Assembly (NCBI GenBank): GCA_964371955.1
Contig: CAYJPB010000005.1
Coordinates: 1-39,528, forward strand
Direction: 5' to 3'
DNA length: 39,528 nt
From: an uncultured Desulfovibrionaceae bacterium
GTDB lineage: Bacteria; Desulfobacterota; Desulfovibrionia; Desulfovibrionales; Desulfovibrionaceae
Shown: positions 1 to 39,528 of the stretch, piece after piece
Layout of the letters: each line of letters opens with the position of its first letter
Position numbering within the stretch: the first letter of the stretch is position 1
Made by a program: the position numbers and the translations under genes
Notes under the pieces: model-generated
Told to the model about the DNA's origin: nothing
Database searches by the model: none
What the model saw: only the letters and a program-made list of their open reading frames with translations

Positions 1-2005
1 CATTTTCCATATATGTGTATGTATATTCGCCTGTACTGAGGTTTACTTCATATTCACCCATATATGTTTGAACGGTAAGAAAATCTACACTTTCCCCATT
101 TACTTGCTTTGTAACTATTTGATACGTTTCACCGCGGCCGTCTAAATTGCCATTGTCGTCTATTGTTGCTTCAAAACTCCAAAGTTTTGCGCCAATCACT
201 TTACTGCCTGCAACAAAATTATCAATTTGCCCACTCACTGAAACATCATCTTGAGCAATTTCAAGATGTTCTTGAGTGTCATTGAGATTGATAATGTCTT
301 TGTCAAGAATATTCACGCCCAAAGAAGCGCTGTCAGAAGCGGTATCGCCATCGGCATCGGTAATTGTTGCATCTTGAGAAAAGTTAAGTTGAATTTCAAA
401 TTCCGAACCCTCAGCAACAGTAGAATTTTGTTGGAAAAGCACACCTTCCGGAGTGAAGGTTATGGATACATTTTGGTGTGCACCATGTCCCCAAATTCCG
501 CCGTGAAGAACGATATTTCCATCTTCAAGAACAGGATTGCCTTCACCGTCTACCTTGAGATAGAGTTTTATTTCTCTCATACCAAAATCGACAGTATCTA
601 TAAAAAGCCCTGTTGAAATTCCATTCACGGCAGCAGAATAATCGCCAACAATTTCTCCATTTACAACAGTCAATACCGGTTCACCGTCTTTGCCCAGCAT
701 GGTGGCAGTGTTTTGAACTACCAAACTTCCTTCACCGTCGGCGCCGTAATCGTAGGTGACATTGCCCTGTGCGTCTTCATTAAAATAGTCACTGAAATTA
801 AATTCTTTTTCAGTGCCGTTATACACAAGTTCGGTAAGTTCCAAAGCATCTTCGTGCAGTTCAACATCAATACTCGGCCCATCATCAACAAATGAAATAT
901 TTCCGCCAAGATCAAGTTCTACATCTTGCGAAGAAGAAAGCCCGTCAGAGTCTGTAACTGTGACTGTTGCGTTGGCGCTTACAAGATTATCAGGAAATGC
1001 ATTAAAAATTTCATCAGGATTTGTGCTGTCTGCATGGTCGATTGGTTTGCTGATATCCATGCTGATAACCCCGTCATCAGACATACTTAAGCGAAACACT
1101 TCTTCACCGTTTGCAGTTCCGATAACATCACCTGTAGCGGGATCTGCAACTAAAATAATAGGAACATTACCGCTTGTCATTCCTGTATCGGCATTTTGAA
1201 TTGTCAGTGAAAATTCTGAAATTACAGGCGGATTTGTAGAGGTGGAGGAACCTGTTTGTACTGATAAAGAAGAAAGAACGGCATCGGCAAAATCAGTTGT
1301 ATTGTCGCTTAGGTCTGTATCGGCAGAGCGGGTATGTTCATCAAATACTTTTAATTGCGAAAGAGACTCAACCGCGGACAGGTCTATAGTGAGTGTTGGG
1401 GGAGTAGGGGGAACAGTCGGCGGTTGTGGACTTGGTTCAGGTTGTGCCGGTTGGGAAGGTTGGGATGGAGTTGATATGCCCGGAAAAGAAGGGGTAGAGG
1501 GCGGATTTAAAGAATTATTCTCAAGAGGAGAGCTTACAGGCAAATCAAGTTCGCTTTCTGATTCTGACGATGCAAGGCTTGGCATACCGTCTTGAAGGAA
1601 TGAATCAGCATCATAAGACGAAGATCCCAAAATTCCGCTATTGGCGCTTACACCATCGGCAAGTGATAAAAATTCAACGTCACTGTTTAGATTATTGCCT
1701 CTTTCTTGATCCAATTCACCGGCTGCCGGCATAAGCGTAGGATCAAGAGCGGCAAAAAAGTCTTCTCCGCTGACTTCAAAACCGTCTATAATAAAATCAG
1801 GTATGAACTCATCATTATAGACATTATAAAATCCTTCTAAGGTAAGACTTGAACCATTATCAAAAGAAATAACTAAGTTATTGTCAATTTGCTCAAACAA
1901 AGCCTCAGAAATATCAAAATCAAATGATATATTTTCTGTATCAACCGTTGCGGATTGTGTAATATGTTCGTTGGGTAAGGGTATAGAAAGAAAGAGTTCA
2001 GACAT
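1..2005 (-). CDS. N-terminal ~668 codons of a giant secreted LapA/RTX-type adhesin (3' end runs off the window): retention-module-like N-terminus, Pro-rich linker, T1SS-143/DUF5801-like repeats
   Basis: Absent from the ORF track because it has no stop in the window. My reverse-complement reading from the ATG at 2005-2003 (GGAG about 7 nt upstream) gives MSELFLSIPLPNEHITQSATVDTENISFDFDISEALFEQIDNNLVISFDNGSSLTLEGFY... The frame was checked codon by codon around 1200-1400 and at 1-61 (…MGEYEVNLSTGEYTYTYMEN) with no stops. Motifs seen: PAAG at residues 93-96, linker PPSTPSFPGISTPSQPSQPAQPEPSPQPPTVPPTPP, and VTVTDSDG, FVDDGPS, YGADGEG. Confidence 0.8.
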   Translation of the reverse strand, partial: MSELFLSIPLPNEHITQSATVDTENISFDFDISEALFEQIDNNLVISFDNGSSLTLEGFYNVYNDEFIPDFIIDGFEVSGEDFFAALDPTLMPAAGELDQERGNNLNSDVEFLSLADGVSANSGILGSSSYDADSFLQDGMPSLASSESESELDLPVSSPLENNSLNPPSTPSFPGISTPSQPSQPAQPEPSPQPPTVPPTPPTLTIDLSAVESLSQLKVFDEHTRSADTDLSDNTTDFADAVLSSLSVQTGSSTSTNPPVISEFSLTIQNADTGMTSGNVPIILVADPATGDVIGTANGEEVFRLSMSDDGVISMDISKPIDHADSTNPDEIFNAFPDNLVSANATVTVTDSDGLSSSQDVELDLGGNISFVDDGPSIDVELHEDALELTELVYNGTEKEFNFSDYFNEDAQGNVTYDYGADGEGSLVVQNTATMLGKDGEPVLTVVNGEIVGDYSAAVNGISTGLFIDTVDFGMREIKLYLKVDGEGNPVLEDGNIVLHGGIWGHGAHQNVSITFTPEGVLFQQNSTVAEGSEFEIQLNFSQDATITDADGDTASDSASLGVNILDKDIINLNDTQEHLEIAQDDVSVSGQIDNFVAGSKVIGAKLWSFEATIDDNGNLDGRGETYQIVTKQVNGESVDFLTVQTYMGEYEVNLSTGEYTYTYMEN

Positions 2006-2412
2006 AGTCAATCTCCAAATTAATTGCTTAAAATGTATTAATAGAATTTATATTGGGGGAGTAAATTATGTAATAAAAATTTTCAAAAAAATGAAATGTA
2101 AATGTTCTACGCAGAGTATCTGCGCCTGCGTCCCTATATAAATTAAGGTAGGTGCAATAAAATAAGCCTGTCTATAACAATCAAAGAATCAGCGCCTATT
2201 TTTTCTTTCGATATTAATCATCGTTAAAGAACAGTCGCGATAATATACACAATAGAATAAAATGTCAAGAAATCTTATTTATTCGTGAATAACTAAAAAA
2301 AGTAAGGATTTGTTCAATGATTTCAATGGATACGAATAAAATTTCAGCACAATACGGATTGCATAAAGGTCATAATTTCGAGAATTATTCCTTCAGTATG
2401 TAGAATAGAGTC

Positions 2413-3615
2413 TTATGCGTGCTCGCTTTCAATATAGTCTTTTAATCTCTGCATTGCTTTTTGGAGGTTTTCTAAAGAATTTGCGTAAGAAAGTCGCAAA
2501 TATCCCTCTGTTTGCGATCCAAATTCACTGCCCGGCGTTACGGCAACATGCGCTTTATTCAAAATGTCATACGTCAAATCAATGGAAGAACCATTAAAAC
2601 GTTTTGCCAAATGCCGCGCGTTCACAAGCACATAAAAAGCTCCTTCGGGCTCGACAGGAATGTGGAAACCAAGTTCGCGCAAGGCTGTTAGCAGGTATAC
2701 ACGTCTTTCGTTATACGCTTCACGCATGGCTTGTACATCTTTTTCAGCATGCGTTAAAGCGTGCACGCCGGCACATTGCGCCATAGTATTGGTAGATAAA
2801 AAGAAATTTTGCATGAGAACGGTAAGCGGTTTTACATATTCTTTTGGCACAATGCAATAGCCAAGACGCCAGCCTGTCATGGCGTAAGCTTTTGAAAAAC
2901 CATTAAATACAAGAGCGTTTTGAGTAAATTCCAAAATGCTGTGATTTTTTTTGCCGTAGCTGAGTCCGTGGTATATTTCGTCTGAAATAATAAGGGGGCT
3001 CAGCCCGTTATTTGTTTTTGCAAAATCATCACGCACTTTTACAATTGCTTCCATCCTTTCTTTATCCATAACAATGCCAGTGGGGTTTGCCGGAGAATTT
3101 ATTAAAATTGCTTTTGTTTTTTCATTTAAAGCCATTGCAAGATCGTCTGTTTTAAATTGGAAGCCGTCTTCTTCATACGTGAGCACTTCACGCACTTGAG
3201 CGCCCGTAAAGCGCACAAAATTGCTGTAACAAGCATAAGAGGGGTTTGAAATAATAACTTCATCATTTTGACTGAGTAAGGCAGAAAATACAAGGTACAT
3301 AGCCGGAGAAGAGCCTGAAAAAATAAGCACTTGTTCAGGGGCAATTGTCACATTGTAGTGTTTATTATAATGTGTGGCAACAGCTTCTTGTAATTGCGCA
3401 GTGCCTTGCGAGGCTGTGTAATGCGTTTTACCCTCGTCTAAAGCATTTTTTCCCGCTTCAATGATGCATGTAGGTGTGTCAAAATCCGGCTCACCTATTT
3501 CTAAATGTATAACATCAATGCCACTTTCTTGCATTGTTTGTGCTTTATGCAAAATTTCCATAACGAGGAATGGGCTCACTTGCGCACAGCGTTCTGCCAA
3601 TGAAACTAATGTCAT
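2413..3615 (-). CDS. PLP-dependent class I/II aminotransferase (AspC-like)
   Basis: 400-aa ORF. It has GEPDF, NPSNPTG-like SPANPTG and the PLP-lysine motif FSKAYAMTGWRLGY. AAGGAAG RBS upstream. Confidence 0.85.
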   Translation of the reverse strand: MTLVSLAERCAQVSPFLVMEILHKAQTMQESGIDVIHLEIGEPDFDTPTCIIEAGKNALDEGKTHYTASQGTAQLQEAVATHYNKHYNVTIAPEQVLIFSGSSPAMYLVFSALLSQNDEVIISNPSYACYSNFVRFTGAQVREVLTYEEDGFQFKTDDLAMALNEKTKAILINSPANPTGIVMDKERMEAIVKVRDDFAKTNNGLSPLIISDEIYHGLSYGKKNHSILEFTQNALVFNGFSKAYAMTGWRLGYCIVPKEYVKPLTVLMQNFFLSTNTMAQCAGVHALTHAEKDVQAMREAYNERRVYLLTALRELGFHIPVEPEGAFYVLVNARHLAKRFNGSSIDLTYDILNKAHVAVTPGSEFGSQTEGYLRLSYANSLENLQKAMQRLKDYIESEHA

Positions 3616-3745
3616 AGCGCTTCCTTATAAGTTAAATTTTTCTATTGTGAGAGAAATGTATTGTATTCCTCTTCAGAAATTCATACTTCAAGCAGAAAAA
3701 TAACTCATTTCACAAAAAAGTCAATATTCCCGAAATTGGCGTACA

Positions 3746-3955
3746 GGGTTAACGCAAGAAAAAATGGTAAGAAATTCGAGAGGGGTAAAACCCGCCTTGA
3801 TGTGCTAGGTTTTCCCCCTCTCGAGCTCCCCCCCCCGGAGGGATAATCCCTTTCCTTGCGAATTTTTTAATAGAGGAATAGAAATGTTTTCAACATGCTA
3901 AAATAATTATATTTTATAAGAATGGCTGTTGTGAAAAAAAATCTTGCGTTTGCCC
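3746..3955. mobile_element. MITE-like element, second type (~210 bp) with imperfect 14-bp terminal inverted repeats and flanking direct repeat
   Basis: Left end GGGTTAACGCAAGA (3746-3759) versus reverse complement of the right end GGGCAAACGCAAGA (3942-3955), 12/14 identical. It is flanked by GAAATTGGCGTA (3732-3743) and GAATTGGCGTA (3957-3967). Internally there is a 17-bp-stem hairpin at 3776-3824 and an imperfect palindrome at 3837-3855, followed by a GCGAAT…TCAACAT module resembling the other repeat family. Confidence 0.45.
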
Positions 3956-4059
3956 TGAATTGGCGTATCAAAAACTTGATAAATATCCTCTTGCTTTTTT
4001 TGAGAATTTGCATATACTATTTGAATAAAGCAGTGAGATTTTCCAAAGGGTTATCTCCG

Positions 4060-4248
4060 CACGTGAATCCGCTTTGTAGCCAAATTAAAAAATATTTATT
4101 AATAACATACGATTATAAACTTCACTTGCACATAAAAACAAATAAGGTTTCCAAAGGGGATTATCCCCTTTGGGCGCGCCGCAGGCGAATATAATTCATG
4201 TCAACATCATTTTAAATTTATACTTTGGCTATAAAAGGGATTGTCGTG
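4060..4248 (+). mobile_element. MITE-like element, family A copy 1 (189 bp)
   Basis: TIRs are CACGTGAATCCGCTTTGTAGCCAA (4060-4083) and TTGGCTATAAAAGGGATTGTCGTG (4225-4248). Flanks are TTATCTCCG (4051-4059) and TTATCCCCG (4250-4258), a near-identical 9-mer offset by 1 nt. Internal perfect-arm palindrome CCAAAGGGGATTATCCCCTTTGG at 4151-4173. The right half aligns with the 30.4-kb copy. Confidence 0.6.
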
Positions 4249-4367
4249 CTTATCCCCGTGGGAGTAATTCCCTTGACCCTGTTGAAAGCGAATCATACTT
4301 TTGTCAACTTCCTAAAAAATAATACGTATTTTTAGATAAAACAAACTACTTGGCTTAGGAGATTTTA

Positions 4368-5966
4368 TTGAAAACGAGTATGGGCATAGCCGCATTATTG
4401 ATGGGTTTTAGCGTGTTATTGTCGCGCTTTATGGGATTGATACGAGATAAAGTGATTTCGTGGCAGTTCGGTGCAGGCGGCGATGCGGACATATATTTTG
4501 CGGCATTTGTAATACCGGATTTTATCAATTATTTACTTGCAGGTGGCTATCTTTCTATAACGCTTATTCCATTTTTAGCGGAAAAATTCCAAAAGGAAGA
4601 AGAGTGCGAAAGTGGGGAAGAAAAGCTTGCTGTAAAAGATAGTTGGCATTTTTTCGGCACGGTATTTTCATGGGCTGCATTGGCAATAACTTCGCTTACC
4701 GTGCTTGCTTTTATTTTCGCTCCGCAACTCACTCAAATTATTGCGCCGGGTTTTGACGAGGGGCAACACGCGCGCTTGGCGTACTTTTTGAGGATAATCT
4801 TATTTGCTCAAGTATTTTTTCTGCTTGGAGCGTGCTTTTCATCAATATTGTATGTGCGCAAACAATTTTTAGTTCCGGCACTTATGCCAATAATTTATAA
4901 TGGATTTATTTTGCTGTTCGGAACGCTCTTTCCCTTGCTTGGTTTGGGCGAGGGTATGGAGGGCTTTTGCTATGGAGTATTGCTCGGCGCTTTTATGGGA
5001 GCGTTCTTGCTGCCGTGGTATGCTGTGTACAAAGGCGGTTTGGAATGGAATTTTTCGCTCAAGCATAAGGATTTCAAGAAATTTTTAATTATTGCTCTTC
5101 CTTTGATGATTGGGCAATCCGTGGTGGTGCTTGATGAACAATTTGTACGTATTTTCGGCTCTATGGCAGGAGATGGTGCAGTAAGTCTTCTCAATTATGC
5201 ACGGCGAATTATGCTGGTGCCTGTTGGGGTTGTTGCGCAGGCGGCGGCATTGGCATCGTTTCCTTTTTTGGCAAGTCTTTTGGCAAGGAATGAAGTTGAA
5301 CAATTTAATCAAAGTTTACAAAAAGCGCTTAATTCCTCCTTATTGTTGATTATTCCGATTTCTGCATTTATGATAATGCAGAGCGAGAATATCATCGGCT
5401 TTATATTTGAGGGCGGCGTATTTTCTGAGGAAGATACACGAGTGGCAACACCGCTTTTACAAATTATGCTGATATCAGTACCTTTTTGGGCAATTCAGCA
5501 AATAGTAGGGCGAGCGTTTTACGCAAAACAAGATACCGTAACACCGGCTGTTGTAGGCACAATCGCAACTTTTGCCGTTGTTCCTCTTTATTATTATTTT
5601 ACACCGATATACGGCGCATTTTTTGTAGCACTTATGACAAGTGTTTCCGTGATAACATACACACTGCTACTCGTACTTGTATGGCATAAAAAGAGCGATT
5701 CTGATTTATTGCTTCAAAGCACAAAAATGTTTCTGCGTTCTCTTTTCTTGGTTTTACCTCCTACATTTTTCTCACTGTACCTCACACAAAGATTTGCGCT
5801 TTATTTCGTAGATTTTTCACCATTATTAAGACAGTTTACAGAATTGTGTGTGAGTGGTATAATTTTTGGCATGCTGTGGCTTTTGCTTGTGTATAATTTA
5901 CAAAAAGAAGATTTTCTCAGTCTTATTCAGCCCTTTTTGCGGAAAATTAATAGGAGGCAGGTATAA
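4368..5966 (+). CDS. murJ: Lipid II flippase MurJ (MviN family)
   Basis: 532-aa polytopic ORF. The N-terminus LSRFMGLIRDKVISWQFGAGGDADIYFAAFVIPDF matches the MurJ signature. TTG start with AGGAG 6 nt upstream. Confidence 0.85.
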   Translation: MKTSMGIAALLMGFSVLLSRFMGLIRDKVISWQFGAGGDADIYFAAFVIPDFINYLLAGGYLSITLIPFLAEKFQKEEECESGEEKLAVKDSWHFFGTVFSWAALAITSLTVLAFIFAPQLTQIIAPGFDEGQHARLAYFLRIILFAQVFFLLGACFSSILYVRKQFLVPALMPIIYNGFILLFGTLFPLLGLGEGMEGFCYGVLLGAFMGAFLLPWYAVYKGGLEWNFSLKHKDFKKFLIIALPLMIGQSVVVLDEQFVRIFGSMAGDGAVSLLNYARRIMLVPVGVVAQAAALASFPFLASLLARNEVEQFNQSLQKALNSSLLLIIPISAFMIMQSENIIGFIFEGGVFSEEDTRVATPLLQIMLISVPFWAIQQIVGRAFYAKQDTVTPAVVGTIATFAVVPLYYYFTPIYGAFFVALMTSVSVITYTLLLVLVWHKKSDSDLLLQSTKMFLRSLFLVLPPTFFSLYLTQRFALYFVDFSPLLRQFTELCVSGIIFGMLWLLLVYNLQKEDFLSLIQPFLRKINRRQV

Positions 5967-6832
5967 TGGAAGTAGTAGTTGCACGTCATGCAGGCTTTTG
6001 TATGGGCGTTGATATGGCGCTGAAAAAATTAGATCAAGCCATTGCCGAAAGTATAAATGAAGTTGTTGCCACTATAGGGCCGATTATTCATAACCCACAA
6101 GTATTGCAAGAATATAAAGAAAAAAATGTACAGATATTACAAGATATTGATGAAGTAAAGCAGGGCATGAGCGTGCTTATTCGCGCGCACGGTATCCCGC
6201 AAAAGGACGAAAAAATTGTCCGTTCAATTGATGCTAAATTTATTGATGCGACGTGCCCTAAAGTAAAATCTGCACAAATTTCGGTTGCTAAAGCAACAGA
6301 AAAAGCCAAAGCTGACTCAATATTATTATTATATGGAGAGGAAGATCACCCCGAGGTGAAAGGGCTTGTTTCATATTCGGCAATTCCTTATCATATTTTT
6401 TCCAACCCTGAGGAAATATATACTTGCCTTTCTCGTTTTCCCGAAAACTTTATTGTGGCGGCACAGACAACACAAGATAAAGAAATTTATAAAGAATTTA
6501 CAAAGAAGCTTAAAAATCTCGCATTTGGAAGTGTTGAAATCCTCAATACCATTTGTAATGCCACAAGCGAAAGACAAGAAGCGGTGAGAGAGCTTGTGGG
6601 CAAAGTGGATGTTTTCATCGTCGTCGGCGGAAAAACAAGCGGAAACACCAGAAGGTTGGCCGAGATTGCCGCCTCGTATAACTTGCCGACGCACCATATA
6701 GAAACAGTTCAGGAACTCAACCTACAAGACTTTTCTCAAAATACACGCTTTGGTTTGAGTGCGGGCGCTTCAACCCCAAGAAAATATATAGATGAAGTGA
6801 AAAATGCTATACAGGCATACAAACGTTCTTAA
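5966..6832 (+). CDS. ispH: 4-hydroxy-3-methylbut-2-enyl diphosphate reductase (IspH/LytB)
   Basis: 288 aa. It has the HAGFCMGV N-terminal Cys motif and a later ATCP Cys motif (DATCPKV). The start overlaps the murJ stop (TAATG). Confidence 0.9.
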   Translation: MEVVVARHAGFCMGVDMALKKLDQAIAESINEVVATIGPIIHNPQVLQEYKEKNVQILQDIDEVKQGMSVLIRAHGIPQKDEKIVRSIDAKFIDATCPKVKSAQISVAKATEKAKADSILLLYGEEDHPEVKGLVSYSAIPYHIFSNPEEIYTCLSRFPENFIVAAQTTQDKEIYKEFTKKLKNLAFGSVEILNTICNATSERQEAVRELVGKVDVFIVVGGKTSGNTRRLAEIAASYNLPTHHIETVQELNLQDFSQNTRFGLSAGASTPRKYIDEVKNAIQAYKRS

Positions 6833-6946
6833 TAGATAAATCACGTTAATACGCCTTTTTATAGAAAACACTCTAAAGTATTTTTAAATATTGCCGTTTA
6901 GCTTTTTGTAATTGGTTAAATACAAAGACATGATTTATCATCAAGG

Positions 6947-7903
6947 TTGAAAGTTAGTATGAAAAATATATCGCACACCTATATAATTCCATTTGTCACA
7001 ACGCTTTTTGTGACAATGCCGTGTGCACTGGTTTTTGCGGGAGCACCCTCGGAAGATTATTTTGAGCAAGAAAATCTTGTGCAAGCAGCACCTGTGCATG
7101 CTTCTTCTGTAGCAAATCCTGTAACTTCTCCCGCTTCAACGGTGACGGTTGCTCAACCTACACATAGCGTACAAAGAATAAGTTCTCCGCCGCCTACAGT
7201 TGTTCCTACTGCGCATATTGTGAGTACGGTTGATTGCCCACCTGTTGAAACAAGTTCTGTGCTTGCTCAACATTCTGCACCTGTTCAAACAAACACGATA
7301 ACGCATACAACTACTCCTGTTGTGCCCGTACAAGCGCAGTCACCTGCTCCAACACGAATTTCTTACCCTGAGCCGCCCAGAACGCTCTATCATGGCGATA
7401 CTATCTATATCGATGAACAAAGACTTGAAATGACAGAATTAAAGCTACAGGTTCGTGAACTTGCAAGTCAATTGCTTGATCACTATCCCGGAGTGGCATT
7501 ACAAGGAATGATTGCATTTCCCACTTCCTTTGTAAATCTCAGTAACTTTCATGAGACGTCTGACTTAGGGCGCTATATTCCCGAAGCCTTGATATATGAA
7601 TTCAATTTGCGTGGTTTTCCTGTTGCGGAATATCGCTTAGACGGAAGAATTTCTCTTAATAGTCACGGTGAATTTGCGCTTACTCGAGATATAAACGATG
7701 TCTACTACAGCGACAATGAAGTTGTGCTTGTAGGAACATTTCTTGAAGAAGACAACGGTATTTTTGTAAACGCGCGCTTAGTGCGAAGCGACGGAATGGT
7801 TTTGAGAACAGCACAAATTTTGATTCCTATGAACGATATGATTGCCGATATGTCTGCAACTCCTCGCCTCACAAGCGGTGGAATTCCAATAATAGGGTAT
7901 TGA
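6947..7903 (+). CDS. Secreted protein: signal peptide, ~110-aa Pro/Thr/Ser/Val-rich linker, C-terminal FlgO-like (TolB-N/LpoB-like) domain
   Basis: 318-aa ORF; an alternative ATG lies at 6959. The C-terminal segment IAFPTSFVNLSNFHETSDLGRYIPEALIYEFNLRGFPVAEYRL…VLVGTFLEEDNGIFVNARLVRSDGMVLRTAQ has the pattern I associate with FlgO family outer-membrane proteins. This is a motif-level call only. Confidence 0.5.
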   Translation: MKVSMKNISHTYIIPFVTTLFVTMPCALVFAGAPSEDYFEQENLVQAAPVHASSVANPVTSPASTVTVAQPTHSVQRISSPPPTVVPTAHIVSTVDCPPVETSSVLAQHSAPVQTNTITHTTTPVVPVQAQSPAPTRISYPEPPRTLYHGDTIYIDEQRLEMTELKLQVRELASQLLDHYPGVALQGMIAFPTSFVNLSNFHETSDLGRYIPEALIYEFNLRGFPVAEYRLDGRISLNSHGEFALTRDINDVYYSDNEVVLVGTFLEEDNGIFVNARLVRSDGMVLRTAQILIPMNDMIADMSATPRLTSGGIPIIGY

Positions 7904-7904
7904 T

Positions 7905-8186
7905 ATGATAAAATTTTTTCAAGGAAAAATGTGGCTTGTCGCTTCTTTGCTCTGTCTCATAACTCTTGCAGGTTGTTCGGGAAGCACTAGACTACTTCCG
8001 ACATCGGGAACAATTCGCGCTGATTCAAATTGGGAGTACGCTAACGAACTCAAGGCGCATGGCAGATACGAACTGGCAAGAGAATATTACCTCTTCGCAT
8101 TGGCAGAAGCAAAAACATACGAAGAACAACAATGGCTTGAAAGAGAATTATATACCATTGACTTACTTATAGAATCAAGAAGATAA
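7905..8186 (+). CDS. Small lipoprotein (93 aa), unknown function
   Basis: Signal peptide with lipobox LITLAGC. Tightly packed between the two FlgO-like genes (1-4 nt gaps). Confidence 0.6.
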   Translation: MIKFFQGKMWLVASLLCLITLAGCSGSTRLLPTSGTIRADSNWEYANELKAHGRYELAREYYLFALAEAKTYEEQQWLERELYTIDLLIESRR

Positions 8187-8190
8187 TGAT

Positions 8191-8793
8191 ATGAGAAGAA
8201 AATATTCACTCCTTATAATATTCATGCTATTACTGGCACTTTTACTGCCTCTCACCGCGGCTTCTTTCAGCCCTTATGGTGAACCGGAAGTGCCAAAAGC
8301 AGCAGAAGAAATAGTTGAAGAGCTTGATAGGCAACTGGAAGAAGTATATCTCAGCGAAGACTACCATCGCAGTGAAATTCCGATAGTATGCACTGTTCCT
8401 GTTTCCATAAACAATCTCCAGCTCACCAATCCGCTCTCTCGTCAAATGACGGAAGAACTTTCCACACAATTACTTATGCATGGGTATGCTGTTGACGAAT
8501 TGCGTAAAGCAAACGCGCTGAGTATTCTTCCGGGACAGGGCGAATTTATGCTCACCAGAGAAGTGGAAGAACTTGCCCTTACGCATGTCAGCGGTGTTGC
8601 TGTTATGACGGGTACATACACAGTGAGCACAGAAAGTGTACGCTACAGTATCAGCATTATACACTTGCCCACGAACAGAATTTTGGCAAAAGCCTCGGCA
8701 ACAGTGCCGATCAGAGATGAAATTCGTCACCTATTGTATGAGGACGCACCTTTGCCCCCCCTTATGCCAACCGTACAAACAAGATTAAACTAA
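8191..8793 (+). CDS. Secreted FlgO-like domain protein (paralog of the C-terminal domain of 6947..7903)
   Basis: 200 aa with signal peptide MRRKYSLLIIFMLLLALLLPLTAAS. The segment IPIVCTVPVSINNLQLTNPLSRQMTEELSTQLLMHGYAVDELR…VMTGTYTVSTESVRYSISIIHLPTNRILAKA mirrors the domain pattern of the upstream gene. Confidence 0.5.
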   Translation: MRRKYSLLIIFMLLLALLLPLTAASFSPYGEPEVPKAAEEIVEELDRQLEEVYLSEDYHRSEIPIVCTVPVSINNLQLTNPLSRQMTEELSTQLLMHGYAVDELRKANALSILPGQGEFMLTREVEELALTHVSGVAVMTGTYTVSTESVRYSISIIHLPTNRILAKASATVPIRDEIRHLLYEDAPLPPLMPTVQTRLN

Positions 8794-8824
8794 TCATATA
8801 CTTTCAAATAATTTAGGAGGAACA

Positions 8825-9766
8825 ATGGCACAAACAAACATTCTTCTCGAATCCGGAACCAATGAGCTTGAAATTGTTGAATTTTATATCAACGAAGAGG
8901 GTTATAGGGGGCATTACGGAATAAACGTTGCAAAAGTTGTTGAAATTATCCGTATGCAAACAGTAACCGCAATGCCAAGCATGAGCCACCACTCGGTGAT
9001 GGGGGCGTTTTCTTATCGTGACGGTAAGATAGTTCCGCTTATCGATTTGGCACTATTTCTTGACAAAGAGCCGGAAAGTGTTGAAGACCCAAAAATTATT
9101 GTGACTGAATTCAACAAAACACAAACAGCATTCCTTGTATCAGGCGTAAACCGAATCTACCGATTAAGCTGGGAAGACGTTGAACCTCCGGGAAAATTCT
9201 TACAAAAAATGAGCGGACAATCTGTCACCGGTGTTGTAAAGCTTGAAGGAAGGGTTATCTTCTTGCTCGACCTTGAAGCAATTGTTGCGACTTTACAGCC
9301 GAACCTTGCGCTACGTACGTATGACACAGGCAATGAAGTCGATCCGAGCAAGAAATTCCGTATCCTTCATGCAGACGATTCTGCCTCTATCAGGAAGCTT
9401 GTATACACAATGCTTGAAAGAGACGGAAGATTTGATATCTTGCAATGCAACGACGGAAAAGAAGCGTATGATAAGATTATTGAAATCAAAAATGAAGCGA
9501 TCAAGAATAACTTACCTATTGAGCATTACTTACAAGGTGTTATCACCGATATCGAAATGCCATTTATGGACGGCTTGACGCTCTGTAAAGAAATCAAAGA
9601 CGATCAATTACTCAGACCTTTACCTGTTGCAATATTCTCTTCACTTATTACGCCTGCAACCACACACAAGGCTGAATCTGTTGGGGCAGATGCACAATTT
9701 GCCAAGCCGGATTTGAAGAGTATCGCCGATAAAATCTATGAGTTAATGCTTGATAAATTAGCCTAA
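8825..9766 (+). CDS. cheV: Chemotaxis coupling protein CheV (CheW-like domain + receiver domain)
   Basis: 313 aa. The N-terminus GTNELEIVEFYI…YGINVAKVVEI is the typical CheV/CheW signature. The C-terminal REC domain has ILHADDS and …TDIEMPFMDG. Confidence 0.85.
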   Translation: MAQTNILLESGTNELEIVEFYINEEGYRGHYGINVAKVVEIIRMQTVTAMPSMSHHSVMGAFSYRDGKIVPLIDLALFLDKEPESVEDPKIIVTEFNKTQTAFLVSGVNRIYRLSWEDVEPPGKFLQKMSGQSVTGVVKLEGRVIFLLDLEAIVATLQPNLALRTYDTGNEVDPSKKFRILHADDSASIRKLVYTMLERDGRFDILQCNDGKEAYDKIIEIKNEAIKNNLPIEHYLQGVITDIEMPFMDGLTLCKEIKDDQLLRPLPVAIFSSLITPATTHKAESVGADAQFAKPDLKSIADKIYELMLDKLA

Positions 9767-9791
9767 CCTTAAAATGTAGCTAAACTGTAAG

Positions 9792-9827
9792 CCTCCAATT
9801 AATTGAACTAATTGGAGGTTTATTTTA
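9792..9827 (+). terminator. Rho-independent terminator after cheV
   Basis: CCTCCAATTA (9792-9801) pairs with TAATTGGAGG (9809-9818), followed by TTTATTTTA. Confidence 0.6.
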
Positions 9828-9917
9828 ATGCGGACTTGTGTAAGCTCAACTCTTGATGCGATAGCTTTATATGATATTCACGGTGAAATATTTTGCTCTT
9901 AATGCACGCAGACAATT

Positions 9918-12773
9918 TTATTCTTTTACGATTTCAAACACTTTGTTTTCTTTAAAAAGCTCCATAAAATCAGTTTGCTCCAGAGGTTTTGAAAAGAAAT
10001 AGCCTTGTGCGATATCGCAATCAAGTTCTCTGAGCCATGCGGCCTGTTCATTTGTTTCCACACCTTCCGCAACCACTTTCATTGCAAGATTTTTCGCCAT
10101 ACGTATGGTATCTTCAACCACTGTTTTACCACGCTCACTATTTCTTGAAGAATCGAGAAAAGCCTTATCGAGCTTTAATATATCTGCTTCCATACTGCCT
10201 AAACGATTGAGGGAAGAGACGCCTGCGCCGAAATCGTCGATAGAAACGGCAAAGCCCATTGTCTTGAAATCCAGTATTTTCTGCATGGCAAAATCGTCAC
10301 CGATGGCACTTTCAGTGATTTCAAGTTCAATCATGCGTGTATCAACGGCGTAATTGTCGGCAATCATCTTAAGTTGTCCTACAATTGTAGGATCAAGCAT
10401 GGTTCTGCTTGAAATGTTCACGGAAAGCTTTTTACTTTCGAAGTATTGTGCATTTTCTTTAACAAAAAGACAAGCTTTTGTGAACACATAGATATCAAGT
10501 TTATTGATATAACCGTTATCTTCAAAAATCGGAATAAAGTCATTGGGGAAAATCATACTGCCGTCTTCAGGTTTCCAACGCACCAAAGCTTCGGCTCCAA
10601 TAATTTGTAAACTTTTGAAATCTACCTTTGGTTGAAAAACAAGTATAAACTCTTCTTCGGTAAGTGCTTTTTCCATTCTGTAAGTGACATTGAGTTTATT
10701 TTGATGATCGTGTTTCATGCTTTCATCAAATGTATAGATAGTTGTATTATGCAAATCTTTTCCTTTATTTCTTGCAAAGTTTGCCCAATCAACTATTTGA
10801 TGGATATCTTCATGCTTGTTCTCAATGGGATAAATACCTACTGAAAAAGTAAGGGGGTAACTTTCTTCCAAAAGTTTCAACGTGTCCGGAATAATTGTTT
10901 TGGTAAGAATATTGCGGACTATACGAATATCCACATTTTTACAAAAAACAACAAAATTATCTGCATACGCTCTTGTGATAATTGCGTGATATTCTTCAAG
11001 ATTTTGTTCTAAACTATGCGCAATAATTTGCAAAACCTCTTGTGCTGTATCATAACTATAATAATTTATTATTGTTTTGAACGCATCGATATCCATGGCT
11101 AAAATCACATATTCATGCTCTTTTACGCCGTTTTTAAGCGTTTTTTCCACCTGTTTTTCAAAAAAAGGGTAGCTCACAAGATTGGTGGTGGGGTCTTTTT
11201 GTAAGGCATTGAATACGGCAATTTTTTTCCTACTTTGCAAAAAATACACTGTGAAAAAATAAATACCCAAGAGTGCAACTGCACTGACGGCGATCTCATT
11301 TCTGTGCTGTTGAAGTGAGCTTGAAAAAGAGTATTCCGGAATAAATTCCATAGTTTGCCTTGCAACAATTTCGTCAAATTCGCCGCCTCGAATATAGTCA
11401 AAAACAAGGTTGAATACTGTAGTGTAGCGAGGATCGAGTTTTCGAGAAATCAAAAGTCTAAAAGGTAATTCCAACGAGTTGCCATAAGTAACAAGTGAAT
11501 TATCAAAAATATCATTGAGGTAAGTGAGCGCCGTATCCGTGGTAAGCATGGCATCGACTTCTCCGTTTCCGTATGCAGAGGTCAACTCACCAAGAGTTTG
11601 AAATACTGTAATTTCGGAATTTGGATACTCATCGCGCAATTCTTGCGTATCGACAGTGATATAATTGAGCATACCTATGTGTGCTTCTCTTTCTTGAAAA
11701 GCAGTATCGAGTGCATTTTCCCTTGAAGTGATGAGCATAAGCGGCAAACGAAAATATTCTTCGGTTATTCTGTAGTTTTGCCTTTCGACAGAATAGTCTC
11801 CAAGCAAAGTGATAAGAAAATCATAGCCTTGGTGTTCTTCAGTCGGTTCATCCAGCGAATAAGGGAAATATCTAACATTAAAGCCGTAACGCTCTGCCAA
11901 TATATTGAATATTTCAACAGCAACACCGTCAGGTTCGCCCTCATCATTTGTATATTCTAAAGGTGTGTGATTTCTTGTGTAGCCGACAGTGAATGTTTTT
12001 CCTGCAAGCAAGGCTCTTTCTTCTTCAGTTAAATCCCTGCGTGTTAACCTTGAATCATAATATTGCAAAAACAGCCTGTGCGCTAAACTCGCATCTGCCT
12101 CAAGCGCCTCACTTGTGGCTGAAACAATTTCATCATGTATTGCCTCATTTCCGGGCATATACGCAAAATAATAGCTATTTGGGCCAAAGTCTATTACACT
12201 GTTATGATTGTGAAATTGCGAAAGTAGAGAAGATACTAAGTAATAATCCGCTTCAAGAGTGTGAAAGTCATTCAAGTTGCTGCGCACATAATGTATTGTA
12301 TAGCCCATTGACTGACAATAGGCATCCAAAATTATTTCTATAGGGTTGTCGAAATAGGAGGCAACTGTTTTTCCGTCAATTTGTGCGGGATCTTGATAAA
12401 AGCCAAAATCTTCACCGCTTTTCACTAATATTGTGTGAGATATTCCAAAGGGGTCGTCGCTGTAAATAATATTGTAATCTTCGTTATTTCTCTTTAAAAG
12501 GGGGATAGCCACATCAACTTCATTGTTTTCCAGCGCCGCTATAAGCATCTCACCATCAGCATAGGGCACGTATTCAAAAGTGTAGGAAGAAAAAGACTCT
12601 GCTCTTTCAAGTAGTTGAAAAATATATCCTCTCGCGCTTGCCGTTTCAAGTGAATCTGCAAAGCCAAAGCCCGGAATATAGCCAATTTTTATAGTTGCTG
12701 CGAAGGCATGAGAATTCATTGCCAACTGTAGCAGTATAAACAAAAATAGTGCAGTCATAAATCTTCTAAACAT
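9918..12773 (-). CDS. Signal-transduction protein: two periplasmic solute-binding (SBP type 3-like) domains, TM helix, degenerate GGDEF domain, intact EAL phosphodiesterase domain
   Basis: The ORF track starts at GTG 12785; ATG 12773 (MFRRFMTALFLFILLQ…AFA signal) is preferred. YADNF (10953-10967) replaces GGDEF. EAL-domain motifs are present: EAL (10584-10592), ELEITES, DDFGAGVSS, KLDKAF, EGVET, QGYFFSKP. Confidence 0.8.
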   Translation of the reverse strand: MFRRFMTALFLFILLQLAMNSHAFAATIKIGYIPGFGFADSLETASARGYIFQLLERAESFSSYTFEYVPYADGEMLIAALENNEVDVAIPLLKRNNEDYNIIYSDDPFGISHTILVKSGEDFGFYQDPAQIDGKTVASYFDNPIEIILDAYCQSMGYTIHYVRSNLNDFHTLEADYYLVSSLLSQFHNHNSVIDFGPNSYYFAYMPGNEAIHDEIVSATSEALEADASLAHRLFLQYYDSRLTRRDLTEEERALLAGKTFTVGYTRNHTPLEYTNDEGEPDGVAVEIFNILAERYGFNVRYFPYSLDEPTEEHQGYDFLITLLGDYSVERQNYRITEEYFRLPLMLITSRENALDTAFQEREAHIGMLNYITVDTQELRDEYPNSEITVFQTLGELTSAYGNGEVDAMLTTDTALTYLNDIFDNSLVTYGNSLELPFRLLISRKLDPRYTTVFNLVFDYIRGGEFDEIVARQTMEFIPEYSFSSSLQQHRNEIAVSAVALLGIYFFTVYFLQSRKKIAVFNALQKDPTTNLVSYPFFEKQVEKTLKNGVKEHEYVILAMDIDAFKTIINYYSYDTAQEVLQIIAHSLEQNLEEYHAIITRAYADNFVVFCKNVDIRIVRNILTKTIIPDTLKLLEESYPLTFSVGIYPIENKHEDIHQIVDWANFARNKGKDLHNTTIYTFDESMKHDHQNKLNVTYRMEKALTEEEFILVFQPKVDFKSLQIIGAEALVRWKPEDGSMIFPNDFIPIFEDNGYINKLDIYVFTKACLFVKENAQYFESKKLSVNISSRTMLDPTIVGQLKMIADNYAVDTRMIELEITESAIGDDFAMQKILDFKTMGFAVSIDDFGAGVSSLNRLGSMEADILKLDKAFLDSSRNSERGKTVVEDTIRMAKNLAMKVVAEGVETNEQAAWLRELDCDIAQGYFFSKPLEQTDFMELFKENKVFEIVKE

Positions 12774-12946
12774 AATATCACCCACAATACAGAAGAAGCT
12801 AAGAAACTCAATAAGACAGTAACAGTAGAGTTCGTATAATTTTGTATAATGTTAATCATTTCTATGTCAAGCTTAAAAATTAGCGTAGTCAACAGATTTC
12901 ACGTAATAATTCCAGTTTACGTTCATTAAAGTTTTAGGGATTTGAC

Positions 12947-13132
12947 TTATCCTAAAAAATTTCTAGGCACTTCAGCCCATTGCTTGATACTGCTTACGGT
13001 TGTTAAGCCGCATAATAGACCGCATATCATAATCGTAAGAATGTCTTTTACACTATACAAATAGCCATTTTGATTAGACGCCTCAGACAATTCTGCCAAT
13101 AAATCTTCCATTTCATGAATCATGTTACACAA
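12947..13132 (-). pseudogene. Truncated N-terminal remnant of an ISAs1-family (H-repeat/DDE_Tnp_1-associated) transposase
   Basis: The 61-aa ORF …NQNGYLYSVKDILTIMICGLLCGLTTVSSIKQWAE… matches the conserved N-terminal pattern of ISAs1 transposases (Y-x-L-x-DIL-x-I-x-I-x-A-x-LCG…I…FA). No DDE catalytic part follows. Confidence 0.45.
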
Positions 13133-13335
13133 CCTTTAAATAGATGATGACTATAACATCTTGCAATATAAATTAAAAGAATTATTTTGCTTAATAACTT
13201 AAGGTGTTTATTGGATTGTCAAGCCCTGTATGAAATTAGAATGGCGTGCATTAATAGAGCATACCCTAAAAAAAGACTTGAAAATTTCTAGAAAATGCAA
13301 TAGGCTATCTTTATCGTCATATTTTGGAGATCAAT

Positions 13336-13914
13336 ATGTTAAAATCACTGCGTATACTATGTTTACTTGCGTTTTCAATGTTTTTTTTACAGGCGTGCTC
13401 TGCGCCAAGTAATGTAAATTTACAATACAACAAAGTACAGTCAAGCTTTTTGCCTGCACCGAATGCGCCAACTGTATCAGTGGTGCTATTTAATGACAAT
13501 AGGCAAACACCTGAAGTATTGGGGCTTCGCAACGACGGAACACCCTATATTGCCGAAACATCTGTAAATGAGTGGATTTCTCGCGCTGTTGCAGACGAAT
13601 TGTCTATTATGGGGCCGCAGGTTTCATTTTCTCCTACAATGCAACAAGCAATGTCGGCAAACCCCGACTATATTGTTGTCGGCGATGTGCTTAGTGTAGA
13701 GGTGAAAGATACCAATATTGCGACCCACAGTGCGACTATCCGTTTTCAGTTTAGGGTAATGCAAGGGCAAAATGTCATTTATTCAGAAAGCCTCAGCTCA
13801 ACACAAGAAAGCACAGCCTTGCCTACATCAAACAGTGTGCAAACTTTGCTCAATGATACCCTCAAGGATATTGCTACAATTGCCGCATCAAAAATAAATG
13901 AGAAAACAAAGTAA
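13336..13914 (+). CDS. YajG-like lipoprotein
   Basis: GGAG RBS 6 nt before ATG 13336; the track start 13324 is a TTG. Lipobox FFLQAC. Length (~190 aa) and layout (…VSVVLFNDNR…, …VADELSIMG…, …VLSVEVKD…ATIRFQFRV…) resemble E. coli YajG. Confidence 0.5.
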   Translation: MLKSLRILCLLAFSMFFLQACSAPSNVNLQYNKVQSSFLPAPNAPTVSVVLFNDNRQTPEVLGLRNDGTPYIAETSVNEWISRAVADELSIMGPQVSFSPTMQQAMSANPDYIVVGDVLSVEVKDTNIATHSATIRFQFRVMQGQNVIYSESLSSTQESTALPTSNSVQTLLNDTLKDIATIAASKINEKTK

Positions 13915-13934
13915 GTTTTTGTAATATTTTATTT

Positions 13935-14633
13935 TTATATTGCTGTTTTTCTCATTTTGCGTGCCAAATAAGCAATGGGTGTGTCGCACACGCTTGTCAC
14001 AACAAAGATAAGGTATGATGAAAGAATAATGCTTATAATGGTTTGCGTGTCATAAGTGCCATAAAATGCCAAAAGGGTGAAACAAACGGTATTGATGATT
14101 TGTGAAATAAGAGTGGAGATATTATTTCGTATCCACAAAGCTTTTTGTCTGCTGTGGAAATAGTTTTCTGATTTCTTCCAGAGAAAGTGGTAGAGCTGAA
14201 CATCAAGCCATTGTGAAAAGGCGTATACCACTAATCCTGCCAGCATTACGCGTGGAGTGCCGGAAAAAATTTGTTCAAATGCGGGGCGTGCCCAATCGTT
14301 AGCGCTTGGGATGTATAAAAGCCAGAGCTGTGAAAGAAGAATGAAAGAAATATTTGAGGCTATTCCAATTTTCACGGCTAAGGTCGCATCTTCTTTGCTT
14401 TCATTTTCAGAAAGAATGTCAGAAACCAAAAAGCATGAAGCAAAAAGCACGTTGCCGAGTGTTTGTTCTATACCGAACGCATCAACCAGCAATAATACTT
14501 CGATATTTGCAGAGATTGTTATAATTGCAGTCCAAGCAAAAAGTCCAATTTTTCCAAAAAGTTTATAAAAAAGCAAAACCATGCCATACATAAGAAACAT
14601 GGACAATATTAAAAGGATTTCATTAGATAACAT
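13935..14633 (-). CDS. yhhQ: Queuosine-precursor transporter (YhhQ / VUT, DUF165 family)
   Basis: 232-aa, 6-TM ORF of typical family size and architecture, with the C-terminal …DTPIAYLARK ending. Confidence 0.7.
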   Translation of the reverse strand: MLSNEILLILSMFLMYGMVLLFYKLFGKIGLFAWTAIITISANIEVLLLVDAFGIEQTLGNVLFASCFLVSDILSENESKEDATLAVKIGIASNISFILLSQLWLLYIPSANDWARPAFEQIFSGTPRVMLAGLVVYAFSQWLDVQLYHFLWKKSENYFHSRQKALWIRNNISTLISQIINTVCFTLLAFYGTYDTQTIISIILSSYLIFVVTSVCDTPIAYLARKMRKTAI

Positions 14634-14811
14634 TCATTATTCTCATTTTTTGTGAATTTAACCATAAAACAGTTTTAAAGTCAGTTCGGGATTAGAATAT
14701 AATTTCCTATAATTTGCAAGCTTTTTATACTTCAAAAAAATTCTTATCTCTATGAAGCATCAAAACAAACACATGTGCCGAAAGGTTCAAATTTTTAAAA
14801 AATTATTCGAC

Positions 14812-14840
14812 TTGACCTAAAAAAAAATTCAATGTATTGT
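14812..14840 (+). promoter_or_regulatory. Candidate sigma-70 promoter for the AIM24-family gene
   Basis: TTGACC (14812-14817), 17-nt spacer, TATTGT (14835-14840). It lies ~48 nt upstream of ATG 14888. Confidence 0.35.
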
Positions 14841-14887
14841 ATTATTAGTTTTATTTTACATTAAAATTATTAATAAGTGAGGTCTTT

Positions 14888-15595
14888 ATGAGTATTTTTA
14901 AAGTCTGTGGCGATATGGATCCCATGCTTGAAGTAAGCCTCGAACGTGGCGAAGATATTATTGCCGAGTCCGGTGCAATGGTTACGATGGACGCGTGCCT
15001 TGAATTGAAAGGTAAGGGAACAGGTGGCGCATTGCAATCACTCAAGCGTGCTGTTTTTCAGGGCGAAAGTTTGTTTCAACAACATATTTCTGCCGCTAAC
15101 GGTGCGGGAAAGGTTCTTCTTTCTCCCATGATGCCGGGCTTCATTCAATTGCTTGATGTAGGCGCTAAACAATACAGAATTTCCGACGGTAGCTTCTTGG
15201 CTTCAAATTCCACTGTAAATCTCGAAACGAAAACACAAAATGTTGGTAAGGCTCTTTTCAGTGGCACAGGTGGATTCTTCATTATTGAAACCTCAGGCTC
15301 AGGAAAAGTTGCCGTTTCAGGATTTGGCTCTTTGTATGAAATGGAAGTTGCCCCCGGACAAGATATTGTTGTGGATAATGGGCATGTTGTCGCTTGGGAT
15401 GCCTCTTTGGAGTATGAACTTAGCATGACAACAGCGCAATCAAGCGGATTATTTGGCAAATTGGTGAATTCAGCAGTCTCAGGTGAGGGTATTGTACTTC
15501 GCTTTAAAGGCTCGGGCAAAGTGTATCTTTGCTCAAGAAATAAGAGTTCATTCCTTGGTTGGATTATTTCAAAAATTCCTGTTCAAACAAGCTAG
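14888..15595 (+). CDS. AIM24 family protein (DUF124 / TIGR00266)
   Basis: 235 aa. Family-typical strings: …GEDIIAESGAMVTMD…, …FSGTGGFFIIETSGSGKVAVSGFGSLYEMEV…, …DNGHVVAWD…, …GEGIVLRFKGSGKVYLCSRN. Confidence 0.75.
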   Translation: MSIFKVCGDMDPMLEVSLERGEDIIAESGAMVTMDACLELKGKGTGGALQSLKRAVFQGESLFQQHISAANGAGKVLLSPMMPGFIQLLDVGAKQYRISDGSFLASNSTVNLETKTQNVGKALFSGTGGFFIIETSGSGKVAVSGFGSLYEMEVAPGQDIVVDNGHVVAWDASLEYELSMTTAQSSGLFGKLVNSAVSGEGIVLRFKGSGKVYLCSRNKSSFLGWIISKIPVQTS

Positions 15596-15604
15596 TTAAT
15601 AAAA

Positions 15605-15645
15605 TATTATGGCAAGAATCTGGTTTTTCGATACTTGCCATAATA
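15605..15645. terminator. Hairpin between convergent AIM24-family gene and def
   Basis: TATTATGGCAAG (15605-15616) pairs with CTTGCCATAATA (15634-15645). On the minus strand it is followed by TTTTATTAA. No strong U-tract on the plus strand. Confidence 0.45.
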
Positions 15646-15654
15646 TAAACAGTT

Positions 15655-16155
15655 TTACCCTCTAAGCTTTTTTAGATACATTGAACGCTTCAAGTGTGAA
15701 AGATGCGTTATAAATGTTTTTCCGTCGAGGTGATCGCATTCGTGCTGAATACATGCGGAAAGATATTCTTTCCCCTCGATTTCTATAGGATTATTTTCTA
15801 AATCAACGCCTTCAACTTTCACATGGCACGGGCGGGCAACCTCACTGCGTAATCCGAGAACGGAAAGACAACCTTCGTTTTCTTTGTGCTTTTTTGGGTC
15901 GAGTATAGTGAGTTTGGGGTTGATGACAAGAGTAAACTCTTGCTCTTCTGCATCAGGATTTGCAAGGCTTTTGTCAATAATAACCATGCGATAAGGTTCG
16001 CCTATTTGCGTTGCAGCAAGTCCGACTCCGCCTACGTGGTTGAGAGTATCGAACATATCTGTGGCGACTCTTCTAATTTCGTCATTAATTTCTAAAACCG
16101 GTTCAGCTACCTTTGAAAGATAGGGGTCGGGGTAGGTGAGTATTTTTCTAAGCAT
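15655..16155 (-). CDS. def: Peptide deformylase
   Basis: 166 aa with GVGLAATQIG, EGCLS and HECDHLDG metal/active-site motifs. Confidence 0.92.
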   Translation of the reverse strand: MLRKILTYPDPYLSKVAEPVLEINDEIRRVATDMFDTLNHVGGVGLAATQIGEPYRMVIIDKSLANPDAEEQEFTLVINPKLTILDPKKHKENEGCLSVLGLRSEVARPCHVKVEGVDLENNPIEIEGKEYLSACIQHECDHLDGKTFITHLSHLKRSMYLKKLRG

Positions 16156-16164
16156 ATAAAATCT

Positions 16165-17988
16165 CTAATCTTGTTTTTTCTCTATAAGGCGTATTCCAAG
16201 CTCGCGTAATTGTTTACTGTCAACAACTGAGGGAGCTTCGGAAAGAAGACATGTGCCACGCTGTGTTTTAGGAAATGCTATAACATCGCGGATTGATGGG
16301 GAATTGGTGAGAAGCATAACTATGCGGTCAAGTCCGAAAGCTATTCCGGCATGTGGCGGCGCACCAAATTCTAAAGAATTAATGAAGAAGCCAAATTGTT
16401 CTTGTGCACTTTCTTCTGTAAATCCAAGCGCTTTAAACATCAGTGATTGCGCGTGCATTGTGTGGTTACGCACAGAGCCGCCCCCAATTTCGTAGCCGTT
16501 CATCACTAAATCATACGCACGGGAAAGGCATTTTGAGGGGTCGCTTTCAAGATATTGTGCATGTTCTTCATTCACAGCTGTGAATGGGTGATGGCAAGCA
16601 ACATAACGCTTTTCTTCTTCGTCGTATTCAAAAAGTGGGAAGTCGGTAACCCAGAGAAGGTTATGGGTGTTTTCGTCAATAAGCTCAAATTGTTGTGCAA
16701 GTTTTACACGTAAATTTCCAAGAGCGGCGTTAACCATGGAGGCATCACCTGCTTGAAAAAAGACAATATCACCGATTTTCAAATCAAGACGTTCTTGAAG
16801 CGCTTGTTTTTCTTCTTCTGAGAAGAATTTAACAATGGGTGATTGCCATTCGTTTTCTTTTATTTTTATCCACGCCAAGCCTGTTGCGCCATAAATTTTC
16901 ACGAATTCAGTCAAATCATCAATATGCTTTCTGGAAAGTTCTTCGGCTTTATCAATTTTCAAAGCTTTCACCAATTGTGCGGAAGCAAAAACTTTGAAGC
17001 CTGAATTTGCAAATATATCAGTGAGTTCTGTCAATTTCAAATCAAAGCGAGTATCGGGTTTATCTACGCCGTAATCTCTCATGGCATCGTGCCACGTAAT
17101 GCGAGCAAAAGGCGCTTCGACCTCTTTATTCAATGTTTCTTTAAATATTGATTTCATCAGGCCTTCAGCCATATCCATGACAGTATCTTCATCTGCGAAA
17201 GACATTTCTATATCAATCTGCGTGAATTCGGGCTGACGATCGGCACGCAAATCTTCATCACGGAAGCAGCGAACTATTTGGTAATAGCGATCAATACCCG
17301 CTACCATGCTCATTTGCTTGAACATTTGCGGAGATTGCGGAAGCGCAAAGAATGAACCGGGATTTAAGCGGCTGGGCACTAAAAAGTCACGCGCGCCTTC
17401 AGGAGTGGATTTTGTAAGAATTGGTGTTTCCAATTCAATGAAGTTCAATGTGTCAAGGTAGTTACGAGTTGCTTGAGATGTTTTATGCCTGATAAGGAAG
17501 TTATTTGCCATTTTCGGGCGACGCATATCGAGGTAACGCCATTGCAGACGCAAGTTTTCAGAAGCTTCGGTTCTGTCTTCAATAGGGAAAGGAGGGGTTT
17601 TTGAGGTATTTAAGAGCTTCCATTCATGCACAACCACTTCCACTTCGCCGGTAGTGAGGTTTGGGTTCACCATTCCGTCTGGGCGAGGGCGCTCAAAACC
17701 TTTGATGGCAAGAACATATTCAGAGCGTATAATATGCGCATTTTCGTGTGCTTTTGGGGCGATTTCAGGGCTGAAAACAAGTTGTGTAAGCCCATTTCTG
17801 TCTCGTAAATCCACAAATATAAGTCCGCCATGATCACGGCGGTATTGTGTCCAGCCCATAAGGCATACTTCTTCGGTATCATTGGAAATATTGAGCGTTG
17901 CGCAATCGTGGCTGCGTTGCCAATCTTCCAATGGCGCTATAAATTTAGCGTGATCTGCTTGAACATCTTGGTTTTGTGTCTGACTCAT
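16165..17988 (-). CDS. aspS: Aspartyl-tRNA synthetase (bacterial type)
   Basis: 607 aa. Class II motifs are present (…[23 protein letters not shown]…, …GGGSVRNH…, …[12 protein letters not shown]…), along with the N-terminal OB-fold region. Confidence 0.93.
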
Positions 17989-18018
17989 AAAATACCCTTA
18001 ATCCTTGAATTTATAATA

Positions 18019-19275
18019 CTATATATTTTGTAGATAAGTAAGAAGAAAATCTTGACGGATAATTTCTTGTTCACCATTCGTCATATTCTTTACAACTATT
18101 GTTTCATCTTTTATCTCGTTACCACCGAGGATAAGGGCAAGCTGTGCCCCCGATTTATCTGCTTGGCGCATAAGCGATTTCATGCTACGCTCCCCAAAAG
18201 CGTATTCTCCGCGAAAACCTTCGCTACGCAACTCTTGAGCGAGTAAAAAGCCTGTGTTTTTAGCTTCTTTATCAACGACGGCAAGGTAGAAGGTTGGCTT
18301 TTGTTCTTTGGGGGGAGTTGCGAGCATAGAAAGGCGTTCCATACCGCATGCAAAGCCAATTCCTGAAACATCACCTCCGCCGATTTGCTTGACTAAACCG
18401 TCGTATCTTCCGCCGCCTGCTATAGAAGATTGCGAACCGATTCCCGTTGAAACAGCTTCAAAAGTAGTGCGGATATAGTAGTCCAAGCCACGCACAAGCT
18501 TCGGATTGATTTCATAGTCTACGCCGCTCATATCGAGCATTTGAATTACAGAGGAAAAGTGTGAAGAACATTCGGTACAGTGAAAGTCTGAAATTTTTGG
18601 AGCTGCGTTTACATATTCAATACATTTTGCAACCTTACAGTCAAGCACGCGCAAGGGGTTTGTGTGTATTCTTCTTTTGCAATCTTCGCAAAGGGCTTCA
18701 CTGTCAAGCTCAAGCAAATATTTTGTGAGCGCTTCTTTATATAAAGGACGACACTCATGGCAACCCAGCGAATTTACATGCATAACAAAATTTTCAATGC
18801 CTAAATTTTTCAAGAAAAGGCTGAGCATGTAAACGATTTCTGCATCGTTTTCCGGTTCAGGCGACCCAAGACATTCACAATTGATTTGATGAAATTGCCT
18901 CATTCTGCCTTTTTGTGGTCTTTCATAGCGGAACATCGGTCCTGTTGTGAAGAATTTATATACGCTTCCTTGGCTGTACATCTTGCTTTCCACAAATGCA
19001 CGCATCACTCCTGCGGTTGCTTCGGGGCGCAATGTAACGCTTCTGTCGCCTTTATCTGTGAAGGTGTACATTTCCTTGCCGACAATATCTGTTTCTTCAC
19101 CGATTGAGCGTGCAAAAAGCTCTGTCGATTCCAAAATCGGCGTGCGTAATTCGCTATAAGAAAATAATGAAAATAAAGAACGAGCAGTATTTTCAATATG
19201 TGTAAACATATCCGCATCTTTACCGAACATGTCGGCAAAGCCTTTTAATCCTTGTATATGTGCCATAAAATTCAC
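18019..19275 (-). CDS. hisS: Histidyl-tRNA synthetase
   Basis: 418 aa. It has …LRPEATAGVMRAF…, …FRYERPQKGRMRQFHQ…, …AGGGRYDGL… and …GFACGMERL…. Confidence 0.93.
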   Translation of the reverse strand: MNFMAHIQGLKGFADMFGKDADMFTHIENTARSLFSLFSYSELRTPILESTELFARSIGEETDIVGKEMYTFTDKGDRSVTLRPEATAGVMRAFVESKMYSQGSVYKFFTTGPMFRYERPQKGRMRQFHQINCECLGSPEPENDAEIVYMLSLFLKNLGIENFVMHVNSLGCHECRPLYKEALTKYLLELDSEALCEDCKRRIHTNPLRVLDCKVAKCIEYVNAAPKISDFHCTECSSHFSSVIQMLDMSGVDYEINPKLVRGLDYYIRTTFEAVSTGIGSQSSIAGGGRYDGLVKQIGGGDVSGIGFACGMERLSMLATPPKEQKPTFYLAVVDKEAKNTGFLLAQELRSEGFRGEYAFGERSMKSLMRQADKSGAQLALILGGNEIKDETIVVKNMTNGEQEIIRQDFLLTYLQNI

Positions 19276-19407
19276 CTAAAAAATTTCAATAAATAACTTG
19301 CTCTTATATCCTTTTTCTTTATGCTTGTCAAATGAGATTGCTTATTGTTTATATATTGTTATTTCAGTGTGTTATATGTTGTTTTGCAAAGATAACTTTG
19401 TTTTTTA

Positions 19408-19440
19408 AACAAAAAAGGCACATTTACGTTCGTGCCTTTA
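19408..19440 (-). terminator. Rho-independent terminator after the small lipoprotein gene
   Basis: The minus-strand reading is AAAGGCAC-gaacgtaaat-GTGCCTTT followed by TTTGTTT. Confidence 0.65.
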
Positions 19441-19462
19441 AAATTTAAATTGTATCCATGAA

Positions 19463-19846
19463 CTACAAGGAGACGCAGCCATTTCCTCTAAAACTGTAGT
19501 CTACAACATAACCACCACGAATAACAAAATTTGTCATACAATCAGAATGATAGGTACTTGGAGGTGTTCCGCCGGTTGTTCTGGTATACACTTCGCCGTC
19601 TATAACTTCAGTCACCGTACTGGCAGGAGTGCCGGGATTGTGGTAGGTTTCGCGTACGTTATAGGTAAAAATTCTTTCTCTGTCTGAAACTTTATAGACA
19701 TTATCCGGCGTTCCCCAGCGTAAAACTAGGTCGCGTTCGGTCATTTGCAGATACGACGCCATTTGCGCATCGTATTTTTCAGCCGTTGCGCACCCTGCAA
19801 GAGAAATCATCAGCACTAAAAGCGTACATAAATTAAATATTTTCAT
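19463..19846 (-). CDS. Small lipoprotein (127 aa), possibly SmpA/OmlA (BamE)-like
   Basis: AAGGAG RBS before ATG 19846; the track start 19882 is less likely. Lipobox ISLAGC. The segment …MTERDLVLRWGTPDNVYKV… is reminiscent of the BamE fold signature, but the family call is weak. Confidence 0.55.
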   Translation of the reverse strand: MKIFNLCTLLVLMISLAGCATAEKYDAQMASYLQMTERDLVLRWGTPDNVYKVSDRERIFTYNVRETYHNPGTPASTVTEVIDGEVYTRTTGGTPPSTYHSDCMTNFVIRGGYVVDYSFRGNGCVSL

Positions 19847-19929
19847 AGGATATCTCCTTATTTTCACAAATAAGTATAGCAATAAGAGTTAAATGTCAAA
19901 CATGAATTTTTTATTATTCACTCATATTT

Positions 19930-22023
19930 TTATGCATCGTCTCTACGCGGAATGAAGTATTTTGCAAATTTGCCTTTGCCTTTTGCTTTTACATAGAAAA
20001 ATCCAATAATACTGAATATAAGTGCACCAATAAAGTTCACAAAAAGATCTGCCATCGTGTCAATAAGACCTATGTCAAGATACCCGTTTATGGGCAACAC
20101 TTCTCCGTTAATCGTTACTTGAGAAATATTGTTTATCAGTACGGGTATATTTTCATTATTAGTGTTTAACATAACGGAATTTATGGAATAAATAATTGTA
20201 TCTTTTTGCATGTCTGTTCCCAAGAACATGTCTGCACCGTATTCAAAAAATTCCCATAAAACGCCGACAGTCATCGAAAAGCAAAACGCCGCAATGGCAA
20301 CATACATAGGCGAAAGATTTATGCTTCTTCGGTTTGAGCTGTTGAGTAAATCTATAATGCCAATCCCGATTGCCGCACAGAGAAAACCGTTTATTGTATG
20401 CAAATACATATCCCAATTTTCAAATTTGATATAATAAGCGTTGATTTCACCCAAGATTTCAGCGGCAAATATGAAGAGCATTACAATGATTTCAAGAACG
20501 GCAGGCAGTCTAAATTTTAATTTCTTTTCTAAAAAAGCCGGCATGAGCAGGAGGATTATTGTCAAAAAGCAGATGAAAACACTTTCGTATTCTCCACGAA
20601 AAATTGCGCGCACCATTGTCAGAACAATAAAGGCTTGAAGAATGAGATATACAATAAAAGCGGGCTTGTCTTTCTTTATTTGATTGTTGAGATCCGTGAA
20701 AACATTAGGTTTCATAGTTAATTTCCCAATAAGTGCGTGAGCAAAGTCGTGAGCGTCAAAGGGGCGTAAATCTTCAAGTTTTTCACCAAGTCCGATATAG
20801 GTGATGGGGGCATTAAATTGGCTTGCAATGGCAAGAGCAACACCGCCTTTTGCTGTGCCGTCAAGTTTTGTGAGGATGATTTCTGAAACGTGGGCAGATT
20901 GTGAAAAAAGTTTTGTTTGTTGTAAGGCGTTTTGTCCTGTGGTTGCATCAATAATAAGTATGGTTCTATGTGGAGCGCTTTCGTGTTTCTTGCTGATAAC
21001 ATTACGGATTTTTGTTAATTCATCCATTAAATTTGTTTTTGTGTGCAGTCTTCCCGCTGTGTCGATATAGACAGTATCATACACACCTTCAAGGGCTTTA
21101 TACATCGCCTCAAACGCAACGGCGGCAGGGTCTGAGCCATGTACTTTTGCGTAGAAATCTACGCCAATACGCTGAGTCCACACTTCCAACTGTTCGATAG
21201 CTGCGGCTCTAAAGGTATCGGCAGCAACGATAAGCACTTTTTTTCCTTGCATTTTTGAGCGATAGGCGAGTTTTGCGACAGTAGTTGTTTTGCCCACACC
21301 GTTTACGCCCACCATTAAAATGACTTCCGGCGGATTCACAGCTTCAATACGCTTAGGCACGGCAAAAAGTTTTTCCACTTCTTCGGCAAAGTGTGGCAAA
21401 AGTTCTTGCGGAGTGGTGATATTTTTTGTGGCGGCGGCTTTTTTCATAACATTTGCAAGGGCTTGTGCCGATTCAAAGCCCATGTCAGACATTATAAATA
21501 ATTCCTCAAGTTCTTCCCAAAAAGCTGAGTCTAGTTCTGTGTGTTGAGAAAATAAGACATTAATGCCTGTAAGAAGCTGTTCTCTTGTTTTAGTAAGCGA
21601 AGTGTTGAGTTTTAATATAAGGCGGTTTTTCTCGTCTTCTTCGTCTTCTAATTCAAGCGCAAGAGAAAGTCTGTATTGCAATTCTGAACGAAATTCGTCC
21701 AAAAAGCGATAGTCCATTTTTGAAAGCCACGCATTGAAATCCACAATAAATTTTTCAGATTCAGCTTCTTCGATTCCCAATGATTTCAAGAGAAAAGCAA
21801 TTCTTTTGTCTAACAATTCGCCTTTTTCTTCAACATGTTGAAGAATGATGTTGAGCCAATCAGAAAGTTTTTGGTTGCTTGTCCTCAGTGCAACAAGCAA
21901 TTCTTCATCGGAAATATCTTCTGCAATTTCAAGTATATCTCTTTGATTTTGTTGTAATTCTTCGTGTGTATTTTCATCAGCTCCCGAGCCGAACAAGTTT
22001 TTTATCTTTGAAAAAAATCCCAT
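19930..22023 (-). CDS. ftsY: SRP receptor FtsY fused in frame to a C-terminal polytopic membrane domain of unknown function
   Basis: 697 aa. An acidic A-domain is followed by an NG domain with GVNGVGKTTTVAKLA, DTAGRLH and TKLDGTAKGG. The normal FtsY C-terminus …FDAHDFAHALIGK is followed without a stop by LT-MKPNVF… and about 6 hydrophobic helices. Confidence 0.85.
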   Translation of the reverse strand: MGFFSKIKNLFGSGADENTHEELQQNQRDILEIAEDISDEELLVALRTSNQKLSDWLNIILQHVEEKGELLDKRIAFLLKSLGIEEAESEKFIVDFNAWLSKMDYRFLDEFRSELQYRLSLALELEDEEDEKNRLILKLNTSLTKTREQLLTGINVLFSQHTELDSAFWEELEELFIMSDMGFESAQALANVMKKAAATKNITTPQELLPHFAEEVEKLFAVPKRIEAVNPPEVILMVGVNGVGKTTTVAKLAYRSKMQGKKVLIVAADTFRAAAIEQLEVWTQRIGVDFYAKVHGSDPAAVAFEAMYKALEGVYDTVYIDTAGRLHTKTNLMDELTKIRNVISKKHESAPHRTILIIDATTGQNALQQTKLFSQSAHVSEIILTKLDGTAKGGVALAIASQFNAPITYIGLGEKLEDLRPFDAHDFAHALIGKLTMKPNVFTDLNNQIKKDKPAFIVYLILQAFIVLTMVRAIFRGEYESVFICFLTIILLLMPAFLEKKLKFRLPAVLEIIVMLFIFAAEILGEINAYYIKFENWDMYLHTINGFLCAAIGIGIIDLLNSSNRRSINLSPMYVAIAAFCFSMTVGVLWEFFEYGADMFLGTDMQKDTIIYSINSVMLNTNNENIPVLINNISQVTINGEVLPINGYLDIGLIDTMADLFVNFIGALIFSIIGFFYVKAKGKGKFAKYFIPRRDDA

Positions 22024-22159
22024 TACGTATCCTCAATAATTTTTTTTCAAATGTAAAGTACATATGGGCATTTGTCAAATTTTTCAAAAATATAATAAAA
22101 CTTGAACATTTGCATTTAAGGAATGTAAGGCAAAAAATTTATTCTTCCGCAAAAAAAAC

Positions 22160-22188
22160 TTGCAATTTATACTATAAATTCTTATAGT
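22160..22188 (+). promoter_or_regulatory. Candidate sigma-70 promoter for mgtE
   Basis: TTGCAA (22160-22165), exact 17-nt spacer, TATAGT (22183-22188). A strong AAGGAGGAG RBS precedes ATG 22227. Confidence 0.5.
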
Positions 22189-22226
22189 GAATCCGCATTT
22201 GAGCAAGCCGCAAAAGGAGGAGTTAT

Positions 22227-23588
22227 ATGAAAGACGAATACGATGAGAACTCGAATTTCAACCTTCAAGCGGAGGAAAAAAATTTACAAGAAGCGCTGAC
22301 AAAAGAGCAAATTCTTGCAGACAATGACTCTATGCACCCTGTGGATGTTGCAGAACATATTGAACAGCTTTCTTTTAGCGATCAGCTCCATGTTTTCTCT
22401 ACAATGTCACCTGATGATGCGGCAGATGCGCTCGCAGAACTTGATGAAGAGCATGCCGGTGATGTGCTTGAATCTCTCTCCGTCAGTGATGCGGCAGCTA
22501 TCTTGTATGAAATGTCGCCGGATGATGCGGTGGACGTACTCGATGAAATGGAAGAAGAACAGCGGGATTCCATTCTTGATTTTCTTCCCCATGACGATGC
22601 CGAAGAGTTACGCAGTCTTTTGACATTCGATCCTGAAACCGCCGCCGGTATCATGAATACAGAAATGCTGCTTTTGCCTTATAATTCCACGCCGGACGAT
22701 ATTATTGCGCAAATTCGCTCTGCAATTGATGATATTGAAAATATTTACTATGTTTACCTTGTCGACGATGGAGATATCTTGTGTAATGTCTTCACAATGC
22801 GAGATTTAATGCGTTTGCCCCATGAAATATTGGTGCATGAATACCTTGGGCAGCAAGATATAATCAGTGTTCCTTACGATATGGACAGAAAAGATGTGGG
22901 TATGCTTTTTGCAAAATATAACTTCTTTTCCTTGCCTGTTGTCGATCGTGAAGGGCGCGTTTTAGGCATTATCACTCACGATGATGTGATTGATATTATT
23001 CAAGATGAAGCAAGTGCCGACATGCTCGGTATGGTGGGCGCGGGACAGGACGAGGATATCGACACATTTTGGTTCGATTCCGTAAAAATGCGCTTACCAT
23101 GGCTTCTTATAAATCTGCTCAATTCTTCACTTTCTGCGTTTGTCGTCTACCTTTTTGACGGCACAATTTCGCAAATGGCTATTCTTGCCGTGCTTATGCC
23201 GATAATTGCAAATCAATCCGGTAATACGGGCCAACAAGCGCTTGCAGTAATGATTCGTCAACTCGCGGTTGAAACGTTCAGCACAAAAAGAATGTTAAAA
23301 GCTGTCTTGCGCGAAACAAAAATCGGTATAGCCGTGAGTTTTTTGTTCGCTATTGTGGTTTTTTTGGGTGTAGGACTACTGTTTCAACATTTTGATTTAG
23401 GTTTGGTGATGGCGTTTGCACTTATTATTGATATGATTTTAGGGGCAACTTTCGGCGCATCAATACCGCTTATTCTCAGGGCTTTGGGCAGAGATCCCGC
23501 TCAAGCTTCAAGCATTTTTCTCACCGCAGTAACCGATTGCATGGGCTTTTTTGTTTTCTTGGGCTTGGCTACACTGTTTTTATTATAG
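22227..23588 (+). CDS. mgtE: Magnesium transporter MgtE
   Basis: 453 aa. It has an acidic MgtE_N region (…DAADALAELD…, …DAVDVLDEM…), tandem CBS domains and a C-terminal TM domain with …IANQSGNTGQQA…. Confidence 0.9.
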   Translation: MKDEYDENSNFNLQAEEKNLQEALTKEQILADNDSMHPVDVAEHIEQLSFSDQLHVFSTMSPDDAADALAELDEEHAGDVLESLSVSDAAAILYEMSPDDAVDVLDEMEEEQRDSILDFLPHDDAEELRSLLTFDPETAAGIMNTEMLLLPYNSTPDDIIAQIRSAIDDIENIYYVYLVDDGDILCNVFTMRDLMRLPHEILVHEYLGQQDIISVPYDMDRKDVGMLFAKYNFFSLPVVDREGRVLGIITHDDVIDIIQDEASADMLGMVGAGQDEDIDTFWFDSVKMRLPWLLINLLNSSLSAFVVYLFDGTISQMAILAVLMPIIANQSGNTGQQALAVMIRQLAVETFSTKRMLKAVLRETKIGIAVSFLFAIVVFLGVGLLFQHFDLGLVMAFALIIDMILGATFGASIPLILRALGRDPAQASSIFLTAVTDCMGFFVFLGLATLFLL

Positions 23589-23627
23589 ATTATTACAAAA
23601 AACCTCTGCACTACATAGGTTTGCGGT

Positions 23628-23813
23628 CACCTCATTCCGATTTATAGCTATAATATGGATTTGAGATGATGGCGACAAAAATAGTATTCGCCTCCGGCGG
23701 GGGCAAAGGGGGTAACCCCCTTTGCAAACCCTAGAATTTCTATATTTCTGAATATCTTGTAATGTATTGGCATTACTAAGGTTTTCTAGGGATTAGCTAT
23801 AGTTGTGATTCAC
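23628..23813 (-). mobile_element. MITE-like element, family A copy in inverted orientation (degenerate ends)
   Basis: CACCTCATTCCGATTTATAGCTAT (23628-23651) matches the family TIR at 19/24 positions. The reverse complement of 23652-23702 aligns with the …GCCGGAGGCGAAT…GTC(A/G)(A/C)CATCATCT(T/C)AAAT… module of the 30.4-kb copy. Palindrome GCAAAGGGGGTAACCCCCTTTGC at 23703-23725. The distal end TTAGCTATAGTTGTGATTCACAC (~23791-23813) is only weakly TIR-like. Confidence 0.5.
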
Positions 23814-23863
23814 ACAGTTTGCAATGCAGAAGTTTCAAATATTAAAACACATTCACAAATGTA

Positions 23864-26539
23864 CTATATATTGTTAATAATCTCTTTTAATCCTTCAATT
23901 GCTTTATCAAGCCCTGCGGCATCTGTACCGCCTGCTTGCGCTTGATCGGGGCGACCGCCACCTGAGCCATTAATATGCGTTGCAATTTGCTTGATGATGT
24001 CAGGTGCTGTAATTTTGCTGTGTAAGTCTTTGGATACATAAACAATAAGCTGTGGTTTTCCGTCTGCAACGCTTGATACGCATGCGATACCGCTTTGCAA
24101 TTTAGATTTTACATTGTCCATCATTTCGCGCAAAAGCTTTACAGGAATGTCTTGCATTTTTTGAATGACTACGGGTATGTCGTTAATCATCATTTTTTCG
24201 ACATTGTCTTGTCCCGATGCGTTTGAACCGCCTGAAATTTTTGCTTTTTCCAAGTCTTTTTTAAGGTTTTTCACTTCACTTTGTAATGCTTGGATACGTG
24301 GAAGAACTTCACTTGATTTTATCTTAAGCGATTGAGATATTGCAGAAAGTTCTGCTCTTTCGTTTTGGATAAAGTTCAAGGCATTATAGCCAGTGAGTGC
24401 TTCAATTCGGCGGATACCCGCAGCAATGCCAGATTCTGCAACAATTAAAAATGAACCGATTTGCCCTGTAGCTTTTAAATGTGTTCCGCCGCAAAGTTCA
24501 ACGCTGTCTTTTTCGCCTATATTCACCACACGTACCTTATCGCCGTATTTTTCTCCAAAAAGTGCAATTGCGCCAAAATTTACAGCTTCTTTGTGTGACA
24601 TTTCAGTAGTTTCGATTGCCCCATTTGCGAGCACAAGGCGGTTTACTTCAAGCTCAACAGCCCTCAGTTCTTCTTGCGTGACTTGAGTTATGTGCGTGAA
24701 ATCAAAGCGCAATCTCTCAGTTGTAACAAGTGAACCTTTTTGTTGAACGTGCGTACCGAGAACAGAGCGTAAGGCTGTATGCAAAAGGTGTGTTGCTGTA
24801 TGATTTCGTGCTGTTGCAATACGAACACTTTCGGTTACTGTCATCGAAACTTCTTGATCCGCGTACAATATTCCTTCAACTACTTCAATTATATGAATAA
24901 AGCAATTGGGAAGCGGTTTTTGTGTATCGTCAACTTTTGCTGAACCCAAAGGTGTAGAAATAATGCCTTGATCGCCTATTTGCCCACCGGATTCTCCATA
25001 AAATGGTGTCTGATTTGTGAGGAGATAGCCTTTTTCGCCTTGCTCCAGTTTTTCAATGGTAATACCGTCGGCATCAAGCAGAGCAATGATTCGGGCTTTT
25101 GCCTCTAAGCAATCGTAGCCGATAAATGAGGTTTCAAGTCCATCATCTACAAGTTTTTTGAAAATTTCGTTTGTGTCCAGTGTGCCGGAGCCTAAAAGGC
25201 CTTTACCTTTTTGTGCATTGCGTGAACGAGTTTTTTGCTCAAGCATGCATTGCTCGTATTCTTCGGAATTGACGGAAAATCCGCGTTTTCTTGCAATATC
25301 ATCAACAATATCAAGTGGAAACCCATAAGTATCGTACAAGGTAAATGCAGTTTGTCCACTAATGGAATTTTTGCTCTCGCTGTTGAGTTTTTCAAACTCT
25401 TCGTCAAGCATTACAAGCCCTTGATTAAGAGTTTTTGCAAAGCGTTCTTCTTCTTCTTTCACAACTCTTGAAATAAATTCGAGGGAGTTAGGAAGTTCAG
25501 GATAATCTTCACCCATAACTTCGCAAACTTTTTCGGCAACTTTATAAAGAAAAGCCTCGTTTACTCCCATAAGAGTTGCAAAACGCAGTGCACGGCGCAA
25601 TAGGCGACGAAGCACGTATGAGCGCCCCTCATTTCCCGGTAAAACGCCGTCGGCAATCAAGAAAGCGGCTGAGCGAGAATGGTCGGCAATAACGCGTAAA
25701 GCTGTATCGACATCATTCGTGTCTGGGTCGCTGAAACTATACGTGACGTTCGCTGTTTGTGCGGCAAATTGAATAATATCTTGGAAAAGATCACAGTCAA
25801 AATTCGAGCGTTTTCCTTGAGAAACAGCCGCCATGCGCTCTAAGCCCATGCCCGTATCAATAGAAGGTTTCGGCAGTTTTTCCCTACCGTCTTTTGTTTG
25901 GTTGAACTGCATAAAAACAAGATTCCAGATTTCCAAAAATCTGTCGCAATCGCAAGAGCCGATGCCACAATCGGGACCGCATTTCATGTCTTCGCCTTGA
26001 TCTACAAAGATTTCAGAACAAGGACCGCAAGGACCGGTATCACCCATTGCCCAGAAATTATCTTTTGCGCCAATGCGGAAAATTCTGTCTTTTTCAATTT
26101 TTGCCACTTTTTCCCACAATTGTGCTGCTTCGTCATCTTCTGTGAAAACAGTAACATAGAGTATTTCTTTTGGAAGTTCTAAAACTTCTGTGATAAATTC
26201 CCATGCAAATTTTATTGCATCTTCTTTAAAATAATCACCGAAAGAAAAATTGCCGAGCATTTCAAAGAAAGTGTGGTGACGAGCTGTTCTGCCAACATTT
26301 TCTAAGTCATTATGTTTTCCGCTTACACGCAAACATTTTTGGCTTGTTGTTGCTCTGATATAATCACGAATTTCTTCACCCTGAAAGATTTTTTTAAAGG
26401 GTACCATACCGGCATTTGTAAAGAGCAGAGTAGCGTCATCACGCGGAATTAGTGGAGCTGATTCCACAATTGTATGCCCTTTTTGTTCAAAATATTTTAA
26501 AAATAATGTACGTATCTCTTTTGCTGAATAACTTTTCAT
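23864..26539 (-). CDS. alaS: Alanyl-tRNA synthetase
   Basis: 891 aa. It has the typical N-terminus …FLKYFEQKGHTIVESAPLIP…LLFTNAGMVPFK…, the editing-domain HTATHLLH motif and a C-terminal DHHA1-like GGG…AQAGG. Confidence 0.95.
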   Translation of the reverse strand: MKSYSAKEIRTLFLKYFEQKGHTIVESAPLIPRDDATLLFTNAGMVPFKKIFQGEEIRDYIRATTSQKCLRVSGKHNDLENVGRTARHHTFFEMLGNFSFGDYFKEDAIKFAWEFITEVLELPKEILYVTVFTEDDEAAQLWEKVAKIEKDRIFRIGAKDNFWAMGDTGPCGPCSEIFVDQGEDMKCGPDCGIGSCDCDRFLEIWNLVFMQFNQTKDGREKLPKPSIDTGMGLERMAAVSQGKRSNFDCDLFQDIIQFAAQTANVTYSFSDPDTNDVDTALRVIADHSRSAAFLIADGVLPGNEGRSYVLRRLLRRALRFATLMGVNEAFLYKVAEKVCEVMGEDYPELPNSLEFISRVVKEEEERFAKTLNQGLVMLDEEFEKLNSESKNSISGQTAFTLYDTYGFPLDIVDDIARKRGFSVNSEEYEQCMLEQKTRSRNAQKGKGLLGSGTLDTNEIFKKLVDDGLETSFIGYDCLEAKARIIALLDADGITIEKLEQGEKGYLLTNQTPFYGESGGQIGDQGIISTPLGSAKVDDTQKPLPNCFIHIIEVVEGILYADQEVSMTVTESVRIATARNHTATHLLHTALRSVLGTHVQQKGSLVTTERLRFDFTHITQVTQEELRAVELEVNRLVLANGAIETTEMSHKEAVNFGAIALFGEKYGDKVRVVNIGEKDSVELCGGTHLKATGQIGSFLIVAESGIAAGIRRIEALTGYNALNFIQNERAELSAISQSLKIKSSEVLPRIQALQSEVKNLKKDLEKAKISGGSNASGQDNVEKMMINDIPVVIQKMQDIPVKLLREMMDNVKSKLQSGIACVSSVADGKPQLIVYVSKDLHSKITAPDIIKQIATHINGSGGGRPDQAQAGGTDAAGLDKAIEGLKEIINNI

Positions 26540-26639
26540 AACTTTCCCAAATAAAAATATAGTGCGCTAAAATTTGTGAAACAATAAGGAAATTTTCCTA
26601 AACGGTCAACTTAAATTATAGGGGCAAAAAATTCAATGC

Positions 26640-26777
26640 CACGGCAATCCGCTTTATAGCCTAATATAAAGGCAATCTATGGAAAAGGATATTCTTTTGT
26701 ATTGATATAATGCAAATGTTCCCTGTAACATATTGTAAAAATACTATGAGTTTTAGGGCTACGTAATTAGATTCACG
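26640..26777 (+). mobile_element. Short family-A-related MITE-like element or solo TIR
   Basis: CACGGCAATCCGCTTTATAGCC (26640-26661) matches the family left TIR at 21/22 positions. A weak right-end match GGGCTACGTAATTAGATTCACG lies at ~26755-26777. The internal palindrome module is absent. Confidence 0.4.
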
Positions 26778-26887
26778 CAACGATAATTTTCCAGAGTGCA
26801 TTTTATGCTTGCTAATCGGCTTCATCTATAATATCGTAACAGTAAAGTTTCGTAAGAAGTGAAGATATATAAAAAAGGAGCTTACTC

Positions 26888-29800
26888 ATGCAAACAAAGA
26901 ATGCCATTAAGAATCTAAAAAACCGTTATATTGCGGTACTTAAAAAATGTAATCTCCTGAACAAACTTTTTTCACCCATGCGCTCGGGGCTTATGCTTGC
27001 AAGCTTTTGTGCGTGTTTTGTCCTTGCGCCCTCACTCAATGCACAAACGCTCAATTTAACCACCGATGATTACTTTATTATTGAGCCTGTGCAATCAGGC
27101 GTAAATTATTACAGCACTTTTAATTGGCTGGAAAATAATGTGACTACCAATTATGGCTTGTTATTCAAAAACGGGCTGAATCCCCCAACTCCCCCCACCA
27201 ATAATCCATTTTTCGGAAACGGGCTTCCCCCAACACCTACATACAGCAATCCCGTCGATTTAGCTAATGCCATGGTGCTTCAAGAGAATCCCAATTACAC
27301 CATAGCCACAGGGAGTGGTGGTTTAGAGGATTTTACTTTGAACATTGCAGGGCAAAATTTAAATTATACTGTAACCGCTCCCACAACTTCTTTGGGGCGC
27401 ATTGCGGCACTCACAACAGATATTGATAATGATGTTTTTTATGGGCTTAATTCCGCTACTAATGGTGGAGCAATTTTTGTTACTTTTTCCAATCATAATT
27501 TAAACATCAACGGCAGCTTCATAAATAATACTTCTAATGGTCTTGGCGGAGCTATTGTTCTTTGGGGAAGCAACAACAATACTGTTAACGGAACATTTAT
27601 CGGTAACCATGCTGTAAATAATGGTGGTGCTATTTATGCTCAAGCAAGTGGTAACAATTCCATGAGCGGAATATTTATAGGTAACACATCAGAGACGCAC
27701 GGTGGGGCAATTGCTAATGCTTTTGAAATCAGTGTCATTGATGGCACTTTCATCGGCAACAGTGCCAGAAACTTTGGTGGAGCGATATTTAATACTCAGA
27801 GTCGAAGCATAGCCTCCATTGATGGCACATTTATAGCTAACCGTGCAGAACAAGGCGGCGCTGTTTTTAATGCTGAACCTCAAATACTTCCTTCGGGTGT
27901 TTATAGCTCTATAGGTCCTATTAATGCAAGCTTTATAGGAAACACTGCCACAACTTGGGGCGGTGCTATTTCCAACAGAGGCGTTATAGATTCCATTAAT
28001 GGACTTTTTATGGAAAATACAGCCGGTGAATACGGCGGCGCAATAAATAACTATGCCTCAACCAATACTGAAATAGCTTCTATAGGCTCTATTGACGCAA
28101 GTTTTATCAATAACAGAACCACAGGCGCAGACGGGCTCGGCGGTGCTGTGTGGACGAACAGGGATTTAACTTTTCAAGCAAATAACAGAATAAATGTTTT
28201 TAGCGGTAATATGGATAGCACGGGCTACAATGCCATTTATGTTTCTGATGAAAAACACGATTCCCTTGTAGACCTGCATTTCAATATGTACGGTAATGGC
28301 GGTTTTGTTTTTAACGATAGCATAAATTCAAATGCGCTGGGTTTTTATGATATGAATATCACCGGGCAAAGTCACACAAATAACACTTTTTACATGAATA
28401 ATACTCTTTCGGGAGTAAAACGTCTTTCTCTACGCAATGCAAACCTTGTTTTAACCGCTGACAGCACTTTTGTAGTAGGTCTTTTGAATCGGAAAATGGG
28501 AATTGGCATCATTCAAGGTTTCAACCATTCGGAGATAATCACAACAGACGCAAATAATAATGTGATCGTCACACCGCCCTCTACCGCTACATTGACAGTC
28601 GAAGCAGGGGCAAAGCTGATAATCGGAGATACCTCATCTTATGCCATAAACGGTTTTGGGGATGGAAATCGCTCTACTTCTGTTACTGTTGTAAGCGGTT
28701 TTCCACTTGGCAATGCCACTATTGGAGAAGGTGCTTGGCAATATGAAAATATCAGCACCGATTCTACTTTGCAAGCGGCACAAATGTCGAATTTTCCGGC
28801 TGATGGAGAATTTATTGTTGAAGTTTTTAAAATATTCCCCATACATATCCGTACACTTTATAATGCATACCCCATAAGCTGGGAAACAGCTGAACTTTTT
28901 CTCAACTTTTCGCAAGTCGGTGAAGACGTGAACAGCCCTTATGTTCCTTATGCTTTATTCACGCGTATTTTTGATAATACCGATCCTTATTATATGGGCA
29001 CAAATAACCATTGGCATACCGCAGCTACGGTAGAGGGCTTGTTGCAACTTGGAGTCAGTGCCGGAACTTCCTCAAATACACTCAATATAAGCGACAGTAC
29101 GTATGAAAATTTGTATTCTCGCATGAATCATTTGCTTTTGGATAACAACACCAATATTGTCTATCTTGAAGATGTGCGCAATGCACAATTGGGTTTACCT
29201 GCGGGAAGCGAGCAACATTCTTCAAGAAGCGGACTTGCCATTTGGGCGACTCCATTCTATAATTATACACATACAAGCGGTTTATCGGCAGGATACCGTG
29301 AATATGGGTACGACAGCAATCTCGGCGGTCTATCTTTTGGTGTGGATTATACTTTCCCTGATGGTAAGCTCGTTGGGTTAGTCATAAACGGTGGCGGCGG
29401 TTATTTGGAATCGTATGGAGATTTCAATCATACAACAAATAAATTTGCTTTTTCAGGCTTCTCTTTATACGGTTTAACACAATGGAATACATTTGATATA
29501 GCGATGGATTTTGGATATACCTATGCGTATAATGATGTCACGCAGTTTTTACCTCCCACTCTTGGCTTTCCGCAAGCAAACGCCCTTATCGGCACTCATC
29601 TTATTACAATCGGCGCACAAGTTCTTTACCCTTATGAATGGCAATCATACGATGTAAATGCCTATGTTGGCTTGAGATATACAAATATAATAACAACTCC
29701 CTATGATGTTGACGTAAATGGCACTACTGTTGTGCACACTGCTTTAGATTTTCAAAATTTTGTTTCAATACCTGCCGGTGTAACTCTCACAAGGGATTAT

Positions 29801-30073
29801 TCTTTTGCAAATGGTTGGAATATCTCTCCAAGTTATAACTTTGGCTTTACTGTTTCGGTCGGTGAGCTAAGCACGACTTCTCGTTCTTCAATCCCGACAG
29901 TAGCAGGACGAGCAAGAAATGATGCGCAAAGTGTGGATATTTTATCATTTAATGGAGGAATTGGGATTGAAGCGGCAAAGAATAACATGAGTTTTGCTTT
30001 GAATTACGATTTGCAAGCTTCATTCAGTGAAATGAGTCATAATGTATTTGCCACATTCGTTTACGAGTTCTAA
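26888..30073 (+). CDS. Autotransporter outer-membrane protein with Pmp-type (GGA[IV] / FxxN) passenger repeats
   Basis: 1061 aa with an extended signal peptide ending …APSLNAQ. Nine GGA[IV] motifs alternate with F(I/M)xN between ~27470 and 28150. The C-terminal ~280 aa is beta-barrel-like (alternating aromatic/Gly) and ends in …FVYEF. Confidence 0.85.
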   Translation: MQTKNAIKNLKNRYIAVLKKCNLLNKLFSPMRSGLMLASFCACFVLAPSLNAQTLNLTTDDYFIIEPVQSGVNYYSTFNWLENNVTTNYGLLFKNGLNPPTPPTNNPFFGNGLPPTPTYSNPVDLANAMVLQENPNYTIATGSGGLEDFTLNIAGQNLNYTVTAPTTSLGRIAALTTDIDNDVFYGLNSATNGGAIFVTFSNHNLNINGSFINNTSNGLGGAIVLWGSNNNTVNGTFIGNHAVNNGGAIYAQASGNNSMSGIFIGNTSETHGGAIANAFEISVIDGTFIGNSARNFGGAIFNTQSRSIASIDGTFIANRAEQGGAVFNAEPQILPSGVYSSIGPINASFIGNTATTWGGAISNRGVIDSINGLFMENTAGEYGGAINNYASTNTEIASIGSIDASFINNRTTGADGLGGAVWTNRDLTFQANNRINVFSGNMDSTGYNAIYVSDEKHDSLVDLHFNMYGNGGFVFNDSINSNALGFYDMNITGQSHTNNTFYMNNTLSGVKRLSLRNANLVLTADSTFVVGLLNRKMGIGIIQGFNHSEIITTDANNNVIVTPPSTATLTVEAGAKLIIGDTSSYAINGFGDGNRSTSVTVVSGFPLGNATIGEGAWQYENISTDSTLQAAQMSNFPADGEFIVEVFKIFPIHIRTLYNAYPISWETAELFLNFSQVGEDVNSPYVPYALFTRIFDNTDPYYMGTNNHWHTAATVEGLLQLGVSAGTSSNTLNISDSTYENLYSRMNHLLLDNNTNIVYLEDVRNAQLGLPAGSEQHSSRSGLAIWATPFYNYTHTSGLSAGYREYGYDSNLGGLSFGVDYTFPDGKLVGLVINGGGGYLESYGDFNHTTNKFAFSGFSLYGLTQWNTFDIAMDFGYTYAYNDVTQFLPPTLGFPQANALIGTHLITIGAQVLYPYEWQSYDVNAYVGLRYTNIITTPYDVDVNGTTVVHTALDFQNFVSIPAGVTLTRDYSFANGWNISPSYNFGFTVSVGELSTTSRSSIPTVAGRARNDAQSVDILSFNGGIGIEAAKNNMSFALNYDLQASFSEMSHNVFATFVYEF

Positions 30074-30369
30074 AAGATTTCTCAATAGTTAATCAACAAA
30101 GACAGATACTAATTTTATAAGCATAGCATACCGCTCTTGTAAAAGCTCTTCTTGAGTTCTTATATATCAGACGACAACAGATTGTAATATTTTTACGATG
30201 ATTTTAATTTTTAACGTAAATTTTTTACGATATAATTACGCGTTTTGCATAAAGCCTCAAAGAGGTAAACTGTAAATTCTCCCACCGTCACCACAAATTT
30301 CGCTTATCCACAAGATTAAACACGGTGATACTAAAAAGTTTTTAGAAGGAAAGGGTGGGGGCTTGGGGG

Positions 30370-30557
30370 CACGTCAATCCGTTTTATAGCCAATTTTTTA
30401 AAATATATGTAAATTTAGCATGTTACACAGGTTGAAATAGAAGACAACTTTTGGGGTTTCCAAAGGGAATTATTCCCTTTGGCCCAGCCGGAGGCGAATC
30501 ATATGCCTGTCAACATCATCTTAAATCGATATTTTGGCTATAAAGCGGATTGACGTG
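30370..30557 (+). mobile_element. MITE-like element, family A, best-preserved copy (188 bp) with 24-bp TIRs and 9-bp target-site duplication
   Basis: TIRs are CACGTCAATCCGTTTTATAGCCAA (30370-30393) and TTGGCTATAAAGCGGATTGACGTG (30534-30557), reverse complements with 1 mismatch. Both ends are flanked by an identical GCTTGGGGG (30361-30369 and 30558-30566). Internal palindrome CCAAAGGGAATTATTCCCTTTGG at 30460-30482. Confidence 0.7.
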
Positions 30558-30643
30558 GCTTGGGGGAGGCTCTCTATATAATTTTCTTGCAATTTGAGCT
30601 GATTTCCTATATTTGTTAAAAAAAATTGAGGAAGTGCAATTGT

Positions 30644-31483
30644 ATGCATACAATACATATAGAATATCCGGACAAAACACACACTGTCACCTTGTCAAAT
30701 AACGCTCCGCTTTGCTTTATAGCGGGCCCTTGTGCGATGGAAAGCAGGCAGCACACAATAGAATGTGCGCGTTTTTTGCGTGAAGTTTTTGAAAAAGCGG
30801 AAATGAACTTTATTTTTAAATCGAGCTTTGATAAAGCAAACAGAACGTCTTTATCGGGATATCGCGGTGTAGGCTTAGAAGAGGGCTTGGACATTTTGGC
30901 AGAAGTGCGTGAAACAGTGGGCGTACCGGTATTGACTGATGTGCACAGCCCCGAACAAGCTGAGCCTGTTGCAAAAGTAGCCGACATGCTTCAAACCCCG
31001 GCTTTTTTGTGTAGACAAACAGATTTTATTCAGGCAGTGGCACAAACACAAAAACCCGTGAATATTAAAAAAGGGCAATTTCTTGCGCCCGATGATATGC
31101 TGCAAGTAGCAAAAAAAGCTATGGCTACAGGCAATAAAGATATTGCTCTTTGTGAGAGAGGGGCAAGTTTCGGCTACCATAACCTTGTGGTGGATTATCG
31201 CTCCTTTCCAATTATGGCACAAACAGGACAACCCGTGATTTTTGATGCCACTCATTCAGTACAATTACCCTCCGCGGCAGGTGGTTCTTCCTCAGGGCAA
31301 AGAGAGTTTGTTCCTCATCTTGCAAAGGCGGCGGTTGCATGTAAAGTTGCCGCACTATTTATGGAAACTCATCCCAATCCTGATTCTGCACCCTGTGATG
31401 GACCGAATATGATTCCTTTCAGCGAATTACTTTCTTTACTTTTGAAGCTAAAAGAAATTGATAAAATCGTGAAAGAATATTAA
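30644..31483 (+). CDS. kdsA: 3-deoxy-8-phosphooctulonate synthase (KDO8P synthase)
   Basis: …[10 protein letters not shown]…[12 protein letters not shown]…, …[11 protein letters not shown]…, …NIKKGQF… and …DATHSVQ… are all present. ATG 30644 with a GAGGAAG RBS is preferred over the track TTG 30626. Confidence 0.9.
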
Positions 31484-31565
31484 CCAATTTTTTTCATATA
31501 ATAAAAATATTTTTATTAAAATTATAAATAACATATAGTTATGTATGTGTTCATATATTAAAAAA

Positions 31566-31609
31566 ATTACAGCAATTTTTGAATTATCAAAGATTGCTGT
31601 AATTTTTTT
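31566..31609. terminator. Bidirectional rho-independent terminator between kdsA and sulfatase-like gene A
   Basis: A perfect 11-bp stem, ATTACAGCAAT (31566-31576) with ATTGCTGTAAT (31593-31603), is followed by T7 and preceded by A7. A second hairpin, TCCCCTTT-agtg-AAAGGGGA, lies at ~31614-31643. Confidence 0.7.
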
Positions 31610-31666
31610 GTCTGATATCCCCTTTAGTGAAAAGGGGAGTATCTACTCTTAATTATTGTATGTATT

Positions 31667-33250
31667 TTAGCCCATTACATTTAATTCAGTCATATATTCG
31701 CGCAATGTATCGAAAAGTTTCTTTGCGATTTCAGGTTCTTTATCGATGATATTGTTGAGTTGGAAAGGATCGTTTTTGCGATCATACAATTCATCTTTTT
31801 CAGGAACATCAACTTTCGCACCCGGAGTACATGTCCATTGTTCTTCACCGTCAAGAGTTGCGGCTTCTTTATGGCGAGTTGCGGCATCTTTTTCTGCATC
31901 TTTTGAAATACTATCCACCATGTCAAGCAAGCTTTTTCCGCCTGATGCCGTAAGGTGTGAGCTGGATTCGGAAGTTGTTTCGTTGTAGAAATCCAACACC
32001 ATACTTGCATCTTCAATTTTATTTACCCAGTGAACATAGGAATAGTCGTCGGTATAGATAGCCCATGAATATTTGTGGTAACCTGCGATAGCAAAGTCAC
32101 GTACTTTTTCCACTTCACCGCGACACATTGGCAATAAGCTTTTGCCTTGCATGTCAGGGTGAACACCGATTCCAAGCCAGTCGCACACAGTTGGAGCAAC
32201 GTCGCATGATTGTACAAAGCCTTTGAGGCGTTGACCTGCTGCAATACCGGGAGCACGAAGAAGTAATGGAGTGTGTACCAATTCTTCATATGGCCAAGGA
32301 CGCACTTTACGCATCAAACCGTGGCCGTGTTCGCCGTTACCAAGAGGTTCACCGTGATCGGAAACCATCATAATAAGTGTGTTTTGGTTCAAGCCGAGTC
32401 TGTCCATTGCGTCTAAAAGTTTACCGAGGTATTTATCGCAAAGCGTAACAAGTTCAGCGTAAAGCATACGGATATGCTTTAATTGTGGTTCGGTGTATAA
32501 ACCTTCAACCAATTCCATGATTGGTAAGAATTCGTCTTTACCTGTATAATCAGGGTCGTATGGGCATTTCATATCAGGGTTATATACTGATGGTGGATCC
32601 CAAGGTTCGTGTGGATCGAATGAGTCAATCCAGAGATAGAATTGCTTGTTTCTGTCAACTTGTTCAAGATATTCAATTGCCTTTGTTATTGTTTTTGCAA
32701 CGTAGCGGTTTTCTTCTTTTTCGCCGCCGTATTGACGTTGTTTCAAATACGCGCCCAATTCGTGCAAGTTATCTTTAGCGGCACCTTCACCTAAGCGTGC
32801 GGCATAGGCATCGTAAGTGTGTTGTTCAATATAATCTTCAGGTTTTAAGTGGATAAGTTCATCTTCTTCATAGAAGAAGTGGTCGGCTTCATGGCCGTGT
32901 GTGAACCAAACTTTATCAAAAGCTCTTGTGAAGCCGAATTTTGGCAAACGGTACATTGGGCAGTCAAAAATCAAAGCGGTATCAATCGGACGTCCCCAGC
33001 AAAGATCTGCGATAGTGGTGTCTTCCATTGTCAATGGGCTCCAACCGCTGTAAGGCAAGGTGTAGCGGCCTGTGTGCATGGCGCGGCGGCAAGGCACAGT
33101 TGGGCAACCTTCTGTATAAGAATTTTCAAATAAAACACCTTCACGAGCGAGTCTGTCCATATTTGGAGTTTTAATCCACGTGTTACCGTAGGCACCCACA
33201 TAGTTGAATTGAAGGGAGTCAAACATTAGAACGATAGCATTTTTAGTCAT
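31667..33250 (-). CDS. Cytoplasmic sulfatase-fold (alkaline-phosphatase superfamily) enzyme, paralog A, with Thr at the formylglycine position
   Basis: 527 aa with no signal peptide. Sulfatase-family landmarks: N-terminal IVLMFDSLQ, PTVPCRRAMHTGRY aligned to CxPxRxxxxTGR, DPHEPW, and VSDHGEPLGNGEHGHG. The Thr51 codon is at 33098-33100. Confidence 0.8.
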   Translation of the reverse strand: MTKNAIVLMFDSLQFNYVGAYGNTWIKTPNMDRLAREGVLFENSYTEGCPTVPCRRAMHTGRYTLPYSGWSPLTMEDTTIADLCWGRPIDTALIFDCPMYRLPKFGFTRAFDKVWFTHGHEADHFFYEEDELIHLKPEDYIEQHTYDAYAARLGEGAAKDNLHELGAYLKQRQYGGEKEENRYVAKTITKAIEYLEQVDRNKQFYLWIDSFDPHEPWDPPSVYNPDMKCPYDPDYTGKDEFLPIMELVEGLYTEPQLKHIRMLYAELVTLCDKYLGKLLDAMDRLGLNQNTLIMMVSDHGEPLGNGEHGHGLMRKVRPWPYEELVHTPLLLRAPGIAAGQRLKGFVQSCDVAPTVCDWLGIGVHPDMQGKSLLPMCRGEVEKVRDFAIAGYHKYSWAIYTDDYSYVHWVNKIEDASMVLDFYNETTSESSSHLTASGGKSLLDMVDSISKDAEKDAATRHKEAATLDGEEQWTCTPGAKVDVPEKDELYDRKNDPFQLNNIIDKEPEIAKKLFDTLREYMTELNVMG

Positions 33251-33285
33251 AAAAAATTCTCCATAATTTTATTTGTGATTAATAT

Positions 33286-33301
33286 TGCAATTTGTGTGCC
33301 A
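33286..33301 (-). promoter_or_regulatory. Sigma-54 (-24/-12) promoter of sulfatase-like gene A
   Basis: The minus strand reads TGGCACACAAATTGCA, a match to TGGCAC-N5-TTGCA. It lies ~35 nt upstream of ATG 33250, with a GGAG RBS in between. Confidence 0.8.
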
Positions 33302-33318
33302 TAATTTTAAGTCAAAAA

Positions 33319-33331
33319 TATCAATATATTA
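33319..33331. promoter_or_regulatory. IHF-consensus-like site between UAS and sigma-54 promoter A
   Basis: TATCAATATATTA fits WATCAANNNNTTR. A counterpart sits at the same offset in promoter B. The AT-rich context makes chance matches likely. Confidence 0.3.
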
Positions 33332-33417
33332 TTTTTTTTCTTATAATAAAAATCTGTGTATATAAAGTGGTTTTTATTTGACAAGCAACTATCTATTTGA
33401 TATGTTTCTAAAAAAAT

Positions 33418-33442
33418 AAATGTGATAATACATTTTATGTGA
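33418..33442. promoter_or_regulatory. Conserved upstream element (putative enhancer-binding-protein site) for promoter A; it also abuts the activator gene start
   Basis: AAATGTGATAATACATTTTATGTGA is nearly identical (1 mismatch) to 38318-38342. Its near edge (33418) lies 117 bp upstream of the promoter edge (33301). It contains TGT-N6-ACA and a direct ATGTGA repeat. Confidence 0.55.
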
Positions 33443-33454
33443 ATGAGGCATACA

Positions 33455-34978
33455 ATGAAAATAGATTTTGATTTTTTAGAACTTTTGGCTAAGACGACGG
33501 AAGCTTTGCCTGAGAACGATGCTTTGATAATACTTTTCAAATACTTGCATGAGAGAATTCCTTTTGATATTGCAGTTTGTTTTTCAATTAACAGAGCTGA
33601 AAAACTCTATACAAGTTTTATGGAGTATTCTGCAAAACAAATTGTTCCTCAATACTATAATAAAAAGGACACTGTCTTACCTATTTCAGTACTTATAGAG
33701 AATTTTGGCGAAGATTTTTCAAAAACTTCTATTGCTGACGATCTCAGTAATAATGAGGATTATGCAAGGTTTTTCGCAAATTCACCTTATTCGGGTTTGT
33801 CAAGCATTTCTGTGCCAATATATCATGATTATGAAAAAAATCACTTTATGTGTATTTTGTTTCTTTCAAATTACAAAAATACGTTTAATGAAAAACACGC
33901 GCAAGTAATCGATCTACTAAAGCCATTGTTTCAAGAATTGATACTCTCACTTTATCTAAATAACCCCGGAGAAAATGTCAGCCTGTCACCCTCAGGTAAA
34001 ATCGCAACAACTTTTGAAGAGCAACTTTCCGCATGCCCTGATTTGGCTGAAGTAACCGAAGCTGTGCATAATGTGGCAGACTTTGATACCACAGTGTTGA
34101 TACATGGTGAAACGGGCTCAGGAAAAGAAATTGTTGCGGAGGTTATCCATTCTTTGTCCGACAGGTACGACAAGCCATTTGTACGTGTAAATTGTTCGGC
34201 TATTCCTGAAACTCTAATAGAAAGTGAATTTTTTGGCTTTGAAAAAGGGGCTTTTACCGGCGCCATTCAATCTCGTAAGGGATATTTTGAGCAAGCGCAT
34301 AAAGGAACCATTTATCTTGATGAAGTTGGAGAACTCTCTCTTAACTCGCAAGTGCGTTTGTTGCGTGTTTTGGAAAACAGAGAAATTCGCAGAATCGGAA
34401 GTGAAAAATCTATCAATTTGGATTTACGGATAATCGCGGCAACAAATAAAGATTTGTGGGAAATGGTGAAAAGGAAGCTTTTTCGCGAAGATTTGTACTA
34501 TCGCTTAAATGTCTATCCTATTACTGTACCTCCTTTGAGGGAAAGGAGACGCGATATATTTGTACTTGCCCAATATTATTATAATTACTATGTGCAAAAA
34601 TTTTCTCCGAAAACATTTGCAAAACTTTCACCCAAAAATATTTATCAACTGGCAAACTTTAGTTGGCCCGGAAATGTGCGACAGTTAAGGCATGCCATTG
34701 AAAGAGCTCTTGTTGACAGTAATAATAGTAAGCATAATGTACTGGATTTTAGCTTTTTGATAGAAACTACGGTAAAAACTCACAAAACAAATGTTACAGA
34801 ATTAAAAGAAGAAATTGAGAAAGTTCTTAAGTTGACTAATGGCAGAATTCAAGGTGAACAGGGTGCTGCCGAGCTTTTAAATATTAATCCCGCAACCTTA
34901 CGTTCGCGTATGCGTACACTTGGTATACCCTTTACAAAAAAAGATATTCAAAAACAAAAAGAGCAATCCCAAAATTAA
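33455..34978 (+). CDS. Sigma-54-dependent transcriptional activator (GAF-like sensor, AAA+ domain, Fis-type HTH)
   Basis: Walker A GETGSGKE, the GAFTGA loop (EKGAFTGA), …IYLDEVGEL…, …RLLRVLENREIRRIG… and the C-terminal HTH …AAELLNINPATLRSRMRTLGI are present. There is no receiver domain. ATG 33455 with a GAGG RBS is preferred over the track start 33443. Confidence 0.88.
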   Translation: MKIDFDFLELLAKTTEALPENDALIILFKYLHERIPFDIAVCFSINRAEKLYTSFMEYSAKQIVPQYYNKKDTVLPISVLIENFGEDFSKTSIADDLSNNEDYARFFANSPYSGLSSISVPIYHDYEKNHFMCILFLSNYKNTFNEKHAQVIDLLKPLFQELILSLYLNNPGENVSLSPSGKIATTFEEQLSACPDLAEVTEAVHNVADFDTTVLIHGETGSGKEIVAEVIHSLSDRYDKPFVRVNCSAIPETLIESEFFGFEKGAFTGAIQSRKGYFEQAHKGTIYLDEVGELSLNSQVRLLRVLENREIRRIGSEKSINLDLRIIAATNKDLWEMVKRKLFREDLYYRLNVYPITVPPLRERRRDIFVLAQYYYNYYVQKFSPKTFAKLSPKNIYQLANFSWPGNVRQLRHAIERALVDSNNSKHNVLDFSFLIETTVKTHKTNVTELKEEIEKVLKLTNGRIQGEQGAAELLNINPATLRSRMRTLGIPFTKKDIQKQKEQSQN

Positions 34979-35038
34979 TGGGAAATGCCCTTTACTGTTT
35001 ACTACATTATCGAGTAAGAATTATGCAGTATTTTATGG

Positions 35039-36448
35039 TTATTTTTCTTCAACTTCCCACGCTGTTTTGCTTTGTGGAACTTGAACGAGTTTTGCTAAAA
35101 CGAAAATTGCTACGCCAATGGCGAATGAAATTCCTATCGGAATCCACGCATTAGATCCATAAAGCGGTTCCATGTGCGCAATTGCGGGGATAAGAATAAC
35201 AGTAGGAATTGAAAGTGCACTGCCAAGTCCCATTCTTAATGGTACAGGTGATTTGTTTTCAGGATCGACCAAGCGCAATAAGATAAATGCCGTGCTCACT
35301 GTTCCTGTAAGGTTTCCGAAAACGTAAGCAAAATATTCCGGACCGTATTCTTTCATTTTGCGTGAATAATACCAGAGTAATCCGGCGATAACCATTGTTG
35401 AAACTATAACAGAAGCTAAGTAAGGAATCATGTATTGTGCAACTTGACCGATTTGAATGCTGATAAAAGTTGAACATACCAAGAAATCTACCAATGTGCC
35501 TGAAATTCTGTTTGTTACACCTACACAAAGCAAATGTCCTTTACCCATTTTTGTAAGAAGAATACGAACGCCTACAGCAATAAGAGCACCGAAAAGGAAG
35601 AAAGTTGTCCATACAAATATTTTTAATGCAGGCGGAAGGATTATAAAGAGAATAAGGCAAATAATAAATGATAAGGCATAGGTTGCGAAACCTAAGGCTA
35701 TGTGCCATGCCAATACATCAATACTTGTTGCAGAAGTGGTTTGTCTTCCGGCTTCAGCAGTATCTGAACATTCATCATAAAAACCACATTCTTCTTCTTC
35801 TGATGGACATGTGACTATTTCAAGTTTCTTTTTACGTGCAATGATATTTACAAGAAAAACACCTACAATAATTGCCACAGCAAAACCCATTGCACCTGTA
35901 GCAAGACCAAAGTCAGGCATGCCGGCAAATGTTGTTGCTGCATCCCAGATTGTACCGATTGTGAAAGCTTGTCCCGGCCCCATAATAAATCCATACATTG
36001 TCAATGAACCGACAGTTTGAGGAGCAGAGTTAAGTCCAATCATGGCAAGTATGGTTGTAATAGCCATTGCAGCCGCTAAAGTGAAAAAACTTACCGAGGT
36101 AGAGGCGGAAATGTATGCCAAAATAGCTCTACCTTCGGAAACTTCGGATTTTTGTTTTGTGGGCATTTTTAACCCAACATAAATCCATGTAAGGTTAAAT
36201 ACATCGTATACAAAATTTTGCGTGATACCAATATCAAGTTTTAACCCCGTAGCATCAATAAGACCGGTGCTTTGACAAATCAAGCCAACCGTTCCGCCAA
36301 TAATGCACGATGGGATTAAGTATTTACGAAATAAAGGAAATACAGCCCTCAACAACATTCCGACAAGTAGAAAGAAGCTTATCCAAGCAAATACAAATAA
36401 ACCGTCAAACGCAACAGGAGCCATAGGGGGCATGGTGAAATCAGTCAT
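35039..36448 (-). CDS. Polytopic transporter, GltS-like (sodium/glutamate symporter, ESS family-like)
   Basis: 469 aa with ≥10 hydrophobic helices. The N-terminal …RKYLIPSCIIGGTVGL… resembles the E. coli GltS segment …KKYTIPEPVAGGLLVA…. A central charged loop follows …ARKKKLE…. This is a family-level call only. Confidence 0.5.
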   Translation of the reverse strand: MTDFTMPPMAPVAFDGLFVFAWISFFLLVGMLLRAVFPLFRKYLIPSCIIGGTVGLICQSTGLIDATGLKLDIGITQNFVYDVFNLTWIYVGLKMPTKQKSEVSEGRAILAYISASTSVSFFTLAAAMAITTILAMIGLNSAPQTVGSLTMYGFIMGPGQAFTIGTIWDAATTFAGMPDFGLATGAMGFAVAIIVGVFLVNIIARKKKLEIVTCPSEEEECGFYDECSDTAEAGRQTTSATSIDVLAWHIALGFATYALSFIICLILFIILPPALKIFVWTTFFLFGALIAVGVRILLTKMGKGHLLCVGVTNRISGTLVDFLVCSTFISIQIGQVAQYMIPYLASVIVSTMVIAGLLWYYSRKMKEYGPEYFAYVFGNLTGTVSTAFILLRLVDPENKSPVPLRMGLGSALSIPTVILIPAIAHMEPLYGSNAWIPIGISFAIGVAIFVLAKLVQVPQSKTAWEVEEK

Positions 36449-36520
36449 AATTTACCTCTTTTGTAGGTTATAACCGTTAGTGAAATTTATCACAATATAT
36501 GTAAGTTTTCTATCAATTCA

Positions 36521-36561
36521 AACTTCCTCCCCAAACTTTTTATGTGTGTGAGGAGGAAGTT
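36521..36561 (-). other. Intercistronic RNA hairpin between sulfatase-like gene B and the transporter gene
   Basis: AACTTCCTCC (36521-36530) pairs with GGAGGAAGTT (36552-36561). There is no U-tract, so it is not a canonical terminator. Confidence 0.4.
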
Positions 36562-36567
36562 ATGTAT

Positions 36568-38148
36568 TTATAATGCGTCCATTACGCTTAATTCAGTAAT
36601 ATATTCACGCAAAATGTCATATAATTTCTTTGCGACATCGGGGTGTTTGTCAATAATATTGTTGAGTTGGAAAGGATCGTTCTTACGATCGTAAAGTTCG
36701 TCACTTTCAGGCACTTCGGCTGTGCTGGCGGGGGTACAAGTCCATTGTTCTTCTCCGTCAAGAGAAGCGCTTTCTTTGTGGTGCTTTACTGCATCGTCGC
36801 TGGAGTAGCCATCAACAAGATCGATAAAGCTTTTTCCGCCAACTCCCTTAAGGTGAGCGTTGGTAACGCTGTCTGTTTCAGCATAGAATGCCAAAGCGAT
36901 TTCATTTTCGCCAACTTCTTTCACCCAGTGGATAAATGAATAATCTTCGGTGTAGATAGCCCATGAATATTTACAATAGCCTGCGATGGCAAAATCGCGC
37001 ACTTTTTCCACTTCACCACGACACAATGGCAATAAGCTTTTGCCTTGCATGTCGGGATGAACACCGATTCCGAGCCAGTCACATACAGTCGGCGCAACGT
37101 CACAAGATTGTACAAAACCTTTGATACGTTGACCTGCGGCAATGCCCGGAGCACGAAGAAGCATAGGTGCGTGAACCAATTCTTCATACGGCCATGGATT
37201 TGCTTTACGCATTAATCCGTGTCCATGTTCGCCGTTACCAAGAGGTTCACCATGATCTGAAACCATCATAAAGAGTGTATCTTGATTCATGCCAAGTCTG
37301 TCTATTGTGTCTAATAATTTGCCGAGGTATTTATCACAGAGAGTGACAAGTTCTGCATAAAGCATACGGATGTGGTTGAGTTGCGGTTCGGTGTATATAC
37401 CCTCTACATGTCCCGGATAAGGCAAGAATTCGTCTTTTCCTGTGTAGTCGGGATCGTATGGGCATTTTTTGTCAGGGTCATAAACTGATGGCGGATCCCA
37501 AGGCTCGTGTGGATCGAAAGAGTCAATCCAGAGATAGAATTGCTTGTTTCTGTCTACTTGTTCAAGATATTCGATGGCTTTGCCAATTGTCTTTGCTACA
37601 TAGCGATTTTCATCTTTCTCTCCGCCGTACTGGCGTTGCTTGAGATAGCAAGAAAGTTCATGAAGTGTTATTTCGTTTGCGCGTTCGCCCAACTTAGCTT
37701 CATAGGCTTTATAGGTTGCATCATCGATGTAGTCTTTAGCATTAAGATGAATAAGTTCATCTTTTTCATAATAGTAGTTATCGCCTTCGTGCCCATGTGT
37801 GAACCAAACTTTATCAAACGCGCGCGTATAACCAAATTTTGGTAAGCGATACATAGGACAGTCAAAAATAAGAGCTGTGTCAATAGGACGACCCCAGCAA
37901 AGATCGGCAATGGTTGTGTCTTTCATGGTAAGTGGCACCCAGCCTGTGTAAGGCAAGGTGTAACGTCCGGTGTGCATGGCTCGACGGCAAGGAACTGTTG
38001 GAACACCTTCAATATAACAGTTCTCAAACAAAACACCTTCACGGGCCAATCGGTCCATGTTAGGGGTTTTAATCCAAGTGTTGCCATACGCTCCAATGTA
38101 GTTGAATTGGAGGGAGTCAAACATTAAAACGATTGCGTTTTTTTGCAT
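36568..38148 (-). CDS. Cytoplasmic sulfatase-fold enzyme, paralog B, with Thr at the formylglycine position
   Basis: 526 aa, collinear with and by eye mostly identical to paralog A. It carries the same PTVPCRRAMHTGRY motif (Thr51 codon at 37996-37998), DPHEPW and VSDHGEPLGNGEHGHG. Confidence 0.8.
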   Translation of the reverse strand: MQKNAIVLMFDSLQFNYIGAYGNTWIKTPNMDRLAREGVLFENCYIEGVPTVPCRRAMHTGRYTLPYTGWVPLTMKDTTIADLCWGRPIDTALIFDCPMYRLPKFGYTRAFDKVWFTHGHEGDNYYYEKDELIHLNAKDYIDDATYKAYEAKLGERANEITLHELSCYLKQRQYGGEKDENRYVAKTIGKAIEYLEQVDRNKQFYLWIDSFDPHEPWDPPSVYDPDKKCPYDPDYTGKDEFLPYPGHVEGIYTEPQLNHIRMLYAELVTLCDKYLGKLLDTIDRLGMNQDTLFMMVSDHGEPLGNGEHGHGLMRKANPWPYEELVHAPMLLRAPGIAAGQRIKGFVQSCDVAPTVCDWLGIGVHPDMQGKSLLPLCRGEVEKVRDFAIAGYCKYSWAIYTEDYSFIHWVKEVGENEIALAFYAETDSVTNAHLKGVGGKSFIDLVDGYSSDDAVKHHKESASLDGEEQWTCTPASTAEVPESDELYDRKNDPFQLNNIIDKHPDVAKKLYDILREYITELSVMDAL

Positions 38149-38183
38149 AGTAAATCTCCTATTTTTTTATTTGTGAATAATGT

Positions 38184-38199
38184 TGCAAGTTGTATGCCA
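38184..38199 (-). promoter_or_regulatory. Sigma-54 (-24/-12) promoter of sulfatase-like gene B (probably also driving the transporter)
   Basis: The minus strand reads TGGCATACAACTTGCA (TGGCAT-N5-TTGCA). It lies ~35 nt upstream of ATG 38148, with a GGAG RBS. Confidence 0.75.
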
Positions 38200-38215
38200 T
38201 AAAAATCACTAAGAA

Positions 38216-38228
38216 AATCAAATTATTA
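38216..38228. promoter_or_regulatory. IHF-consensus-like site, promoter B
   Basis: AATCAAATTATTA fits WATCAANNNNTTR. It lies 17 bp from the promoter edge, versus 18 bp in promoter A. Confidence 0.3.
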
Positions 38229-38237
38229 TACTTCTGT

Positions 38238-38274
38238 GAATGTGTTATTTATGTGTGAGAATGTGTTATTTATG
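38238..38274. repeat. Two exact 16-bp direct repeats with 21-bp periodicity
   Basis: GAATGTGTTATTTATG occurs at 38238-38253 and 38259-38274, separated by TGTGA. It shares the ATGTG(A/T) core with the conserved upstream element. Confidence 0.6.
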
Positions 38275-38317
38275 AATCTATTGTGTATAATTATCTAATA
38301 ATCTAGAAAAAATACAA

Positions 38318-38342
38318 AAATGTGAAAATACATTTTATGTGA
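38318..38342. promoter_or_regulatory. Conserved upstream element (putative enhancer-binding-protein site) for promoter B
   Basis: AAATGTGAAAATACATTTTATGTGA. Its near edge (38318) lies 119 bp upstream of the promoter edge (38199), matching the 117 bp seen at promoter A. Confidence 0.55.
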
Positions 38343-38508
38343 TAATTCTCACACTTGTATGATAAAAGAGAAAATATTTGGAAAATTTAACAACTATATT
38401 CTAACATTCTAATTTATTTTATTTAATTTATGATAATTTAATTTGCATTATTTTGAAAAAGGATATACTACTTTCTCACATTTTCTATCTAGGTTGAAAA
38501 ACAAATAT

Positions 38509-39402
38509 ATGAGATTAGTCACTAATAAATATTTCTTTATTTTTTGCTTGCTTACGCTTTACCTTTGCTGGGGCTCAACATACATTTTGACAAAGTTTAT
38601 ACTTTTACATTGCCCCGGAATTATGCTTACTTCTTTGCGCATGACTTTTGCGGGGCTAATTTTGATTATTATCAGCCGTTTTATGGGTGAGAAAATTGTA
38701 TTCACCTACAAAGATTTTCTGGCGTATTTAGTGCTTGGTTTTTTCTTGGTTGTGATGGGCGCCGCATTTATCAGCAAGGGGCAAGAAAGTGTTTCTTCGG
38801 GAACAACGGCAATGCTTTTGAGTGTTGTGCCGACGTGGATGGTGCTTGCTGATTGGTATTTTGCAAAAATTCCGCCAAGTCGTGTGCAGATTATTGGACT
38901 ATGCATGGGTATTGTTGCGATGGGGTGGATGCAATGGCATCAAGGCGCGAATGGGCAAGCATCACTTGTTGGTTTTATCTTGATTTTGCTCTCTACAATC
39001 GGCTGGGTTTACGGTTCACAACTCACAAAAACAATACGCACGGCAACGCCTATGTCTCTTTTGCGCTCAACAGGTTTTATGATGCTTGTGGGGGGAATGG
39101 AGTGCTTTATTTTTGCCTTGATTACAGGCGAACGCTTGACGGGGATCAATATTGTACCACAATTTCTTTTCCCTTTTGCTTTGTCTGTGCTTACAGCTGT
39201 TTGTGGCTATGCATCGTATTTATGGCTTTTGCAGAAAACACGCCCGATGATTGCTATTTCTTATGAATTTGTTAATCCGGTTATTGCATTATATCTTGGG
39301 TGGCTTTTTGGAGGCGAAGAGGTGGACACCACTTTAATGATGGCGTGCGCGCTTCTTATTCTTTCAGCATTCTTTGCTGTTTCCAATAAAAACCCACATT
39401 AG
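38509..39402 (+). CDS. EamA/DMT-superfamily transporter
   Basis: 10-TM layout with two EamA-like halves (…LCWGSTYILTKF… and …GWVYGSQLTK…). ATG 38509 is preferred over the track TTG 38443 because the first TM helix begins ~10 aa after it. Confidence 0.7.
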   Translation: MRLVTNKYFFIFCLLTLYLCWGSTYILTKFILLHCPGIMLTSLRMTFAGLILIIISRFMGEKIVFTYKDFLAYLVLGFFLVVMGAAFISKGQESVSSGTTAMLLSVVPTWMVLADWYFAKIPPSRVQIIGLCMGIVAMGWMQWHQGANGQASLVGFILILLSTIGWVYGSQLTKTIRTATPMSLLRSTGFMMLVGGMECFIFALITGERLTGINIVPQFLFPFALSVLTAVCGYASYLWLLQKTRPMIAISYEFVNPVIALYLGWLFGGEEVDTTLMMACALLILSAFFAVSNKNPH

Positions 39403-39528
39403 AGCACTTGCAGGGCTTATCTATTATTGAGATTGCTATTCATCAATTTTTTCCACTGTTTATATGGTTATTGTGAAAAGCGCTCTTTCTGAAGTCCCAC
39501 TGAAGTCCCGCCTTTAATTTGGTTGGGG

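Follow-up and report, generated by a model that had tools for sequence, protein, structure and literature searches.

I propose that four genes within the window (a 39.5-kb stretch of DNA, whose host reads as a low-GC Desulfovibrionaceae-like, sulfate-reducer-like bacterium) form a substrate-inducible module that imports an ester and cleaves it independently of formylglycine, a reading I consider moderately probable. Two of the genes encode sulfatase-fold paralogs, A and B (81% identity), one a permease, and one a sigma-54 enhancer-binding protein, and the same combination of enzyme, organic-anion importer, and regulator recurs as a module elsewhere. A sequence-only reading had described this quartet, and a check of the open reading frames (ORFs) found all four genes in place (Table 1). 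It had also called the locus the most accessory-looking system of the window. That does not hold up: by annotation of the window's ORFs, housekeeping genes surround the locus, and a scan of one-genome-per-species contigs gives at least 594 relatives of the enzymes, often several paralogs to a genome.

Table 1. Genes and proposed control features of the locus (window coordinates)
Feature	Position	Strand	Remarks
Hairpin, 20-bp stem	31563..31606	.	between kdsA and paralog A 3' end; terminator-like scan
Paralog A, sulfatase-fold enzyme	31667-33250	-	527 aa; ORF list and Pfam
Sigma-54 promoter of paralog A, TGGCACACAAATTGCA	33286..33301	-	36 nt upstream of ATG
IHF-consensus match, TATCAATATATTA	33319..33331	+	between upstream element and promoter A
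Candidate sigma-70 promoter of activator gene, TTGACA-17-TATGTT, extended TG	33378..33406	+	sequence scan
Putative upstream activator element A, TCACATAAAATGTATTATCACA	33421..33442	-	centre 138 bp from promoter A centre
Sigma-54 enhancer-binding protein	33443-34978	+	511 aa; ORF list and Pfam
Divergent GltS/ESS-family permease	35039-36448	-	469 aa; homologs' PF03616 and AF2 fold
Perfect 10-bp inverted repeat, AACTTCCTCC ... GGAGGAAGTT	36521..36561	-	in 119-nt paralog B/permease gap
Paralog B, sulfatase-fold enzyme	36568-38148	-	526 aa; first gene of B-permease operon
Sigma-54 promoter of paralog B-permease operon, TGGCATACAACTTGCA	38184..38199	-	36 nt upstream of ATG
IHF-consensus match, AATCAAATTATTA	38216..38228	+	between upstream element and promoter B
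Two 19-nt direct repeats, TGTGAATGTGTTATTTATG / TGAGAATGTGTTATTTATG	38235..38274	.	TGTGA-like half-sites; upstream of B only
Putative upstream activator element B, TCACATAAAATGTATTTTCACA	38321..38342	-	centre 140 bp from promoter B centre

Two promoters, probably under one control

Exact matches to TGGCAY-N5-TTGCW occur only twice in the window, upstream of paralog A and of the paralog B-permease operon. Each is accompanied by a match to the IHF consensus (two of the window's nine such matches fall inside these two control regions) and, further upstream, by the 22-mer TCACATAAAATGTATT[A/T]TCACA, found at these two places only, with none expected by chance. The geometry of these sites is identical at the two promoters. 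The element has the pattern TCACA-N12-TCACA around a central ACAT-N3-ATGT, and I know of no upstream activating sequence (UAS) of that form. Both operons, then, have duplicated textbook control regions with one common upstream element, and this supports the earlier claim of sigma-54 control; rpoN itself is not among the genes of the window. Across the family, 10 of 98 genes have a strict sigma-54 promoter upstream, where about 0.4 would be expected.

Other features of these regions invite conjecture. Since upstream element A lies between the candidate sigma-70 promoter of the activator gene and its ATG, the pattern suggests that the activator regulates its own gene. The direct repeats upstream of B are possibly extra activator sites, the inverted repeat between paralog B and the permease gene may form an attenuating or stabilising hairpin, and the hairpin next to kdsA is likely a bidirectional terminator bounding the module.

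The activator consists of a weakly GAF-like N-terminal sensor of about 190 aa, an AAA+ domain with GAFTGA, and a Fis-type HTH. Pfam matches Sigma54_activat (E 1e-68), AAA lid and HTH_8, and neither Pfam nor the sequence gives a receiver domain, just as had been said of this divergent enhancer-binding protein. It had also been said that the sensor is GAF-like, and here the signal is weak: a profile of nine sensor sequences finds five PDB matches, all of them GAF-containing chains (best E 0.004, the GAF domains of Nlh1 and PtsP included), and Pfam GAF_2 matches two of the nine relatives, but Pfam GAF has no match on the window's own activator, and a single-sequence AF2 model is uninformative about the sensor's fold. 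The protein shares its AAA+/GAFTGA and Fis-type HTH with NifA, FhlA, NorR and Aquifex Nlh1, one-component activators with GAF sensors, and the promoters share with theirs the order UAS, IHF, -24/-12; here the distance from the element to a perfect -24/-12 is about 140 bp. The sensor, unlike theirs, is too divergent for Pfam GAF.

The permease had been called GltS-like. The window protein itself falls below every Pfam threshold, but 37 of 61 homologs match PF03616 (best E 1.4e-18), and its AF2 model (pLDDT 91.9) has CitS structures as top PDB matches (probability 1.0, TM 0.42-0.50). The likeness to GltS (ESS family, TC 2.A.27) and to CitS (2HCT) comes, then, from the homologs and the model, which make of the protein a predicted divergent GltS/ESS-family member with an elevator-type fold, exceeding the usual GltS length by about 70 aa. 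It is probably a Na+-coupled anion symporter.

Threonine in the place of formylglycine

Pfam Sulfatase PF00884 matches both paralogs (A, E 4e-38; B, E 1e-37), with SGSH_C as a second match in each. Among solved and curated proteins, sulfatases and phosphonate-monoester hydrolases (PMHs) come nearest to them, promiscuous enzymes of the PehA/PMH type being among the closest; scores are far lower than the curated cut-offs (139 vs 481, 111 vs 900, 95 vs 433). In the alignment, residue 4 of the paralogs already stands opposite residue ~28-30 of secreted sulfatases, and the Asp that is the first metal ligand follows at residue 11. This leaves no space for a signal peptide, which upholds the claim that the enzymes are cytoplasmic.

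T51, in P-T51-V-P-C-R-R-A-M-H-T-G-R, aligns with the Cys/Ser that becomes formylglycine (FGly) in 5g2v, 4upi, 6pt6 and 4upl, and so the catalytic residue is, as had been noted, no formylglycine precursor. Among 99 aligned relatives, which come from 80 fetched loci, the context P-T-x-P-x-R is invariant in 95. The predicted site of paralog A comprises D11, T51, R55, H214, D298, H299 and K315, in which the metal ligands (D11, D298, H299) are retained along with R55, H214 and K315; neither the metal ligands nor the residues that bind the ester vary. What is lost is the Lys/His of the sulfatase G-K-W-H motif (K113/H115 in AtsA numbering; SulfAtlas, PMC5066984), aligned to V-W-F in paralog A. The absence of a maturase gene from the locus was confirmed among window ORFs of at least 120 aa, none of which has a radical-SAM/anSME or FGE match in Pfam.

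The paralogs come closest to a cytoplasmic arylsulfatase/PMH group (SpAS, RlPMH, BcPMH, choline sulfatase, and P. aeruginosa AtsA with its AtsRBC importer), with which they share fold and domain order (profile E 1e-34 to 1e-41), metal ligands (Asp, Asp-His), the Arg of C-x-P-x-R, the ester-binding His/Lys, the lack of a signal peptide, and the logic of import followed by cleavage. The structures are 4upi/4upl for SpAS, 2vqr for RlPMH, and 2w8s for BcPMH. They differ from the group in an invariant Thr where it has an FGly-converted Cys/Ser, in Ser/Thr for the second Asp (or Gln), in loss of the Lys-x-His pair, and in a frequent neighbourhood of thioredoxin or thioredoxin reductase (TrxR). It had been allowed that the paralogs might belong to a characterised Thr-nucleophile subfamily of known substrate; the PDB, NCBIfam and the literature yielded no characterised member of the Thr-type family, so that exception does not arise.

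A module that recurs

Neighbours were counted in 78 fetched loci. Other Desulfovibrionaceae contigs also have the enzyme together with a GltS-like permease and this type of activator (L001, L004, L007, L043; in part L008 and L024), all six having the permease, which answers the earlier call to look at conservation of the neighbourhood. An activator with the same type of sensor is adjacent in L001, L005, L007, L043 and L054, and in 29 of the 78 an organic-anion importer (TRAP, TTT, DASS, NhaC or GltS-like) is encoded no more than 4 kb away. The best-matching relatives are mostly from organosulfur-respiring Desulfobacterota, where the family is expanded, Bilophila included.

The sequences show the gene content, the motifs, the architecture of the promoters and the conservation of the neighbourhood; from all this I infer ligand, direction of transport, chemistry of cleavage and enzyme turnover as follows. 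The one-component activator would bind the 22-bp element upstream of the two duplicated -24/-12 promoters, probably assisted at both by IHF bending, and turn on paralog A together with paralog B and its anion symporter. The compound that the permease would import is a small organic anion, and probably an ester of acidic, amino-acid-like character. Ester and metal residues are kept and the Lys/His pair that services the FGly hydrate is lost, which would have a metal-activated Thr alkoxide attack the ester directly, with no need of a maturase. An amino-acid-like substrate is hinted at by hydroxyproline dehydratase (HypD), the HypD activase (the radical-SAM gene of that locus) and P5C dehydrogenase directly downstream of the enzyme gene in L018, by an M24 prolidase-like peptidase that follows in L008, and by a GH129 that follows in L007. 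As to the group removed, I lean slightly towards sulfate over a phosph(on)ate ester; the hints are the sulfatase/PMH relatives, ASST-like arylsulfotransferase neighbours (L021, L075), and the organosulfur-respiring hosts.

The organosulfonate sulfite-donor pathways of Bilophila and Desulfovibrio (taurine/isethionate IslAB, DHPS HpsG) belong to the same lineages and likewise import an organosulfur anion under a dedicated regulator. There, glycyl-radical enzymes cleave C-S, whereas the enzyme of this module has an alkaline-phosphatase fold and its target would be an O-ester, with release of sulfite a hypothesis; the L018 locus couples the enzyme to a glycyl-radical operon (HypD).

What does threonine do?

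The earlier reading was of an import-then-hydrolyse module. Import and cleavage fit the co-arranged control, the cytoplasmic enzymes and the recurring trio. Hydrolysis is an assumption. With Thr at this position the enzyme should become trapped in its sulfo form, and the operons of many relatives include thioredoxin and thioredoxin reductase, genes that plain hydrolysis does not explain. Sulfatases with Ser in place of formylglycine are trapped as the sulfo-enzyme, and plain hydrolytic turnover of a sulfate is therefore chemically doubtful. Also to be counted against my proposal is that Bilophila wadsworthia, which cannot respire sulfate (PMC8667426), carries the Thr-type family.

A rival reading has the paralogs as cytoplasmic phosphodiesterases, phosphonate-monoester hydrolases or phosphomonoesterases that act on an imported organophosphate through phospho-Thr, in the manner of NPP, EptA and LtaS, their likeness to sulfatases being ancestry only. 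So far as is known, every characterised Thr nucleophile of the superfamily (NPP, EptA/MCR, LtaS, PafA, PhnA) transfers phosphoryl groups. Phosphodiest PF01663 is a secondary match (E about 6e-11), NCBIfam gives weak matches to LtaS and MCR (E 1e-3 to 1e-5), PehA/PMH-type enzymes are among the nearest relatives, and the metal site is D/T/D/H, as in LtaS and PMH types. LtaS, EptA/MCR and OpgB (PF00884) are indeed FGly-independent, with a Thr nucleophile and a single such site on a sulfatase-type fold, but they are anchored in the membrane, transfer phosphoglycerol or phosphoethanolamine outside the cytoplasm, and have another motif context. PMC5066984 notes a TxNxE type. The soluble, cytoplasmic paralogs strictly keep the P-x-R of the sulfatase signature. 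Furthermore, the regulator is a sigma-54 activator of the substrate type, the annotated neighbours include no gene identified as serving phosphate uptake or as Pho-type, and some neighbours are ASST-like. The family is expanded to many paralogs per genome in sulfur-respiring lineages, as sulfatases are in other phyla and phosphatases are not. The link to thioredoxin goes unexplained here too, and I judge this reading rather unlikely.

That link is the starting point for a reductive desulfation. Thr51 would take the sulfuryl group from a sulfate ester, and the resulting sulfo-Thr, which would else be a dead end, would be resolved by a thioredoxin-type dithiol; many relatives would have its gene in cis, and here it would act in trans. 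A thiosulfonate would then collapse to sulfite and oxidised thioredoxin, as in the chemistry of PAPS/APS reductases. Thioredoxin (CPHC/CPNC) and/or TrxR-like genes lie within 4 kb of the enzyme gene in 18 of 78 loci, from Desulfovibrionales, Desulfarculales, Desulfobacterales and one Acidobacteriota MAG. With importer and enzyme these genes form tight same-strand clusters in L003, L018, L022 and L027, and paralog A shares 68-69% identity with the enzyme of L003. Such an operon also occurs in Bilophila wadsworthia. That species has neither Sat nor AprAB and lives on sulfite donors (PMC8667426); the D. vulgaris TR3/Trx3 pair still has no known function (PMC5627308). The invariant Thr and the lost FGly-servicing His/Lys also fit. 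It is a good deal to ask, however, of a chemistry that has no biochemical precedent that I know of, at a redox potential that a rough estimate makes borderline for alkyl sulfate esters. The other 60 loci lack these genes, as do the window's ORFs. Nor is there an active-site Cys that all members share: 59 of 72 sequences carry C54 or C316, and some thioredoxin-linked ones do not. The task of thioredoxin could instead be to hold C229 and C474, both conserved, in the reduced state, or it could lie with a neighbouring function. I regard the reductive route as improbable.

Least credible by far is that a distant enzyme, such as a radical-SAM maturase, converts Thr to a beta-keto mimic of FGly (oxidation of Thr would yield a ketone, as the SulfAtlas authors say; PMC5066984), or that the proteins are dead catalysts with a binding or regulatory role: the maturase-recognised P-x-R context is strictly conserved around Thr, but the window has no maturase-like gene, none recurs in the 80 loci, the His/Lys pair needed by a hydrated carbonyl is gone, and enzymes with invariant metal and ester-binding residues, encoded in catabolic operons, do not look dead.

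I stay with inducible import and direct attack by Thr, in a large family that has no characterised member and that often stands beside thioredoxin genes. If the reductive route should prove true, sulfate esters would be sulfite donors for Dsr respiration, with no call for Sat or Apr.

Gene layout and surroundings

ORF calling reproduces exactly the four genes that the sequence-only reading had outlined (see the table). Paralog B and the permease gene share an orientation and are separated by a 119-nt gap with a 10-bp inverted repeat inside it. Elsewhere the window has genes of housekeeping type (Ala-, Asp- and His-tRNA synthetases, FtsY, Def, MurJ, IspH, KdsA). An Rfam search of the window gave zero matches, and exact-sequence look-ups of both paralogs and the activator found no database record.

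Features of the window and their positions on the forward strand
Feature	Position	Strand	Remarks
C-terminal part of a larger protein	2-2011	-	670 aa, cut by the window edge; DUF5801 domain
FlgO-domain genes and CheW-receiver fusion	6947-9766	+	two FlgO-domain genes, a 93-aa ORF between them, then the fusion
SBP_bac_3-GGDEF-EAL protein	9918-12785	opposite to the FlgO genes	large protein
Chlam_PMP-repeat protein	26888-30073	+	1061 aa; signal-like N-terminus; repeats of GGAI / FxxN type
Paralog A	31667-33250	-	527 aa (ORF calling)
Predicted sigma-54 promoter of A	33286-33301	-	
Regulator (sigma-54 activator)	33443-34978	+	511 aa (ORF calling)
Membrane protein (permease)	35039-36448	-	469 aa (ORF calling)
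Paralog B	36568-38148	-	526 aa (ORF calling)
Predicted sigma-54 promoter of B	38184-38199	-	
EamA/YedA-type drug/metabolite exporter	38443-39402	+	divergent from paralog B; control region with the 22-mer in common

Two further genes were considered as parts of the module, the exporter gene and kdsA, and homologs of both are absent from every related locus. The exporter gene is probably outside the module, though it may still be co-regulated. The Chlam_PMP-repeat protein is an autotransporter-like adhesin, unusual for an apparent Desulfovibrionaceae genome, and the FlgO/CheW genes form with the SBP_bac_3-GGDEF-EAL gene a motility and c-di-GMP signalling neighbourhood. The GC content of the window is 0.395 and that of the locus with the nearest relative (L001, an uncultured Desulfovibrionaceae MAG) 0.355, against 0.46-0.67 in other relatives. 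That both are far AT-richer than typical Desulfovibrionaceae suggests a host-associated or reduced-genome lineage.

Threonine on a sulfatase scaffold

Paralogs A and B, 81% identical across their full length, have the PF00884 N-terminal domain and the C-terminal subdomain that mark the sulfatase fold of the alkaline-phosphatase superfamily. Pfam PF00884 (Sulfatase) matches both (E 4e-38 and 1e-37), SGSH_C matches at E 1e-16, and a profile search of the PDB gives at least 55 chains of sulfatases or phosphonate-monoester hydrolases (PMH) at E <= 1e-20. The best of these come from S1 sulfatases and the cytoplasmic arylsulfatase/PMH group (5g2v, 4upi, 4upl, 2vqr, 2w8s, choline sulfatases), the latter group being the closest working likeness of the two paralogs.

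Both fall outside every curated equivalog. Paralog A misses the NCBIfam cut-offs for arylsulfatase PRK13759 (139 vs 481), PehA (111 vs 900), choline sulfatase (95 vs 433) and Mn-dependent arylsulfatase (83 vs 850). Nor are the paralogs Thr transferases of the LtaS or EptA-MCR type, whose HMMs reach E values of 1e-3 to 1e-5 and 15-25 bits against cut-offs of 970-1250 and whose layout, an N-terminal multi-pass membrane anchor and an extracytoplasmic catalytic domain, is not theirs: their catalytic domain begins at residue 3, with no transmembrane segment. A signal peptide is absent, as had been claimed, since in PDB alignments residue 4 already falls opposite residue ~28-30 of secreted enzymes and Asp11 serves as first metal ligand.

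The defining trait of S1 sulfatases is a formylglycine derived from the Cys or Ser of (C/S)-x-(P/A)-x-R. In that column both paralogs have Thr51, within P-T-V-P-C-R-R-A-M-H-T-G-R. Of the 99 copies aligned, 95 have Thr there and the other four are ordinary C-x-P-x-R sulfatases. The view that the catalytic residue is no formylglycine precursor is thereby extended to the family. Missing too is the Lys/His pair that services the formylglycine hydrate (AtsA K113/H115, in a G-K-W-H motif), since K-W-H of 6pt6 pairs with V-W-F of paralog A in a pairwise sequence alignment. Among the residues that are invariant or near-invariant in the family alignment are D11, T51, P53, R55, D212, H214, D298, H299, H310, R314, K315 and E322/E323. 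For the metal- and ester-binding set of AtsA (D13/D14, D317/N318, H211, K375), the candidate counterparts are D11, D298, H299, H214 and K315, with Ser or Thr in place of the second Asp. Because of this invariance, together with the Thr column and the change from K-W-H to V-W-F, the active site may be described as metal-dependent, one in which ester binding would be kept and the formylglycine-specific machinery dropped.

The absence of a maturase fits the earlier description and holds beyond the module: no gene for anSME or FGE, nor one for thioredoxin (Trx) or thioredoxin reductase (TrxR), is among the ORFs of the window, and no maturase gene recurs in related loci. A maturase gene could lie elsewhere in the source genome. 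A radical-SAM gene in the Desulfarculaceae locus L018, considered as a candidate, is the HypD activase.

A widespread clade

With one genome scanned per species, the enzymes have at least 594 relatives, and the best 80 loci were taken for the study of neighbourhoods. Among these best 80, most are from Desulfovibrionaceae (Mailhella, Bilophila wadsworthia, uncultured gut MAGs), Desulfarculales and Desulfobacterales, with Poribacteria, Armatimonadota, Acidobacteriota, Bathyarchaeia and others also represented. The nearest relative, at 80% identity, is in L001, a low-GC locus with three in-paralogs. Many genomes have several copies, up to six in one locus. The extreme of local expansion is a Desulfovibrionaceae MAG (L012, JAVBMT010000024, about 6300-19340), in which six Thr-type paralogs and a sigma-54 activator are packed into 13 kb.

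The sequence-only reading had allowed that the paralogs might fall into a characterised subfamily with a Thr nucleophile and a known substrate. No such subfamily was found: there is no characterised Thr-type member in the PDB, NCBIfam, Pfam or the searchable literature, and a literature search on Thr-type sulfatases, on sulfatases with thioredoxin and on Bilophila sulfatases turned up no relevant paper. The Mn-dependent arylsulfatase EfAS does not serve as a precedent, having Cys/FGly. Public databases call the Bilophila protein merely "sulfatase" or "arylsulfatase A-like", and the authors of SulfAtlas explicitly left Thr-bearing PF00884 proteins unclassified (PMC5066984). The enzyme clade is unstudied, and the module is real and well delimited, with a puzzling connection to thioredoxin.

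Control and transport

The description of the regulator as a sigma-54 activator without a receiver domain is correct. It has the AAA+ sigma-54 interaction domain (Sigma54_activat PF00158, E 1e-68; AAA_lid_14), with the GAFTGA loop in its translation, and the C-terminal HTH of an enhancer-binding protein, HTH_8 (Fis-type) matching at E 2e-4 with 21.3 bits, marginally below the Pfam cut-off of 22 bits. Its PDB matches include structures of NtrC1, ZraR and NifA (E 1e-67 to 1e-70). The sensor, the first ~190 residues, is a plausible but weak case of a GAF-like domain. A profile of nine relatives finds five PDB matches, all GAF-containing (PtsP 3ci6 the best at E 0.004, 4mcw, Aquifex Nlh1 4g3k), and GAF_2 weakly matches two of the nine in Pfam (best E 0.002), but the window's own sensor has no Pfam match. 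A single-sequence AF2 model of it has a pLDDT of 43, too low to be of use.

Sigma-54 control itself is also supported by the sequence, with one predicted promoter for each paralog. The pattern TGGCAY-N5-TTGCW has just two exact matches in the window, each 36 nt 5' of a paralog's ATG, and the control regions of A and B are duplicates of each other. In both, a 22-mer (TCACATAAAATGTATT[A/T]TCACA; two copies in the window vs 0 expected) is centred upstream of the promoter centre, by 138 and 140 bp, and a match to the IHF consensus (WATCAANNNNTTR) lies between the two. The predicted elements thus have the arrangement of a sigma-54 promoter: -24 GG/-12 GC in TGGCAC-N5-TTGCW, an enhancer ~100-150 bp upstream and the optional IHF site. 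At A, the 22-mer is flanked by a good sigma-70-like promoter on one side and the start codon of the regulator on the other, which suggests that the regulator may be autoregulated. The paper on the sigma-54 regulome of D. vulgaris has no sulfatase or thioredoxin among its targets.

The permease has no Pfam match at E <= 10 and no PDB match by sequence, single or profile. Its relatives are more informative. There are 747 of them among 1.84 billion representative sequences searched, and Glt_symporter PF03616 matches 37 of 61 aligned library relatives (best E 1.4e-18) and two of five permease homologs of related loci. An MSA-based AF2 model (pLDDT 91.9) has the Na+/citrate symporter CitS as its top PDB matches (probability 1.0, TM 0.42-0.50). 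This is the elevator fold, which GltS probably shares; a fold relationship between GltS and CitS has been published. The label "GltS-like" is probably right, with the protein as a remote family member.

A recurrent design

Many features of the module recur elsewhere. A sigma-54 activator adjoins an enzyme gene in 15 loci, with the window's type of sensor in L001, L005, L007, L043 and L054, and the loci with a GltS-like permease are L001, L004, L007, L008, L024 and L043. With ORFs clustered and representatives annotated, 29 of 78 loci have an importer of organic anions (TRAP, TTT, DASS/CitMHS, NhaC or GltS-like) at a distance of up to 4 kb, and 10 of 98 family genes have a strict sigma-54 promoter within 350 nt upstream, where about 0.4 would be expected. 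The design is thus a recurrent one, of which the window has a single example.

The regulatory logic of the window's module, as read from sequence, is well supported: a ligand-sensing sigma-54 activator would drive a duplicated pair of promoters, the first serving an enzyme alone and the second an enzyme together with an importer. It is very likely that the enzymes are active, independent of formylglycine and cytoplasmic and that they act on an imported anionic ester. To this extent the import-then-hydrolyse scheme of the sequence-only reading stands; hydrolysis is the less secure part of it, a thiol-dependent, non-hydrolytic route being given a small chance.

The cleaved group and its carrier

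The 57 immediate neighbours annotated are a mixed set (LysR, DUF362, TIM-barrel and others) with no signal specific to sulfate or phosphate. A few loci say more. In L018 (Desulfarculaceae MAG OY776512, 5388-16652), an eleven-gene same-strand cluster runs Trx, TrxR, Trx-like, TctB, TctA, TctC, enzyme, HypD activase, HypD and P5C dehydrogenase. This cluster implies a hydroxyproline conjugate as the substrate of that ortholog; its HypD reaches 1320 bits where the cut-off is 1100, and its dehydrogenase 800 where it is 614. Directly 3' of the enzyme gene is one for GH129 (alpha-N-acetylgalactosaminidase family) in L007 (11864-14188), and in L008 (2295-3551) one for an M24 prolidase/creatinase-like peptidase lies 3'; these neighbours hint at glyco-amino-acid or peptide-like substrates. 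From the GltS-family permease of the window, the hydroxyproline-catabolic genes of L018 and the prolidase-like and GH129 neighbours, I infer that the clade's substrates are hydroxy-amino-acid-like or glyco-amino-acid-like esters.

The ester could be of either sulfate or phosphate. For sulfate there is the ancestry of the enzymes, with the signature context retained, and the expansion of paralogs within organosulfur-respiring lineages; there are the ASST-like arylsulfotransferase neighbours (L021, L075) and those of DASS type; and control is of the substrate type, not the Pho type. For phosphate there are two points of chemistry. All Thr nucleophiles so far known from characterised members of the alkaline-phosphatase superfamily transfer phosphoryl groups, and sulfatases with a Ser substitution become trapped as sulfo-enzymes.

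Then there is thioredoxin. Unexpectedly, Trx (CPHC or CPNC) and/or a TrxR-like flavoprotein is encoded within 4 kb in 18 of the 78 loci, often in tight same-strand clusters. L003, whose enzyme is 68-69% identical to paralog A, has TRAP-QM, TRAP-P, enzyme, Trx, TrxR and Trx-like genes. Bilophila wadsworthia ATCC 49260 (L022, 6701-12953) has an operon-like set of seven: Trx-like, TctB, TctA, TctC, enzyme, Trx (CPHC) and TrxR; the B. wadsworthia ortholog with neighbouring Trx and reductase genes is EFV45949.1. Its enzyme is 81% identical to that of L018, which suggests horizontal transfer between the two lineages. In L026 the neighbour is an MtaA-like methyltransferase fused to a thioredoxin-like domain.

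One could suppose that Thr-type enzymes are not hydrolases but the catalytic half of a Trx-coupled "sulfate-ester reductase". Thr51 would accept the sulfuryl group of a sulfate ester brought in from outside; a Trx/TrxR pair dedicated to the task would turn it into sulfite, which would be released. The idea is motivated by the problem of sulfo-enzyme trapping and by B. wadsworthia, which keeps its importer-enzyme-Trx-TrxR operon although it lacks Sat and AprAB and is unable to respire sulfate (PMC8667426). I nevertheless think it improbable: it has no precedent, adjacent Trx genes are missing from most loci, the window's included, and there is no universal active-site cysteine. Cys54 (T-V-P-C-R) fails as a catalytic or resolving thiol, position 54 being C in just 44 of 99 aligned sequences (V 32, T 12, A 5) and V, T or A in Trx-linked members; 13 of 72 sequences have neither C54 nor C316. 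Cysteine columns 117, 167 and 257 are enriched among Trx-linked members, an enrichment confounded by phylogeny. Cysteines are conserved at columns 20, 229 and 474 of the family alignment. C229 (kept in 85%) and C474 (in 96%), distant in sequence in a cytoplasmic enzyme, may form a redox-sensitive pair served by the neighbouring Trx system. D. vulgaris is reported to have a Trx3/TR3 pair with no assigned function (PMC5627308), which may be a partner of this type. If the reductive route were true, sulfite respirers unable to activate sulfate, such as Bilophila and its relatives, could respire sulfate esters of host or algal origin with neither ATP sulfurylase nor APS reductase, and the orphan Trx3/TR3-like systems of Desulfovibrio would have found a role.

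Annotation as a sulfatase presumes Cys or Ser converted to formylglycine, and here a large clade fixes Thr on the entire sulfatase scaffold. Its relatives in species-representative genomes number at least 594, and gut and marine Desulfobacterota have several copies each. The window offers a version that is compact and experimentally tractable, with two enzymes and a single permease, two promoters, and a single activator and 22-bp element. Solving the clade's chemistry would correct these "sulfatase" annotations and test whether sulfate esters can be turned over without formylglycine on the alkaline-phosphatase scaffold, possibly with a thiol partner. It could also show which small anionic esters feed H2S-producing gut bacteria such as Bilophila and Mailhella.
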